NCBI GenBank assembly: GCA_963727455.1
Contig: CAVSGG010000009.1
Span: 256,001 to 320,000, forward strand
Direction: 5' to 3'
Source: Candidatus Krumholzibacteriota bacterium
GTDB taxonomy: Bacteria; Krumholzibacteriota; Krumholzibacteriia; JAJRXK01
Length of the DNA stretch: 64,000 nt
The notes under the pieces are model-generated. The model did not search any database, was not told the DNA's origin, and worked only from the letters and a program-made list of their open reading frames with translations. Shown here in pieces: positions 1 through 64,000 of the stretch (its first letter is position 1; each line of letters starts with the position of its first letter). The translations under genes and the position numbers were made by a program.

Positions 1-801
1 TCTGCCATTCAACATGGAAGCGACGGCCAATTCACCCTAGCGAAATCCGAGGTGGAAAAGGCCTTGGCACTCGATCCTTGGGACGAGCATGCCAAGGCGG
101 TCCGTAGACTTGCGACCGACGCAATCGCAGCTAGGGCCGATTCGGCGACAATCATCCATCTTTTCCGAGCCACTCAACTCAGAAATGCAGGAAGTCTGGA
201 TGAGTCACTCTCCGAAATCGATATGGCGGTCAAGCAAAGTCCAAACTACGCGCTTGCCTATCTCGTCCGCGGGAACATCCGTCTTGCAAATGCCAGCGTC
301 GATGGAGCTATTGCCGATTACGATCATACGATCAGCCTTGATTCCTCAGACGCCGTCGCCTACTACAATCGAGGCGTGGCGTATGTCACAAAGAAAAACT
401 ACGTGAGTGCCATTGCAGATTTCACAAAGGCGATCACGCTTGATCCAAAGGATGTTGCCGCATACAAGAACCGAGGCAACGCCAATCAAGTGCTGGGCAA
501 GCACAATGAAGCACTTGCTGACTATAACAGCGCAATTGCGATCAATCCGAATGATGTCCACGCCTTCTACAATCGAGCCGAGGAGTGGTCACGATCTGGG
601 CAATTCGAGAAAGCGATCGCAGATTACGGAAAAGCGATCGAGCTGGACAAGAACTTCGCTGAAGCCTATGACAGCAGAGGTTTTGTGTACCTCGTAAAGC
701 TCGGCAAGACGGAGCTTGCGTGCATCGACTGGAAGCGCGCCTGCGAACTTGGTCGATGCTCAAACTACAATCTCGCAAAATCAAAGGGCTATTGCAAATG
801 A
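1..801 (+). CDS. Tetratricopeptide repeat protein (5' end outside window)
   Basis: Tandem 34-aa TPR units (AYYNRG..AIADFTKAITLDP) and a C-terminal ACIDWKRACELG cap. The frame is open from base 1. Confidence 0.9.
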   Translation, partial: SAIQHGSDGQFTLAKSEVEKALALDPWDEHAKAVRRLATDAIAARADSATIIHLFRATQLRNAGSLDESLSEIDMAVKQSPNYALAYLVRGNIRLANASVDGAIADYDHTISLDSSDAVAYYNRGVAYVTKKNYVSAIADFTKAITLDPKDVAAYKNRGNANQVLGKHNEALADYNSAIAINPNDVHAFYNRAEEWSRSGQFEKAIADYGKAIELDKNFAEAYDSRGFVYLVKLGKTELACIDWKRACELGRCSNYNLAKSKGYCK

Positions 802-852
802 TGGATTGGCCCAAAACATGGTGGGCCTGCTGGCCGCTTCGCCTATGGTATA

Positions 853-1901
853 CTGCATTCAACGACTAAGTGCAACACGCCTGTCTGAACGCCTCCGCAG
901 GTGTTTGGTAATTCAGGCACTTACGAGGCCTGTTGTTCAGTCTTCTCTCGACCGATACTACCTGATTCCTTGTCACTTTGTTGAAGTATGTTCCCTTTGG
1001 GAAGTAGCGTCGGACCAAGCCGATGCTGTTCTCAACAGTCCCCTTTTCCCAGCTGTGATAAGGTTCACAGAAGTACGCCTGAGTGCCCAGGGCGCGATCG
1101 ACCCAGCAATGGCATGTGTTCTCTGCACCGTTATCGTAAGTGATTGTCGCTCGGATGTGGTCGGGATAGCTGCCGAGACTTTCAACCAGCGACTTGCGGA
1201 ACGCCATAGCCGTTTTTCGAGAGATGGCCTTGATCCTCATGTACCGAGTCTTGCGTTCGACAGCAACAGCGAGCGCCGCCGTCCCGCGAGGTGAGTTGGC
1301 GGTGTCGACCTCCCAGTGTCCTGGCTATTCCCGTGTAAGCACATGCTGGGGGCGTTCGGAGATGAAAACCCTGTTGGGGATACGGAATCGGGAGTGTTTG
1401 CAATACCGGCGCGGTAGTCGTTTGCGGTGAGACTTGGCGAGCCGAGGGATCAGCTCCCTAGCCTCGAGGTAGATCCATTGATAGATGGCTTCGTGACTGA
1501 CGGTCAGCGAGTGACCTTCGTATCGAAGTCGTCCGGCGATCTGCTCGGGTGACCAGCCTCGTTTGAGACCGATTCGGACATATGACCTCAGGAAGGGGGC
1601 TTTCAGACGCAGCCGACGATGACTTTGCCTCCAACGAAGGTCGGCTTCGGTTTGGGCTTTATGGGGCAGATAGCCGCTTGATCTGCCGGAGGAGGCGTTA
1701 CGACGCAGCTCCCGTGAGATCGTCGAGGGAGACCGACCGAGTTGAGCCGCGATCGCTCTCATCGGCAGGTCCTGGCCCTTGAGGATCGCCAGACGATCCC
1801 GCTCCTCTTCGGACAAGTGCTTGTAGTGTTTAGACATAATCCGCGCATTCTAGCGCGGAAGTCGCTAAGCCAGAAGTGTTGCACTTGCTTATTGAACTCG
1901 G
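853..1901 (-). mobile_element. IS30-family insertion sequence
   Basis: Imperfect ~26-bp terminal inverted repeats CTGCATTCAACGACTAAGTGCAACAC (853-878) and GTGTTGCACTTGCTTATTGAACTCGG (1876-1901) flank an IS30 transposase. Confidence 0.9.
866..1837 (-). pseudogene. IS30 transposase with one in-frame stop
   Basis: HTH (YKHLSEEER..IAAQLGRSPSTISRELRRN), WSPEQI, GHWEVDT, TITYDNG, PYHSWEKGTVEN and LNNRPRKCL motifs. ORFs 1325-1837 and 866-1240 share a frame and are split by TAG at 1325-1327. Confidence 0.9.
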
Positions 1902-1911
1902 GGCAGGGACA

Positions 1912-1943
1912 GGCCGCGGCCCCAGAGGGCCGCGGCTCCTTTC
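1912..1943 (+). terminator. GC-rich hairpin, possible intrinsic terminator
   Basis: GCCGCGGCCC-CAGA-GGGCCGCGGC stem-loop followed by TCCTTT. Confidence 0.45.
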
Positions 1944-1987
1944 ATCTGTTGCTGCTTCTTCAAACTCTTCATCGCACCAAGGTCAAT

Positions 1988-2086
1988 ATGGTGATCATCG
2001 CACCGAGAACACAGCGCAAAGAGCACCCGTTTCGAAGGTCGTTGCTCGCTTGTCGGCTAAAGCGCCGTATACAATCCACTATCCGT
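1988..2086 (+). repeat. IS91/ISCR-like right end (oriIS), copy 1 (~99 bp)
   Basis: Near-identical to 3968-4066 and 8478-8576. Ends GTATACAATCCACTATCC|GT. Confidence 0.85.
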
Positions 2087-2124
2087 ACGGGGCCCTTGCG
2101 TTCCTGCGCCCTTCCGGGTGGGGG

Positions 2125-3234
2125 CTACAGCTGGACGGCGATGATGCGGAAGCTGACCTCGACTTCGCAGTCGGCGGATCCGGTGAGGTTGATGGTGTGG
2201 ACGCCGGGCGAAAAGCCGTCGGAGCCGCGATAGACGCGGCTGTCCGACCTGTCGTCCATATCGGAATCGTGTATGGGGTCGCCGAAGTCGGTCCACTGCA
2301 GGTCCCACTCGGTCACGCGCACTTCGACCTCGAGGGCCTGGATTTCGCTGAGTGGGAGCGGGCCGAGCTGCGCGGAGTTGAGGGTCAGCGATCCGTTCTG
2401 GTCAACGTGGATGACGTGGTCCTTGCTGGGATAGTCGGTGGTCTCGGCGACGAGCAGGCGGTCGCCGGTCGGCGTAACGACGTTGATCTGGTAACAGAAT
2501 TCGCCGTCGCCGCCATCAGCGTTGGTGGCGCTGTCGCACGAATTGGGCGCCGCGAATCTTTCGGCTTCCACATAGACTTCGTACTGCTTGGGCAGGGGGT
2601 CACCCACCTGCAGTGTGAACTGCGCGTACTGGCCACGGTACTCGATCCAGAGCTCGGTCGCGCCCTGGTCGACGTGGACGGTGGCCACTCCGAATGGATC
2701 GACGGAAATGGCGGCGGGGTTGGACGAGTCGAAGACCGCGCGGTCGGTGATGTCGAGCGTGGTGGCGTCGGGGTATCGAATCTCGATCTTGAGCTGACGG
2801 GTCTCGCCGGGGTTGAGCTGGAGTGCCTGGTCGACCCCGCTGTATCCCTCGAGTGAGATGGAGCCCTGAGGATACCCACGCGTCGGAACACCGAGAAAGT
2901 CGGAGAAGGTGACGCCGCGGTAGCGGATGCGCACCTGGGTGACACCGATGTCGACCGCTGTCACGACGCCGTTGTCCGCGGTAGCCACGGTGGGGTCGAG
3001 CGTGTCCCAGGCGGCGTCTTCGGTGACATCGTGGGTTGTGCCGTCCTCGTACATGACCATGGCCTTCATGGCCGTGGTGCCACCGAGGGATACGTTGAGC
3101 GCGCCCTCGATCCAAACGCGTGTGATAGCCGGGCCCTTGTCGAGCACCGGGGCGGTGCCGTTGTCAGAGCAGCCGACGACCGCCATCGCGACAAGCAACA
3201 GCGTGATAATGAAATAGAGGTGATTTCGCTTCAT
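2125..3234 (-). CDS. Lipoprotein with two bacterial Ig-like (Big_2-type) domains
   Basis: Lipobox VVGC. Two repeats, YEDGTTHDVTEDAAWDTLDPTVATA and YPDATTLDITDRAVFDSSNPAAISV. GAGG RBS upstream of ATG 3234. Confidence 0.8.
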   Translation of the reverse strand: MKRNHLYFIITLLLVAMAVVGCSDNGTAPVLDKGPAITRVWIEGALNVSLGGTTAMKAMVMYEDGTTHDVTEDAAWDTLDPTVATADNGVVTAVDIGVTQVRIRYRGVTFSDFLGVPTRGYPQGSISLEGYSGVDQALQLNPGETRQLKIEIRYPDATTLDITDRAVFDSSNPAAISVDPFGVATVHVDQGATELWIEYRGQYAQFTLQVGDPLPKQYEVYVEAERFAAPNSCDSATNADGGDGEFCYQINVVTPTGDRLLVAETTDYPSKDHVIHVDQNGSLTLNSAQLGPLPLSEIQALEVEVRVTEWDLQWTDFGDPIHDSDMDDRSDSRVYRGSDGFSPGVHTINLTGSADCEVEVSFRIIAVQL

Positions 3235-3266
3235 TTTCAATCCTCGTGTTTGAGCTTCCATTATCA

Positions 3267-3436
3267 AGACTGTAAGCTTTTCTGTGTAACTGGCCTTGAA
3301 CTATACTCTATCAAAGGAGAAGAGCCATGGCCAAGCCAGATCCTACCGACAAGTTGCTCGATGAGCTCATCGCCGGCAAGAAGCCCGAGGAGTTTCTCGG
3401 CAACGATGGCATCCTCAAACAGTTGACCAAGCGCCT
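3267..3436 (+). mobile_element. IS256-family left-end remnant (terminal repeat plus ~37 N-terminal codons)
   Basis: AGACTGTAAGCTTTTCTGTGTAACTGG resembles an IS256 end. AGGAG RBS and ATG 3327 give MAKPDPTDKLLDELIAGKKPEEFLGNDGILKQLTKRL, typical of an IS256 transposase N-terminus. Confidence 0.75.
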
Positions 3437-4066
3437 CACCGGCCAACGTGATCTCGAACTCGATGTTCTGGAGATGATCCGCCGTCTGTGCGCCTAGATC
3501 CCCGCACCACGCCAGCATTTGGTCAGATACTACGGCTGGTACTCGCACCGGGCCCGAGGGGCAAGAGCTGACCCGCCCGACGCGACGATCGCCAGGGCAC
3601 CGTCCACTGCGCGCAGCCGCAGCTGGGCACGCCTGCTGCGCAGGATCTTCGAGCTGGACCCCATGCTCTGCCCGCAGTGCGGGGGAACCATGAAGATCGT
3701 GTCGGTGATCGACGAAGCAGCGGTGGTGGACCGGATTCTCAGACACCTGGCACGGATCGGCGGCAACGACCCGCACGAAGGGACCGCGCAACGAGCTCCG
3801 CCAAGAGCATGAACCCCTACCAGTACCCTCAGCCTCCCGACGAATGCGCAAGGGCACGAGCGTCGGGGGTACGGTGTGCCCAAGGATAGGTGGAAGCCGC
3901 TCAGGTGGGCGCATGTCGGGCGAACAGAGTTGCGGTAGCGTGAGTCGGGGATCGACCATCAATCCTCATGGTGATCATCGCACCGAGAACACAGCGCAAG
4001 GAGCACCCGTTTCGAAGGTCGTTGCTCGCTTGTCGGCTAAAGCGCCGTATACAATCCACTATCCGT
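3437..4066 (+). mobile_element. IS91/ISCR-like element remnant, copy 2 (3' transposase plus 254-bp tail to oriIS)
   Basis: TGQRDLELDVLEMIRRLCA*IPAPRQHLVRYYGWYS...WARLLRRIFELDPMLCPQCGGTMKIVSVI. Internal TAG at 3495, stop at 3812. The end is followed by GTTC, a known IS91-family target tetranucleotide. Confidence 0.9.
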
Positions 4067-4447
4067 TCGACCCACCACCCAGGAAAGGCTCAGCCCGATG
4101 GGGCCGATCCAGGGGAAAGTGCAGAGGCTCAGGATCGCAAGGGCGAAGACGCCCAGGGCAGACCAGTCCGGCGGATGTGCGGCGCTCCTTGCGGATGTGG
4201 GTTCGGTTTTGTCTCGTCCCGCATGAGTCTCCCAGTCCGTCGGCTCCCCCAGCCGCTTCAGGATCGCGTTCACCTCGTCGGCGTCGGCGGGCTGCGTGCG
4301 CTCGATACCCACCGATTCGCGAACGTGGTCGCGGATGTCCGTACACACCTCGGTGGCGTCCACTTCCATGCCACGCAACGACTGCCTGACCTCGTCGAGG
4401 TAGCTTTCGAGCGCCGCGGCTCCTTCGGGAGTGAGTCCTTCAGTCAT
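4067..4447 (-). pseudogene. PadR-associated membrane protein (HAAS-like N-terminus), 3'-truncated by the oriIS end
   Basis: ESYLDEVRQSL..DIRDHVRES..ILKRLGEP followed by TM segments. The frame runs into the repeat and ends TDSGLYTAL. Confidence 0.7.
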
Positions 4448-4778
4448 CGCTGGGCTCCGCCAGAATTGCCAAACGGTCGACGAGAGCGGTCCACTCACCC
4501 CTCATCCACGTGAGTTCCCGCCGGCCAATTCGAGTCAATCGGTAGTATTTTCGCGCCGGGCCTTCGGCGGATTCCACGAGTTCGCTCGAAATCAGACCGG
4601 CGCGCTTCAAGCGGTTCAGCATGGGATAGACCGTGCCCTCGCCCACCTCGAGGCCGGTGACTTCGCAGATTCTCTGAACCAGGTCATAGCCGTATCGCTT
4701 CCTTTCATGCAGGACTTCGAGCACCACGAGCTCCAGCACGCCCTTTCGGAGCTGCGTCATCCAGTTGTCACGCATCAT
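4440..4778 (-). CDS. PadR-family transcriptional regulator
   Basis: QLRKGVLEL..YGYDL..EGTVYPMLNRL..GPARKYYRLT. Confidence 0.95.
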   Translation of the reverse strand: MMRDNWMTQLRKGVLELVVLEVLHERKRYGYDLVQRICEVTGLEVGEGTVYPMLNRLKRAGLISSELVESAEGPARKYYRLTRIGRRELTWMRGEWTALVDRLAILAEPSDD

Positions 4779-4792
4779 TAGCTTTCACCATG

Positions 4793-4811
4793 TACTATGT
4801 ATAACATAGTA
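4793..4811. promoter_or_regulatory. Putative PadR operator
   Basis: Perfect inverted repeat TACTATGT-ATA-ACATAGTA about 15 bp upstream of the padR start. Confidence 0.65.
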
Positions 4812-4947
4812 GTGGTGCGGCAGCAAGGGTTCACTGGAGCGAGAAGATCTGGGTGGGACTCTTGAAAGAGATGACTGGTTCGGCCTACAATGGCTCTGGC
4901 TCCCGACGGTAAAGACTTGTATGCTGCCACGAAGAAGGAGTCGCACC

Positions 4948-5628
4948 ATGATCAAACTAGCCATGTTCGCTACCTTCGTGGCGATCCTCGCCATGGCTTC
5001 CGAGGCATCCGCTCAGAAGATCGGCATGGCCTTCGACGAGGCGGGAACCGTGTTCTACATCGACGGACGAACGGATCTCGTTCCCAATCCTGACCTATAT
5101 GACTTCCCCTCAGTCGACGTCTGGGTCATCGCGTACGACATTCCCGAGCTCTCCGGATACGAGTACAAACTGAGCTCGACCGATGCTTCTGCTATTGTTA
5201 GCACTGCGGTCGTCTATCCTACGGCGACGGCTCAAAACTCCGGCGATGCCTTGGTGGGTGAGGTTCGTGTCGACACCGGGGTCTGCTTCCTGGCCGGTAG
5301 TGCAGATGCGGGACCCGATCCTACTCATATCCGCCTGGCCAAGCATACCTTCACCTGGACTTCACCCCCGACGGTGGACGTGCTTTACTGTATCGGCCCC
5401 TCGATCGCTTCGGGTGCGGTTGCTCCGCAGTACACGGAGTGCGTCGCGAATCCGGCCTCTCTCTCCTTTGGTGTTGCAAATGAATGGGATGACACCTGCA
5501 CCCCTTATGGCTGCGTTCCCATCGTCTTCGAGTGGGAATCTGACGGAGTAACGGGGGTAAATTGCCGGCAGCGTGAACCCTCACCAGCTGCGTCCACGAG
5601 CTGGGGCGCGCTAAAGGCCGCATACTAG
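4948..5628 (+). CDS. Secreted hypothetical protein with C-terminal SWGALKAAY motif
   Basis: AAGGAG RBS, signal peptide ending ASA, Cys-rich body, conserved-looking C-terminal tail. Confidence 0.8.
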   Translation: MIKLAMFATFVAILAMASEASAQKIGMAFDEAGTVFYIDGRTDLVPNPDLYDFPSVDVWVIAYDIPELSGYEYKLSSTDASAIVSTAVVYPTATAQNSGDALVGEVRVDTGVCFLAGSADAGPDPTHIRLAKHTFTWTSPPTVDVLYCIGPSIASGAVAPQYTECVANPASLSFGVANEWDDTCTPYGCVPIVFEWESDGVTGVNCRQREPSPAASTSWGALKAAY

Positions 5629-5651
5629 CGCGACCTGACAAGTCACTTTTC

Positions 5652-5972
5652 CTTGGCACGGATCGGCGGCAACGACCCGCACGAGGGGACGGCGCAACGA
5701 GCTCCGCCTAGAGCATGAACCCCTACCTGATCGCTCAGCCTCCCGACGAATGCGTAACAGCACGAGCGTCGGGGGTACGGTGTGCCCAAGGATAGGTGGA
5801 AGCCGCTCAGGTGGGCGCATGTCGAGCGAACAGAGTTGCGGTAGGGTGAGTCGGGGATCGACGATCAATCCTCATGGTGATCATCGCACCGAGAACAGCA
5901 TGCGAGGGACGCACGTTTCGAAGGTCAGTGCTCGCTCGGCGTCCAAAGCGCCGTATACAATCCACTATCCGT
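5652..5972 (+). mobile_element. IS91/ISCR-like element remnant, copy 3 (last ~22 codons plus 254-bp tail)
   Basis: Matches copy 4 from CTTGGCACGGATC onward. Stop at 5718. Ends CAATCCACTATCC|GT. Confidence 0.9.
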
Positions 5973-6004
5973 AATTCCTGGGCTGGCGCTGAGGTGTACC
6001 TGAT
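5971..6004 (+). repeat. Candidate element left end (terIS-like), copy A
   Basis: GTAATTCCTGGGCTGGCGCTGAGGTGTACCTGAT resembles 14454-14488. Both copies are tied to oriIS copies. Confidence 0.5.
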
Positions 6005-6013
6005 CGGCTCGAC

Positions 6014-6043
6014 TTGCCCCCCGGGCACGAGCGGCGCTATGAT
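6014..6043 (+). promoter_or_regulatory. Possible sigma70 promoter
   Basis: TTGCCC-N18-TATGAT upstream of the lipoprotein pair. Confidence 0.35.
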
Positions 6044-6225
6044 CTGAAAAGTTCCCCCGTATCCAGGAGAATTCGATGGTCCGATTCCCGCGCAATGGGA
6101 TCAGGGCTCGGCCATTTTTTGCGATCAGCCAGTTCCAGTGGATCACTTCCTCTGGAGCGTCCTCTTCGAAGGTGACCATCGTGGCAAGACTCCGCCGGTC
6201 CGCGTGCAAGGTCTCTGAGGCGACC

Positions 6226-6921
6226 ATGCACGCCATCATGGGCCGCTTCCTGCTCCGATCCTCGTTCGCGACCCTCGCCACCGCCCTGGTTCTGTTCTCC
6301 GCCTGCTCGAGCTCCAAGAGCCCCACTGGCACGTCCACTTCCTGCGGAGATGCAAACGTCCACTGCGTGTACGCAACCCTACAGGCCACAGACTGGCGGA
6401 CCAGTGTAACCTATCTGGGACCGACCTACGACGTTACCGACTACGTAGGAGCCGGCTATTTGGAGACGCCGAACATCCCAGACGTTTCGCCCGGGGATGA
6501 GATCACCCTCAACATCACACTCTCTCCTCCGATCGTGGTCACCAGTAATGTGCCGTCTCTGGTAGCCCTGCAGTTCGTGGGCTTACTCGACAACGTCAAC
6601 ACCTACCTGTACATGACCGCCGATGCGTCCGTTAGCTTGCGAGGAGACTGGACGAACGCGGAGCCTCAGCCAGTGAGCATGCGCGGGATCGGGAGGCCGG
6701 GATACGTCGAGCACTTGCTCGCCAACGTGAACGTGAGTGGGTTGTCCGAAGGTGACGAGCTGAAGGGAATCAGCCTTCGATTCACCATGCCTGAAGTATG
6801 GTCCGATTCCACGGCGATCGCATTGGATCGGACCTTTCCCTTCAACAGCTTCAATTGGTCCACCGAACTGCCTGGCGACACCAGCGGAGATATTCCCCCA
6901 ATCCAGTTGAAAGCACAGTGA
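6226..6921 (+). CDS. Hypothetical lipoprotein (paralog A)
   Basis: Lipobox FSAC-SSSKSPTG. Shares CGDANV.C, PDVSPGD, VVTSNVPS, SEGDEL and PPIQ motifs with the next gene. Confidence 0.8.
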   Translation: MHAIMGRFLLRSSFATLATALVLFSACSSSKSPTGTSTSCGDANVHCVYATLQATDWRTSVTYLGPTYDVTDYVGAGYLETPNIPDVSPGDEITLNITLSPPIVVTSNVPSLVALQFVGLLDNVNTYLYMTADASVSLRGDWTNAEPQPVSMRGIGRPGYVEHLLANVNVSGLSEGDELKGISLRFTMPEVWSDSTAIALDRTFPFNSFNWSTELPGDTSGDIPPIQLKAQ

Positions 6922-6927
6922 TTTAAG

Positions 6928-7608
6928 ATGATGAATCGCCCCAAGCCGCTTCCTTTGTTCGTTCTCCTTTTGACCCTCGGCGTCTTGCTCTTCGCCTGCT
7001 CGGACAGCAAGAGTCCCACCGGCCCTTCCATCGCCTGTGGGGATGCAAATGTGGATTGTTTGACACAGAGCTTCGGTGCATCCGATTGGGCACAGAACGC
7101 CAGCTACTACGCTCCGGGAGACGTAACGAACTTCACCGGGGGCACCGCGCTCTCCGCCCCGAACTTCTCGGACGTCTCACCAGGAGATCAAGTCCACATC
7201 CAGCTGTCGTTCTCGCCACCTCTCGTCGTGACGAGCAACGTGCCGTCCCAAGTAACACTCATGCTGGAGGGAACGAACGGCACCAGTAGCTATGACGAAT
7301 ACGTGTATGCCCCGCATACCTTTCGGATCCGAGGAAGCTGGCCCGACCCGTCGGGGACCAGGGTCGCCATCAACGGCATTAGAAAGACGGGCGAGATCGT
7401 GGAACTCAGAATCGACTGGCGCCCCACGGGCTTCTCCGAGGGGGATGAACTACGCGGTCTTACGGTGGACTTCACCATGCCCTCCGCGTGGTCCGACGGA
7501 GTGGACATCGGCGACAAACAACCGCTTCCCATCGAAGTCCTGACTTGGATCGTGAAGTTCGATGGCGACCACTCCGGAGACACCCCGCCAATTCAAGTGG
7601 GGAACTGA
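6928..7608 (+). CDS. Hypothetical lipoprotein (paralog B)
   Basis: Lipobox LFAC-SDSKSPTGP. Full-length paralog of 6226-6921. Confidence 0.8.
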   Translation: MMNRPKPLPLFVLLLTLGVLLFACSDSKSPTGPSIACGDANVDCLTQSFGASDWAQNASYYAPGDVTNFTGGTALSAPNFSDVSPGDQVHIQLSFSPPLVVTSNVPSQVTLMLEGTNGTSSYDEYVYAPHTFRIRGSWPDPSGTRVAINGIRKTGEIVELRIDWRPTGFSEGDELRGLTVDFTMPSAWSDGVDIGDKQPLPIEVLTWIVKFDGDHSGDTPPIQVGN

Positions 7609-7625
7609 CTCCGGAAGCGCTAGGA

Positions 7626-8576
7626 GCGAGGCGGTCGATGACCCCCGGGCGCAGGTGGGCACCATCGCGTCGATCCAGACCTTCGGCAGCTACGCCGCGA
7701 ACTTCCATCCGCACGTCCACGCGCTGATCACCGAGGGAGCGTTCCACCTACCGCGCCGCGGCGATCCATGGTTTGAGCGCGTCGAGTGGTGGGATCAGAA
7801 GACGCTGACTGAGCTGTTTCGACGGCTGGTGCTTAAAGAGCTCCGGCGCGCGAAGCGCCTGCGCGAGGAGACCGAGGCCATGCTCCTGTCATGGCAGCAC
7901 TCGGGCTTCGGGGTCCATGCCGGCGAGCCGGTGCTGCCCGATCACACCGAGCGCCAGGAGCACCTCGCGCGGTACATCACCCGCGCGCCGATCCGGCTCG
8001 ACGCGATCACCCCGCTCGACGCCAGCATTTGGTCAGATACTACGGCTGGTACTCGCACCGGGCTCGAGGGGCAAGAGCCAACCCCCAGGACGCGACGATC
8101 GCCAGGGCACCCTCCACTGCGCGCAGCCGCAGCTGGGCACGCCTGCTGCGCAGGATCTTCGAGCTGGACCCCATGCTCTGCCCGCAGTGCGGGGTAATGA
8201 TGAAGATCGTGTCGGTGATCGACGAAGCAGCGGTGGTGGACCGGATTCTCAGACACTTGGCACGGATCGGCGGCAACGACCCGCACGAGGGGACGGCGCA
8301 ACGAGCTCCGCCTAGAGCATGAACCCCTACCTGATCTCTCAGCCTCCCGACGAATGCGTAACAGCACGAGCGTCGGGGGTACGGTGTGCCCAAGGATAGG
8401 TGGAAGCCGCTCAGGTGGGCGCATGTCGGGCGAACAGAGTTGCGGTAGGGTGAGTCGGGGATCGACGATCAATCCTCATGGTGATCATCGCACCGAGAAC
8501 ACAGCGCAAAGAGCTCCCGTCTCGAAGGTCGTTGCTCGCTTTTCGGCTAAAGCGCCGTATTCAATCCACTATCCGT
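7626..8576 (+). mobile_element. IS91/ISCR-like element remnant, copy 4 (HUH domain to oriIS)
   Basis: QTFGSYAANFHPHVHALITEG (HUH), WQHSGFGVH, LARYITRAPI (catalytic Tyr), a frameshift near 8020, then VRYYGWYS...CPQCG. Stop at 8322 and a 254-bp tail. Confidence 0.92.
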
Positions 8577-8590
8577 AATCCACTATCCGT
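8563..8590 (+). repeat. 14-bp tandem duplication of the element tip
   Basis: AATCCACTATCCGT twice (8563-8576, 8577-8590). Confidence 0.95.
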
Positions 8591-9394
8591 CGATTCCCCA
8601 GGAACTCCCGGAGCAATCGGTGTCCAATCTCGGCGTCGAAACCGACGCTCCATGGAGCTACGTGGAGGATCCAGACTTCCATAGCAAAGTTGTGAGGGTG
8701 ACGATGTCGAATCCGGCATCGAGCCTATGGGTGATTCTGTCGGCCCGCGTGCTACGCCGCCCCGTACAAGGCGCCGGAGCCGGCGACGCTCGATGCCGCG
8801 CAGCGCCGCCTCTTTCTGCGCGAGGAGGGGCTGGTCAGTCTCAGCCCACGCATCCAGGCGCTGGCCGACAGCATCGCGGGCTCCAACCGCACTCGCTTCG
8901 ACTATGTCCGATCGACCATGAGTTACGACAAGCAGACCCCTGGTTGGGGGCACGGCGACTCGGAGCGGGCCTGCGATGTCCGCCGCGGGAACTGCACCGA
9001 CTTCCACTCGCTTTTCCTCTCGCTCTCGCGGGCCGAAGGCGTGCCGGCCAGATTCGAGATGGGCTTCCCCATGTCGCTCGCTGGCGAGAGCAATCATGCC
9101 GGGGGCTACCACTGCTGGGCCTGGTTCTACGACGACAGCGCGCAGGTCTGGGTCCCGGTCGACATCTCCGAGGCCAAGCTCGAGCCAAAGCGTTCCGACT
9201 ACCTCTTTGGACACCTGGACGCCGAGAGGGTGAGCTTCTCCCGCGGTCGCGATGTGCAGCTGCCAGGCATGAAAGGGCGCCCCCTCAACTACCTTCCCAG
9301 CAGCGCCTACGTGGAAGTGGACGGGAAGCCGCTCGACACGGTCGTGCGCACGCTCAGTTACTCGGTGGACGGGGCGGTGGGGGCCAAAGACTGA
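8591..9394 (+). pseudogene. Transglutaminase-like protein, 5'-truncated and frameshifted
   Basis: GNCTDFHSLF, YHCWAWFY and WVPVD give the Cys-His-Asp triad. It starts mid-gene at the repeat end, with a frame change near 8770. Confidence 0.8.
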
Positions 9395-9622
9395 TCGTCG
9401 AAGGCAGGGAGAAGATCAGTTCAGGCCGACGGCGGTCCTGGCCCAGCTAGCCGGACCGCCCGTCACACCTCACGGCTTCGCGCGACCTATTCTCTACGAG
9501 CCCCGCGGTGACGCCTCGAGTCGCACGCGTCTCGCGTTGAGGTCCCTAGGGATAGGAACTTCGATTTCGGATTTCCTTCTCATTTCCGGAGGAAAGGCCG
9601 TCCCCAAGAACTGGAGAGACTC

Positions 9623-12052
9623 ATGAAGCGCCCCCTCTTTGCAATTTCTTGCGCCGTGTTCGTAGTTCTGGCCCTGCCAGCAGCGCCCAGCCAGGCCTCG
9701 TGGCAGCAGTATGGCAATCCGGTGAGCTCGGTAATCAACGAGCAACAGCATTCGAGAGCGATCCCGGACGGCTCGGGCGGAGCATTCGTCGTCTGGGAGG
9801 ACGATCGCATCAGTTCGTCCGAGACGGACATCTATGCCCAGCGCCTCGATGCGGAAGGCAATCCTCTCTGGGTGGTCAATGGAGTAGCCGTGTGTACGGC
9901 CAGCAACGTTCAGATCGAACCGCAGCTGGTCAGCGCCGGTCCGGGTGGCGTAATCATCTCCTGGACTGACTATCGGCTTGGTTCCTCGAATGCCAATATC
10001 TACGCGCAGCGGCTCAGTACCGGTGGCATTCCACAGTGGACATCCAACGGCATCCTCGTCTGCGGAGCGGCCAATGACCAGTACGGTTCCCAGGTTGTTG
10101 CCGATGGAAAGGGAGGAGCCATCTTCACCTGGATGGATAAGAGGGCAGACACGCTTGGAGATATCTACGCTCAGCGACTCTCGGCAGCGGGTACGGGACA
10201 ATGGACCAGTAATGGAGTTGCAGTGTGTAGCGAAGGCTCGCAACAGTCAGACGTTCGTGCCGATAGCGATGGCATGGGCGGGATCGTAATGGCCTGGTAC
10301 GACTTTCGCTTTCCGGATGCGGACATCTTCGTCAACCGTCTCGATGACAGCGGATCGGTACTCTGGGGGAACAACGGAAGGGACATCAGCGGCATCATCG
10401 GAACCAGTGAGTTGAATCCAGAGATCGTTGGAGACGACGCCGGTGGCGCGGCGGTGATCTGGGAGGATGCGCGTAGCGGCGATCCGGATCTGTACGCCAC
10501 AATCCTGAACGCATCTGGCATCTCGACGACGACACCGTTTGCGGTGGCGGCAGAGGTTGATCGCCAGGACGACGCCGAGATGATTCGCGACCCCGCCACG
10601 GGAGATCTGATCGTGGTCTTCGTCGACCGGCGATCCACCGCGACCAACGACAACGACATCTATGCACAACGTTTCGATACGACCGGGAAGATGAAGTGGG
10701 ATTACAATGGAGTCGCGCTTTGCACTGCGACGTTCAACCAATTCAGCCCGAATCTGGCACTGGACGACGATGGCGGAGTTGTGTTTGCCTGGGAAGACTT
10801 TCGGAATTCACCCGCAGGGGGCATCTACGCGCAGCGGCTCTCGACCGAGGGCACACGCATGTGGCCGAACAACGGCATCCAGTTGTCCAAGCTACTGCTC
10901 TGCCGGGATCCTCAGGTTGTCGCAGACGGCGCGGGCGGAGCGTTCATCGCCTGGATGGACCACTTTACCGGTGACGGAGACATTCTGGCCCAGCGCGTCG
11001 AACTCGCCCATGGTTACTGGGGACACCCCGAACCGGTAATTTCGAGCGTCGCGGATGTTCCCGGCGATCAAGGCGGATTCGTGCGCGTGGACTGGCTACC
11101 GAGCGACCACGACGCGGCGGGTTTGACGGAGATCAGTCACTACTCGGTATGGCGCGCGACCGATGCCATCGCCAAGACTGCTGGTGGCGGCTTGACGCCC
11201 CAGGTCACCCTGGACGAAGTGGGCGCTGAATTCGAAGGCCCCGCCTACCGCCTCTCCGCGGCCGGCGACTTTTATTGGGAGTACATGGGGGAGCAGAGTG
11301 CCCACGCCTTCCCGGGTTACAGCATGGCAGTGGCGACCGAATCGGACATGACCGGCACCAATCCGGCTTTGCACCATTTCCAGGTCGTTGCCCATACCTA
11401 CTCGCAGTACGTGGTGTTCCCGTCGATTGAGGCAAGCGGTGCTTCGGTGGACGACCTGGCTCCCGCCTCGGCCAAGACCCTGGCCGCGGTGCGCGCTGGC
11501 GAGACCAACGTCGATCTCGACTGGAGCCCCAGTGGGGCGAATGAGCCCGACTTCCTCGAGTACGAGGTGTACCGCAGCAGCTCGCCCGCGGTCGCGATTG
11601 ACCCGGGCAACTTCCTGTTCGTGACAGCAGACACAATGGCCGTCGACACCGGCGCCGCTGCAACTTCGCCCTGGTACTACGTCGTTGTGGCGAAGGACGT
11701 ACACGGGAACCTCAGTGACGCGTCCAACGAAGCCATGGTCGACGTGGTAACCGGCGTGGGGAACTTTCAGCCCACCTCGCTGGGCCTCTTGAGCAACTGG
11801 CCGAACCCCTTTGGGTCGAGTGGGACGCAGCTTCGCCTGCGCTTGCCCCGCGCGGGTGAGGCCACTCTGGAGGTTTTCGATGTGCGCGGCCGCCGTGTGC
11901 GTGAGATCCGGCAACGATTCGGCGAAGGGGTGAATCGTCTCGAGTTCGACGGGCGCGACGCCCATGGGAGCGAACTGCCCAGCGGAGTGTATCTGGTTCG
12001 CCTGAAGTACGGCGGCGAATCGATGAGCCGGAAGATCATCATGCAGCGCTAG
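9623..12052 (+). CDS. Large secreted repeat protein with FN3-like and C-terminal FlgD-Ig/T9SS-like domains
   Basis: Signal peptide, repeated 'DG.GGA..W.D.R..DIYAQRL' units, C-terminal NWPNPF..FDVRGRRVR..FDGRD..G..LPSGVYLVRL. Confidence 0.88.
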   Translation: MKRPLFAISCAVFVVLALPAAPSQASWQQYGNPVSSVINEQQHSRAIPDGSGGAFVVWEDDRISSSETDIYAQRLDAEGNPLWVVNGVAVCTASNVQIEPQLVSAGPGGVIISWTDYRLGSSNANIYAQRLSTGGIPQWTSNGILVCGAANDQYGSQVVADGKGGAIFTWMDKRADTLGDIYAQRLSAAGTGQWTSNGVAVCSEGSQQSDVRADSDGMGGIVMAWYDFRFPDADIFVNRLDDSGSVLWGNNGRDISGIIGTSELNPEIVGDDAGGAAVIWEDARSGDPDLYATILNASGISTTTPFAVAAEVDRQDDAEMIRDPATGDLIVVFVDRRSTATNDNDIYAQRFDTTGKMKWDYNGVALCTATFNQFSPNLALDDDGGVVFAWEDFRNSPAGGIYAQRLSTEGTRMWPNNGIQLSKLLLCRDPQVVADGAGGAFIAWMDHFTGDGDILAQRVELAHGYWGHPEPVISSVADVPGDQGGFVRVDWLPSDHDAAGLTEISHYSVWRATDAIAKTAGGGLTPQVTLDEVGAEFEGPAYRLSAAGDFYWEYMGEQSAHAFPGYSMAVATESDMTGTNPALHHFQVVAHTYSQYVVFPSIEASGASVDDLAPASAKTLAAVRAGETNVDLDWSPSGANEPDFLEYEVYRSSSPAVAIDPGNFLFVTADTMAVDTGAAATSPWYYVVVAKDVHGNLSDASNEAMVDVVTGVGNFQPTSLGLLSNWPNPFGSSGTQLRLRLPRAGEATLEVFDVRGRRVREIRQRFGEGVNRLEFDGRDAHGSELPSGVYLVRLKYGGESMSRKIIMQR

Positions 12053-12107
12053 CTGCGGGCGGCATTACCCAGCCACGACGCAAGCGATCGCCGGGCCCAT
12101 CGTTCGC

Positions 12108-12503
12108 TCAAGCCGACGGCGGACCCGTCTTGTCGATGAGCTTCATCATGGCATGCGTGTCGGGAGCGATCAGCTCCGCGATGCGGGCGGAATTCACGTC
12201 GGCCACGATCATCTGACCCACCTCGCTGTGCACGTCGCTGAAGATGCCGTGCTTCATCATCTTCTGGGTCTGGTAGTGGTTGTCTTCGGTGGGGCTTACG
12301 TAGTGTACCGAGACCGCCCTGTAGCGGTGGATCAAAAACACGTGAATCAGAGTCATCAGGCGTTTCTTGCGCATCTCTTCGGCGAAAGTGTTTTGTATAC
12401 GAATGGAGAAAATGCTGCGTTCCTTGCGGTCCTTGATGTCGGCGAAGACCACGTTGGCCAGCTTGTCACCCTGACCGTCCTTGAGAACCAGCTCCAGAAG
12501 ATA
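12108..12503 (-). pseudogene. C-terminal domain fragment of a long (ICL2-type) isocitrate lyase
   Basis: QNTF..MRKKRLMTLIHVFLIHRYRAVSVHYVSPTEDNHYQTQKM..HGIFSDV..EVGQMIVADVN resembles the mycobacterial ICL2 C-terminus. The catalytic domain is absent, and the fragment abuts a transposase piece. Confidence 0.78.
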
Positions 12504-12504
12504 A

Positions 12505-12887
12505 CATCTGGTCGAGGAGGTGCTCAGCCCGGTTGCCCACCGCCACGTGGTTTTCACGGTACCCAAGGTGATCCGTGGATTGTTCGAGCGGGAGCGCCGA
12601 CTGTTGTCGATCCTACCGCGCTGCGCGCACCAGGCGACCCAGCGCCTGCTGTGCGAGGCGGTCGATGACCCCCGGGCGCAGGTGGGCGCCATCGCGTCGA
12701 TCCAGACCTTCGGCAGCTACGCCGCGAACTTCCATCCGCACGTCCACGCGAGCTGTTCCGAGGTCTGGTGCTTAAAGAACCCCGGCGCGCGAAGCGCCTG
12801 CGCTAGGAGACCACTCGACGCCAAGCAGGTGCGGGTTCGGACACCGATTTATCCCAGCACCGGCCAACGTGATCTCGAACTCGATGT
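12505..12887 (+). pseudogene. IS91/ISCR-like transposase fragment with two internal deletions
   Basis: HLVEEVLSPVAHRHVVFTVPK...QTFGSYAANFHPHVHA. 12653-12750 matches the start of copy 4, and 12858-12887 is identical to 3437-3466. Confidence 0.88.
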
Positions 12888-13205
12888 GACTGCTGATGGC
12901 GAACTTTCTAGTCAGCCCCCTGCAAGTGTACGAAGGGGCATTGAGCATAGAGCGATCGTGATCAGTCTCGGACTGGTCCACGACAGGCCGATGGCGAGAT
13001 CGAGGGCCCTTGGAATTTCTATCTGAGGGAACATCCGCAAATTGGAAACGGTAAAAGGAAAGTGGCAGCGTCGTCGAGAAAGTGGCTCATATTCACTTTC
13101 TTCCTTGCACTTTGCCAAGGCAACATGGAAGCGGAGTAGTCCATACGGACGCGAGCTGCCAGGTGTGAGCAGGATCTCGATGCAAACGACGGGCCGCGGC
13201 TTAGC

Positions 13206-14336
13206 CTACTGGTAGTCGAACTGTGTGCTCGAGATCCACTCGTACTCGCCCTTGATGTCGGCCGAGCCCAGGTCCGCGAAGGTGAAGTTCGGATCCGTGT
13301 AGGGATGGCCGTCCTCGTCCACGAAGGTGTAGTGCTCGACGGACTCCCAAACCGAGTAGACCACGGTCTTACCCTCGATGCCGGTCATCGTCCGCGTCAC
13401 CGTGACGGAGTTCTGCTCCTGGACGGTGACCGTGGACTGAAATGCCTCGGAAAGCGACCCGCCCAGCTTGGCGCCGACACCGGAGTACGACGCGCCGAGC
13501 TCGCCGTTGATCGCCCGCGTGAAGGTGTACGAGTCCTGGTAGTCGGTCCCCTGGGTGCGCGTATACGAGACCGAGAATGACGCGCCTGGATCGACGCGGA
13601 TACTCTTGAGCGTGCTCCCGTCGCTCAAGAGCGGCACGCGCACCCAGAACCGCTCACGCATGATATTCACCGGATTGGTGAGCAGCGGGCAACCGGTGGC
13701 CGCCACGTAGTAGGCGGCGCGACGAGTCTTTTCCCCGAAGGCCGGATCCTTGGCCACCGTGACGGAGCCGTTGAAAAGAGCCCCATGGATATGCAGGTCT
13801 GGATATTGAATGAAATCGAAGAAAGCTTCGGTCCTGTCCGGGTTGATCGGCTGCGCGAGCACGCTGCCATCGTTGATGAACTGCACCCGTTTCGGGAACG
13901 GATCCGGAGGGATGAAAGAACTCCCGTAGGGGGTCGGCGACCTGAGATCCACGACGCCGTTCTCGAAAACGAGAGCCGAGTTGTGGGCGGTGTGGTCGTA
14001 ATACGACCCAGGAGCGTCGCCGTACCACGCGTTGCCGCTCAAGTACTTTTGATACTGCGTCTGGACATCGATGTCCCAGGTGAATACGCCGGCCGTCCAT
14101 GTGGGTATGAAGTCCACTTTCTTGCCCTCGATGGGAACGATGTCCGAGTAGGTGGACGAGGTATCGGGCAGGATCTCGTTCGGCGTCGAGGGGCGCGGGA
14201 TCGGCGGAAACGAGTCAGGTGGTTTCGAGCCGTTTGTGTTGGTCGTCTGATCAGGAGCGGTTGACGATGAGCACGAGGAAAGCGCAAGGGCCGCGACAAG
14301 CCACATGGCGAGGACTGAGTAGAACAGGGGCTTCAT
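13206..14336 (-). CDS. Lipoprotein with a C-terminal Toxin_10/aerolysin-like beta-pore-forming domain
   Basis: Lipobox LSSC. The C-terminal RERFW..PGASFSVSYTRTQG..GELGASYSGVGAKLGGSLSEAFQSTVTVQEQNSVTVT..YSVWESVEHYTFVDEDG has Ser/Thr-rich strands around an amphipathic hairpin. Confidence 0.62.
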   Translation of the reverse strand: MKPLFYSVLAMWLVAALALSSCSSSTAPDQTTNTNGSKPPDSFPPIPRPSTPNEILPDTSSTYSDIVPIEGKKVDFIPTWTAGVFTWDIDVQTQYQKYLSGNAWYGDAPGSYYDHTAHNSALVFENGVVDLRSPTPYGSSFIPPDPFPKRVQFINDGSVLAQPINPDRTEAFFDFIQYPDLHIHGALFNGSVTVAKDPAFGEKTRRAAYYVAATGCPLLTNPVNIMRERFWVRVPLLSDGSTLKSIRVDPGASFSVSYTRTQGTDYQDSYTFTRAINGELGASYSGVGAKLGGSLSEAFQSTVTVQEQNSVTVTRTMTGIEGKTVVYSVWESVEHYTFVDEDGHPYTDPNFTFADLGSADIKGEYEWISSTQFDYQ

Positions 14337-14453
14337 TGCGACCTCCGCGGATCGGGTCTGGTGGGTGGCTCGCCTACGATGGGGGGAAATTTGCTGATCG
14401 CCGATTCGGGGGGAATGACTTTCATGATAACATCAAATAGATCGGGATAGCCC

Positions 14454-14579
14454 GTGAATTCTGGTGCCGGCGATGAGGTGTACCTGATTCACGCCGAAAT
14501 CAGTGTCCGAGGGAGAGAACCGTTTCGCAGCTCGGTGCTCGCTTGTCGGCCGAAGCGCCCCATACAATCCGCTATCCGT
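14454..14579 (+). mobile_element. Diverged oriIS copy 5 preceded by the candidate terIS motif (possible mini-element)
   Basis: 14492-14579 aligns to the repeat (CCGTTTCG..TGCTCGCTTGTCGGC..AAGCGCC..ATACAATCCGCTATCCGT). 14454-14488 aligns to 5971-6004. Confidence 0.7.
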
Positions 14580-14723
14580 CACTCCTGCTGACTCGAGTCC
14601 ATGCTTCCGCGCGGCTGATCGGCGTTTCGCTAGCTTTCTCCCCGACGTCTAGCGTACACTTGGCGCACGCGACGCACTGCCGTCGTGCGGTTACCGTACT
14701 TCCCCCGGTTCCGGAGGTATGGG

Positions 14724-15914
14724 ATGCGATCGCGCCTCCTCCCTGTCGTATTGGTATTCCTAGCACTCTCACTTGGTTGCGGCGACAGCAGCACTGGCCC
14801 CGACACGACCGGCGTCCAAGCGCTGAGGTTTGAGACTTTCCAACGCGCGAGTCTGGAATTCGGCCAGCTCGACATGAGCTCCGGAGACGCCAACCGGGGC
14901 ACCGTGACCAACCAGATCGGCCTCAGTTCGCCGAGCGGCGCGGGTTCCGGGTTGTTTTACCTTCCCGATCCGGGTAACAACCGCGTGCTGGGGTACACCT
15001 CATTTCCCACGACCAACGGCGCCGCCGCGGACTTCGTCGTCGGTCAGACCGGTTTCGGATTCAATCAGTCAGGGACATCGATCCAGCGCTTCCGGCGACC
15101 GACGGCCTGCGCGGTGTCCGACGGCAAGCTGTTCGTCACCGACTATTTCAACAACCGCGTGTTGATCTGGAACTCGCTCCCCACGGGCCCCGATTCGGCC
15201 GACGTCGTGGTCGGGCAGCCCGATTTCACGACAGCAAGCTCCGGGCTCTCGTCGACGAAACTGGGCGGTCCGATCGATCTCGCGGTCGCGGGAGGAAAGC
15301 TGTTCGTGGCCGAGTACGGCAACCACCGGGTCCTGATCTGGAACACCATCCCCACGACCAACGGCGCGCCCGCGGACGTCGTCGTGGGCAAGCCCGACTT
15401 CACGTCCGGGGGCGCCGGACCCACCGCCTCGATCACAGGCAACGTGTCAGCGGTATGGAGCGACGGAAGGCGGCTCGTGGTGACAGACGAATACAATGCC
15501 CGCGTCCTGATCTGGAATTCGGTTCCGACTGCGAACGGCGTCCCAGCGGACATCGTGCTGGGAGCGTCCGATTTCGAGAGCGAAGGTTGCTGCCGAGGGG
15601 GCTTCGACAACGCATTTGACCACCCAAGCGGACTGGCCTCGGACGGCTACAGCCTGTTCGTCGCCGACACCAGCGAGAATCGGGTGATGATCTACACGCC
15701 GTTTCCCCGCAAGAACAACGAGGCGGCGAGCCGGATCCTGGGGCAGGGCGCGTTCCACCGCGCCAGCCGGAACGACGACAACCAGGATGGGGTCGCCGAC
15801 GCCGGACCGTCCGACCGGACGATGTACCTCCCGACGGGGCTCAGCATCGTCGGCCGGCGGCTGCTGGTGGCCGATCAGTACAACAATCGGGTCCTGGTCT
15901 TCGACAGCAAGTAG
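14724..15914 (+). CDS. NHL-repeat beta-propeller lipoprotein
   Basis: GGAGG RBS, lipobox SLGC, repeated LFV.D..NNRVLIWN..PT.NG..AD.VVGQ.DF. Confidence 0.9.
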   Translation: MRSRLLPVVLVFLALSLGCGDSSTGPDTTGVQALRFETFQRASLEFGQLDMSSGDANRGTVTNQIGLSSPSGAGSGLFYLPDPGNNRVLGYTSFPTTNGAAADFVVGQTGFGFNQSGTSIQRFRRPTACAVSDGKLFVTDYFNNRVLIWNSLPTGPDSADVVVGQPDFTTASSGLSSTKLGGPIDLAVAGGKLFVAEYGNHRVLIWNTIPTTNGAPADVVVGKPDFTSGGAGPTASITGNVSAVWSDGRRLVVTDEYNARVLIWNSVPTANGVPADIVLGASDFESEGCCRGGFDNAFDHPSGLASDGYSLFVADTSENRVMIYTPFPRKNNEAASRILGQGAFHRASRNDDNQDGVADAGPSDRTMYLPTGLSIVGRRLLVADQYNNRVLVFDSK

Positions 15915-16012
15915 CGGCGGTATCTGCGAGGCGGGAAAGCTCGGCGCGCGAGCGGTCCCGCTGTCGCCTGCGCTGCGCGCACGAGGCGACCCAGCGCCGG
16001 CTGCCCGAGAAG

Positions 16013-16510
16013 TCAGCGCTTGGTATGCTCTGTGTCCAAAAACGTCACAGTGGACGAGGTTACCGAAATCTCTGATGGTCCCAGCGTACCGTAGATGGTG
16101 TTCTCCGTCGGACGGATGGCGATGTGAAGCTGGTTGGGCGGCACGTTGGACAGATCGATCGCCAGATCGTACATGAACGTGCTTCCGGGGCTCGCCTGGC
16201 CCGACGGCTGGTCGTTGATCGTGACCGCACCCGCTTGGACGAAATTGTAATTGTCGGGCTCCGACCAGAGCTGGATCTGGGGTGGTTTGCTGAAATTCAT
16301 GAAATCCGTCACATCGCTCTCGAAGGTCACGGCGATCTTCGCGGTGGCGTACTTTGAAAGATCGATGTCGGGCGAGGTGACAAACCAGTCCGCTGCCGCG
16401 CTCACCTCGTAGCTCGTCGGCGTCGTGTTCTGGACACCCGAAGGGGAGTCGCTGCCGCATCCGGAAGCCAGAATCATGAGCACTGCCAGTGCCATTACGA
16501 TCACTCGCAC
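16013..16510 (-). CDS. Hypothetical lipoprotein
   Basis: GTG start with GAGG RBS, lipobox ASGC-GSDSPSG, co-oriented with the upstream genes. Confidence 0.7.
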   Translation of the reverse strand: MRVIVMALAVLMILASGCGSDSPSGVQNTTPTSYEVSAAADWFVTSPDIDLSKYATAKIAVTFESDVTDFMNFSKPPQIQLWSEPDNYNFVQAGAVTINDQPSGQASPGSTFMYDLAIDLSNVPPNQLHIAIRPTENTIYGTLGPSEISVTSSTVTFLDTEHTKR

Positions 16511-16520
16511 CGCAAACCTC

Positions 16521-17915
16521 CTACGGCTGCTGGTAAAGGAAGCCGTCGAGCTTGCCGAAGCGGCTCAGCTGGGTTCCATTGGGGAAGATTGTCTCATCTG
16601 ACCAGCTTAGCCCCACGACGACCGCCGTCGAACCGTCGGCGGCTGCAGACGCGGATTCTTCGGTGTCGGAGCCGCCGATCTGGCCGACGCTGAGGACATT
16701 GCCCTCGGCGTCCAAACGGGCGAAGAACACGTCCTGCTCTCCGGTGGACGTGAGAGTCTTCGAACCGAGAGTGATGGAGCTCGAGAACTGGCCGCTCAGC
16801 AGGATACGATTTCCATCCATGCGGGCGAGTCGCAACCCAATCTGATCGTCCCCCGGTCCGAAGGTCTTGAGCCAGAGCAGCTCACCCGCCTCGCTGTAAC
16901 ACGCTACGAATGCGTCGGCGCTTGACGAGGTGGCACTGCCAGCGGCGGTGTTGAGATCGAAGTCCACCGTTCCGTTGAAGAACCCGGTGACGATGGCGTC
17001 GTTGCCCAGCGTCGTCACCGCGCGCACAGTGGTGCCGCCGGCGCCACCGAGGTGAATGGCGCCCAGCCTGGAGCCATCGGCGCCAAAACGTCCGATGAAG
17101 CTGTCGGTGTAGCCGTCGTTGGGGAGGACCTCGCCGGAGATATCCACCGAATTCTCGGCGTAGGTTCCACACACCACGACCGTGCCGTCCGCGCTCACGG
17201 CAACCCCCTGGCAGCTGGAGACTCCGAGCGTCGCCGCGGTCTCAGCCCAACTCCCGCCACCGTTGTCGCGCAGCTTCACGAGGAAGCCCGTCACGTGCCC
17301 CGGCACACCCACGTCCTCCCCCGCCACTGTCATTTCATCGCCGGCGTACCCACAGATGTAGACATTGCCGTCGCTGTCGGCCGCAATGTCTTCGCCATCG
17401 TCCATCCCGCTCGAGGAAGCACCGAGAACCCAGATTGGCTGGGTGTCCTTGTCGAGCTTGGCGAAAAAGATGTTAGTACCGCCGCTGTTGGGGAGCGTGA
17501 TCCCGCCGAAATTGATGCTTCCGTCGTAGGTGCCGACGAGGAGGAGGTTGTCGCTCGCATCCCGCGTCATGTGGGCGATTTGCGGAGCGCTACCGGCAGC
17601 CGAGGTGAGCCACGCGAGCGATCCGTCGCGGCCAAGAGCAGCGAAGTAAGTGCGCGAGCCCCCCCCCGCGGACAGTGAATCGGGCGAACCGGCGATGTGG
17701 AGCATCCCGTTGAAGGAACCCACCACGACGCGATTCCCGTCCGAGGTCACGACCACGGCATCGGCCGTTGTGCTGAGGTCGGGACGACAGCCCATACGCT
17801 TCGCGAAAACGGTGAGTCCGCCATCCTCGGGAGAAGTGGAGCCGTTCCCACAGCCGCTCAGTGCCAACGACACAAAGAGCGCGACGACGAGTAAACGAAA
17901 GAAGCTTGGACGCAC
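16521..17915 (-). CDS. Beta-propeller (SBBP-like repeat) lipoprotein
   Basis: Lipobox LSGC. Repeats of D..GNVYI.G...D.F.AKLD..G...W. Confidence 0.85.
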   Translation of the reverse strand: MRPSFFRLLVVALFVSLALSGCGNGSTSPEDGGLTVFAKRMGCRPDLSTTADAVVVTSDGNRVVVGSFNGMLHIAGSPDSLSAGGGSRTYFAALGRDGSLAWLTSAAGSAPQIAHMTRDASDNLLLVGTYDGSINFGGITLPNSGGTNIFFAKLDKDTQPIWVLGASSSGMDDGEDIAADSDGNVYICGYAGDEMTVAGEDVGVPGHVTGFLVKLRDNGGGSWAETAATLGVSSCQGVAVSADGTVVVCGTYAENSVDISGEVLPNDGYTDSFIGRFGADGSRLGAIHLGGAGGTTVRAVTTLGNDAIVTGFFNGTVDFDLNTAAGSATSSSADAFVACYSEAGELLWLKTFGPGDDQIGLRLARMDGNRILLSGQFSSSITLGSKTLTSTGEQDVFFARLDAEGNVLSVGQIGGSDTEESASAAADGSTAVVVGLSWSDETIFPNGTQLSRFGKLDGFLYQQP

Positions 17916-17963
17916 GACTAGGACCTCGGAGGTTGATGGTTGTCAGGGCTTGGCGTTTTCCGC

Positions 17964-19370
17964 CTAGGGCTGCTGATAGATGAAGGCATCGACCACGCCG
18001 GCGAGCGGCCGCTGCGATCCGTCAGGGAAGCTCAAGTCGTTGGATTTGCTGCTGCCGACCATGATGATGGAAGCTCCCGACACCGTGATGCCGGTAGTCG
18101 TCTCCTCGTTCGAGCCGCCCACCCTTTGCGCCGAGCGCACCTGGCCGTCAGCAGACACGCGCGCGAAATACGCGTCGGTCGCGCCGACCGAGTTGAGCGT
18201 CGTCGACCCCGCAGTAAGGATGGTAGAGAAAGTCCCGCACACCACGATTTCTCCGGAGTCGGTGAGGGCCAAGTCGCTGACGAACTGGTCGTCGGCTCCG
18301 CCGAGGGTCACCACCCAACGCAGCTCTCCGGCCCGGCTATAACGCGCGATGAACCCGTCGATCCCTACCGCCGCCATGGATCCCGCGGAGGTGTCGACAT
18401 CGAAGTCGGCGGTTCCCGAGAATGTGCCCGCGACAACGGGCTCGTCGCCGATCGTGGCGACCCGCCGCGCTACGACGGCACCCGATCCACCGATGCGGAT
18501 GTTGCCCATCCCCGCGCCACCGGCGCTGAAACGGGATACGAACGCATTCGCCGCTCCGTCGTTGGGCAGGACCACCCCGCCGATCGTCACGCTCGCACCT
18601 TCATACCCCCCGCACACGAGCACCGAGCCATCCTGACTGACGGCCGTCCCCCAGCAGATCGACTGGGACGCCGTAGTCGCCGTCTTCTGCCAGATCCCCC
18701 CGCCACCGGACCCCAGCTTCGCCAGAAAGCCGCTGTTCTTTCCCGCGGTCCTACCGTCAGTCCGGCCAGATCGATCTCTCCGTAGCTAAAACCGGCGACA
18801 TAGATGGAGCCGTCCGGAGCTACCGCGAGGTCGGTGGCCTCGTCATCGAGCACTCCCTGCGTCCCCCCCTGAGCCCACATCGGGTGACCGGTGGCATCCA
18901 ACTTGGCCACGAACACGTCCCCGCTACCGCTGCCGGTCAGGTTGATGGATCCAAAGGTAATGTCGGAAAAGAAATACCCCGCGATCACGAGGTTGTTGCT
19001 CGGGTCGCTCACCATCGCGTGGATTTCCGGGGGAGTACCAGCACCGGGGACGAGGGTGACCGAGGAGGTCGAACCATCCGCATTGAACCCGGCCACGAAG
19101 AAGTGCGAGGTACCCGAAGGATCCGAAAATCGTGGAGGAGCCGGTGATCTGTAGCGAATGGCCGCACTGCCCTACCATCACCCTCAGACCGTCGGAGGTC
19201 ACGGCGACGTCGCCCGAGAGCGTATTGTCGCTTCCGCTCCCGAAAATCATACGCGAGAACGCGGACGATCCGCCGTTCTCAGGCCCAGTCGGGTCGCTTC
19301 CACAACCACCCAGCAGCGGCATGGCGACCGCGACACAGAATAGAAGAAGAACCGAGAACCACATACGCAT
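17964..19370 (-). pseudogene. Paralog of the 16521-17915 beta-propeller lipoprotein with two frameshifts
   Basis: Three overlapping ORFs (18924-19379, 18587-19096, 17964-18623) are collinear with the neighbour. Lipobox LGGC and the same terminus (FIYQQP vs FLYQQP). Confidence 0.8.
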
Positions 19371-19559
19371 GCGTGTCACCTCGAATGTTTACACTCGTGC
19401 CTGGTGGACAATTGGCTGGGGGACGCCCGGCGACCACCCGGGAGCGAGGGATGGTCAAATTTGCACGTAGGGACGATTGATGATGGCACACCCGCTTGTG
19501 GCCGTCCATCATCCTATGGCAGAGACGTTTGTCCTGTATTTGTGGCCGGAGGTGCCGGC

Positions 19560-19690
19560 CAGCAACTCAGGGCGGACCCTTCGAGGGACGCATGGCGATC
19601 TTCGACATCCGAGGCCGACGCGTGCGCGAGTTCGAGCTTCAACCCGAACGACGTGTCCTCTCCTGGGACGGACACAATCTACCCGGCGGA
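19560..19690 (+). pseudogene. Remnant of a FlgD-Ig/T9SS-like C-terminal domain
   Basis: GRMAIFDIRGRRVREF...LSWDGHNLPG, with no intact upstream gene. Confidence 0.5.
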
Positions 19691-19705
19691 TCTTCCTGGA
19701 AAACC

Positions 19706-20476
19706 TCAGAATACGACGCCGAAGCCCGTGTAGGTACTCCAGTCGGATTTCTTAACGCCGGCTGGTGGCCGCGTGTCGTGCTCGACGGCCATGCCTGCCT
19801 TGAGGTCCACGGCGCCGCTGACCTTCACTGCCAGCGAAGCGTTGACCACGGTGCGGGTGTCGCCGAAATCGGCGCACAAAGGCTGCCAGTAGCCCACTAG
19901 CTCGAGCTTCGTGCCGGCTGCGAGCGCACGCCGGGACAGAATGAAGGTCGACAGGCGACCGCGCCCGGTGTGGCCGGTCTGGCCCGCGATGCGCTCGGCC
20001 TCCAGCATGGGGGTCAGGCCCACCGCCAGGCGGCTGCCCGGGCGGTCGACGAAGTCGTAGCGCAGACCGGCGCCCGCCAGCAAGCGGGACGTCAGCCTCT
20101 GGAAGGAGTTGGCCTGGACCTGCACGAAGGATACGGTGGCCCAACGCGCGCCCAGGCGATGGTTGTGGCGCAGGTGGACCATGCCGTTGCGGTCGGTCAC
20201 CGCGTTGTCGCTCTCCTGGTACGATCCGGCAATCAGCAAGCGCAGGGTTTGGACACGACCTCGCCACTGGATGCGGCCGCCGGCAGCGAGTTGGAGGCTG
20301 GAGCTGTTGCCACCCTGCCCGGTGAACAACCCGTCCAGGCCACCGGACCAGCCGGGTTCGCGCGCCGCGAAACCGTGCAGGGTATCCACGACGACCGTGG
20401 CGGCGGCCACATGGGCGAACAGGATCAGGATGATGACGACTGAGGGTACGAGAGCGGCGCGGGCGCGACGAATCAT
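19706..20476 (-). CDS. DUF481-like outer membrane beta-barrel protein
   Basis: Signal peptide, G.GGNS, HLRHNHRL, alternating beta strands, EHDTRPPAGVKKSD and a terminal Phe. Confidence 0.75.
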   Translation of the reverse strand: MIRRARAALVPSVVIILILFAHVAAATVVVDTLHGFAAREPGWSGGLDGLFTGQGGNSSSLQLAAGGRIQWRGRVQTLRLLIAGSYQESDNAVTDRNGMVHLRHNHRLGARWATVSFVQVQANSFQRLTSRLLAGAGLRYDFVDRPGSRLAVGLTPMLEAERIAGQTGHTGRGRLSTFILSRRALAAGTKLELVGYWQPLCADFGDTRTVVNASLAVKVSGAVDLKAGMAVEHDTRPPAGVKKSDWSTYTGFGVVF

Positions 20477-20513
20477 TGGGCTCCCCCAGGTGTGCGGGGA
20501 TACACCCGCCACC

Positions 20514-21033
20514 TCAGCAATCGCCCGCGTCGCAACGCTCCTTGATGTGGCGTAGGACCTTGCGCACCGAGACGAAACCGGTCAGCGTTCCGTCCTCTTC
20601 GCAGATGGGCAGATGCCGGTTTCCCCAGGCGGTCATGCCGTTGAGCGCGTAGGCGATGGTGTCGTTCGGGGAGTAGACGAAGGGTGTCTCGGTCATGACC
20701 TCGGAGATCTTCAATGTGGTGAGCTCAGCGTCGGGCGCCACGCGCCGGATGAGATCGCGCTCGGTGAAGATTCCCTTCACCCCGTCCTCATTGCAGATGA
20801 GAACGCTGCCGCGCCGATCCGCGCGCATCAGGGGCAGAGCATCGGCCACCGAATGCTCGGGACCGACCACTCCGGGTTTGAGGGTCTCCAGATCCGAGAG
20901 GGTGTCCCCCAGAACTCCGGTCTTCAGCCGATTCCGGAAGTTTCTCCACGTCCGCGGAGGCCAAATCACTGTGACAAACTTCGCAGGCGTCGACGCCCTG
21001 TAGATTAGCATGACCGCAGAGGGGACAATCCAT
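20514..21033 (-). pseudogene. Zinc-ribbon plus CBS-domain protein (apparent frameshift near 20928)
   Basis: MDCPLCGHAN..CEVCH starts in one frame, and the CBS pair (GIFTERD, RHLPI) is in another. Confidence 0.7.
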
Positions 21034-21052
21034 GTGCTTCTCACTTTCGCGT

Positions 21053-22075
21053 CTAGGCGACCACCCAGGTGTTTTTTCCGTGCAGTAGAGCCTTCAGATC
21101 TCCCGCCCCCTCGCGCTTGCGCGCGGCATCGACCTGCGCCTGCAGACTTTCCTCGTAGATGTCCTTCTTCACATCCAGGAAAACGCCGGTCGGAACCGGG
21201 AAGTCGGGGTAGTCCAGAGTGGAGAGCAAGTAGGCCATCGCAGGATTCGTGGCATCGTGAATCATGAGATCCTTCTCGGTGACGCCGTTTTCGCCGATGG
21301 TGACCTTTTCGGGGCGAAGGCCCTTGAGACGCAGCCCGTATTGACGGTCCTTTCCGAAACGGATCGGCTCGCCCGGCTGCAGATACATCATGTGATCTTC
21401 GCGCACCGCCTTCGCGGTGTACTCCTCGAAGGCCTTGTCATTGAAGATGATGCAGTTCTGATAGACCTCGAGGAAGGAGACCCCGTCGTGCTTGGCCATC
21501 AGCTCGATCATGTGTGACAGGTGCTTGGTGTCGGCGTCGGTCGATCTTCCCACCCAGCTCGCCTCGGCGGCTAGCGCCACGCGGATGGGGCGAATGGGAT
21601 GCTCGACCGTGCCTTGGGGACTGGACTTCGTCCTCTTCCCGTACTCCGAAGTCGGGGAGTACTGGCCTTTCGTGAGACCATAAATACGGTTGTTGAATAG
21701 GATGACGTTGATGTCCAGGTTGCGGCGCAGACCGTGCAGGAAGTGATTCCCGCCGATCGACAGGCCGTCACCGTCACCGGTGATGACCCAGATGCTCAGC
21801 TTCGGATTCGCGATTCGCAGGCCGGTGGCCAGAGTGATGGCGCGGCCGTGGATGCTATGGAATCCGTAGGTATCCATGTAGTAGGGAAAGCGGCTGGAGC
21901 AGCCGATCCCACTGATGAAGACGATGTCCTCCTTGGGGTAACCCAACTCGGGCATCACTTTCTGAACCTGACTCAGAATGGAGTAGTCCCCACAACCGGG
22001 ACACCAGCGCACGTCTTGGTTGCTGGCGAAGTCCTTGCGGGTGAGCTTCTCAGCGGTAGCTCCTGCGGTGTTCAT
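21053..22075 (-). CDS. korB: 2-oxoacid:ferredoxin oxidoreductase beta subunit
   Basis: WCPGCGD, SGIGCSSR, HGRA, GDGDG..IGGNH, NNRIYGLTKGQ.SPT. Confidence 0.95.
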   Translation of the reverse strand: MNTAGATAEKLTRKDFASNQDVRWCPGCGDYSILSQVQKVMPELGYPKEDIVFISGIGCSSRFPYYMDTYGFHSIHGRAITLATGLRIANPKLSIWVITGDGDGLSIGGNHFLHGLRRNLDINVILFNNRIYGLTKGQYSPTSEYGKRTKSSPQGTVEHPIRPIRVALAAEASWVGRSTDADTKHLSHMIELMAKHDGVSFLEVYQNCIIFNDKAFEEYTAKAVREDHMMYLQPGEPIRFGKDRQYGLRLKGLRPEKVTIGENGVTEKDLMIHDATNPAMAYLLSTLDYPDFPVPTGVFLDVKKDIYEESLQAQVDAARKREGAGDLKALLHGKNTWVVA

Positions 22076-22094
22076 CACATTCTTCCTTTCGGGC

Positions 22095-23951
22095 TCATCT
22101 GGCGACAGCCTTCTTCTCCAGAATGGCCCTGGCCTGTTCAACGATCTCCTCCACCTTGAACGGTTTCCCCTGCACCTTGCTCAAGCCCATGACAGGTTTG
22201 AGATACTCGGCTCGCAGGAGGCGGCGGAGCTGACCCAGGTTCATTTCCGGCACCAAGACCTGGTCGAAACTCTCGAGAATTTTCCCGAGATTGGCGGGGA
22301 ACGGGTTCAGATAGCGCAAGTGCGCATTCGCGACGGATAGACCTTCGGTGTTCCGCAGCGATTCGCAAGCACTCGCAATGGCTCCGTAGGTGGAACCCCA
22401 ACCCAGGATGAGCAACTCCGCGTCGGCGGGTCCCTCGATCTGAAGGTCGGGAACGTCCTGCACCATGCCGGCGACCTTGCGCGCGCGCAGCTGGATCATT
22501 TCCTCGTGATTCGCGGGATCGTAGCTCACGTTTCCTGTGAGGTGATCCTTCTCCAGGCCACCGATGCGGTGCTCGAGATGGGGAGTGCCGGGAATGGCCC
22601 AAGGACGCGAGAGGGTCTTGGGATCACGCCGGTAGGGCATGAACTCGCCCTCGCTCTTGGTGGCGTATTTGACGTGGATCTGCGGAAGCTCGGCGAGATC
22701 GGGAATCCGCCAGGGCTCCGCCCCGTTGGCAAGGTAGCCGTCGGACAGCACCATGACCGGAGTCATGTACTTCGTCGCGAGACGCACCGCCTCCATGGCC
22801 ACATGGAAGCAGTCGCCTGGAGTCGACGGCGCCAGCACCGGCAGGGGACACTCGCCGTTGCGTCCCACCACGGCCTGGAAGAGGTCCGCCTGCTCGGTCT
22901 TGGTGGGCAGGCCCGTGGAAGGTCCCCCGCGCTGCACGTTCACGATGACCAGGGGAAGCTCGGTCATCACGGCCAGTCCGATGGCCTCGCTCTTCAGCGC
23001 CACCCCGGGACCACTGGTTCCGGTAACCGCGATCGATCCGCCGTAGGCGGCCCCTATGGTGGCACCGATGGCGGCGATCTCATCCTCCGCCTGGAAGGTC
23101 TTCACGCCGAAGTCCTTGTGACGCGCCAGCTCGTGCAGGATGTCGCTGGCCGGAGTGATGGGATAGCTGCCGTAGAAGACGTCGGTCTTGCTCACCGCGC
23201 CCGCCGCGACGAAACCCAGAGCAAGCGCCTGGTTTCCGTTGATGCTGCGGTAGGTTCCCGGAGCCAGCGCGGCTTTCTTGACCTCGTAGGTGGTCTGGAA
23301 GACCTCGACCGTCTCCGCGTAATGCAGACCCTTCTTCAGCGCCAATTTGTTGGCCTGCGCGATTTCCGGCTTGGCGCCGAATTTCTGCTCGATCCAGGCC
23401 AGGGTGGAATCCAGGGAGCGCTGGTAGAGATAGAACATCACGCCCAGGGCGAAGAAGTTCTTACAGCGCTCGGCCAGCTTGCGCTTGAGACCGGTTTCCT
23501 CGACCGCGTTGATGGTCAGTTCGGTCATGGGAACCCGAATGAGGCGATAGTCGTCCAGGGAACCGTCTTCCAGCGGATTGCTCTCGTAGCCCGCCAGCTT
23601 CAGGTTCGACTTGGCGAAGGCGTCCTCGTTCACCATGAGGACTCCACCCTTGGGCAGGTCCTTCAGGTTCACCTTGAGCGCGGCCGGATTCATGGCCACC
23701 AGAACGTCGGGGTGATCCCCCGGCGTGCGAATGTCGTGCGAACTGAATTGGATTTGGAATCCCGAAACCCCGGCCAGGGAGCCGGCTGGGGCGCGGATTT
23801 CGGCGGGGTAGTCGGGGAAGGTCGCGATATCGTTTCCGACCAAGGCCGCGGTATCCGTGAATCGTGACCCGGTGAGTTGCATTCCGTCTCCGGAGTCACC
23901 CGCGAAACGAATCGTGACGCATTCCAATTCGGTCACTTTGCGCTCTGACAT
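22095..23951 (-). CDS. korA: 2-oxoacid:acceptor oxidoreductase alpha subunit
   Basis: FAGDSGDGMQ, YPITPASD, QAEDEIAA, TSGPG, QRGGPSTGLPT. Confidence 0.95.
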   Translation of the reverse strand: MSERKVTELECVTIRFAGDSGDGMQLTGSRFTDTAALVGNDIATFPDYPAEIRAPAGSLAGVSGFQIQFSSHDIRTPGDHPDVLVAMNPAALKVNLKDLPKGGVLMVNEDAFAKSNLKLAGYESNPLEDGSLDDYRLIRVPMTELTINAVEETGLKRKLAERCKNFFALGVMFYLYQRSLDSTLAWIEQKFGAKPEIAQANKLALKKGLHYAETVEVFQTTYEVKKAALAPGTYRSINGNQALALGFVAAGAVSKTDVFYGSYPITPASDILHELARHKDFGVKTFQAEDEIAAIGATIGAAYGGSIAVTGTSGPGVALKSEAIGLAVMTELPLVIVNVQRGGPSTGLPTKTEQADLFQAVVGRNGECPLPVLAPSTPGDCFHVAMEAVRLATKYMTPVMVLSDGYLANGAEPWRIPDLAELPQIHVKYATKSEGEFMPYRRDPKTLSRPWAIPGTPHLEHRIGGLEKDHLTGNVSYDPANHEEMIQLRARKVAGMVQDVPDLQIEGPADAELLILGWGSTYGAIASACESLRNTEGLSVANAHLRYLNPFPANLGKILESFDQVLVPEMNLGQLRRLLRAEYLKPVMGLSKVQGKPFKVEEIVEQARAILEKKAVAR

Positions 23952-24001
23952 GGATCTTCAGTCCTCGAGGTTCAGGTTGAAGTCTTCGTTACGATGCCGC
24001 A

Positions 24002-24502
24002 TCAACCCCCCTCCGCTTGGCTCATGACCTGACCCAAGTGGGGAGGCAAGTTGTAGACTTCGGTGGGAAAGAGCTCCGCGATGTATTTCACGATGCCCAA
24101 AGCGGTGAGAACTCCCACCAACTTGTGGTTCTCGACCACGGGAATGTGCCGATAGCCGCCTTCGACGATGAGATCGAGAGCCTGCAGGATCGAATCGTTC
24201 GGACCGATACAGCGCGGCTCCTTCGTCATGAACTCATCCACCGGTCGCTTGAGAGAGACCCCGTTTCCGGCGATCTTGTCGAGGTAGTCCCTCTCGGTGA
24301 AGATGCCGAGGAGGCGCTCGCCGTCGACAACCAGCGCGTAGTTCGTGGGGCGTGCCTTGATCCCTTCCACCGCTTCCTGGACTGGGGAATGGAGGGCGAC
24401 GGTGAAGGGTTCGCGCCGCATGACGTGGCGCACCTGCTCGCTGCTCAAGATTTGCTTCAGCTGCGGCTCTGAGGAGGGGGAATTCGAGTTTGTGGAGTCC
24501 AA
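24002..24502 (-). CDS. CBS-domain protein
   Basis: GIFTERD and YRHIPVV. Likely TTG start with GGAGG RBS. Confidence 0.85.
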   Translation of the reverse strand: MDSTNSNSPSSEPQLKQILSSEQVRHVMRREPFTVALHSPVQEAVEGIKARPTNYALVVDGERLLGIFTERDYLDKIAGNGVSLKRPVDEFMTKEPRCIGPNDSILQALDLIVEGGYRHIPVVENHKLVGVLTALGIVKYIAELFPTEVYNLPPHLGQVMSQAEGG

Positions 24503-24738
24503 GGCTAACCTCCCGCGTTCTCTAACGATATAAGAGAGCAGTCTAAACTCGTCTAGCACTGTGAGCAAGCCGACGCGGTAGATAGCTGGCTCAGCGACCC
24601 GGGACATCCCCCCTGATGGCGGCCAATATAGAGCGTGCTGAGGTGAGGTAAAGCCCCGACTGATCATTTTCCTGTCGTGAGCACATCGCGCAGGAACACA
24701 GGCCAGCGATTTTTCGGGCTGAATTTGGCCGCGCCCGG

Positions 24739-27420
24739 CTAGTCGGCAGCCTCTTCCGCTGCTCTCGTACGCAGCAGCGCATTGTAGAATAGCTTGAAGC
24801 TCGTTTCGCTCTGAGCGCGGTGGAGCGGGGAAAAGCCGAAGAGGACGATCCTCCCCTTCTGCAACGGAAGGTCCACCAGGGCCGGCCGTCCCGCGAGATG
24901 TCTCTCCCCCCGCAGATAGCCGGAAACGAGCAGATCCTCCCTGGCGTACAGTGTGGGGACCCCGATCCTCTCGGTATAGGCCTCCGGACGGAAGGCCTCG
25001 CCCTCGTCAAGAACCGCCGCAATCGAGGAAGGCATGCCCCAGCACAGGGGATGGGTCGGGTCGAGCTGGACTCTCACTTGGGTCCCCGGCGCCTCGAACT
25101 CATCCGAGGAGAGGAGCTCCAGTTCCGGTTGCACCGGCAACCTCAGAGCATGCGTGGCCCAGCGTGTGGCGGGTCCCATTGCGATGAGAGTCCCTCCCGC
25201 GCGCACGTACTGGCTGAGCAGCTCGGCGGCATTGCAATCGTCCAGGCCTCCCTGGTACTCCTTGGGCCAGGTAGCGCGGGAAAGACTGGGGCCGCGCGCC
25301 TCCTCGCGCCCCGCGGAGAGGATCTCGGGCGAGATCGGAGGCAGCACGATGATATCGTAGTCGCGCCGAAGGACCTCCCCCGGGTCGACCCGGTTGCTCA
25401 GGGCGCGAAAGTCACCGTTACGCAGGCGCTGGTAGCTGAAGCCGCTGCGATCCAGAACCAACCGCATCCAGCCCTCGCCGGTACTCCCTCCCCACGGACA
25501 ATAGAGCGCCAGGGAAGGCGCGTGCAGAGGAGCCGCATGGATGCGAAGCGCCGCGGCGTCCATACTGGAACTCGGCACCGGCAGAGCGTGCGCGCCGGCC
25601 GCCATGAGTAGAGCATCCTGCGCCCGCCCGTCGCGAAGCAAAAAATCGCCCTGGTGGATCCGGCTCTGCAAGCCAGGGGAAGGTTCCGGAGGACTCTTCC
25701 AGCGCCAGACTTCGACTCCCTGGGCCAAAAGTTTTGCTGCCGCCACGTAGCTCGCGTTGTCCCGGGCGGGCAGACGCACCGGGCCATCCACCGCCTCGGG
25801 TAAGGGACGATGGGGTCGAACCACTGGCGCAGCCCGGCTGAAATCGACGGCCTCGTCGAGGGACTCGACACGCACTCCCAAGAGCGCGGGCAAATTCCAG
25901 GCGCTGAGATCGTAGGGATGGAGCGCCGCCTCGTCCTTGCTCGCCCGGTGGGCCGGATAGTCTGGCGGATCCAACATCTCCATGAGGAAGGGACGAAAGG
26001 GCTGCGCGGCGTCGATGAGATAGGCGCCCTGGGGGTACGGTCTTCCCCCCACCGCAGCCGGACCCTCGAGCCAACGGAGCTGGATCCCCTCGTCCAGGAG
26101 CAGCTCGGCCAGGCGGTGCGCGGATCCCTCGTCGTGTTGGTCGGCCCCTACCACGAATCCGTAGGGCGCTTCGCTGCGTCCGCGCTGCACCGCCTCGGCA
26201 TTCATCCGATAAAAATTGAAGAGGAGCTCCTCCCTCTCGCGCGCCGCATAGGCGAGCAAGGAGAAGCTGAGGTCCTTCTCCAGGCTGACGATGTCCCGCA
26301 GCCGCCACCAACCGCCCGGCCAGGGATCGAGGAAATTGGACTGCCGCGCATATGAGGGCAGGCCTCGCCCACCTCCGTGTAGGCTTCCCGGCGCAAAGTA
26401 CAGTGGCGTCGCGATACGCGCGCTGGCCACCTCCGAGAGCAGGCCCAGCATGTTGTGCCAAAAGCCGGTCGAGCGCACCGAACCCGGCCATTCCCCGGTG
26501 AAGATGGTGGAGGTGGTGATCCCGCGGTGGCCGGCGGCGGTGAGTTCGCTCAGCATCTGCTGACCGGCCGCCGCGAGTTGGCTGTATACCAGTGGGTGCA
26601 CCGTGGAGGAGATCGGATCGTCGAAGGGTGGGAGGAACAGCCGGGGACCTGATGTCCCCATTTGATGCTCGTCGAGAATGACCTGGGGCAACCAATCTTC
26701 GTAGATGAGGCGCGACCAGAGCGAGGTCTCTTTCAGATTGTTGAAGAAACCGTCGCGGTTGTTGTCATGCCCCGCGTAGTGGTGGTAGAGCCACGGCGGC
26801 GGGCTGCCTTCGGCCTCGGTCCCCAGGTTCTTGCCGTACCAATCGCGCACGATGTCCAGCCCGTCCGGATTCATCGAAGGCACCATGAGCACCAGGCAGT
26901 TGTCGAGAATGGAGCGCATGGGCGCGTCATCACGGGTGGCAAACTCGTACATGATCTCCAGCGCGGCCTGCGAGGCTCCCACCTCGATGGCGTGAAGACC
27001 CATGGAGAATGCGACGATCACCTTTCCCTCGCGGGCCAACTCGCGCGCCCGCGCGGAATCGGTATCTCCTACCGTATAGAGCTGGTGGGCGAGGTCCTGC
27101 AGATGGTCGCGCTGGGCCACGGATTCCGCGCTGCCGAGGATCACGACGATGAAGGGTTTGCCCAGAGTGCTCTGACCGAGCTGGACTACGTCCACCCGAT
27201 CGCTCTGCTCGCTCAGATGATGGCTGTAGGCAACGATGCTATCCCAGCCGGCCAGCTCCCGGTCCGCGCCGAGGGGATGGCCCAGCCACTGGGCGGGTGA
27301 TTGGATATCTTCGTTCTCGGCATGCGCGGGCGCCACGGTGGCGCTCAGGAGCATGGCTGCCGCCAGCAAAGAAAGAAGAACTCTCGCCATCGACCGAAGT
27401 GGGCGCCGCCGGGCGCCCAC
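24739..27420 (-). CDS. M14-family zinc carboxypeptidase, secreted
   Basis: HAIE, NPDG, HDNNRD and DEHQMG motifs plus a signal peptide. The start may be 27390. Confidence 0.9.
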   Translation of the reverse strand: MGARRRPLRSMARVLLSLLAAAMLLSATVAPAHAENEDIQSPAQWLGHPLGADRELAGWDSIVAYSHHLSEQSDRVDVVQLGQSTLGKPFIVVILGSAESVAQRDHLQDLAHQLYTVGDTDSARARELAREGKVIVAFSMGLHAIEVGASQAALEIMYEFATRDDAPMRSILDNCLVLMVPSMNPDGLDIVRDWYGKNLGTEAEGSPPPWLYHHYAGHDNNRDGFFNNLKETSLWSRLIYEDWLPQVILDEHQMGTSGPRLFLPPFDDPISSTVHPLVYSQLAAAGQQMLSELTAAGHRGITTSTIFTGEWPGSVRSTGFWHNMLGLLSEVASARIATPLYFAPGSLHGGGRGLPSYARQSNFLDPWPGGWWRLRDIVSLEKDLSFSLLAYAAREREELLFNFYRMNAEAVQRGRSEAPYGFVVGADQHDEGSAHRLAELLLDEGIQLRWLEGPAAVGGRPYPQGAYLIDAAQPFRPFLMEMLDPPDYPAHRASKDEAALHPYDLSAWNLPALLGVRVESLDEAVDFSRAAPVVRPHRPLPEAVDGPVRLPARDNASYVAAAKLLAQGVEVWRWKSPPEPSPGLQSRIHQGDFLLRDGRAQDALLMAAGAHALPVPSSSMDAAALRIHAAPLHAPSLALYCPWGGSTGEGWMRLVLDRSGFSYQRLRNGDFRALSNRVDPGEVLRRDYDIIVLPPISPEILSAGREEARGPSLSRATWPKEYQGGLDDCNAAELLSQYVRAGGTLIAMGPATRWATHALRLPVQPELELLSSDEFEAPGTQVRVQLDPTHPLCWGMPSSIAAVLDEGEAFRPEAYTERIGVPTLYAREDLLVSGYLRGERHLAGRPALVDLPLQKGRIVLFGFSPLHRAQSETSFKLFYNALLRTRAAEEAAD

Positions 27421-27445
27421 TACCCCCGTTTCGACTACGCGCTTC

Positions 27446-29428
27446 TCAGCGCACCAGCGTCATCGATCGAGTCTGATCGACTCCATCGGCCTGGAAGCGA
27501 TAGTAGTATACCCCGCTGGCGACTTGACGTCCCGCGGAGTCTACGCCGTTCCAGATGACCGAATGCGAGCCCGCTGGCTGGGGGCCGTCGAGTAAGCTCG
27601 CAATCCTGCGCCCACGCGCATCGTAGACGGAGAGATGCACGGTGGCATCGCGCGCGAGATCGAAACGGATGGTCGTGCGCGGGTTGAAGGGATTCGGATG
27701 GTTCGTCAAGAGGCGAGTCAGTCCGGGAATGGCGGGAGTGGCAGTGCCCACGTTCTGCACCGTTGCGCTCAGGTTGTAGACCAGATCATCGCGCGTGCTG
27801 GCACCGAGAACGCCCTGCTCGTCGCGGGTCTTGAAATGGAGAGCCGCGACATACACCTGGCCACCGGTCACTCCGTTGTCGTCGAAGTGGACCGTGAAGT
27901 TGGCGGCGGACCCGCCAATATTGACCGCCGAAAAACCGGGCACGCTGAAGCGTGACGCGTCGGTACCCGAAATCTGTACATCGTAAACGTTCAGCAGGGC
28001 CTGCAGGGTATCGAAGCCGTAGTTGTAGGCATCCACCTGGATGTCGCTGAATTCTCCCTCAGCGTGGTTGCCAAAATCGGCCGACTCACTCGCGACCAAC
28101 GCGTCGGAACGCACCGAGGGTGCGGCCGGAGCAAGCACGGTGGCCGAGGCGGCCCGCTGCGCAGTGGGATTATCGGGCGCATTGGTGGTGAAATCGACCG
28201 TTCCCGTCAAATCGGCCGGGGTGGAGGTCACCACTCCGATGGACGCCGAGCCCGATCCACCCGCGGACACGCTCGAAGTTCCCGCGGGTGCGGTGAAGCC
28301 GCTGCTTGCGTTCATGCTGTAGTCGAGATCGTCCGAAGGAATGGGAGCCGGATTGCTCACGCTCAAGAGGATTTGGGGCGAGCTTCCCACCAGCACGCGG
28401 CCGAAGCCCAGGGTTCCGGTGATCTGCAACTTGGCGGGCATCTGAAGGTCGAGGTAGAGCGGCAGATGATCCGAACCACGAAACAGGGCGTTGGCGATGG
28501 TCGTTCCCTCGGGAATGGTGGGAGAGTCGGTGATGTTCTTGTTGAAGTGGTTTCCATCCTGACCGTAGGTGGTGTAGGTACCGCTCAAGTACGCGATTCC
28601 CGACCCGTCTAGCATATCGTCGTTGGCCAAGAGAAAATCGAAGCGGTCATCCAGGCCGCCGGTGCTGCCTCCGTCGCCCAGATTGTCCAGTCGCGGCGAC
28701 TGAGAATGGACGTCCTCGAAGGCGGAGTTGTTGTGCCAGTCTCCGACACGATTGATGGGATCGAAGACCCGTCCGTCGTTGTCGCTCAGGCTCCCCGTCA
28801 GCTCGTCCCAGGCAGGTTCGGAACTGGCGGAATAGAAATTGAAATCGCCTCCCACCAGGAAGTGGCTTCCCGCCGGTAGAGTATTCAGATGGTTGCGCAG
28901 GATGGTGGCTTCGGCGAGCCGCTTCTGTTCGTTGTCGGTGCCCGAGCTGGCTTTTAGATGCACCGCGTAGATCCGGAACTCCGAGGCGCTCGCGCTGTAG
29001 CCATCCGGCTTGAAGGCCCAGCCGTTGATGTCGCGCAGAGCGGTGGAAAGGGTCACCATGCTCTGATAGTTCAGGGCACTGGTCCGGTAGTAACAGGCAT
29101 TTTCCGTGTCCGGGCCCACCACGAAGGGGGCCATGCTCCACTGTCCCGGCTCGATGGTGTTGAGGACGTTGTCCAGGAAGTACTGAGCCCCATCAGTACC
29201 AATGATCTCCTCGGCGATCATGAGATCCGGATGCACGGCGGACAACACGGTTCGCACATATCCGACCCGCGAGGAGAGATTACTCGGGGAAGCATTCAAG
29301 ACGTTCCACGAGACCACCCGCAGGGCCAAGGCAGGCGAGGCAAAGATGGTCAGAATCAGCACGAAGACGAGGAAACGAGGATACACGGACGCCGGAAGGC
29401 GCCCGGGGAGCCGGGTGAGGGGAGGCAT
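27446..29428 (-). CDS. Secreted endonuclease/exonuclease/phosphatase with C-terminal FlgD-Ig/T9SS-like domain
   Basis: SWNVLN, VHLKA, GGDFN, DRFDF and SDHLP motifs. C-terminal NHPNPFNPRT..WNG.D..G..VASGVYYYR. Confidence 0.9.
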   Translation of the reverse strand: MPPLTRLPGRLPASVYPRFLVFVLILTIFASPALALRVVSWNVLNASPSNLSSRVGYVRTVLSAVHPDLMIAEEIIGTDGAQYFLDNVLNTIEPGQWSMAPFVVGPDTENACYYRTSALNYQSMVTLSTALRDINGWAFKPDGYSASASEFRIYAVHLKASSGTDNEQKRLAEATILRNHLNTLPAGSHFLVGGDFNFYSASSEPAWDELTGSLSDNDGRVFDPINRVGDWHNNSAFEDVHSQSPRLDNLGDGGSTGGLDDRFDFLLANDDMLDGSGIAYLSGTYTTYGQDGNHFNKNITDSPTIPEGTTIANALFRGSDHLPLYLDLQMPAKLQITGTLGFGRVLVGSSPQILLSVSNPAPIPSDDLDYSMNASSGFTAPAGTSSVSAGGSGSASIGVVTSTPADLTGTVDFTTNAPDNPTAQRAASATVLAPAAPSVRSDALVASESADFGNHAEGEFSDIQVDAYNYGFDTLQALLNVYDVQISGTDASRFSVPGFSAVNIGGSAANFTVHFDDNGVTGGQVYVAALHFKTRDEQGVLGASTRDDLVYNLSATVQNVGTATPAIPGLTRLLTNHPNPFNPRTTIRFDLARDATVHLSVYDARGRRIASLLDGPQPAGSHSVIWNGVDSAGRQVASGVYYYRFQADGVDQTRSMTLVR

Positions 29429-29656
29429 GCGGACTGTCCTTTCTCGAAGTTGCAAATTCAGGCCTACGCCGATACAAAGATAATAGCAGATGGCAAGCTC
29501 GCGAAGGAAAATGAGCCCCCGTGAAAACGCACGCGACGTCTTTGCCGTCGGAACCGAAGCATCCAAGACCGGCGCAACTGAGAACGTGGGGGATCCGTAG
29601 TTCTGCTTCGGGGTAAACCCCGCCCATTTCAGCCCCCCTGCCACGGAGCCGCTTCC

Positions 29657-30673
29657 ATGCGTAGAGCTAGCAAAGTCGCCCTCGGCTGCCTCCTTTCCCC
29701 TCTCGTACTTCTGGTGTTCGCGCTCATCTTCGTGCTGAGCGCACGGATGAGCGGAGTACCCGAGCCCTCGATGGTCGACACCGAGTTGGGCCAGAAGGTT
29801 CCGACGGAAATCGCTACGCCAAAACCTTCCACTACCAGGACTCACCTGGAACGAAGGGAAACCGCCGCGAGCGATGAGGAAGCGCAGGCACCGTCGAACG
29901 CAGTGCGCGTGGTGATCGAAATGGAAGAGGCCGAATTCCACATCGACCCGGGGCCGGCCGAAGACGGCATCAAGGTGGAGGCCAAGTACGACAAAGCGAC
30001 CTACGATCTGATGCAGAACTACGACGTGGACAACGACGGGACTCCCACCTATCACCTGTCCTTCAAGTCCCGTGTCCACTGGTTGAAGAGAGTCTTGGCC
30101 GAAAAGAACTTCTCCGAGGACCACCCCGACAACCGGATCGAGGTGCGTCTACCGGTCGACACCCCCATGGACCTCCAGATCTCTCTCGCCAAGGGGGAAG
30201 GCAAGGTCGATCTGACCAACCTGGCTCTGACCAAGCTCACCAGCAAGTTCACGATGGGTGACTACCAGATGGACGTCGATCGTTCCAATTCCCTGGACAT
30301 GAGCCGACTCAGTCTCGAAGGAAAAATGGGCGAGTTCGAAATCAACGGCATCTCGAGGTTGGCAGCGCGCAGTATTCTCATCGTAGGAGGTATGGGAGAG
30401 ATGAGAGTCCACTTCGGGGGACCTCTTCTGCGTGACACCTCTCTGGTCACGAACATGAGGATGGGCGAGATGTCGCTCCGGCTCCCCGACAACGCCGTTT
30501 GGCAGGGCGACGGCAAGGCCGTTTTTGGAGAGGTTAGCGGCGGTGAGGGCCAGCGCGAGATCAGCGATCCCGAGGGTCCTCGGCTCAGCTACCGATCAAA
30601 AGTCTCGTTCGGAGAACTCAGCATCTTCCCCTACCACGTCGAGACTCCTTCCCTCGAGAGTCGCCGCGACTGA
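29657..30673 (+). CDS. Membrane-anchored beta-solenoid (LiaF/toast-rack-like) hypothetical protein
   Basis: N-terminal TM helix and repeated MGE/MGD/FGE turns. Confidence 0.6.
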   Translation: MRRASKVALGCLLSPLVLLVFALIFVLSARMSGVPEPSMVDTELGQKVPTEIATPKPSTTRTHLERRETAASDEEAQAPSNAVRVVIEMEEAEFHIDPGPAEDGIKVEAKYDKATYDLMQNYDVDNDGTPTYHLSFKSRVHWLKRVLAEKNFSEDHPDNRIEVRLPVDTPMDLQISLAKGEGKVDLTNLALTKLTSKFTMGDYQMDVDRSNSLDMSRLSLEGKMGEFEINGISRLAARSILIVGGMGEMRVHFGGPLLRDTSLVTNMRMGEMSLRLPDNAVWQGDGKAVFGEVSGGEGQREISDPEGPRLSYRSKVSFGELSIFPYHVETPSLESRRD

Positions 30674-31493
30674 TGGAGCGAGAGGGATAGAATTCGTGGA
30701 AATGGTGCAGGGGTCCGTGCCCGTGACCTAAAGGCGACGCGCTCTTCAGCGCTTCCGTCACGAATTCCTTGGCCTGCCCGACTGCCTCGCCGAGTTCGAA
30801 TCCGCGCGCCAGATACGCAGCGATGGCCGACGAGAGGGTGCACCCCGTGCCATGAGTGCTGGTGGTTTCGACTCGTGGTGCAGAGAAGACTCGAAATTCC
30901 TTGCCGTCGAAGAGGATGTCGTCGGCTCGCTCCCCGCCGGCGTGGCCCCCCTTGATCAGTACCGCTCTCGGGCCGAGTTCCAGGAGTTGGCGCGCGGCTA
31001 TCTCCAACTCCTGCATGCCCAAGCGAACAGGGCGCCCCAGAAGAGCTTCGACCTCGGGAAGGTTGGGCGTCACGAGGGTTGCCAGAGGAAAGAGTAAGCT
31101 CTCGAGAGTCTTCAGGGCGTCCAAGGGAAGCAGCACGCCACGGCTTTGGGCGTTGAGAACGGGATCGACCACCACGGGAGCCGAGTTCATCTCAGCCAAA
31201 CTTGCCGCTACTGTTTCGGCGATCTCCCGACTTCCGAGCATGCCCGTTTTCACCGCTGCCACCGGGAAGTCGTCGTAAACCGCGCGCATCTGCTCACACA
31301 CGCTCTTATTTGAGGCGAGTTGAACGTGACGAACCTCTTGCGTGTTCTGTGCAGTCAGAGCAGTGACGGCGAAGACTCCGTGCACTTGCAATGCAGAGAA
31401 AGTCCGCAGATCAGCCTGCACCCCGGCGCCCCCTCCGCTGTCGCTGCCGGCGATGCTCAGGACGACGGGAAGCGGCTGGGCGGTGGAGTGCAT
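30618..31493 (-). CDS. thiD: Hydroxymethylpyrimidine/phosphomethylpyrimidine kinase
   Basis: SIAGSDSGGGAGVQAD, TAQNT, KTGML, TPNLPE, KGGH, HGTGCTLSSA. Confidence 0.95.
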   Translation of the reverse strand: MHSTAQPLPVVLSIAGSDSGGGAGVQADLRTFSALQVHGVFAVTALTAQNTQEVRHVQLASNKSVCEQMRAVYDDFPVAAVKTGMLGSREIAETVAASLAEMNSAPVVVDPVLNAQSRGVLLPLDALKTLESLLFPLATLVTPNLPEVEALLGRPVRLGMQELEIAARQLLELGPRAVLIKGGHAGGERADDILFDGKEFRVFSAPRVETTSTHGTGCTLSSAIAAYLARGFELGEAVGQAKEFVTEALKSASPLGHGHGPLHHFHEFYPSRSISRGDSRGKESRRGRGRC

Positions 31494-32512
31494 CAGATGC
31501 GTCCCACGAGATGCGTCCCTGCGCGTCCCTCTAGCGCCTCGGCCAGGTTGTCCGGATCCGTGATGAGTCCGCGGACGCCACCCGATTTCAAGAAGTGGAT
31601 CACGGCGTCGATCTTGGGTCCCATGCTTCCGGCGGGGAAGTTTCCTTCCTCGCGAAGACGCTCGATCTCCTGCAGGGTGACGGCGCCGAGGGGACGTTGG
31701 TTCTTGCTGCCGAAGCCTGCGTAAACCTGCGGCACCGCGGTGAGAATGATCAACAGCTCCGCTCCGATCTCACTGCCGAGAACACTCGAGGTGAGGTCCT
31801 TGTCTATGACCGCCTCCAGACCCTTGTAGGCGCGCGTGCCCTTCTCCTCGGTGATGGGAATGCCACCGCCCCCGCAGGCGAGCACGATGTGCCCCTTTCT
31901 GGCGGTGTCCCGGATCATGTGCCGCTGGATCACCTTCAAGGGACGCGGAGAGGGTACGACCCGCCGCCAGCCGCGGCCGGAGTCCTCGCGCACCGTCCAG
32001 CCCAGCTCCTTGGCGCGGCGCTTGGCTTCCTCTTCACTCAAGAAGGGACCGATGGGTTTGGTGGGCGTGTTGAAGGCCTCATCGTTTTCGTCTACCAGGA
32101 CTTGCGTGACCACAGTGACCACGTAGCGTCCGATATCGCGACTCCTCAGCTGGTTGAGAAGCGCCTGTTGCAAAATGTACCCCAGCGAACCCTCGGTCTG
32201 CGCGACAAGTACGTCCAAGGGCATCGGGGCTACCTCGGGCTGCGCGGCCTCTTGTTGGATGAGAAGAGATCCGACCTGGGGTCCGTTTCCATGAGTGATC
32301 ACCAGCTCGTATCCGCGCTCCACCAGGGTCATCAACTTGTCACAGAGAGCGAAGGCGCAGCGCTCATGCTCCTCGATCGTTCCCTTCCCTCCAGCTTCCA
32401 TGAATGCGTGTCCCCCCACCGCGACGAGGGCGATCGGACGACCGCGTTCCGACGATTCGCTCTTGGCGAAGCGGACGCTCTGCTGCGTATCTTTTGAGTA
32501 GTGATCTTCCAT
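31493..32512 (-). CDS. arcC: Carbamate kinase
   Basis: THGNGPQVG, PTKPIGPF, RRVVPSP, GGGGIP, EAVIDKD, GSMGPK. Confidence 0.93.
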   Translation of the reverse strand: MEDHYSKDTQQSVRFAKSESSERGRPIALVAVGGHAFMEAGGKGTIEEHERCAFALCDKLMTLVERGYELVITHGNGPQVGSLLIQQEAAQPEVAPMPLDVLVAQTEGSLGYILQQALLNQLRSRDIGRYVVTVVTQVLVDENDEAFNTPTKPIGPFLSEEEAKRRAKELGWTVREDSGRGWRRVVPSPRPLKVIQRHMIRDTARKGHIVLACGGGGIPITEEKGTRAYKGLEAVIDKDLTSSVLGSEIGAELLIILTAVPQVYAGFGSKNQRPLGAVTLQEIERLREEGNFPAGSMGPKIDAVIHFLKSGGVRGLITDPDNLAEALEGRAGTHLVGRI

Positions 32513-32683
32513 GTCTATCCGCCTCCAGGGGCCCCAGGGAGAGGTCAGAGAGTGTAGCGTCTATCCCACCGGGGATGAAAGCCCAAGTATGGGCGCGAAT
32601 TTTGGCAAGCCAAGGAGCTTGCCTCGAGCGCTCGATTGCTCTTTCATGGCATTGGTGTCCTCATTCGCAGCGAGAAACACAAG

Positions 32684-33805
32684 ATGAGCTCCGATTTGCA
32701 ACTGGCCGAACTCCTTTCCCGACAGACGGTGAACGCCGCTGCCGCGCTGGTGGAACCGCTCGAGGGCGGCCGCCTGCGCTGCCTGGCCTGCGGTCATCGC
32801 TGTCGCCTAGCCAAGAGTCGTGCTGGAGTCTGCCGCGTGCGCTTTCTCCAGAACGGCGAGCTGCGCGTCCCCTATGGCTATGTGCATGCACTCGCGCTCG
32901 ACCCCATCGAAAAGAAGCCCTTCTACCACGTTCTGCCCGGCGAAACAGCCCTGAGTTTCGGCATGCTGGGCTGCGACCTCCACTGTGGCTACTGTCAGAA
33001 CTGGATCAGCTCGCAGACCCTGCGCGACGAGAACGCGGTGGCCAGTTTTCAGACGTGCACTCCGGAGGAAATCGTGGATGCGGCCCGGCGGGCCAACAGC
33101 CGCGTGCTGATCAGCACCTACAACGAGCCACTGATCACGGCCGAGTGGGCGGCCGCTGTGTTCGACCGGTCAAAAGAAGCGGGTATGCTCACAGGCTTCG
33201 TGAGCAACGGGAATGCCACGCCAGAGGTACTCGACTTCTTGCGTCCCCGACTCGATCTTTACAAAGTCGACCTCAAAAGTTTTCGCGATGCGAACTATCG
33301 CCAGCTCGGCGGCACCTTGAAGGCAGTGCTCACTACGCTGGAGAGTTTAAAGACGAGGGGATTCTGGGTCGAGGTGGTTACCCTGCTTGTTCCGCAGTTC
33401 AACGATGATGAAGAGGAGATCCGCGAGATGGCGCGTTTCTTGGCCGCTCTCGACCGCGACCTCCCCTGGCATCTAACCGCGTTCCATCCCGACTATCGTA
33501 TGAACGACCGCGCATCAACTTCCTACGAACTCCTGGACCGCGCCTATCAGATCGCGCGCGCGGAAGGCCTTCGCTACGTGTACCTCGGCAACCTGGGCTC
33601 GGCCCAAGACGATCGAGAATCGACCCTTTGCCCGAGTTGTGGAACCAACCTTGTCTCGCGCCGCGGATTTCGGGTACTGAAGAGGACCCTGGCTTCGGCT
33701 GGCGGCAAAGAGAGTTCTTGCCCCGGCTGTGGGCAGGAGATTCCCGGGGTTTGGAACTGGCCGGCAATCGAAGGAAGCCAAGCCGGCGGCTTCGCGTTAC
33801 ACTAG
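32684..33805 (+). CDS. amrS: AmmeMemoRadiSam system radical SAM enzyme
   Basis: DPIEKKPFYH, CxxxCxxC (CDLHCGYCQNW), TYNEP, AFHPDY. Confidence 0.92.
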   Translation: MSSDLQLAELLSRQTVNAAAALVEPLEGGRLRCLACGHRCRLAKSRAGVCRVRFLQNGELRVPYGYVHALALDPIEKKPFYHVLPGETALSFGMLGCDLHCGYCQNWISSQTLRDENAVASFQTCTPEEIVDAARRANSRVLISTYNEPLITAEWAAAVFDRSKEAGMLTGFVSNGNATPEVLDFLRPRLDLYKVDLKSFRDANYRQLGGTLKAVLTTLESLKTRGFWVEVVTLLVPQFNDDEEEIREMARFLAALDRDLPWHLTAFHPDYRMNDRASTSYELLDRAYQIARAEGLRYVYLGNLGSAQDDRESTLCPSCGTNLVSRRGFRVLKRTLASAGGKESSCPGCGQEIPGVWNWPAIEGSQAGGFALH

Positions 33806-33860
33806 ACAGGCGAGCCCGAAGAAGGCTCGGGTAAGATTCCCTGACTCTCAAAGGAAGGCC

Positions 33861-34421
33861 ATGAGCACCGAGGCACAGATTCCCATCCATGTCCAGGGAA
33901 CCCCCAACCCCCGCAGCATGAAGTTTCTCACCGAGCGCACACTTTTGCCCACCGGAAGTGCGGACTTTCGCGATCCCCAATCGGCGTTGCGCTCCCCTCT
34001 GGCCCAGAGAGTCTTCGACATTGATGGAGTCGAAGGGGTGTTCGTGAGCCAGAACCTGGTCACCGTCACCGCGAATGCAGACGGTCTATGGGAAGAGATG
34101 ACTCCCAGAGTTTCCGAAGCGATTCGGGACTTCCTGCGCTCGGGCGAACCGGCGGTTCCCGGCGGACACGACGGGCACGCCGCAGGCGAAGGAGCGATCG
34201 TCGGCCGCATCAAGGAGATCCTGGACGATCAGATTCGTCCCGCGGTCGCCATGGATGGCGGCGACGTGGTCTTCGTGGATTATCGCGACGGCGTCGTATA
34301 CTTGAAGATGCAGGGGGCATGTGGTGGCTGCCCGAGTTCCACCATGACGCTCAAGCAAGGCATCGAGGCGCGGCTGCGTCATTTCATTCCCGAAATCAGC
34401 TCGGTGGAAGCCGTTCTCTAG
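33861..34421 (+). CDS. NifU/NfuA-family Fe-S carrier
   Basis: TPNP.SMKF N-terminal domain and IRPAVAMDGGD..GACGGCPSS. Confidence 0.93.
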   Translation: MSTEAQIPIHVQGTPNPRSMKFLTERTLLPTGSADFRDPQSALRSPLAQRVFDIDGVEGVFVSQNLVTVTANADGLWEEMTPRVSEAIRDFLRSGEPAVPGGHDGHAAGEGAIVGRIKEILDDQIRPAVAMDGGDVVFVDYRDGVVYLKMQGACGGCPSSTMTLKQGIEARLRHFIPEISSVEAVL

Positions 34422-34466
34422 GAAAGGGTGCACATGCTCGGCCCGGTGTCGAGGCTCTGAAGCCAC

Positions 34467-35306
34467 ATGCGTCAAACCAGCGGCTCCATCGTCTGTCCCT
34501 CCTGCGGCAAGCTCATCGATGTCAATGAAGAGCGGTGCCCCTTCTGTGGCCGCTGGCAGCCGGGGATGTTCGGGTACGCCACCAGCCTCTCCCACTTCGC
34601 AGAGTCCTTGGATCCCACCGCGGGGATCACCTGGTTCTGCATCCTGCTCTATCTCATTTCCCTCGCGCTGGATCCTCGTGCAGCGCTGTCCTCCCACGGG
34701 GGATTCCTTGAGATCCTGTCACCCTCGGGTCGCTCCTTGCTCATGCTGGGGATGACTTCGGGCGCGGCAGCGAGCCACGGCCACTGGTACACCGTACTCT
34801 CGGCCACCTTTTTGCACGGCGGTCTGCTCCACATCGGCTTCAATCTGCTGTGGATCCGGAGCATCGGTCCGACCATCGAGGACGGCTACGGCCCGGCCCG
34901 CTACTTCGTGATCTTCATGGTGGCCTCGATCGGCGGCTTTCTGGTCTCCGATATAATCAGCGGCGCGCCCACCGTCGGCGCTTCGGGGGGGATCTTCGGT
35001 CTTCTGGCCGCGACCGTGCTCTACGGACGCGCGCACGGGGGCCACCTGGGCGACGCCATCACCCGTCAGGCCCTATTGTGGGCCGGCATCCTGCTCGTCT
35101 TGGGATTCATGGGTTCCCGCACGAACAACCTGGCGCACTTGGGCGGCTTCGCCTTCGGATACGTCACCGCACGCTATTTCTTGCCCGAGGCCGATCGACG
35201 CGAAGGACTCGGCGTGGTGCTCACCGCCCTCGCGCTCGCGGCGGGGTCGGTCCTCGCGGTCGTCTTCTCCCTCATCACCTTCGCCCCCTACTTCATGAAG
35301 GGCTGA
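34467..35306 (+). CDS. Rhomboid intramembrane serine protease with N-terminal zinc ribbon
   Basis: FLHGGLLHIGFN, GASG and AHLGG motifs, with CxxC..CxxC at the N-terminus. Confidence 0.92.
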   Translation: MRQTSGSIVCPSCGKLIDVNEERCPFCGRWQPGMFGYATSLSHFAESLDPTAGITWFCILLYLISLALDPRAALSSHGGFLEILSPSGRSLLMLGMTSGAAASHGHWYTVLSATFLHGGLLHIGFNLLWIRSIGPTIEDGYGPARYFVIFMVASIGGFLVSDIISGAPTVGASGGIFGLLAATVLYGRAHGGHLGDAITRQALLWAGILLVLGFMGSRTNNLAHLGGFAFGYVTARYFLPEADRREGLGVVLTALALAAGSVLAVVFSLITFAPYFMKG

Positions 35307-36713
35307 TCACCACAAGTCCCTGCGTCCCAGCTCGAGTTTTCCCCAACTCCGGTACCCCAGATAGGCTGTGAGGGCTCCCAGTCCGCAGAGCAGGAGTACG
35401 ATCGAGAGCCAGGCTCCCCACCCGGAGAAGCCCACTGAAGACCGAAGGGCAAGCCCCGCGCACCCACCCACGATCAACAAGAGCAGGCTCAGAATCAGAG
35501 CGGGTAACTTGTCACCGTTGAAACGCAGGAACCATGGAGAGAATCCGATTCCCAAGAGAGTGGTGCCGAGAGAGAGCAAAAAGAGATAGGGAATCGAATT
35601 CCACGACACGGTGGCGAACAGGCCCAGCATTCGCAGAGCCACGGTTCCCAGACAGAGAAAGCACCAACTCGAGAAGATGTCGAAAGAGGAAGCGTATCCG
35701 AGTTCGCGCACGAAGCGCTCGCGCGCGACCGGAAAGAGGGCTTCGCGTTCCAAGTAAGTACGCCGGCGTTGTGAATGCCCATAGCGGTTGAAGGGAAGCA
35801 TGACGAGATAGATGAACATCAAACCGGTCTCGGCGTGCGAATGCCGCTCCTTGTATATCAAGAAGAACATTCCCATCAGGGCCATCAACAGCGCCATGGA
35901 GAGTCCGCTCACCATGGGAGAGCGAGGTCCCATACCGCGACGCCAGTGTGCGATGCGCCGGAGTACCCCCGCCCGATACACGCTGAGACGTGGCTGGAGG
36001 GAGTAACGTCCAAACCAGGGCAGGAGATTCTGAAAGAGCGCGATGAAGGGCGTATCGGAATCGGGACTCGACCCGCTGCGCCAGCAGATCGAGGGATCGA
36101 AGCGGTATTCGAAGCTGCTCTCGCTCAGACGCAACATCCTGCGCATGGTGAAGGCGCTGAGAGCCAATGAGAACACGATCGCCAAGAGGCAATAGGCCGT
36201 ACCACTCCCGCTGATCTTGAGCCAGGCATTCCAGTTGTCTTCCCGCGGAAGCTCGGTGAGCGTCGAAACCATGAAGAAAAGTGAGGGACCGAAGAGCATG
36301 AGAAGGTTCCCGTGCTCGATGAAATAAGGCCAGCTCCAGTAGATACTGAAAACGAGCAGCACGAGCGCGAGCGAGGCCACGAGGCTGAGACCGGCGAGAA
36401 GAGCCCCAACGATCGCGAACACGAGCGGCGGAGACACCACGATCAGTGCCACTCTCAGTTGGACCATCCCGTAGTGGGGGGCCAGGCTTCCCTCGGGCCG
36501 GGCCAGAACCTGCTTCAGATGCCCGCTGACGAGCCCCGCCCACAGCATGAGCAGCATGCTCGTGATCAACAAACCGGCTTCGCCCGCCCACTCCCTGCCC
36601 TTGAGATGTCCCTCCACCGCGATTGCCAAAAGAACCACGGAGAGCAAGAGTGAAAGTGGAAAGCGCACGCGCCGCGGATAATCGCGGATGGCCGCGCCGG
36701 AGGCACTAGTCAT
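35307..36713 (-). CDS. Putative ABC exporter permease
   Basis: About 12 TM segments, overlapping the ABC ATPase gene. Confidence 0.65.
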   Translation of the reverse strand: MTSASGAAIRDYPRRVRFPLSLLLSVVLLAIAVEGHLKGREWAGEAGLLITSMLLMLWAGLVSGHLKQVLARPEGSLAPHYGMVQLRVALIVVSPPLVFAIVGALLAGLSLVASLALVLLVFSIYWSWPYFIEHGNLLMLFGPSLFFMVSTLTELPREDNWNAWLKISGSGTAYCLLAIVFSLALSAFTMRRMLRLSESSFEYRFDPSICWRSGSSPDSDTPFIALFQNLLPWFGRYSLQPRLSVYRAGVLRRIAHWRRGMGPRSPMVSGLSMALLMALMGMFFLIYKERHSHAETGLMFIYLVMLPFNRYGHSQRRRTYLEREALFPVARERFVRELGYASSFDIFSSWCFLCLGTVALRMLGLFATVSWNSIPYLFLLSLGTTLLGIGFSPWFLRFNGDKLPALILSLLLLIVGGCAGLALRSSVGFSGWGAWLSIVLLLCGLGALTAYLGYRSWGKLELGRRDLW

Positions 36714-37587
36714 GGCTCATCTCCAGGAAGATGTCCTCCAGATTCAATTCCTGCACCTGGACTTGGGCGGCGAAGCGCCGTTCCAGTTCCTTTGCCAACG
36801 ATCCGTTCTCGCAAATCACGCTGATCACTGCCTCGCGGCCCTGTACTTTCGAATGCAGGAGCCCGGGAATGTCCAGGTCGCGTGGCAACTCGGAAGTGGA
36901 CACGATCCGCATTCTCTTCACGCTGTCCTTCAACGAGTCGAGATCATCGTCGTACACGATTCTGCCCTCGCGCAAGATGGCCACCCGATCCGCCACGCGT
37001 TCGAGATCACTCAGGATGTGGGTCGAGAAGATGACGGTGCGCTCTCCCTCGCTCACCACCTCCAGAACCAGCTCGAGAAAGGCCCGCCGCGCGGCGGGAT
37101 CCAGACTTGCGGCGGGCTCATCCAGGATCAAGAGCTCCGGAAGATTCCCCAGAGCCGCGAGAAGTCCCAGCTTTTGCCGCTGTCCCACCGAGAGATCCTT
37201 GCTCAGGGTGTCCGAATCGAGTTCCCACTTGCGAAGCAGTTCGTCGATGAACAGCGCGTCCCAGTGGGGGTAGAACGCGGCGATGTAGTCGAGAACCTCT
37301 CGCGGCGTCATCCAGGGATAAGGGTGATACTCCTGTGGCACATAACCGATCCGCGACTTGGTTTCGTCGGACAGCTCCCAGGGATCCTCCCCCAGCAGCT
37401 CGATCTGTCCGTGGTCCGCGCGGAGAAGTCCCAGCGCCAGCTTGAGTAGCGTGGTCTTCCCCGCCGCGTTCCGTCCCAAGAGGCCGACCACCGAGCCGCG
37501 GGGGACACTCCAGTCCACCCCGTTGAGCACTCGCTTCTCGCCGAAGCGCTTCTCCACCGCCTGAGTTCGCAAAACGGTTTCACTCAT
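36706..37587 (-). CDS. ABC transporter ATP-binding protein (YtrB-like)
   Basis: GRNAAGKTT, LSVGQ, LILDEP, STH. Confidence 0.93.
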   Translation of the reverse strand: MSETVLRTQAVEKRFGEKRVLNGVDWSVPRGSVVGLLGRNAAGKTTLLKLALGLLRADHGQIELLGEDPWELSDETKSRIGYVPQEYHPYPWMTPREVLDYIAAFYPHWDALFIDELLRKWELDSDTLSKDLSVGQRQKLGLLAALGNLPELLILDEPAASLDPAARRAFLELVLEVVSEGERTVIFSTHILSDLERVADRVAILREGRIVYDDDLDSLKDSVKRMRIVSTSELPRDLDIPGLLHSKVQGREAVISVICENGSLAKELERRFAAQVQVQELNLEDIFLEMSHD

Positions 37588-37981
37588 GGTCCAGGTCCTC
37601 CAGCAGGGGTTCGATGAGACTCAACAATTGCGATCGCGAAAGTCCGGCCTTTTTGGCCAAGTCCACCGATTCTCGCAAAAGGGGCAAGAGTTCGTGGCGC
37701 AGCCTGGCCTGCCACTCTTGGTCGGGATCCTCGGGCACTCGCATGCCCAGTCCCGCCACGCGCTCCAGAGTTCCCTCTTCATGCAGACGCGAGTAGGCCT
37801 TGGAGACGGTCATAGGATTGATCGAAAGCTCACGGGCGAGCTGGCGTACCGAGGGCAGCATGGTCCCCGCGGCCAAACGGCCGGAGAAGAGCTCGAGACG
37901 CAACTGGTCCATGAGCTGGCGGTACAGCGGTATCCCTGAGCTGGGCTCCAGGAGAAATGCGAGTGGTGGTTGAGCAGACAT
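37580..37981 (-). CDS. GntR/YtrA-family regulator
   Basis: PLYRQL..LPSVRQLAREL.INPMTVSKAY, short protein, first gene of an ABC operon. Confidence 0.92.
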   Translation of the reverse strand: MSAQPPLAFLLEPSSGIPLYRQLMDQLRLELFSGRLAAGTMLPSVRQLARELSINPMTVSKAYSRLHEEGTLERVAGLGMRVPEDPDQEWQARLRHELLPLLRESVDLAKKAGLSRSQLLSLIEPLLEDLDHE

Positions 37982-37984
37982 GGG

Positions 37985-38005
37985 TGTATTACGGACTGTA
38001 ATACA
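37985..38005. promoter_or_regulatory. Putative YtrA operator
   Basis: Perfect inverted repeat TGTATTAC-GGACT-GTAATACA just upstream of the start codon. Confidence 0.7.
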
Positions 38006-38129
38006 GTTGGGTTGCGAGAGAAATGCGGAATTTGACTGGCGAACCCAAATTCTCCGCGAACCCTTCTCCCAGGCCGGATCTCGGGTTAAAATGGCAGTTT
38101 TCCGGCGGAATTCAGCGAGGGAGGCCCCC

Positions 38130-38798
38130 GTGAACAGACCAGGTTTCGTGCCCTACCAAGCGCCGCGCCTCAGCCTGCAGGAGTCTCTGGCTCGCGGGCG
38201 CGCCTTCTACGACGAGATGAACAAGCGCCGCAGCGTCCGGCAGTTCAGCGACGATCCCGTTCCCCGCGAGTTGATCGAGCTGGCAATCCGCAGCGCATCC
38301 ACCGCGCCCAGTGGGGCCCATCGTCAGCCCTGGAAATTCGTGGCAATCGAGGATCCGCTTCTGCAGCGCGAAATCCGATTGGCGGCCGAGAAGGAGGAGT
38401 ACGCCTCGTACGAGAAGGGCCGGATGCCCGAGGAGTGGATCGAGGCGGTACGTCCCTTGGGGACCAATTGGCAGAAGCCCTACCTGGAGGTGGTTCCCTG
38501 GCTGGTCGTGGTCTTCGCGGAGAGCTACTCGCTCACGCACGAGGGCACCAAGCAGAAGAACTACTACGTGAGCGAGAGCGTGGGACTGGCCTGTGGGCTC
38601 TTCCTCACCGCACTGCACCGGATGGGGCTCGCCACGCTCACCCACACCCCCAGTCCCATGGGCTTTCTCAGCGAAATCCTGCAGCGACCACGCAATGAGA
38701 AGCCCTACATCCTCTTCCCGGTGGGCTATCCCGCCGCAGCTTGCGAGGTTCCGGATCTTCAGCGCAAGAGCCTGGACGCGGTGGCCCTCTTCCGCTAG
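38130..38798 (+). CDS. Nitroreductase, iodotyrosine deiodinase-like
   Basis: RRSVRQFS, APSGAHRQPW, EKEE..Y, LGTNWQKPYLE, YVSESVG, TLTHTPSPM. Confidence 0.88.
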   Translation: MNRPGFVPYQAPRLSLQESLARGRAFYDEMNKRRSVRQFSDDPVPRELIELAIRSASTAPSGAHRQPWKFVAIEDPLLQREIRLAAEKEEYASYEKGRMPEEWIEAVRPLGTNWQKPYLEVVPWLVVVFAESYSLTHEGTKQKNYYVSESVGLACGLFLTALHRMGLATLTHTPSPMGFLSEILQRPRNEKPYILFPVGYPAAACEVPDLQRKSLDAVALFR

Positions 38799-39748
38799 CG
38801 CTTCTCGGGTTCCGCTTCGTCCCGGGGCCTGCCCTCTCGATTCTCGAGGGAAGCCTGGTTCACCAACTGCGCGAGAACCGGTCCACTCGCCTCCCCGAAG
38901 TAGATCGAGCGGTGCGGGAAGGGGATCTCGATGCCGGCCTTGTCGAAGGCATGCTTGATGCGGCGCCTGAATTCGCGTCCGACTTCCCATTGTTTGATCG
39001 GACGGGTGCGCAGGCGGCCTTTGATCACCACGGCCGAGTCGGCGAAGTTGTCCACTCCGAAGACTTCGAGATCCGCCACCATGAGCGGGCCGTAGTGCGA
39101 ATCCTCTTTCAGCTCGGCGCCGACCTTCTTGATCAGCTCGATGACCTCGTCCACATCCTCCTTATAGGCCACTCCGATATCGTAGACATAGGCTGACCAT
39201 TCGCGGGTCATGTTCGACATGGTGTTGACCGTACCATTGGGAAAGACGTGCACCGTGCCGGAAAGATCGCGCAAGATGATCGTGCGAAAGTTGATCTGCT
39301 CCACCAGCCCGCCGGTGCCATTGATGATGGCAACGTCTCCCACGCGGACCTGATTCTCAAGAATCATGAAGAAACCGGCAATGATATCGCGCACGAGATT
39401 CTGGGCCCCGAAGCCGACAGCGACACCCGCAACGCCCGCACTGGCCAGGATGGGACCGATCTCCACCCCGAATTGCCGAAGAACCACCAGCCCCGCCACG
39501 ACCCAGAGCATGATGAGCACCGCTTGGCGCAACAGTCGGACCAGGGTTTCCGCGCGCTTTTCCGCCTCATTGGGCACGTCCCCCGTTTCCTTGCCCCGGC
39601 GCACCAGGTTCTCCTCAAGACGCCGCAGCCCCATTTTCACCAAACTCATGGCGATCCAGAACACCACCAGAACGAGCAGGACCCGCAGAGCGCCCAGGAT
39701 CACCTCTTCCCAACTGATATTCCCGATGAGGTTGGAGATCAAATGCAT
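38795..39748 (-). CDS. Small-conductance mechanosensitive channel (MscS/YbiO-like)
   Basis: AGVAGVAVGFGAQNLVRD..G, ENQVRVGD, GIEIPFP. Confidence 0.93.
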   Translation of the reverse strand: MHLISNLIGNISWEEVILGALRVLLVLVVFWIAMSLVKMGLRRLEENLVRRGKETGDVPNEAEKRAETLVRLLRQAVLIMLWVVAGLVVLRQFGVEIGPILASAGVAGVAVGFGAQNLVRDIIAGFFMILENQVRVGDVAIINGTGGLVEQINFRTIILRDLSGTVHVFPNGTVNTMSNMTREWSAYVYDIGVAYKEDVDEVIELIKKVGAELKEDSHYGPLMVADLEVFGVDNFADSAVVIKGRLRTRPIKQWEVGREFRRRIKHAFDKAGIEIPFPHRSIYFGEASGPVLAQLVNQASLENREGRPRDEAEPEKR

Positions 39749-39893
39749 CCGCGCATCCTTTCCAGGGCTTCGAACCTTGCGAGTGAAGGGTAGAATTCGG
39801 ACCCGAGTCCGTTGAGGGACTGACTAGAAGGTACTATCTTGCCGCATAGCTTCAAGACCGAGGGAAGTCGAAGCTGAAGGAGGTTTCGATTCC

Positions 39894-41063
39894 ATGCGTT
39901 CGATACGGCGGGACTTCGCCCTCTTGGTTGCACTCTTCATTCTTTTCTCTCTGCCAATTCCCTGGCACGAACTCACTTCCGCAGCGCGCGCGGAGGGGCC
40001 CAAACAGCTCATGGACGCCATTCCGGTGAAGCCGACAAACGATTTGCGCGGGCTCGCCGACAATTTGGGCTACGCAACCACGGCCGAACAAATGGACTCG
40101 GTTCTCACTCAGAGCCAAGCCCTCGCCGCCCCGCGCACCAAAGAGCTCATGCACGAGAAAGGCTGGGATCCCAACACTCCCTTCGCCGCGGCAGTCTGTC
40201 CCCACGACGATTACTATTACGCGAGTCGGCTCTATGCGCTGATCGCCCCACACATACGCGCCAAGACCGTCATCCTCTTCGGCGTCTTCCACAAGGCGAG
40301 CGCCTTCAACATCAGCAACAAACTCGTCTTCGGTTCTTACAAAGCATGGAGAGGGCCCTATGGACCGGTGAGCGTCTCGCCGTTGAGGGAGGAGTTGATC
40401 TCGCGTTTGCCCGCCGATCAGTACGTCGTCAACAACGACATGCAGATGGTCGAGCACTCCGTGGAGGGAATTGTACCCTGGCTCCAGGCCTACGACCACG
40501 AGGTGGAGATCGTTCCGATTCTCGTGCCCTACATGGACTGGGAGACCATGGACCACATCTCGCAATCGGTGAGTAAGGCACTGACACAGATCATGAAGGA
40601 AAAGGGATGGAGCTTGGGCAAGGACCTCGTGATCCTCGCCTCCTCCGACGCAGTCCACTACGGTGACAGAGGATGGGGCGGGAACAACTTTGCCGAGTTT
40701 GGCACCGACATCCAGGGCTATGCCAAAGCCGTCGATCGCGATCGTACTCTGGCCGAGCAAGAACTCACGGGCCCTGTGGATCGAAAGAGGCTGAAGCAGT
40801 TCCTCTACACCTGTGTCGACGACAAGGACGTGTCCCAGTACAAGCTCAGCTGGTGCGGCCGTTTCTCGGTGCCCTTCGGCTTGGACGTGGCCTCTCGCGT
40901 GAGCGAGGCCCTCGACTCGCATCCCCTCACCGGCACTCTGCTCGACTACGGAACGAGCGTGGCGGAGGCCTCCCTCGATTTGGACGAGATCCTGGGACTG
41001 GGCGCGACCGCCCCCAACAACCTGCACCACTGGGTGGGCTACGTGGCGATCGGCTACCGCTGA
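39894..41063 (+). CDS. MEMO1-family protein (AmmeMemoRadiSam protein B-like) with signal peptide
   Basis: PHDDYYY, GVFH, EHSVE..PWLQ, SSDAVHYG, WCG, WVGY. Confidence 0.8.
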   Translation: MRSIRRDFALLVALFILFSLPIPWHELTSAARAEGPKQLMDAIPVKPTNDLRGLADNLGYATTAEQMDSVLTQSQALAAPRTKELMHEKGWDPNTPFAAAVCPHDDYYYASRLYALIAPHIRAKTVILFGVFHKASAFNISNKLVFGSYKAWRGPYGPVSVSPLREELISRLPADQYVVNNDMQMVEHSVEGIVPWLQAYDHEVEIVPILVPYMDWETMDHISQSVSKALTQIMKEKGWSLGKDLVILASSDAVHYGDRGWGGNNFAEFGTDIQGYAKAVDRDRTLAEQELTGPVDRKRLKQFLYTCVDDKDVSQYKLSWCGRFSVPFGLDVASRVSEALDSHPLTGTLLDYGTSVAEASLDLDEILGLGATAPNNLHHWVGYVAIGYR

Positions 41064-41087
41064 GCCCCACTGAGCCCTCGGCCTTGC

Positions 41088-41133
41088 ATAAGTGTCACCG
41101 GAACACTATTTAGTGGGTGTCATGTTGACCAAG
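41088..41133. promoter_or_regulatory. Putative tandem NrtR boxes
   Basis: AAGTGT-CACCGGA-ACACTA and GGTGT-CATGTTG-ACCAA both fit the GT-N7-AC NrtR core. The second overlaps the nrtR start. Confidence 0.6.
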
Positions 41134-41844
41134 GCCGAGAAACCCAGTCTGGAGATGCCGGCCGCGCGCCGGCTTCCTTCCTTCCCCCTGACGGTGGATA
41201 CGGTCATTTTGACCATCCTGGAGGGGGAACTGAAGGTGGTGCTGGTGAAGCGTCTCGACGAGCCCTTTGCCGGTCTTTGGGCCCTTCCCGGCGGTTTTGT
41301 CCACGAGAAGGAGAGCCTCGAGTCGGCGGCCCGGCGGGAATTGCGAGAGGCCACCGGAGCGCAGGACGTCTACCTGGAACAGCTGTACACCTTCGGCGAA
41401 CCCCAGCGTGACACGCGGGGACGAGTGGTGAGCGTGGCGTACGTCGCCCTGGTGGCGGCGGATCGCTGTCCCCTCACCCCACACCGGCTCGAAGCCGAGG
41501 CCCGCTGGTTCTCGGTCTACGAGTTGCCCGCGATGGCCTTCGACCATCGCGAGATGTTGGACACGGCCCTGTCGAGGGTGCGCACGAAACTGGAGTATAC
41601 CACTCTGGGTTTTCAGTTGATGCCCGCGACCTTCACTCTCAAAGAACTGCAGTCGAGCTACGAGATCGTGTTGCATCGTTCCCTGGACAAACGGAATTTT
41701 CGCCGCCGCCTGAAGCTCCTGGATTTGGTCGAAGCGGTTGGAGAGAAGCGAGCGGAGGGTCCGGGACGTCCAGCCATGCTCTATCGATTCAAGGATGTCG
41801 ATTTCCTCCATCTCCGTGAAAAGGGCTTCTTTTTGCCCTTCTGA
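41122..41844 (+). CDS. nrtR: Nudix-related transcriptional regulator
   Basis: WALPGGFV, LEQLYTFG..RD.RGR, MAFDH, and wHTH LDKRNFRR..GRPA. Lies upstream of nadA. Confidence 0.88.
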   Translation: MLTKAEKPSLEMPAARRLPSFPLTVDTVILTILEGELKVVLVKRLDEPFAGLWALPGGFVHEKESLESAARRELREATGAQDVYLEQLYTFGEPQRDTRGRVVSVAYVALVAADRCPLTPHRLEAEARWFSVYELPAMAFDHREMLDTALSRVRTKLEYTTLGFQLMPATFTLKELQSSYEIVLHRSLDKRNFRRRLKLLDLVEAVGEKRAEGPGRPAMLYRFKDVDFLHLREKGFFLPF

Positions 41845-41862
41845 TGTCTCGAGGTGTCTTCC

Positions 41863-43014
41863 ATGCCAGAAGAGATGATGCAAAAGACCTATACACCTCT
41901 CCCCGAGGAACTCACGGGGCTTTCTGCCGAGGAAACGCAAACGCGGATTGCAGAGGCCAGGGCGAAGCTGGGTTCCAGGGTGATCCTCTTGGGCCATCAC
42001 TACCAGGCGGACGAGATCCTCCGTCACGCGGACGCCACCGGAGATTCTTTCAAGCTGGCACAGCACGCCGCCGCGCAGAAGGAGTCACCCTACGTGGTCT
42101 TCTGCGGAGTGCACTTCATGGCCGAGAGCGCCGACATCCTCACCGGGGGGAACCAGACGGTGCTCCTCCCCGACATGGGCGCCGGATGTTCCATGGCGGA
42201 CATGGCGCGGCTCGATCAGGTCGAGGAGGCATGGGAGATCCTGGAGGGACTCGGCGTGGACGAGATCATCCCCATCACCTACATGAACTCCACGGCCGAG
42301 ATCAAAGCTTTCTGCGGACGACGTGGTGGCGTCGTGTGCACTTCTTCCAACGCGAGCGCCGTTCTTCGCTGGGCATTCGAACGCGGTAAGCGCGCCTTCT
42401 TCTTTCCCGATCAACACCTCGGTCGCAACACAGGATACTCCATGGGCATTCCCCTTTCGCGAATGCCCCTTTGGGATCCTCGGATGCCGGACGGCGGAAG
42501 CGAAGCGCAGGTCTATCGCGATGCGAAACTCATCTTGTGGCGCGGACACTGTAGCGTGCACCAGATCTTCAATCCGCAGAACATCGATTGGCTGCGCGCC
42601 AATGATCCAAAGCGAAGGGTGCTCGTGCATCCGGAGTGCAACTTCGAGGTGGTGCAGAACGCAGACCTGGTGGGAAGCACGGAGTTCATCATCAAGCAGG
42701 TGCGCCAAGCTCCGGCAGGATCGAAATGGGCGATCGGAACCGAATATCACCTGGTGAACCGCCTGGCCAACGAACACCCCGAACAGGATATTCGCAGTCT
42801 CTCGGCTATCCAATGCGCCTGCGCCACCATGTATCGCATCGACCCCCCTCACCTCCTGCACAGTCTGCAGGAGCTGGTGGAGGACCGCGAGGTCAATCCC
42901 ATCCACGTGCCCGAGGACGTAGCTGCCGGGGCCCGCATGGCGCTTCAGCGGATGCTCGCCCTGAAGGGAGACGGACGCGTGGCGCAAAAGGCAAAGACGG
43001 TGATGGCCAGCTAG
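41863..43014 (+). CDS. nadA: Quinolinate synthase A
   Basis: GHHYQ, GDS, FCGVHFMAE, AGCSMA, YMNS, CTSSNA, PDQHLG, CSVH, HPEC, C.TM. Confidence 0.96.
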   Translation: MPEEMMQKTYTPLPEELTGLSAEETQTRIAEARAKLGSRVILLGHHYQADEILRHADATGDSFKLAQHAAAQKESPYVVFCGVHFMAESADILTGGNQTVLLPDMGAGCSMADMARLDQVEEAWEILEGLGVDEIIPITYMNSTAEIKAFCGRRGGVVCTSSNASAVLRWAFERGKRAFFFPDQHLGRNTGYSMGIPLSRMPLWDPRMPDGGSEAQVYRDAKLILWRGHCSVHQIFNPQNIDWLRANDPKRRVLVHPECNFEVVQNADLVGSTEFIIKQVRQAPAGSKWAIGTEYHLVNRLANEHPEQDIRSLSAIQCACATMYRIDPPHLLHSLQELVEDREVNPIHVPEDVAAGARMALQRMLALKGDGRVAQKAKTVMAS

Positions 43015-43110
43015 TCCGAGCCACTTAGTCCCCCGCGGGAATCACAGCGGGAAAAAGCGTGTATACTTACGAGTCGCTGTGTTTCGATTTCCCCTCAGAA
43101 AGACACGATC

Positions 43111-44052
43111 ATGTCTCAGCAATTCCGCTCCACCAAGTTCGCGGGCAACACCAGGCGTAACCTCGCTTGGGGCCTATGGGCCCCTCTCGCCCTCGCAGTG
43201 CTTCTGTGGCAATCCGCTCCCGCGCTGGCGAAGGCAGCACCGGCACTGGACCACGTCATCGTGGTGATCATGGAAAATCACAGCTATGACCAGGTCGTCG
43301 CTGCGCCCTACATTTCCACCCTCATCAGCGGCGGCGTGCTCTTCACCAACTCCTACGGAGTCACCCATCCCTCGCAGCCGAACTACCTGGCGCTGTGGGC
43401 GGGCGGTACCCAGGGCGTGACCAACGACGTCTGCCCCTCGCCCGGCCAGCCGTACTCCACCGAGAATCTGGGGCATGCCTGCGAAGCAGCCGGTGTCAGC
43501 TGGCGGGCGTACTCGGAGGATCTGCCCGCGGTGGGAAGCACTGTGTGCACCGCCAACAGTTCGCTGTACGCGCGCAAACACGAGCCCTGGACCGACTTTT
43601 CCAATCTCGATCACACCCGCGAGCGACCCTACTCCGAGCTCGCGAGCGACATCGCCGCCGGAACTCTTCCCCAGCTTTCCTTCGTGGTGCCCAACCAGTG
43701 CAACGACATGCACAGCTGTTCCGTGGCCACCGCCGACGCGTGGCTGGCTGCCAACATCCCGGCGATGCTGGATGCGGTGGGACCGCGCGGAATGGTGGTG
43801 CTCACCTTCGACGAGGACGACAGCCACTCGGGAAACCACGTACTCACCGTGTTCGCCGGACCTGCGGTGCAGGCGGGACAGACTTCCACCCAGCATCTCA
43901 ACCACTACACGGTGCTTCGCTGCCTCTGCGAAGTATTGGGATTGACTCCCTTCGCGGCAGCAACAAACGAGAGCTCCATCACGGGCATCTGGTCCCAGAC
44001 CGTGGCGGCGCAATCGACTGGGTTCGGCGGGCTCAAAGCCAGATTCCGTTGA
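43111..44052 (+). CDS. Secreted phosphoesterase / acid phosphatase
   Basis: DHVIVVIMENHSYD, HPSQPNY, YARKHEP, NDMH, TFDED. C-terminal FGGLKARFR. Confidence 0.88.
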   Translation: MSQQFRSTKFAGNTRRNLAWGLWAPLALAVLLWQSAPALAKAAPALDHVIVVIMENHSYDQVVAAPYISTLISGGVLFTNSYGVTHPSQPNYLALWAGGTQGVTNDVCPSPGQPYSTENLGHACEAAGVSWRAYSEDLPAVGSTVCTANSSLYARKHEPWTDFSNLDHTRERPYSELASDIAAGTLPQLSFVVPNQCNDMHSCSVATADAWLAANIPAMLDAVGPRGMVVLTFDEDDSHSGNHVLTVFAGPAVQAGQTSTQHLNHYTVLRCLCEVLGLTPFAAATNESSITGIWSQTVAAQSTGFGGLKARFR

Positions 44053-44067
44053 GATGATGCCCTGGGG

Positions 44068-46692
44068 TTACTCGGGATTCTTCTGAGTTGTGCGTTCGAT
44101 GGTGTAGAGCACCGAGTCGTAGTACCAGCCGGAATAGGCGACCGATTTCAGGTCCTCCGCCATCGAGATCGAGACGATGTTGAGCAGGCCGGTTCGATCG
44201 CTCCCGCCGAGCGTCGCAACTCTCGTGCGCTCGCCAGTGGCGATCTCGACGCGATCCAGCAAGGTGGGAATCGTACTCCCTTCAAAGCAGTAGAGTGCGG
44301 ATCCGTCAAGACTCCAGCGAACGAGCTGGTCCCGGGATGACATCGATTTCACTTTCTGGGGCTCTTTCGCCCCCGAGATCGAGTACAGCGACCAGCCGTC
44401 CTGGGACAGCGCAACGAAGAGCTTGCCATCCGGAGAGGGCAGGCCCTCCCGGATGCCGGCCGGACCCACCGGCTTCGGCTCTGTCGCAACCCCGCTGATC
44501 AGGAAGCAGCGGGGCGGCTGGCCCGCCACGTTTCCACTCACCAGCACCTCGCTCTCGCCCGGTAGCCAGTACGTCGCTCCGATGTTTTCGAATCCCCCGT
44601 GGTCCAGGCGCACCGGCTGACCCGCACCCACCGGGTAGCGCATGATGCGTGGGGGTGTGCTGGGAACGACCGCAAGTACGGACTTGCCGTCCTGTGAGAG
44701 TTGCTCCGCAATTCCCTCTCCCAGGCGAACGATCGCGCCTCCTTCGGTGGAGCGGAGGGTCACCCCGTAATTCGGTCCGCCGTCTTCAGCCTGATCGCAG
44801 AACACCACCGTCTTGGCATCGGCTGAGAGCACCGGAGCAACGGAGCCGTCGAGCCAGGAGATGTCCCTTGCCTCTTTGTCGCCGGCGCCCTTGAACATGA
44901 TTCGAAACGGATAGTCGTCCCGGGTCGCGAGCCAGGTACCATTCACTGCGATATCGTGGATCGTCAACAGTCCAGCGCTCTGACGTACCAGTCTTGCGTT
45001 TCCCTGAAGGCCGACGCGGAACACCGAGAAATCGCTCCCGTTGAGGGTTGCACTGAAGAGTACTGCGGCACCGTCCTGCGACCAGGCCAACCCCTCCATG
45101 CCCCAGTATCCCGAGCTAAGCACCCGCACATGGCCCTTGCGATCGACGAGCTTGACCGATCCCCGATCGTCCCAGCGCCAGGGATGCTCCATGAACGCGA
45201 CCTGTTCACCGTCGCGTGAGACCCTCAGGTCGCTGAGGTAGCCGGCCGATTCGTAGAGGACCCTTCCGATGGGATACTCCAGCCGATCTTTCCCATCGAC
45301 CTCGTGGATGATGGCAAACTGCGTGCCGTCAGGCGACCAATCCGCTTCGCGGACGCCCTCCAGGACTTCCCGTGGGGCAGCACCTTCCAGTGGCATGCGC
45401 GCCAGGGTGCCGCTGAAGAGACGGTGATGTCCCGTGTAACGCGCATTGACCAGAACCGCCAATTCACCCTGCGAGGAGATGGCAAGCAGATGGACGTTCT
45501 GCGTTCCGAGTGGCTGTGGCGCGGGATACTCGGGACGGATGATGTAGAGTTGGGTCCGGTTTCCCTCCAGTGCGCTGCTCAAGACGATGGTCTTTCCGTC
45601 GGGCATGAAGCGAGCGGTGAAGATGGCCTGCTTGCGGTAGGTCTTGCGGTGGTACTGAACCTCGGTTGACTCGCTGGCCGGCCGATCTCTGCGACCGAAG
45701 ACGAAGGCGGTGGCCGAGGCCGCGAGAACAGCTAAGACTACCGCCGCCCAGAGCGGCCAGCGCGGACCGCGCCGTGCCCAAGTGGTGGTGGAAGCGGTGT
45801 TGTACTGCGTACCGCTCTCGTCTTCGGTCTGCAGCCACCGCAGTTGCAAACCGACATCGTGCACCGTCTGCACCCGCTCCTCGGGGTCCTTGGCCAGGCA
45901 GGCCTGAATCAAGCGGTCCAGAGCGGGCGGCGAGGCGGGCGCGAGTTCCTTCAGCGCACGCGGTGCTTGACCCATAATGGCAGCGATGAGGCTGGCCTGG
46001 CTGTTTCCGTCGAAGGCTCTCTTGCCCGTGGCCATTTCGTAGAGGACACATCCGAGCGCCCATACGTCGCTCCGCTCGTCAGCCTCTTTGCCTTCGAGCT
46101 GCTCGGGAGACATGTACTGGAAGGTGCCGAGGATCGTGCCCGCCGCAGTCAAGGGCTGCGCGATGGTCGGCGACTCGGCGAGCTGGCTCACGCCCACTGC
46201 GCCGGCTTGGGAGGAACCCCCAGCGCGCGCCAAACCGAAGTCCATCAGCTTGGCCCCCGCCTTGGAGAGCATGATGTTCCCCGGCTTGAGATCACGATGG
46301 ACGATTCCGGCGCGGTGAGCACGGGTGAGGGCGCTGCAAATCTGCGTGCCCAAAGTGAGAATTTCGGCGAGCGGCAAGGGATCCCTGTCGAGTCGATCGG
46401 CCAGGGTCTCCCCCTCGATGAGCTCCATCACCAGGTAGTGGGTGTCCCCTTCGCGGCCGACGTCGAACAAAGTGCAGATGTGGGGATGATTGAGCGAGGA
46501 CACCGCCCGCGCTTCACGCTCGAAGCGGGAGCGCACCTCCGGCTGAGCCGAGAGATGCTCCGGCAGAACCTTGACCGCGACCTCACGGTCCAGACGCGTA
46601 TCGCGCGCACGATAGACCTCCCCCATTCCCCCGGCGCCGAGCTGAGAGAGGATTTCGTAGGGACCGAGCTTTGTGCCGGGTGAAATCTGCAT
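44068..46692 (-). CDS. Ser/Thr protein kinase with TM segment and PD40/TolB-like propeller
   Basis: LGAGGMGEVY, VAVK, HRDLKPGN, DFG, YMSPEQ, plus WSPDG repeats. Confidence 0.95.
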   Translation of the reverse strand: MQISPGTKLGPYEILSQLGAGGMGEVYRARDTRLDREVAVKVLPEHLSAQPEVRSRFEREARAVSSLNHPHICTLFDVGREGDTHYLVMELIEGETLADRLDRDPLPLAEILTLGTQICSALTRAHRAGIVHRDLKPGNIMLSKAGAKLMDFGLARAGGSSQAGAVGVSQLAESPTIAQPLTAAGTILGTFQYMSPEQLEGKEADERSDVWALGCVLYEMATGKRAFDGNSQASLIAAIMGQAPRALKELAPASPPALDRLIQACLAKDPEERVQTVHDVGLQLRWLQTEDESGTQYNTASTTTWARRGPRWPLWAAVVLAVLAASATAFVFGRRDRPASESTEVQYHRKTYRKQAIFTARFMPDGKTIVLSSALEGNRTQLYIIRPEYPAPQPLGTQNVHLLAISSQGELAVLVNARYTGHHRLFSGTLARMPLEGAAPREVLEGVREADWSPDGTQFAIIHEVDGKDRLEYPIGRVLYESAGYLSDLRVSRDGEQVAFMEHPWRWDDRGSVKLVDRKGHVRVLSSGYWGMEGLAWSQDGAAVLFSATLNGSDFSVFRVGLQGNARLVRQSAGLLTIHDIAVNGTWLATRDDYPFRIMFKGAGDKEARDISWLDGSVAPVLSADAKTVVFCDQAEDGGPNYGVTLRSTEGGAIVRLGEGIAEQLSQDGKSVLAVVPSTPPRIMRYPVGAGQPVRLDHGGFENIGATYWLPGESEVLVSGNVAGQPPRCFLISGVATEPKPVGPAGIREGLPSPDGKLFVALSQDGWSLYSISGAKEPQKVKSMSSRDQLVRWSLDGSALYCFEGSTIPTLLDRVEIATGERTRVATLGGSDRTGLLNIVSISMAEDLKSVAYSGWYYDSVLYTIERTTQKNPE

Positions 46693-46921
46693 GTGGATCA
46701 GTCTACAAGAAGCCTCGACTCGCGCCCATCACTCTGTAAACGCGCGAGCTGCAGTCGTCCGCGGTTAGCCAGCGAGAACAATCCGAGAAATAACAGAAGA
46801 TGCGGAGGTCTTCTGGAGGAAAGTTCGTCTCTCTTATCAAGACGGTGAACCGCGGCGCGGAGGGCAGCGGTCGACACCTGGGACATGTTGATTTCTCACG
46901 AAGCTCCCAGGAGGCAAGATC

Positions 46922-47311
46922 ATGAAATTCCACGCCCGGAACGAAGGTTCCCTCACCATCGTCACGGTCGCCGGCAGCATGGTCGGTGGACCCGCCGCCG
47001 ACAAATTCCGCGAATTCATCTTGAAGCTGGTCGAGGATGGTGCGCGCCGAGTGATCCTCGATCTCACCCAGGTCCCCTACGTGGCGTCACCGGGAATCGG
47101 CATGATCGTGGCTGCCCAGGCCTCTCTCTCCAACCGAGGCGGGGAGCTGAGGGTCGCGATCGCCACTGAGCGCGTGAAGAACCTCTTTCACATCATTCGG
47201 CTTGCCAGAATGATCCGGGTCTTCGAGGGCCTGCAGGAGGCGATCGACTCCTTCCGCGAGAAGAACAAGGTCTACGCAGAGGCCGCACAGACCGCGCGCG
47301 CCGGCCACTGA
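46922..47311 (+). CDS. STAS-domain anti-sigma factor antagonist
   Basis: VILDLTQVPYVASPGIG motif, 129 aa. Confidence 0.85.
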   Translation: MKFHARNEGSLTIVTVAGSMVGGPAADKFREFILKLVEDGARRVILDLTQVPYVASPGIGMIVAAQASLSNRGGELRVAIATERVKNLFHIIRLARMIRVFEGLQEAIDSFREKNKVYAEAAQTARAGH

Positions 47312-47382
47312 GCACTGGCGCGCGGTGTCGAGCTTCGCCACAGAATTCCAGGGCTCATAGGGACGGAGCGAGCTGCCGTCAG

Positions 47383-49026
47383 CTACTGGGCCATGGCCGT
47401 TGTAGAAGTAGTGTCTGGCGGCAAGAGGAACTGCTGGGGTCTCTCTTTGACCACCGTCTCGAGCCAGGTCTCGGGGTAGCCCTTCTCGGTGACTTTTCCC
47501 TTCTCGTCCTTCACGTAGCCGTCGTTGTACTTGGTCATCAGGTCCTCGCCCAAGCGCCGCCAGCGGCGCACGACCGCTTCACCGTGGCTCACCGAGTAGT
47601 CGGTCAGGTAGCGCGTCACCAGCGCAGGGTCCTTCTCGGCCAAACTCTCGGCGGTTTTCTCCACCACGGGTTGCATCGCGAAGAACTCTCCCTCGAGAGT
47701 CGCCTGTACGTCCTGGATGTCCTGGATCATGTAGGAGTATTTCAAGTTGGCGTAGTTGGAGACGAAGTTGAACACCCACCAGGCGGAATCCCAGGAGAAG
47801 TGATCCAAACTGCCAACGGTGAAAGCCTCGGGAAGCTCCTCGATGCTGCAGTACAGAGGCAGATAGCAAGTGAAGTAAGTGTCGTCCACTCCGTACCAGG
47901 TGAGCCCGCCGATGGCATCGGGCAGCCAGGCGCGTGACTGCGTGATCATCGAGAAGCCGGTCTGCTGGGTGGAAATGGGGCGTTCCCAAGTGTAGTGCTG
48001 GCCATCCACTTCGAATCCCATGGGCCGCCAGCGGTAGGGACTGCCGTAGGGGCCAGCGTCGACTCCCTTGGTCATGTCAAAGGGCGTGCCCTCGTAGTGG
48101 TCGCGCATCAGGGCGAACACATCCTGTACCGAGAGTTTGTGATCGGGCTTGATGAACAGGGGGAGCGGCTTCGCCCCCGCCACTCCGCGATGGTAATCGC
48201 TGGACCAATTTTCGGAAGGAACGCAGCGGCGATACAAACTCCATACGCGAGTCGCGGTGTAGCGTAGTTTCTCCGGAGTTACCGGATGGAACGCCTTGCG
48301 CCAGCTGAAGGCCTGGCTGGAGGAGGGATCGTACCAGCCGTGCGCGGCCGCGAATTCCTCCATTCCCGGCGAGTAGAGGCAGTTCTTCGGATCGTTCTTC
48401 TCAAAGGTGTCGATGCGTCCGAGGTTGGCGTGCGCACAGACATATCCGTCAGGCACGCGCAGCGCCACCCAGTAGGCACCAGGGCTGCCGGGCGGCGGGT
48501 TCTTCCCCGGACCAACCATCTCCATGATCCAGGCCTCTCTCTTGTCCCCGATGTAGAACGACTCGCCGCTGCTGCGATAGCCGTAGTCGTCGACCAGTTG
48601 GCCCATCACTTCCACCGCCTCGCGCGCGGTGGCCGCCCGCTGCAGAGCAAGGCGCATCAGGACCCAGTAGTGCAGCAAGCCGGCTGGGTTGATGAGCTCC
48701 TCACGGCCGTCGGTGGTCGTCTCGGCGATGGTCACTTGATGGTCGTTCATGAGGTTCACAACCCCGTAGGTATGCGGCGGCTGCGCCACCCACCCCAGGA
48801 CCTTTCCCGACCAGCTCCTGATCGCCAGCGAATCTCCCGGTTCGTGCGAGGCGGCCGGAACGCGCTCCAGATGCGGAAGGAATTCTCCGTCGCAGGTATA
48901 GGTGACGATGACCGAGCCATCGGTAGTGGCCTGGCTACTGGCGATGAAATTAGTGCAGGCAGACGCGCTCGCTCCCGCGAACGCGAACACCATCATGACC
49001 ACACAGCATGCAATGAACTTACGCAT
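47383..49026 (-). CDS. C69-family dipeptidase
   Basis: Signal peptide then N-terminal nucleophile CTNF, MNDHQV.IAETT, LMRDHYEGT, WERPIS. Confidence 0.92.
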   Translation of the reverse strand: MRKFIACCVVMMVFAFAGASASACTNFIASSQATTDGSVIVTYTCDGEFLPHLERVPAASHEPGDSLAIRSWSGKVLGWVAQPPHTYGVVNLMNDHQVTIAETTTDGREELINPAGLLHYWVLMRLALQRAATAREAVEVMGQLVDDYGYRSSGESFYIGDKREAWIMEMVGPGKNPPPGSPGAYWVALRVPDGYVCAHANLGRIDTFEKNDPKNCLYSPGMEEFAAAHGWYDPSSSQAFSWRKAFHPVTPEKLRYTATRVWSLYRRCVPSENWSSDYHRGVAGAKPLPLFIKPDHKLSVQDVFALMRDHYEGTPFDMTKGVDAGPYGSPYRWRPMGFEVDGQHYTWERPISTQQTGFSMITQSRAWLPDAIGGLTWYGVDDTYFTCYLPLYCSIEELPEAFTVGSLDHFSWDSAWWVFNFVSNYANLKYSYMIQDIQDVQATLEGEFFAMQPVVEKTAESLAEKDPALVTRYLTDYSVSHGEAVVRRWRRLGEDLMTKYNDGYVKDEKGKVTEKGYPETWLETVVKERPQQFLLPPDTTSTTAMAQ

Positions 49027-49044
49027 CTCTTCTCCTAAAGATTA

Positions 49045-49722
49045 TCAATCCGCATCTTCGGGGTCCTGTTTGCCCGGTCGAAATCCGATGCGGTCAAAAG
49101 GATTGACCACGCTACTGGCCAAATTGGACAAGTGGGCACTGATGCGCTTGGTATAGCGCGCGCTCAGCGCCACCATGACTGCGTCTTTCGCGCCTATTTG
49201 AGGATCCTCCACGAGTTCATCGAGCACCAAATCGAGCCGGCGACCGAAAATACTGTGATCCTTCATGATGGACTCCGCGGCCACAGCGTCCGCTTCCCGG
49301 AACGCTTCGGCGGCGCGGGGAAAGAGTTTCAGAACATCTTCGGCGATAGTACGCACGGTATCGAAGTGCCGGTTGCCGATGAAGGGGTGATGGTACCTCT
49401 CGGCGAGTTCGTAGATGTTCTTGGAATAGTCACCGATACGTTCGATATCGATAATCGTACTGGTCAGAACGAGGCTAGCTGTCATGTCCGAGACCTCATT
49501 CAGAAGCTGATACTCGAAGACCAGGCGTCTCACCTGCATCTCGCCGCGGTTGATTTCCCGATCGAGCGCATAGATGTCTAGATCTGGCTTCTTCCCGTCG
49601 AGAAGATCTCCGATCGAAGCGCGGGCCAAAAGCTCCGCCTTTTCCAAGCATCCGTAGCTCAGGTCCAAGGCCTTGCTAAGCTGATTCTTTTTTCGAAGCG
49701 CATTCAAGAGAGCTCGGAACAT
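49045..49722 (-). CDS. PhoU-domain protein
   Basis: DREIN..E, DIERIGDYSKNI, KRISAHLSN. Confidence 0.85.
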   Translation of the reverse strand: MFRALLNALRKKNQLSKALDLSYGCLEKAELLARASIGDLLDGKKPDLDIYALDREINRGEMQVRRLVFEYQLLNEVSDMTASLVLTSTIIDIERIGDYSKNIYELAERYHHPFIGNRHFDTVRTIAEDVLKLFPRAAEAFREADAVAAESIMKDHSIFGRRLDLVLDELVEDPQIGAKDAVMVALSARYTKRISAHLSNLASSVVNPFDRIGFRPGKQDPEDAD

Positions 49723-49731
49723 GAGATTCTC

Positions 49732-50901
49732 CTAGCGAGTCAAAAAGATCAGGGCCAAGGGTACAATGAAAAATACGAGCAGAACATAGGCTACTGCGTA
49801 TCCCTTCGAGCGCACACTCAAGCGGCCCAAGATCTTGGCGGCGCCGATCGGTATTCTGCGTAGAGGATAGAGCACAAGTATCCCATAAACGTTGAAAAAA
49901 AGGTGGCTCAGGGCCACCACGAGAGCAGCCGGTGCTCCAGTGACCAGGCTGGCGAGAAGCGCCGTCACCGTGGTTCCCACGTTTGCCCCGAGTACCACCG
50001 GGAAAATCTGCTCCACCGTGGCAAAACCGGCAGCCATGAGGGGAACGAGCAGGCTTGTGGTCACGCTGCTGCTCTGAACCAGAACGGTGATGAGAGTGCC
50101 CGCCAGAATGCCTGCCGCGGCGTTCCGGAAAACGAACCGGTGCATCAGCAGCTCTACCCTGCCCAAAATGAGCCGGCGCATCAGCTTCACCAAAAAGTGC
50201 AGGCTCAAAAAAAGCAGGATGAGTGAGAGAACCACCAAGATCGATGCGGCCACTGAATCCGCCTCGATCGGCCGGCGTATCATGTCTTGGACCGACTCTG
50301 CAACCGGCTTGACAAGTAGTTTGAGGGGAGAGTGAAAGCTCACACCCGACTGTCCAACCAAAAATCGCGCGGCCCACTGAGAGGAGTGCTCGATGAAGTG
50401 AGTGAAAATCTCCAGAGGGAGGAAGATCGTGACGGCCATGAGATTGAAGAAGTCGTGAACGGTCGCGCCACTGAACGCTCGCTGGAACTCTTGGGGACGC
50501 GCCATGTGTCCCAGCGATACGATGGTATTGGTGACACTCGTTCCGATGTTGGCGCCCATGACGATGGGAATCGCGCCCGGAACGTTCAGTCCGCCTCCCG
50601 CCACCAGACCTACGACGATGGAAGTGACGGTCGAGCTGCTCTGGACCAGGCTCGTAGCCAAGACGCCGATCAACAGGCCGGTGAAGGGGTTTCCGGTCGT
50701 CTTGATGAGACCGACCGCGAAACTCTTACCCATGAGCTTGAAGGTCGATCCGAGTAACTCGATGGAAAAAAGAAAGACGTACAGAACCAGGAACAGGGCC
50801 GCAATCCTTGCCAGCATCGGCCAGAACCCGTCCCGGCTCAGAAAGGCCCGGGAACGCGCCATCTCCTTGTCGCGAGTCGCCAGTGAATCAGCCGACGGCA
50901 T
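49732..50901 (-). CDS. Na+/Pi cotransporter (NptA/SLC34-like)
   Basis: Two QSSS motifs, GANIGT and GANVGT, HDFFN. Confidence 0.93.
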   Translation of the reverse strand: MPSADSLATRDKEMARSRAFLSRDGFWPMLARIAALFLVLYVFLFSIELLGSTFKLMGKSFAVGLIKTTGNPFTGLLIGVLATSLVQSSSTVTSIVVGLVAGGGLNVPGAIPIVMGANIGTSVTNTIVSLGHMARPQEFQRAFSGATVHDFFNLMAVTIFLPLEIFTHFIEHSSQWAARFLVGQSGVSFHSPLKLLVKPVAESVQDMIRRPIEADSVAASILVVLSLILLFLSLHFLVKLMRRLILGRVELLMHRFVFRNAAAGILAGTLITVLVQSSSVTTSLLVPLMAAGFATVEQIFPVVLGANVGTTVTALLASLVTGAPAALVVALSHLFFNVYGILVLYPLRRIPIGAAKILGRLSVRSKGYAVAYVLLVFFIVPLALIFLTR

Positions 50902-51997
50902 CCGCCTTCTCCCGCAAGGCCTCCAGCAAACCCTCGAAGCTCCGCTCGAACTTCTCCACCCCGTCCCTCAGGAGCTCGTCGGTCGCGGACTGCAGCGATA
51001 TACCGAGAGACTCGATCTCCTCGAGCGCCTCACTCGATTCCGGTTGGTCCCTCAGGATGGCATCCTCTTCCGGCCTCCCATGATCGCGGTAGGCGTCCAC
51101 GGTAACGGTCGGAATGGTATTGACTGTGTCCTTCCCCACGAGAGGATCCACGTACAGAGTGTCGGGATAGGCCGGATTCTTCGTACTGGTGGAGGCCCAC
51201 AGAGGACGCTGTACCCGAGCGCCCGCCCGGGCCAGTTTTTCCCAGCGCTCGCCGGAAAACACCTCGAGAAAATCGCGGTAGGCAAGCTTCGCGTTGGCCA
51301 CGGCCGCCCGGCCCATGAGAGATTTCGCCTGCTCGCCACCCACTTCGCTCAGCTTCGCATCCACCAAAGTATCGAGGCGACTTACGAAGAAGGATGCCAC
51401 CGAGGCGACGTTCTGCAGCGGCCTCTTGTGCGCGAGCCGGGCCTCGAGCGCGCCCAGATAGGCCTCCATCACTTCTCGGTAGGTCTGGCGGCTGAAGAGG
51501 AGGGTGACGTTGATCTTGCGGCCCCTCTCCAGAGCGGCACGAATGACCGGAATTCCCTCCTTGGTGGCGGGAATCTTCACCATGAGGTTCTCACAGTCCA
51601 CCCAATCCCAAAGCCGGTCGACCTCCTTCATCGTGCGTTCTCCGTCGTAGGCCAATCGGGGATCGACTTCGAGACTGACGAAACCGTCGTTTCCTTCGCT
51701 CTCCTCGAAGACCGGCAGCAACAAGTCGCAGGCCTCTTGGATGTCCCGGACCGCGAGTTCCCAGAAAACCGATTCGGGATCCAGTCCGGAGCGATGGAGT
51801 TTGGCGACCACTTTGTCGTAATCGTCACCATTGCTGATTGCCGCCTGAAAGATGCTCGGGTTACTCGTGATGCCGCGCATCCCGTCTTCGTCACGCATAC
51901 GCGCGATGCTACCGTCGTGAAGGGCACGCCGGCTGAGGGAGTCCCACCAAAAGGACTGGCCGAGTTCGTACAAACGAGTCAAGGGGTTCTGATTCAT
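50888..51997 (-). CDS. tal: Transaldolase
   Basis: GITSNPSIF, VSLEV, MVKIPAT, NVTLLF, SFFVSR, RPLWASTSTK. Confidence 0.95.
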   Translation of the reverse strand: MNQNPLTRLYELGQSFWWDSLSRRALHDGSIARMRDEDGMRGITSNPSIFQAAISNGDDYDKVVAKLHRSGLDPESVFWELAVRDIQEACDLLLPVFEESEGNDGFVSLEVDPRLAYDGERTMKEVDRLWDWVDCENLMVKIPATKEGIPVIRAALERGRKINVTLLFSRQTYREVMEAYLGALEARLAHKRPLQNVASVASFFVSRLDTLVDAKLSEVGGEQAKSLMGRAAVANAKLAYRDFLEVFSGERWEKLARAGARVQRPLWASTSTKNPAYPDTLYVDPLVGKDTVNTIPTVTVDAYRDHGRPEEDAILRDQPESSEALEEIESLGISLQSATDELLRDGVEKFERSFEGLLEALREKADAVG

Positions 51998-52068
51998 CGC
52001 GGAACTCCTCGAGGCGAGGTTGAGACGGACGAATGGAAGAGGGCGGAACAGGCCGCCGATTCGATTGA

Positions 52069-52524
52069 TTAGAGAGGTTTTCCCTGACCCTCCAGCTCAT
52101 CAACGAGTTGAAGGCGTCGCACATGGCGTTCTTTGCCGCTGAAACGGGCGTTCAAGAACGCAACTACAATCTCTTTCGCGAGACTTGGGCCCACGACCCG
52201 GGCCCCCAGGCACAATACGTTGATGTTGTCATGCTCCACGCCCTGATGCGCGGAGTAAGTGTCATGACAGAGTCCGGCACGGATACCCTTCACTTTGTTG
52301 GCAGCAACTGCGGCCCCGACACCGCTGCCACAGAGTACAATCCCGCGCTCTGCGTTTCCATCGAGCAGAGCTTTGGCGACTTTGGAGGCAAAACGCGGAT
52401 AGTCGACCGGGTCGGCGGAGTCGGTGCCACAGTCGATGGGCTCGTGGCCCTGTACGGCGAGCTCATTCAAGAGCTCCGCCTTGAGTGGGAATCCGCCATG
52501 GTCACAGCCGAGCGCCACACGCAT
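52069..52524 (-). CDS. rpiB: Ribose-5-phosphate isomerase B
   Basis: DHGG, DYP, CGSGVG, ANKVKGIRA, HDNINVL, RHVRR. Confidence 0.95.
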   Translation of the reverse strand: MRVALGCDHGGFPLKAELLNELAVQGHEPIDCGTDSADPVDYPRFASKVAKALLDGNAERGIVLCGSGVGAAVAANKVKGIRAGLCHDTYSAHQGVEHDNINVLCLGARVVGPSLAKEIVVAFLNARFSGKERHVRRLQLVDELEGQGKPL

Positions 52525-52730
52525 TGCCCTCTGCCTCCCTTCTGTCAGCGCGACAAGAACACGAGCTCCGATGCCGGGTCATCCCGACCAGTCAGTGCCG
52601 CGAAGCGAGTGTAGGGAACCCGCTGCAGAGAAGCAATGCCGGAGCCTTCGAGTCGAGGAGAAATGAGATTCCTTCCCCCACGCTCCACCGGCTGGTATCC
52701 TGACCCACATTGCTCTTCAAGGAGGTAGCT

Positions 52731-53957
52731 GTGTCTCTGCCATCGCGTGTGCCGGGGGTTCTTCTGCTCTCTTGCCTGCTCGGCCTCGTACACCCCGTCC
52801 CCTCCCATTCCGACTCCGAGAAGCCGGTCCAACTGGTGGAAAGCTGGCCGGTGGAAACCAAACTCGACAATCCCGGCATTCCGGACGCGCCCCAAGTGTG
52901 GTTGCAGATGGTGAAAAGCGCGCGCGAGGAGCTCGATTTCGCCGAATTCTACGCGTCCAACGCCCCCGATTCCCTCCGGCAGGCGTATCCCGAAAGCGCC
53001 GGCCGGCTCGAAGCCGTGATCGAGGCAATCGAGGCGGCCGCAAAGCGCGGGGTGAAGGTGCGCTTCTTGGCCGAAAAAAACTTCTACAAAACTTACCCCA
53101 ACACCTTGAATCGTCTCGATGCGCAGCGAAACGTGGAGTTGCGCATCTACGACGTGGGCGCGCTCATGGGAGGAGTGCTGCACGCGAAGTACTTCCTCGT
53201 GGATGGGCGCGAAGCCTATCTCGGCAGCCAAAACTTCGACTGGCGCTCGCTGGCCCACATTCAGGAGTTGGGATTGAAAATCAACGACCCCCATATCAGC
53301 CGACGACTGAAGGAAGTATTCGACTACGACTGGGCGAGATCCAATGGCGAGGATCCTCCGCCGGTGAGCGCCACCCCGGATAGCCTTCCTGCGGGTTACT
53401 CAGCCGCGTTCAGCCCCACCGGATTTCTCCCGCACCAAGAAGACTGGGACTTGCCGCAGATCGTAAAACTCCTGGACGGAGCCCAGAACCACATACGCTT
53501 TCAGCTCCTCTCGTACCACGTCGTGGGACGCGATCACACTTATTGGAGCGTCCTCGACGACGCCCTGCGCAGAGCGGCTGCGCGCGGCGTCAAAGTGGAG
53601 ATGATCTTGGCGAACTGGTCAAAGGGAGGTAGCTCGATGCAGTACCTGAAGAGCCTGCAGACGCTCGATCAGGTCACGGTCAGAATCGCCACCATTCCGC
53701 AATGGTCCAAGGGTTTCATCCCCTTCGCCCGCGTGATTCACGCGAAATACCTCGTGGTCGATGGCGCATCGAGCTGGGTTGGAACCTCCAATTGGGGGAA
53801 GAGCTACTTTCATGACACGAGGAACGTGGGGCTCGTGATGCACGACTCCCGGATCGCTCTTGAACTAGAGGGCTTCTTCGCCCGTCTTTGGCAAAGCACT
53901 TACGTGGAGGATCTCGACCCCTGCAAGAAGTATGAGCGTCAAAGAGTCGCTCAATAG
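52731..53957 (+). CDS. Secreted phospholipase D-family protein (PLD3-like)
   Basis: Two HKD motifs (HAKYFLVD..GSQN, HAKYLVVD..GTSN) and LVESWP. GGAGG RBS before GTG. Confidence 0.9.
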   Translation: MSLPSRVPGVLLLSCLLGLVHPVPSHSDSEKPVQLVESWPVETKLDNPGIPDAPQVWLQMVKSAREELDFAEFYASNAPDSLRQAYPESAGRLEAVIEAIEAAAKRGVKVRFLAEKNFYKTYPNTLNRLDAQRNVELRIYDVGALMGGVLHAKYFLVDGREAYLGSQNFDWRSLAHIQELGLKINDPHISRRLKEVFDYDWARSNGEDPPPVSATPDSLPAGYSAAFSPTGFLPHQEDWDLPQIVKLLDGAQNHIRFQLLSYHVVGRDHTYWSVLDDALRRAAARGVKVEMILANWSKGGSSMQYLKSLQTLDQVTVRIATIPQWSKGFIPFARVIHAKYLVVDGASSWVGTSNWGKSYFHDTRNVGLVMHDSRIALELEGFFARLWQSTYVEDLDPCKKYERQRVAQ

Positions 53958-53990
53958 GACCGAGATATCACTCGACCCAGAGGTGATTCC

Positions 53991-54869
53991 ATGAAGAAGT
54001 TCATGATTGGCTGCGGAATCGTGGTGGGCGTCGTTCTATTGATCTCGATCGTCTCCTCTTGGATCTTCGTGCGTTCGCTCAAGAACCAACTCCCCGAGAT
54101 GAAGCCCCTGAAAGAGCGTGAAGAGCAACTGGTCAAGCTATACGGACGACTCGACGATTACACTCCACCCTTGAACGGACGCATTTCACCCGAGCGCATG
54201 GAACTCTATCTGCAAGTTCGCGAGAATCAACCGCACGATACCCGACTCTTCGTGGACGCCCTCGACGAGGTTTCCGAGCAGGAAGATGAAATGCACGAGG
54301 CGAAGGGACTCGAGAAGTTCAAACTCGGACTGAAGATGGCAAAGAGCGGAATGGCCGTGGCGCGTGTCACCATGGTCTATCTCAGCGCCCGCGATTCCCT
54401 CTTGCTCGCCAAGGAGATGTCTCCCGGAGAGTACCTCTATCTTACCGTCATCGGAGCCGTGTGCGACCTGCAATGGTCTCCCCCGCGCTGCCGGAACCAG
54501 AGCGATGCTGATTCCACCTCCAACCATCTCAAGTTCAACGGGAGCTACGGCAGCTTCGGTGATGTCTATCGGCAACAGCTCGAGAACGCCTTGCGCGATC
54601 TTCGGAGCAAAGAAACGCTCGACGAGGACGAACAGAAGTTCATGACAGCGCTGGAGGGAGCTCTCGAACACGGTCGGATCGGTGACGCCCGCGTTCCCTT
54701 CGAAGGCGAGCTTCCGGCTTCCCTAAAAGAGAGCGTCGAGCCCTATCTCACTCGATTGCAGGCGACGCTTCCCACCTGCCGGAGTGCTTGGACTCTGGAA
54801 CTGGCCACGATTTCCGGCAAGCACAATCGGGGAGTGAACATCGAGATCGGCGAGGATGACGACCACTGA
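53991..54869 (+). CDS. Hypothetical membrane-anchored protein
   Basis: GAGGTG RBS, N-terminal TM helix, operon-like spacing. Confidence 0.7.
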   Translation: MKKFMIGCGIVVGVVLLISIVSSWIFVRSLKNQLPEMKPLKEREEQLVKLYGRLDDYTPPLNGRISPERMELYLQVRENQPHDTRLFVDALDEVSEQEDEMHEAKGLEKFKLGLKMAKSGMAVARVTMVYLSARDSLLLAKEMSPGEYLYLTVIGAVCDLQWSPPRCRNQSDADSTSNHLKFNGSYGSFGDVYRQQLENALRDLRSKETLDEDEQKFMTALEGALEHGRIGDARVPFEGELPASLKESVEPYLTRLQATLPTCRSAWTLELATISGKHNRGVNIEIGEDDDH

Positions 54870-56208
54870 GGCCGGACCGGCGAAGATGAGCCGCGGGCGG
54901 CCGCGGAGCTTGAGCCGGCGATTTTGGCGGCTTTCCTCGCTGAACATCCTGGCCAATCTCATGGTCCCGTTAACCGGCCTGGTCGACATGGCCCTCTTGG
55001 GGCATCTCGGCGAAATTCGCTTCCTGGCCGGAGTGGCCTTGGGCGCGATCCTCTTCGACTACATCTACTGGACATTTGGTTTCCTGCGCATGGGGACGAC
55101 GGGAATGACGGCGCAGGCGGTGGGACAGGAGAACTCCGAAGAAGTCGCGGTGGTCGCTTTGCGGGGGGTGGCCATGGCTCTCGGATTGGGACTTCTCATC
55201 CTCTTGCTGCAGAAGCCCCTCTCGCTCCTGGGTTTCTGGATTCTGCAGGGCGATACGGGCGTGAAGGCCGCCGGTCGCGCCTACTTCTCCGCGCGCATCT
55301 GGGGAGCCCCGGCCGTCCTCTTGAATTTCGTCTTTCTGGGGTGGTTCTTGGGACGCGAACAGGCGGGGCGCGTATTGATCATGTCGGTGGTGGGAAATCT
55401 CTCCAATGTGATCCTTGACTTCTATTTCATCCTCCACCTGCACCTGGCCGCGACGGGAGTGGGAGCCGCCACTGCCATCGCCCAGTACCTCATGCTCTCT
55501 TGCGCACTGCTCTTCGCGGCAAGAGACCTTTCTCTGAGGCGTATCCGCCAGCTTATCCCGACCTGTCTCTCCATGAAGGGCCTCCGCGCCACCTTTTCCC
55601 TGAACAATGACATCTTGGTGCGAACTCTGGCGCTGATCAGCGTCTTTGCCCTCTTCACCAACATCGCATCCACCATGGGCGCCGTCCTCTTGGCGGCCAC
55701 GGCGGTGGTAAAGCAAGTGGTCACGCTCGCCGCGTTCTTCATCGACGGCTATGCATTCGCGACCGAGAGTCTGGCGGGCATCTTGGAAGGAGCCAAAGAC
55801 CGCGTCCAGCTACGGCGACTCCTTCTCATGTCGGTCTCTTGGAGTGCGGTCACCGGGGTGTTGTTCGCGAGTGGTTTCGTGTTCGCACCAAGGCTCTTCC
55901 GTTTGCTCACGGACCACGCTGATGTCCTGCGCCAGATCGACGGCCTGAAAATGTGGCTGTGGCCGGTCCTGGGCGTGGGATCGATTGCGTACGCCTTGGA
56001 TGGTTACTTCATCGGACTAGTGAGAGGACGAATTCTCAGTCTCGCGATGGTCTTCTCCGCGCTGGTTGGTTTCGCTCCCCTCGCATTCTTCGCCTATCGC
56101 GCGCAGAGCATCCAAGTTCTGTGGCTGGCCCTTGGCGTCTTCATGCTTGCGCGGGTTTCAAGCCTGGCAGTCTGCGTGCCCTCGACTCTGCGTCTCAAAG
56201 GGCAATGA
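54856..56208 (+). CDS. MATE efflux transporter (DinF-like)
   Basis: PLTGLVD..LGHL, FGFLRMGTTG, IDGYAFA.E, LDGYFIG. Confidence 0.92.
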   Translation: MTTTEAGPAKMSRGRPRSLSRRFWRLSSLNILANLMVPLTGLVDMALLGHLGEIRFLAGVALGAILFDYIYWTFGFLRMGTTGMTAQAVGQENSEEVAVVALRGVAMALGLGLLILLLQKPLSLLGFWILQGDTGVKAAGRAYFSARIWGAPAVLLNFVFLGWFLGREQAGRVLIMSVVGNLSNVILDFYFILHLHLAATGVGAATAIAQYLMLSCALLFAARDLSLRRIRQLIPTCLSMKGLRATFSLNNDILVRTLALISVFALFTNIASTMGAVLLAATAVVKQVVTLAAFFIDGYAFATESLAGILEGAKDRVQLRRLLLMSVSWSAVTGVLFASGFVFAPRLFRLLTDHADVLRQIDGLKMWLWPVLGVGSIAYALDGYFIGLVRGRILSLAMVFSALVGFAPLAFFAYRAQSIQVLWLALGVFMLARVSSLAVCVPSTLRLKGQ

Positions 56209-56458
56209 CGCCTTCGATTTTCAGAGCCTCCGCGTAAATTGCGATGACTGCATCGCTCGACTCCATCACCTTCTGGCAACTGAGGCTCAGGTATTTCCCC
56301 GTCCGTGAAGAGCGAAGAGTGTATTCCTCTTCTTTGAACAGTTCTTTCAGCTCGTGGATCTTCCCGCGTGGAGCGATGAACTTGAAGAGATAGGGGCCGG
56401 GCCACTTCTCGAAGACGGCCAGCTTGGCGCGCAGAGTGTCCAGGGGATCGCGGCTCAT
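56195..56458 (-). CDS. DUF493/YbeD-like protein
   Basis: WPGPYLFKFI..SSRTGKYLSLS..IEGVIAL. Confidence 0.8.
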   Translation of the reverse strand: MSRDPLDTLRAKLAVFEKWPGPYLFKFIAPRGKIHELKELFKEEEYTLRSSRTGKYLSLSCQKVMESSDAVIAIYAEALKIEGVIAL

Positions 56459-57735
56459 CGCTTCAAGTCTCTGCAGAGTCGAAGTCCCGAGAACATCCAG
56501 CGAGACGACGGCGCATAGAAGTTGCGATAGCTCGCGCGCAGATGCTCCCGGGGACTCACGCAACACCCACCGCGCAGAACGATCTGGTTCGCCATGAACT
56601 TCCCGTTGTACTCGCCCAATGCGCCGCCGGCCGGCCGGTAACCCGGATATGGTCCGTAGGAAGAAGCGGTCCATTCCCACAGATCACCAAAGAGCTGCCC
56701 CAAACCGCTTCCTTTGGCACCGCGGGCTTGCAAATATCCATTCTCGAGGAAGTTTCCCTCCTCCAGAAGATCCGGATCCTCCGCGAGCGTCACAGTCGCG
56801 GCCTTCTCCCACTCATACTCGGTCGGCAAGCGAGCGTGGCTCCAACGGGCAAAGGCATCCGCCTCGAAATGACTGATGTGAGCGACGGGAAGATCGCTTC
56901 GAACCCTGGCCCGACCGAAGAGGCCGCGACGGTACCACTCCCCCTCTACCTTCTCCCAGTACAATGGTGCTCGCCAACCCTCCTCCTGGGCCAGAGCCCA
57001 ACCGTCGGAGAGCCATAGTTCCGGACGCTCGTAACCTCCATCGCTCATGAACTCCAAGTACTCGCCGGCAGTGACGAGACGATTTGCCACTTCGAAGGCT
57101 TCCGTCCAAACTCGATGGCGCGGCTCTTCGTTGTCGAAGCAAAACCCCTCCTGCCCGTGGCCGATCTCGAAGAGCCCCTCCTGGAATCCTCTCCATTGGA
57201 GGTCCTCGGTGGGGCATGCAGGACAGCCCTTCAACTCGCGGTAGGCGCCGCCCACTGGATTCGTGGCCAGCACGTGCTGAATGTCCATGAGAAGAAGTTC
57301 TTGATGCTGTTGCTCGTGTTGAAGTCCAAGCTCGACCACTGGATGCAGTTCGGGCGGGAGTGTCCCTTGGGTCAGAATTTCCTGCATCCTCTCTTCGACG
57401 TTGCGGCGGTACTCGAAGACTTCGCGCAGGGAAGGTCGCGAGAGGAAGCCGCGTCTTTCCCGCGGGTGCTTTTCTCCGACGGTCTCATAGTAGGAATTGA
57501 AGAGAACCCGGAATTCGGGGCGAAAGGGCCGAAACTCACGCTCGACAGCCTCCAGAACGAAGGTCTCGAAGAACCAAGTCGTGTGCGCCAAATGCCATTT
57601 GGTGGGCGATACCTCGCGCATAGTTTGCACCTGGCAGTCCTCGGGGCTGAGAGGCTCGATCAGCTGCAGGGTGGTCTGGCGAATCCGAAGGAATCGCTCG
57701 GCCATCGGAACGAGTCGGGCGGCGGCGTCGATCAA
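56455..57735 (-). CDS. egtB: Ergothioneine biosynthesis sulfoxide synthase
   Basis: [43 protein letters not shown]. Start is approximate. Confidence 0.93.
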
Positions 57736-57920
57736 GGTCTCTCCCCCAAGAACAGGTCGATTTGGAGCTCGAGTTCGCTGATTCCAGTCTACGGTTTCGC
57801 GTTCACTCTGGCCAGAGCGGCTGGACGATCGCGCCTGAAGCCTTATATTTGCGCCGGACCACCACGCGAGCACGAGCACTCATTCGGAGCCTCGCTCCAA
57901 CTCATCGAAGGGGATTCGCA

Positions 57921-60191
57921 ATGCAGAAGAACTGGTTGGACGCCATCCATACCGTCTACGAGAATCTCGCCTCCCACCACGCGAAGGGCCGCGAGGTATT
58001 GGGACATCCGCTCACGCTGGCCGAGAAGATCCTCTTCGCTCATCTGCGAAACAAGGATGAGGCTCCCACCCGCGGCAAGAGCGTTGTCGATCTCGTTCCG
58101 GATCGCGTGGCGATGCAGGATGCCACGGCGCAGATGGCACTCCTTCAGTTCATCGCGGCGGAGAAGGCCAAGGTCGCGACTCCGACCACGGTGCACTGCG
58201 ATCACTTGATTCGCGCGCGGGTCGGAGCCGAGAAGGACCTCGAGGTCGCGAACGACGAAAACGGCGAAGTCTTTCGTTTCCTCAAGAGTGCTTCCAAGAA
58301 ATACGGGATCGGGTTCTGGAAGCCGGGAGCCGGCATCATCCATCAAGTGGTACTGGAGAACTACGCCGCCCCCGGTCTTTTGATGATCGGTACGGACAGT
58401 CACACCCCCAACGCGGGCGGCTTGGGTATGGTCGCGGTCGGCGTGGGTGGAGCGGATGCGGTCGACGCCATGGTCGGAATGCCCTGGCAGGTGCTGTGGC
58501 CGCGTCTCATCGGGGTGAAGCTCACCGGCAAGCTCAGCGGGTGGACCGCCCCGAAGGACATCATTCTCAAGCTGGCCGGCCTGCTCACGGTGAAGGGGGG
58601 CACCGGCAAGATCGTGGAGTACTTCGGCGAAGGCACGAAGAGCATCTCCTGCACGGGCAAGGCCACGATCTGCAATATGGGAGCTGAACTCGGTGCTACC
58701 ACAAGTCTCTTCCCCTTCGACGAACGGATGGCGACTTACCTTCGGGCTACTCGGCGGGCCGCAGTGGCGGAGATGGCAGAGAAGCACCAAGACGAATTAG
58801 TGGCGGACCCTCAGACCGCGAAGGACCCCGAGAAATATTACGACGAGATCGTGGAGATCGACCTCGACAAACTCGAGCCACACTTGGTCGGACCCCACAC
58901 TCCCGACCTCTTGCATCCTCTCTCACGCATGGGTCAGGATGCGCGCGAGAACGGATACCCCATCGAGCTCTCGGCCGCCCTCATCGGTTCGTGCACCAAC
59001 TCGAGTTACGAGGACATCGATCGATCGACCCACATCGCCCGGCAGGCCGCGGCCAAAGGCATCAAGGCCAAGACCAAGTTCATGGTCACTCCCGGAAGTG
59101 AACAGGTCCGCGCCACCATCGAACGCGACGGACAGCTCGCCGAGTTGGAAAAGATGGGTGGGGTCGTACTGGCTAATGCCTGTGGGCCCTGCATAGGACA
59201 GTGGCAGCGCGACGATGTCTCCGAGGGAGAGAAGAACTCCATCCTGACCTCGTACAATCGCAATTTCCGCAAGCGCAACGATGGTAATGCCTCGACCATG
59301 GCCTTCATCGGCAGCCCGGAAATCGTCACGGCGATCGCGCTGGCCGGCCGTCTCGACTTCAACCCCCTGAAGGACACCCTGAAGGCGGCCGATGGCAGTG
59401 AGTTTCGGCTCGAAGCTCCGCAAGGCGACGAGCTCCCCCGTCAGGGCTTCGACCGCGGCGATACCAGCTACTTCATTCCGGTGAGCGAGGATGGCGACGA
59501 GATCAAGGTGGAAATCTCGCCCGAGAGTGACCGACTACAGTTTCTCACACCCTTTAAAGCCTGGGATGGAGAGGACTTCGAGGACTTGTTGGTGTTGGTG
59601 AAGGCCGATGGAAAATGCACGACCGATCACATCTCTCCGGCCGGTCCCTGGTTGAGCTACCGAGGGCATCTGGACAAGATCTCCGACAACATGTTCATCG
59701 GCGCGGTCAATGCCTTCCGTGAGGAGACGGGTCGCGGCAAGAATCAGCTCGACGGATCCATCGACAGCTTTTCCAAGATCGCTCGCGCCTACAAAGCGGC
59801 CGGCAAAGGTTGGATCGCGGTGGGTGACGAGAACTACGGAGAGGGCAGCTCTCGGGAGCATGCAGCCATGGAACCGCGCTTCTTGGGCGCGCGCGCCGTT
59901 CTGGTGCGCTCCTTCGCGCGAATCCACGAGACAAATTTGAAGAAGCAGGGTGTTCTGCCCCTCACCTTCGCGAATCCAGAGGATTACGACAAAGTGCAGG
60001 AGGATGACCGCGTGAGCATCCTGGGACTGAGCGATCTGGCCCCGGGAAGCGAAGTGACGGTGGTGCTCAAGCACTCCGACGGCAACGAGGATCGATTCAA
60101 GGCCAAGCACACCCTGACCGGCGAACAGATCAAATGGTTCAAGGCCGGGTCCGCGTTAAACCTGATCCGGCGCCAAGAGCAGGCGGGATAG
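57921..60191 (+). CDS. Aconitate hydratase (mitochondrial-like type)
   Basis: [65 protein letters not shown]. Confidence 0.96.
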
Positions 60192-60198
60192 ATTCGCG

Positions 60199-61002
60199 GT
60201 GGGTACGCAAGCGGCGCTTAGACTGGGGGTGAGCCGCTGCCTTCTGGGCGAAGCGGTGCGCTACGACGGTGCCATAAAGGAGAGCATCCAAGGCTGGTGG
60301 CCGGCCGGAATCAGCATCGAGTGGATCGGAGTCTGTCCGGAAGTTGAACTCGGGATGGGGGTGCCGCGCGAACCAGTGCAGCTCGAAGGGGAAGCGACGG
60401 CGCCTCGAATGCTCGGACTGGAGAGTCGGATCGATCACACCTGCGCCATGCACCGCTGGGCAAAGCAACGCCTGGCCGAACTGGGCGTCGAGGACCTGGA
60501 CGGATTCGTGCTTAAGAGCCGATCGCCGAGTTGTGGTCTGTTCGATGCGAATCTCGTCCGAGGCGAGGAAGTCCTGGGCCTCACGGACGGGCTCTTCACT
60601 GCTTCTTTGCGCACCGCCTTTCCCTTCTTGCCGTTGACGAGTGAGAGTCAACTCGAAGATCCCGCTGCGCGCGCGCCGTTCTTGATGCGCGCGCGCCTCT
60701 ACCGGTCTTATAAGGAGATCGTGGCCAAGGGCGCGAACTCCCACGAACTGAAGTCCCATTGCGAAGCCACCCTAAAAGCCTACCGGAATTCTCGAACGAG
60801 CCTTTCCCCCGCGCTGGATGGCGTCGCCGGAACGCCGGCGAAGGCCCGGCAACGGGAAAGGGGATCGGAGAAGGACTCTCTGGCGCGCAGCCTGAAGGAC
60901 GCGTGCGAACGAGTCTGCCGTCTCGAGGGTGCGGACAAAGCAAAGGAGCTGACCAAGTACGGTCAGCTCCTGCATGATCTGCTCGACCCCTTGCGGGCCT
61001 GA
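60199..61002 (+). CDS. DUF523 (2-thiouracil desulfurase-like) protein
   Basis: SRCLLGEAVRYDG, VCPEVELGMGVPRE, LKSRSPSCG. Confidence 0.85.
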   Translation: MGTQAALRLGVSRCLLGEAVRYDGAIKESIQGWWPAGISIEWIGVCPEVELGMGVPREPVQLEGEATAPRMLGLESRIDHTCAMHRWAKQRLAELGVEDLDGFVLKSRSPSCGLFDANLVRGEEVLGLTDGLFTASLRTAFPFLPLTSESQLEDPAARAPFLMRARLYRSYKEIVAKGANSHELKSHCEATLKAYRNSRTSLSPALDGVAGTPAKARQRERGSEKDSLARSLKDACERVCRLEGADKAKELTKYGQLLHDLLDPLRA

Positions 61003-61016
61003 ATCGCCTCGATCGA

Positions 61017-62489
61017 CTACTGAGCGCTTGGCTCGGCCCCGTAGGTCTCGAAAACGTACCAGCCCTCTTTCTGACCGTGCCTCTCCGCCTCGAGGGAGAT
61101 CTTCAACAGATTTAGCTTTCCGGATTTCGCGAAGGCCTCCGAACGGATCTTCTTGTTGTAGGCCTTGATCTCGCTGGAGAGACCCGGCTTCGGGTAGAAC
61201 ATCTGCGCCTTTCCCCAATCCGCGGGCAGAGTGCCGGCATCGCAGTCCGAACATTGCGGAGCGTAGTAGCGGCTGTTCTTCGCGCCGCAGCGCACGACCT
61301 GGGTGAGGAACGAGTTGAAGCCATGTTCGGCCTCATCGTCCAACTTCCCCCATTTCTCCGGCCGGGCGAGCGCGAATTCCGACTTGATGCCCACCGCATC
61401 GAGCATGGCGATCATCAAGGCCGTTTTCTCCACCGGCGTCCCCTCCTTGGTCGAGAGGACTTTCTTGAGGCTTCGGAGCGCGCCTCGTTCGTATTGCTCC
61501 CCGCTGACGTTCTGGATCTTGTCGCGTACGAACTCGCAAATCGCCTTTTCCTTGGCCACCTCATCGCTCAATCCGGAGGTTACCGCGGACGCGCTGATGT
61601 CGACGCCCCCGGCGTCCGTGAGCATCTTCTCCTTGCCCGCGGCAAGAAAGCCGGCCAGGGTTACCCATCCGTTGGTCGGCACCCAGCCGGTATAGAAGTT
61701 TGGCTGGGCGATGTGACGAGCCTTGAGGGCGATCGAAAACACGGGGGTTCCGAGAGGATAGGGCCCGGTCCAGGGTAGCGAAGCGATCGGCGCGAAGTTC
61801 TTCGCGTTTGCGCTCCACTCCTTGGTGTGGTCGTTGACCAGACCGTTCGTCTTCAGTGAAAAATTGTCCGCATCGATGCCGTGCGATTGGACCACGAAGT
61901 CGGAGTTTCCATCGTTGAGTATCCTCACGCTGGCATAGATGACGGGATAACGGTCGGCTGCGGGAGAAACCCATGCCATGAGGGGCCCCTTGTGCACCTC
62001 CACGATGGACCACCCGACCACATCGCCCTTCTTCAGCTCGCCCCACTGGATCTCAATCTGATCGCGCACAAACTCGCCATCGCCCTTCGTCACCTCGATC
62101 TTCTTCTCGTCGAAGCGCTGGATCTCGTCCTTGCGCATGATGAATGCGGAGCGCTCGGGATAGTCGTCTCCCGGGCCGAAGTAGGGTTTCGTGAGCTCCA
62201 TCGCCAAGTTACCGGGGTCCTCTATCTCGTACACCATATTGGTGCATACCCGATACCCGTTCTCTTCCATCTGGAAGAAATGCTGTTTGTACATGATGAT
62301 GGCGGTTGCCCCATCCGCACCGGGCACCGTTTTCAAATGAGGAGCCAGCGTAGCGATCAGCTTCTTTAGCCCTGCGTCCTCCCTGCGGGCGACGGCCCAG
62401 TTCGACTGGGCCTGCGCTGCGGAAGCAAAGAGAAGCACGAGAGCCGTGGCTGTCGTGAGAATCCGCCCAAAGGCGCGGGGAAAAGACAT
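61017..62489 (-). CDS. Secreted DUF3857/transglutaminase-like protein
   Basis: Signal peptide and FVRDKI..VL....G...EK..L.IAML.A.GI core. The catalytic Cys position appears substituted. Confidence 0.6.
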   Translation of the reverse strand: MSFPRAFGRILTTATALVLLFASAAQAQSNWAVARREDAGLKKLIATLAPHLKTVPGADGATAIIMYKQHFFQMEENGYRVCTNMVYEIEDPGNLAMELTKPYFGPGDDYPERSAFIMRKDEIQRFDEKKIEVTKGDGEFVRDQIEIQWGELKKGDVVGWSIVEVHKGPLMAWVSPAADRYPVIYASVRILNDGNSDFVVQSHGIDADNFSLKTNGLVNDHTKEWSANAKNFAPIASLPWTGPYPLGTPVFSIALKARHIAQPNFYTGWVPTNGWVTLAGFLAAGKEKMLTDAGGVDISASAVTSGLSDEVAKEKAICEFVRDKIQNVSGEQYERGALRSLKKVLSTKEGTPVEKTALMIAMLDAVGIKSEFALARPEKWGKLDDEAEHGFNSFLTQVVRCGAKNSRYYAPQCSDCDAGTLPADWGKAQMFYPKPGLSSEIKAYNKKIRSEAFAKSGKLNLLKISLEAERHGQKEGWYVFETYGAEPSAQ

Positions 62490-62625
62490 GAGATTCCTCC
62501 GATAGGGATTAAGATGGCCTCAGATTGCCGACAAGATGGGAAAAATCCCGGGGAGAGGGCAAGTCCTATCTCTCTCGCCAAACTACGGGGCTTTGAGCCC
62601 TCGAGCCACGCCGGCAAAACGAGGC

Positions 62626-63288
62626 TCAGGTTTTCTTCTCCTTGACCACGACATTCAAGTCGTGGATGAGTTTTTCGACCCCTTTCTCGTTCGATTCGTA
62701 ATACCCACGCACTCTTCCCACCTGGTCCACCAAGATGAAGCGTTCGCTGTGAGCGATGTTGTAGAGCCCGGTATTCTTGTTGGACTGAGGTTCCATGACC
62801 TGAAAGAAACCGTCCACCACGACCTTCTGCACGGCATCCAGATCCCCGGTGAGAAACTTCCAGTGACCGGGGATGGCGCCGTAACCCTTGGCGTAGGTCC
62901 TCAGTCTCTCCGGCGTGTCGTGCTTGGGATCGACGCTGATGGAGACGAGCCGCATCTGATCGCCCAGAGACTTGGTCCGTTCCTGAATTCGGGTCATCCA
63001 ATCCGTGATCCTGGGACAGACGGTGGTGCAGGACGTGAAGAAGAACTGCACGACATACGCCTGACCCTTTAGATCTTGGGAGCCGAACTTGGCGCCGGTT
63101 TCATCCACCAACTCGAAGGAGGGTGCGGAGGTGACCACTTCCGGACCGGATTGCGTCGAATGTAGAAAGAACCACGCGGCCAAAGCACTGAGCGAAGCTA
63201 CGATCAACAGTAGGACCAGGACGAAGCGCAGGGTCCGCATGGCGGAAGGCGAGGACGGTGGGGATTCTGGCGGAAGTTCTGGTTCCAA
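62626..63288 (-). CDS. SCO1/SenC copper chaperone
   Basis: FFTSCTTVCP, SVDP.HDTPE, HS. Confidence 0.93.
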   Translation of the reverse strand: MEPELPPESPPSSPSAMRTLRFVLVLLLIVASLSALAAWFFLHSTQSGPEVVTSAPSFELVDETGAKFGSQDLKGQAYVVQFFFTSCTTVCPRITDWMTRIQERTKSLGDQMRLVSISVDPKHDTPERLRTYAKGYGAIPGHWKFLTGDLDAVQKVVVDGFFQVMEPQSNKNTGLYNIAHSERFILVDQVGRVRGYYESNEKGVEKLIHDLNVVVKEKKT

Positions 63289-63481
63289 GTTTCGAACCTC
63301 TAGTTCACGAGAATGGCACTACAAAGCGCGAGAGAGAAACTCCTCGCAGGTCCCGCGGACCGTGGGGTGCCGAAAGGCCCGATCTCAAGCTTAAGGGATT
63401 CGGCCATTTTGGCTAGACTCTGGATGCCGTATCGGCCTGCAGGGTTTATCATTGCGCGGTTCTCTTTCGGGAAAACTCAGG

Positions 63482-63913
63482 ATGAGCTTCGATCAGTTGC
63501 CAGCATTCAACGCATTCTTCAACGGTAGCGCGGCCGTTTTGCTCCTCTGTGCCTATGCGGCGATCCGCCGGGGCAAAGAGCGCCTTCACCGGCGCCTCAT
63601 TCTGAGCGCCGTGGCCTCGTCTATTCTCTTTTTGATCGGCTATCTGAGCTACCACTCGGTCCACGGGACCACGCGCTTCAGCTACGGCGGCGGAGTGCGG
63701 GTACTCTATTTTTCCATCCTGATCAGCCACACCATTCTGGCAGCTACTGTGATCCCGCTGGTCATCGTCACCTTGCGGCACGGTCTCAAATACAACCGGA
63801 GCCGTCATCGCAAGTGGGCGCATTTCACCTTCCCCATCTGGCTCTATGTCTCAATTACCGGAGTCATCATTTACTTCATGCTCTACCATTGGTTCCCTTC
63901 TCATGGCGCCTGA
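63482..63913 (+). CDS. DUF420 membrane protein
   Basis: FLIGYLSYH, ILISHTILA, HRKWA..PIWLYVSITG. Confidence 0.9.
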   Translation: MSFDQLPAFNAFFNGSAAVLLLCAYAAIRRGKERLHRRLILSAVASSILFLIGYLSYHSVHGTTRFSYGGGVRVLYFSILISHTILAATVIPLVIVTLRHGLKYNRSRHRKWAHFTFPIWLYVSITGVIIYFMLYHWFPSHGA

Positions 63914-64000
63914 GGATCCAGGCAGAATCGGTCTTTTTCGAGCGTGCTTGGTGCTCACGCTCATGGTGTACGCACTCATTCTGGTGGGAGGCCTCTTGCA
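63903..64000 (+). CDS. Start of a membrane protein, possibly heme A synthase (runs off window)
   Basis: MAPEDPGRIGLFRACLVLTLMVYALILVGGLL overlaps the DUF420 stop in an SCO/DUF420 context. Confidence 0.35.
   Translation, partial: MAPEDPGRIGLFRACLVLTLMVYALILVGGLL

Follow-up and report, generated by a model that had tools for sequence, protein, structure and literature searches.

The direct repeats in the window, that is, the whole 64,000-nucleotide stretch of DNA that was analysed, were identified by homology as 5′-truncated copies of one IS91-family element (Zn_Tnp_IS91 plus Y2_Tnp), and they lie in the distal part of an island in the genome (G000) of an uncultured wetland bacterium of Candidatus Krumholzibacteriota. 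In our best reading, one rolling-circle element of this family seeded the island and then remodelled it repeatedly, and the outcome would be a patchwork that varies between strains and consists mostly of genes for surface proteins. We favour, at slightly better than even confidence, a hotspot at which origin-anchored (one-ended) rolling-circle events, together with recombination between the copies, drive accretion and rearrangement. Such a system would behave like the one-ended mobilization of IS91, IS801 and ISCR, focused on one chromosomal site.

The IS91-family element, its copies and the cargo

The island spans ~50 kb (C9:226557-276513) and is flanked by two convergent core genes; its array begins ~30 kb upstream of the window, which contains only the distal part (about a third) of the island. 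An intact transposase ORF of 433 amino acids was found at C8:498701-500002, on a contig of the same assembly other than that of the window. Its product matches PF14319 (Zn_Tnp_IS91, 7.3e-22) and PF04986 (Y2_Tnp, 5e-26, positions 1-178 of 183) and passes the cut-off of the NCBIfam IS91 model NF033538 (198 bits against 125), which bears out an earlier sequence-only reading of the repeats as IS91-like; that reading had also stated that no intact transposase is present, which holds for the window but not for the assembly. The HPHVH and YYGWY motifs, which we take to be the HUH motif and the two catalytic tyrosines (YxxxY), are visible in the translation. The same ORF scored only 184 bits against NCBIfam ISCR clade Ia (NF052416), for which the cut-off is 925, and its identity to the plasmid-borne IS91-family members found is ~32-36%. 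The assembly bins together two related genomes (~85% identity across 230 kb; 6.7% contamination), and no intact IS91 transposase was detected among the contigs assignable to the C9 organism. The 5′ region and 3′ end of the element are unrelated in sequence, indicating two different ends, and no inverted pairs of at least 40 nt that could represent terminal inverted repeats were detected at positions 1-20000 of the window. The exact 5′ end is uncertain and lies somewhere within about C8:498466-498632.

The C9 island contains ~10 IS91 pieces (those in the window are listed in Table 1), all co-oriented, of which 8 of 10 keep the origin end and 1 of 10 keeps the other end. Copy boundaries obtained by BLAST and by repeat search agree with the earlier description of a fixed 3′ end and a variable 5′ extent; for copy j, BLAST gave 60 bp and the repeat search gave 102 nt at 63%. 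Copy h still codes for Y2_Tnp positions 1-127, which make up the HUH part of the enzyme. Identities to the intact C8 copy range from 81.7% to 99.8% and at least four tail variants occur among the copies, suggesting that they arose in several separate events rather than in a single duplication; along the C9 array, the copies are not arranged by age. Because the 12 truncation points share no common tetranucleotide of the kind reported at the ends of IS801 fragments, early termination at pseudo-terminators is unsupported, and the truncations could have arisen by later deletions instead. The mini-copy at 8577-8590, piece i, the upstream ~30 kb of the array and the C8 transposase were all absent from the sequence-only reading.

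Table 1. IS91 pieces, cargo genes and other features of the distal island part (window positions)
Feature	Position	Strand	Basis and remarks
IS30-like element	849..1911	-	HTH_38 (+HTH_23) plus partial rve (Pfam)
IS91 copy e	1988..2086	+	Last ~100 bp including origin end; 93% to C8:500158-500257; same copy and flanks in G001
380-aa lipoprotein, no family match	2125..3267	-	Cargo; within 2.7-kb block 99.5% identical in G001
Presumed IS256-like transposase, first ~37 codons	3326..3436	+	Translation; named from its N-terminal motif; cut at 5′ junction of copy f (3437)
IS91 copy f	3437..4066	+	630 bp, C8:499627 to end; 96.3%; stop 3810-3812
235-aa signal-peptide protein ending ...WGALKAAY	4921..5628	+	Cargo
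IS91 copy g	5654..5972	+	~320 bp, C8:499938 to end; 89%; diverged tail subtype
Two tandem paralogous lipoprotein genes, 42% identical	6226-6921, 6928-7608 (6226..7608)	+	Cargo
IS91 copy h	7626..8576	+	951 bp, C8:499194 to end; 97-bp internal deletion
Mini-copy	8577..8590	+	14-nt tandem repeat of element end; missing from strain variant L105
809-aa secreted protein, T9SS C-terminal sorting domain	9623..12052	+	TIGR04183, 38.5 bits (cut-off 23)
IS91 piece i	12503..12898	+	Internal parts C8:499044-499666 with deletions; origin end missing
376-aa lipoprotein	13206..14336	-	Cargo
IS91 copy j	14520..14579	+	Old 60-bp end remnant, 82% to reference; CCGCTATCCGT
1.54-kb segment with 409-aa NHL-repeat lipoprotein gene (14685-15914)	14580..16122	+	Starts directly after copy j GT
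Distal island part, SBBP-type and other lipoprotein genes	16013..20513		Synteny with G002/G004 resumes at ~20513

In the range 1988..14579, all six cargo genes between copies encode lipoproteins or signal-peptide proteins and appear intact, in line with the sequence-only reading, and gene strands in the island are mixed, as it had described. Its proposed bias towards exported-protein cargo holds in that range, yet the island as a whole shows it only weakly (11 of 42 ORFs, compared with 562 of 2720, or 21%, genome-wide, by a crude predictor), and only one of the two genes it described as cut at junctions was found, namely the IS256-like gene at 3437. The first gene downstream of an end lies on the + strand at 7 of 8 ends in G000; in the related genome G001, ~5 of 9 have the same orientation by reading of the gene map. 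Only two duplications in the island reach 1 kb: the NHL segment, whose second copy (C9:229339-230880, 97.9%) is joined inside IS piece b, and the IS30-like element at 849..1911, which is an inverted copy of C9:236762-237824 (99.4% over 1060 bp). No donor locus for any cargo of the window was found in the assembly. Among the 40 island ORFs scanned in Pfam, no integrase family was detected, the sole rve matches being transposases of the IS30 and IS3 types, and no conserved promoter or recombination site besides the IS end was found.

The fixed end

All of the window copies first listed share the end ...CTATCCGT, and homology with IS91 suggests that this fixed end represents the origin side, downstream of the transposase gene, where the sequence-only reading had also placed the origin. 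A search with CAATCCRCTATCCGT (1 mismatch allowed) matched the window six times, exclusively on the + strand, with ends at 2086, 4066, 5972, 8576, 8590 and 14579; shuffles expect 0.01 matches, and none of 100 reached six. The five direct copies reported earlier were thus recovered on the same strand, together with a sixth match at 8590. The reported distance of 254 bases from the transposase stop through the T of GT proved exact in all three long copies (f, g and h; TGA at 3810, 5716 and 8320). In the 3.46-Mb assembly, the motif occurs at 12 sites, 12 of 12 on the + strand of their own contig and 0 on the - strand, and these are restricted to C9:226-271 kb, the C8 end (the orthologous place) and, once, the C2 end; the ends are therefore both clustered and co-oriented.

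Of 23 ends (12 in G000 and 11 in G001), 22 have GT directly after CTATCC, and the next two bases vary. GTTC is next to the end at 3 of 12 sites in G000 and at 0 of 11 in G001, so a GTTC-type target beside the end, as named in the sequence-only reading, is not supported, and GT alone is constant there. The GT appears to lie inside the element, because tandem mini-copies include it and duplication boundaries agree. Such mini-copies are placed exactly at ends and measure 14, 28 and 38 nt (three ends in G000) and 40 nt (one end in G001); several mismatches separate the last from the end beside it, which hence does not represent a simple slip. Folding the tail of the reference copy gives two hairpins (-12.6 kcal/mol on one strand and -15.8 kcal/mol on the other), of which only CGCTTT-N6-AAAGCG is retained in a 19-end alignment, with little covariation. 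Even old copies preserve the last ~26 nt of the end, and a relative with 59% protein identity also contains ATACAAnCCnCTATCCG.

The island in relatives and strain variants

Two genomes of the same genus (G002 and G004) contain no IS91 match and have the two flanking genes adjacent to one another, which represents the empty site; relatives free of the repeats thus lack the cargo too. An empty counterpart thus exists for the entire island but for no individual copy, and no direct repeat was evident at the outer borders of the whole island. In G001, a third genome of the genus, this site is occupied by another island, which contains 10 co-oriented IS91 copies and one mini-copy; the origin end is kept in 10 of 10 copies and the other end in 3 of 10. 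Just ~6 kb of non-IS91 DNA is common to this island and the ~41-kb interior of the C9 array, and it is 98.6-100% identical, whereas the core flanks are 73-82% identical. One 2.7-kb block in common has its right edge at an end site and its left edge inside an IS30-like element. G001 also contains a 2.09-kb unit, made up of a gene for a secreted protein and a 247-bp end, duplicated at 98.9%, the left edge of which lies directly after an upstream ...CCGT and the right edge at its own ...CCGT. A clear two-ended copied unit of this kind was found in G001 and not in the window. The intact copy and two deleted copies in G001 have 134 or 169 bp of native upstream flank, which appears to be a mark of read-through. 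In a genome of another genus (G005), clusters of IS91 fragments were found with one end motif in the 75 kb fetched, so the array form is not shown to be general.

Cargo content differs not only between genomes but also between strains. A JGI metagenome contig (L105) matches at 99.7-99.8% on either side of 8577-13205 but does not contain this segment, which includes the T9SS-domain gene and does not terminate at an end. This contig covers 5756-8290 at 99.8% and departs from the window sequence immediately past the end of copy h. Its tail is a hybrid, suggesting that copies have recombined with one another. Like the X1 and X2 contigs, it continues without a break from 13206 past 14579 and into the NHL gene. 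The X1 contig departs from the window sequence at 1913, and a second JGI metagenome contig (L079) spans the end of copy f into the downstream cargo. Junctions f, g, h and j are crossed, at 98-99.8% identity, by L105, L079 and Logan contigs from four runs. The order of the array over longer distances is that of one assembly, of which the public contigs confirm local junctions only, and they show an alternative arrangement. A core gene beside the island contains a frameshift, suggestive of indel errors in long reads.

Proposed formation of the array and comparison with known systems

The structures above are observed, and the enzymatic steps that follow are all deduced from static sequence. The HUH transposase would nick just after ...CCGT and peel the strand toward the transposase gene, and termination would be imprecise, early stops leaving copies of 14 nt to 1.3 kb and late stops carrying 134-169 bp of upstream flank. 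Copies without the terminator end would be movable only together with the DNA upstream of them, and gene-plus-end segments may therefore have been copied or imported, with the upstream end serving at least sometimes as the stopping point. Homologous recombination among co-oriented copies would delete, swap and hybridize segments. We infer that the IS91 enzyme itself moved cargo. The marks of one-ended transposition, i.e. a fixed origin end, a variable other end and the carriage of adjacent DNA, all appear to be present, judging by structure: the truncated copies in both genomes, and the flank-bearing copies and the 2.09-kb unit of G001. The sequence-only reading had proposed that repeated oriIS-anchored events built an integron-like array; the end-bounded unit copied in G001 and the absence of cargo where the repeats are absent speak for the events, and the integron likeness is not supported, given that no integrase was detected among the 40 ORFs scanned, that gene orientation is mixed and that an age order is absent.

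Since IS30-, IS3-, IS66- and IS256-like elements share the island, IS91 is not the sole possible importer, and it is conceivable, though rather unlikely, that a hypervariable region gained its genes by other IS elements, recombination or transformation while IS91 moved no cargo. Strand-specific insertion relative to replication would then explain the co-orientation and random deletion the later trimming. The truncation points without sequence signature, the intergenic location of truncated copies among intact cargo genes and the missing donor loci would suit such a passive graveyard. Bardaji et al. attribute most genomic IS801 fragments to reorganizations and not to one-ended transposition (PMC3189936), and IS91 inserts as a single-stranded circle (PMC13181058), which could yield a strand bias. 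Random deletion, however, should hit both ends equally, whereas in both genomes pooled 18 of 20 pieces retain the origin end and 4 of 20 the other end. The placement of mini-copies exactly at ends, the 2.09-kb and NHL duplications edged at ...CCGT, the upstream flanks and the divergence of the strain variant exactly at an end likewise favour origin-anchored events over passive accumulation. That the assembler mis-joined repeats belonging to at least two co-binned strains is very improbable: the two-genome bin, the frameshifted core gene, the other arrangement in L105 and the NHL segment present twice, which could be two haplotypes strung together, are compatible with it, but in the independent G001 assembly this site likewise holds such an array, in which the junctions of copies e and f recur, and the public contigs bridge four junctions.

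The 2.09-kb unit, which spans exactly one ...CCGT to the next, also raises the idea of a dedicated cassette system, in which each origin end is its own start and the next segment's stop, as an integrase-free analogue of integrons shuffling surface proteins under selection. The mini-copies could then be left tips of cassettes whose transfer halted near the hairpin of the upstream end, 14-40 nt into it. The 40-nt copy that no simple slip explains, the exported products of the six cargo genes and the orientation of the first downstream gene in G000 also speak for this idea. We nevertheless regard this idea as doubtful, given a single clean two-ended duplication, the left edge of the 2.7-kb block inside an IS30-like element, the variant segment that does not stop at an end, the unordered copy ages, the island-wide proportion of exported proteins, the downstream-gene orientation in G001 and the lack of any conserved promoter or recombination site apart from the IS end.

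The array resembles integrons as a chromosomal series of co-oriented repeats between unrelated accessory genes with strain-variable content. It differs from them in that no tyrosine-recombinase integrase occurs among the 40 scanned island ORFs and no attC-like site was recognized, as judged without a dedicated attC model, and in its mixed gene orientation and lack of an age order indicating insertion at one end; it is thus not assigned to the integrons (IntI, attI, attC, cassette promoter). ISCR elements have an IS91-like rolling-circle transposase thought to mobilize adjacent genes in complex class 1 integrons. The likeness lies in repeated co-oriented copies that alternate with accessory genes and in an assembly model that involves homologous recombination, but the present element has a terminator-side end, and here surface-protein cargo of an environmental bacterium is found with no resistance genes and no integron backbone.

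IS801, IS91 and IS1294 have the same transposase domains and likewise combine a fixed origin end, located downstream of the gene, with a second end that varies. Right-end fragments of IS801 transpose at lengths of 229, 360 and 679 nt, and the element also carries DNA adjacent to it (PMC3189936), and one-ended transposition accounts for 1-14% of events for IS91 and IS1294 (PMC13181058). The shortened right-end fragments and flank-carrying copies were thus obtained there by experiment and are seen here in sequence. Those elements differ in having GTTC or CTTG beside the end, where GT alone is constant here, and IS801 fragments have a consensus tetranucleotide at the truncation, which is absent here. 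In the parts of the IS91, IS801 and IS1294 literature consulted, we found no description of ~10 co-oriented copies packed at one chromosomal site, as occurs here in two species. Helitrons differ from the present element, which has no fused helicase, has its fixed end downstream of the transposase gene and resides in a bacterial host; they share with it HUH rolling-circle chemistry, gene capture by imprecise termination and the possibility of tandem arrays (PMC12001565).

The repeated end and its element

A search with the end pattern CAATCCRCTATCCGT gave six matches in the window, all on the + strand and ending at 2086, 4066, 5972, 8576, 8590 and 14579 (chance expectation from shuffles, 0.01 matches). 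A repeat search recovered the same five-member family together with longer families covering the three long copies, in each of which exactly 254 bases lead from the TGA of the transposase frame to the T of GT. The five same-orientation ends, the fixed 3′ end and the 254-bp tail of the sequence-only reading were thus correctly described; absent from it were a 14-nt tandem repeat of the end behind piece h and an internal piece without the end (piece i in the table).

The window corresponds to C9:256001–320000 of the assembly G000 (GCA_963727455.1). When window 7601–8578 was compared by BLAST with all 3.46 Mb of G000, 16 alignments were obtained, all in one orientation and confined to C9:226598–268812, contig C8 near its end (496346–500257) and contig C2 near its end. 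Genome-wide, the ends were clustered and co-oriented as had been supposed: all 12 sites are + strand, the − strand has no site, and the C9 array, C8 and C2 are the only places where they occur. An intact transposase was likewise sought genome-wide and is present on C8 as an unbroken 433-aa ORF; none was found on C9. This protein matches Pfam Zn_Tnp_IS91 and Y2_Tnp, contains HPHVH and YYGWY motifs (read in translation), scores 198 bits with the NCBIfam IS91 model (cut-off 125) and 184 bits with the ISCR clade Ia model (cut-off 925), and is ~32–36% identical to plasmid IS91-, ISVsa3- and ISCR1-type transposases. On the basis of these domain, score, motif and identity tests, the repeats are assigned as 5′-truncated copies of an IS91-family element of ~1.6–1.8 kb.

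Every one of the five repeats retains the end that lies beyond the transposase stop codon; in IS91 this is the origin end (PMC13181058). DNA downstream of two plasmid transposases showed no recognisable similarity to this end. The terminal motif ATACAAnCCnCTATCCG was found in G005, a relative from another genus, ~275 nt past the stop codon of a transposase with 59% protein identity, so that conservation of the end sequence extends well past this genus. The IS91 fragments of G005 are clustered, but a single end motif was present in the loci retrieved and no array form was recognised.

On C9, every IS91 piece lies on the + strand. The origin end is kept in 8 of the 10 and the other end (terminator side) in one; at least four tail sequence variants occur among the copies, and copy ages show no order along the array. 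The strain-variable island that holds the array also contains two IS30-like copies inverted relative to each other, IS3-like and IS66 transposases (Pfam scan) and an IS256-like transposase of which ~37 initial codons are left, the 5′ junction of f having cut it off. Within the array there is a 33-bp remnant of the border region of the island, and this border-like sequence was also found in G001, a same-genus relative. Behind the C2 copy, which has two internal deletions, lies a gene for a 488-aa secreted protein with SBBP repeats, the contig ending 1.8 kb further on; this copy may mark a second, smaller island. No clean empty site was found for it, since homology with contig C6 stops at the IS and is not resumed.

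Coordinates of IS91-family pieces and associated features (extent in C8 coordinates of the reference copy)
Feature	Location	Strand	Extent	Identity	Remark
solo	C9:226598-226658	+	old end only	~85%	orthologous to C8:496346-496406
b	C9:228909-229341	+	5′ end, cut at 500047	96.6%	large internal deletion; without origin end
c	C9:244657-245516	+	499398 to end	99.4%	then 28-nt tandem mini-copy
d	C9:255410-255904	+	499763 to end	99.8%	then 38-nt mini-copy
e	window 1988-2086	+	500158 to end	93%	
f	window 3437-4066	+	499627 to end	96.3%	
g	window 5654-5972	+	499938 to end	89%	
h	window 7626-8576	+	499194 to end	95-97%	then 14-nt mini-copy (window 8577-8590)
i	window 12503-12898	+	internal parts only		without origin end
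j	window 14520-14579	+	500197 to end	81.7%	
Intact transposase ORF	C8:498701-500002				433 aa
C2 copy	C2:40205-41290 (L004:10205-11290)				exactly where C2/C6 collinearity stops
G005 end motif	G005:C39:8659 (L023)				
P5C-dehydrogenase-like gene	C9:224903-226556 (L001:8903-10556)				core gene beside island
687-aa protein	C9:226695-228758 (L001:10695-12758)	-			ortholog at C8:496443-498500
Border-like scrap	window 13123-13155			88%	to P5C-dehydrogenase-like gene 3′ end/island left border, C9:226540-226572
IS66 element	C9:249602-251977 (L002:13602-15977); G001 L016:13883-16258			100%	2376 bp
C-terminal motif	window 5605-5628; C8:500537-501343; C8:501255-502376; C2:41539-43005; G001 L016:2451-3059 and L016:8265-9416				

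Empty site, second island and independent contigs

The transposase was searched in G000 and 40 relatives (E <= 1e-10) and matched in 16 of the 41 genomes; among the four other same-genus genomes, G001 was the only one with a match. Neither G002 nor G004 contains an IS91 match, and in both the ortholog of C9:276514 onward lies 5 to ~150 bp behind the P5C-dehydrogenase-like gene; G003, in which the flank query had no match, was left out of this scoring. On C9 the same gene ends at 226556. Because the flanking genes adjoin in G002 and G004, C9:226557–276513 (~50 kb) is an insertion, lying between the convergent P5C-dehydrogenase-like and CBS-like genes and opening with the old solo end, ~40 nt past the stop codon. 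Between this solo end and the ‘native’ IS copy there is always a gene for a 687-aa protein, which has a weak HNH domain (Pfam, 21.3 bits) and resembles the HNH part of IscB at 1e-8; orthologs were found on C8, in G001 and on the metagenome contig L084.

G001 carries a ~45-kb island at the same site. Its IS91 copies number 10, one of them intact, and are accompanied by a 40-nt mini-copy; all are co-oriented and end at ...CCGT (one end reads ...CCGA). Most DNA inside this island is unrelated to that of C9, so the expected difference in cargo between relatives was observed. The core flanks of the two islands are 73–82% identical, whereas several pieces inside them are nearly identical, including the IS66 element, an IS3-like element (1520 bp, 98.6%), a 2.7-kb block consisting of copy e, a 380-aa lipoprotein gene and copy f (99.5%), and copy d, which matches the intact copy of G001 at 100% over 494 bp. 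The left edge of the 2.7-kb block lies inside an IS30-like element and its right edge is the end of f, C9 and G001 differing from the first base after GT. Given this disparity with the core flanks, parts of the islands must have passed between species recently, and the identity of the IS66 element points to very recent exchange between the two.

G000 itself is a bin of two related organisms, because C8:260690–498684 is collinear with C9:12–228961 (~230 kb, ~82–95% identity) and C2:1–40099 with C6:10296–50389 (~40 kb, ~87%). Two related genomes in the bin account for the 6.7% contamination (completeness, 88.9%), and results from within this assembly therefore mix two organisms. Each collinearity stops exactly at an IS91 element. 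Since C8 is collinear with C9 at ~85%, the intact IS91 copy on C8 is assigned to the second organism and not to the C9 organism. The P5C-dehydrogenase-like gene of C9 is split between two frames and open in relatives, probably through a long-read indel error, and small frameshifts in the IS copies are therefore not to be over-read.

In view of G001 and the metagenome contigs together, it is unlikely that the array is purely an artefact of assembly; its complete order rests on the one assembly. Four wetland-metagenome runs hold 27–56% of the words of window 1900–9600, and their Logan contigs cover most of window 1–16500 at 95–100%, bridging several cargo/IS junctions; being short, these contigs support local junctions and not long-range order, circular forms or depth. 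A scan of JGI metagenome contigs with a 19-nt end pattern yielded 42 loci, five of which (on four contigs) are related to the IS; the remaining 37 resemble the chance matches that a pattern of this size should give. Contig L079 bridges the end of f into downstream cargo (98.4%), and L084 contains a near-complete IS copy (93.9%) adjoining the same HNH-domain gene as C8. An alternative arrangement at an end, as the sequence-only reading had envisaged, is provided by L105 (6273 bp), which matches window 5756–8290 at 99.8% and 13206–16619 at 99.7% and parts from the C9 form within 3 nt after ...CCGT. Between the matched parts, a g-type tail (98.4%) is joined to the body of h and followed by 142 unique bases, and both 8577–13205 (the T9SS protein gene and piece i) and the 14-nt mini-copy are missing. 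Recombination between co-oriented copies best accounts for this hybrid tail. A form with segment 13206–14579 directly after an end (Logan joint 5975 to 13206, in two of the four runs) was rejected in view of the unique bases in L105.

Element boundary, copied segments and inferred mechanism

CTATCC followed by GT was found at 22 of 23 ends in G000 and G001, and the bases beyond GT vary. GTTC, proposed earlier as the target, occurs at only 3 of 12 ends in G000 and is unsupported, GT alone being constant; in this respect the locus differs from the IS91 family, which has a target tetranucleotide. The mini-copies of G000 repeat the terminal 14, 28 or 38 nt, GT included, and a 2.09-kb unit in G001 and an NHL segment in G000 (the latter with 3 nt of microhomology) start directly after GT. 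The junction is therefore placed after ...CCGT, with GT inside the element. No tetranucleotide within the element was common to the 12 independent 5′ truncation points, whereas right-end fragments of IS801 end at a consensus tetranucleotide (PMC3189936). The last flank base before the truncation junction was T in 8 of 12 cases, a post hoc count that serves as a lead only.

In G001, 169 bp upstream of the element 5′ end and an IS copy with deletions together make up a 736-bp stretch; it occurs twice (99.2% identity), ending at ...CCG. The intact copy, located elsewhere, has 134 bp of this upstream flank; both observations match the prediction of read-through at the terminator end. The 2.09-kb unit (a secreted-protein gene and a 247-bp origin fragment) is duplicated in G001 at 98.9%, its right edge being its own ...CCGT in both copies and its left edge the first base after an upstream ...CCGT in one. 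Such a unit would be expected if a terminator-less origin fragment moved with upstream DNA and either stopped at the next end or was inserted at a resident end. The NHL segment (1.54 kb), which follows j with its left edge at the GT of that piece, is duplicated next to piece b (97.9%) in a copy containing 110 bp of the distal flank gene; we could not derive this duplication from a simple event, and it might reflect a haplotype join.

IS91-family transposases start at the origin end and often fail to terminate at the other (PMC13181058, PMC3189936); right-end fragments that have been shortened are still able to move (PMC3189936), and the inserting form consists of single-stranded circles (PMC13181058). 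At this locus, where the structures are observed and the enzymatic steps inferred, repeated origin-anchored events with imprecise termination would generate both short and read-through copies, terminator-less origin fragments would carry upstream DNA, resident ends would act as preferred breakpoints, and recombination between copies would reshuffle segments. The mini-copies have two readings, namely abortive start with re-joining at the nick, or left tips of imported segments halted just inside an upstream end. Co-orientation can likewise arise from strand-specific insertion or from integration by homology. A further proposal, which we regard as rather improbable, is that origin-only fragments are portable start/stop signals: the transposase would start at ...CCGT and stop at, or a few tens of nt inside, the next co-oriented upstream end, so that each inter-end segment would be a mobilisable cassette and one seeded end could grow into an integrase-free, HUH-driven array shuffling surface-protein genes within and between species.

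Known systems and cargo

IS91/ISCR elements are credited with building multi-gene resistance and virulence regions, and how they build arrays is still argued, mostly from clinical plasmids. The present locus appears to work in the manner of IS91/IS801/ISCR one-ended mobilisation, with a transposase that belongs to the IS91 family by domain and score tests; its ISCR clade Ia score places it outside ISCR, and the likeness to an integron suggested by the sequence-only reading was rejected. A limited literature search, which leaves absence unproven, found no published account of two species with a chromosomal hotspot in which origin-anchored copies are crowded together in one orientation. The locus offers a natural chromosomal example, in an uncultured phylum, in which several signatures occur together: copies that stopped early or resulted from read-through, mini-copies in tandem at the nick site, a single two-ended gene-plus-end unit that was copied, an empty site in relatives, and near-identical pieces across species with ~80% core identity. 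It gives testable predictions (a nick after ...CCGT and an upstream origin end as terminator) and illustrates how surface-protein repertoires may diversify in Krumholzibacteriota.

The claim that the cargo is largely exported held for the stretch from e to j, where all six genes qualify (lipoproteins of 380 and 376 aa, a pair of paralogous lipoproteins, complete after start correction of the first, a signal-peptide protein of 235 aa and an 809-aa T9SS-sorted protein), and was weak over the whole island (11 of 42), the genome-wide figure being 562 of 2720 ORFs (21%) with a crude home-made predictor. The upstream part of the island encodes a MarR regulator, a DUF2339 membrane protein, a BlaR1-type M56 peptidase, an S8 peptidase and TPR proteins; the export bias is therefore local. 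The conserved distal part is also lipoprotein-rich. The first gene after an IS91 end lies on the IS strand at 7 of 8 ends in G000 (window 4067–15914 and C9:229342–256801) and at ~5 of 9 in G001, and the 254-bp tail might conceivably contain an outward promoter like that of ISCR1. Many island proteins contain (S/T)(W/F)GxLKxx(Y/F) at or near the C-terminus (e.g. ...WGALKAAY), which may serve as a signal for sorting or anchoring that differs from the longer T9SS domain.
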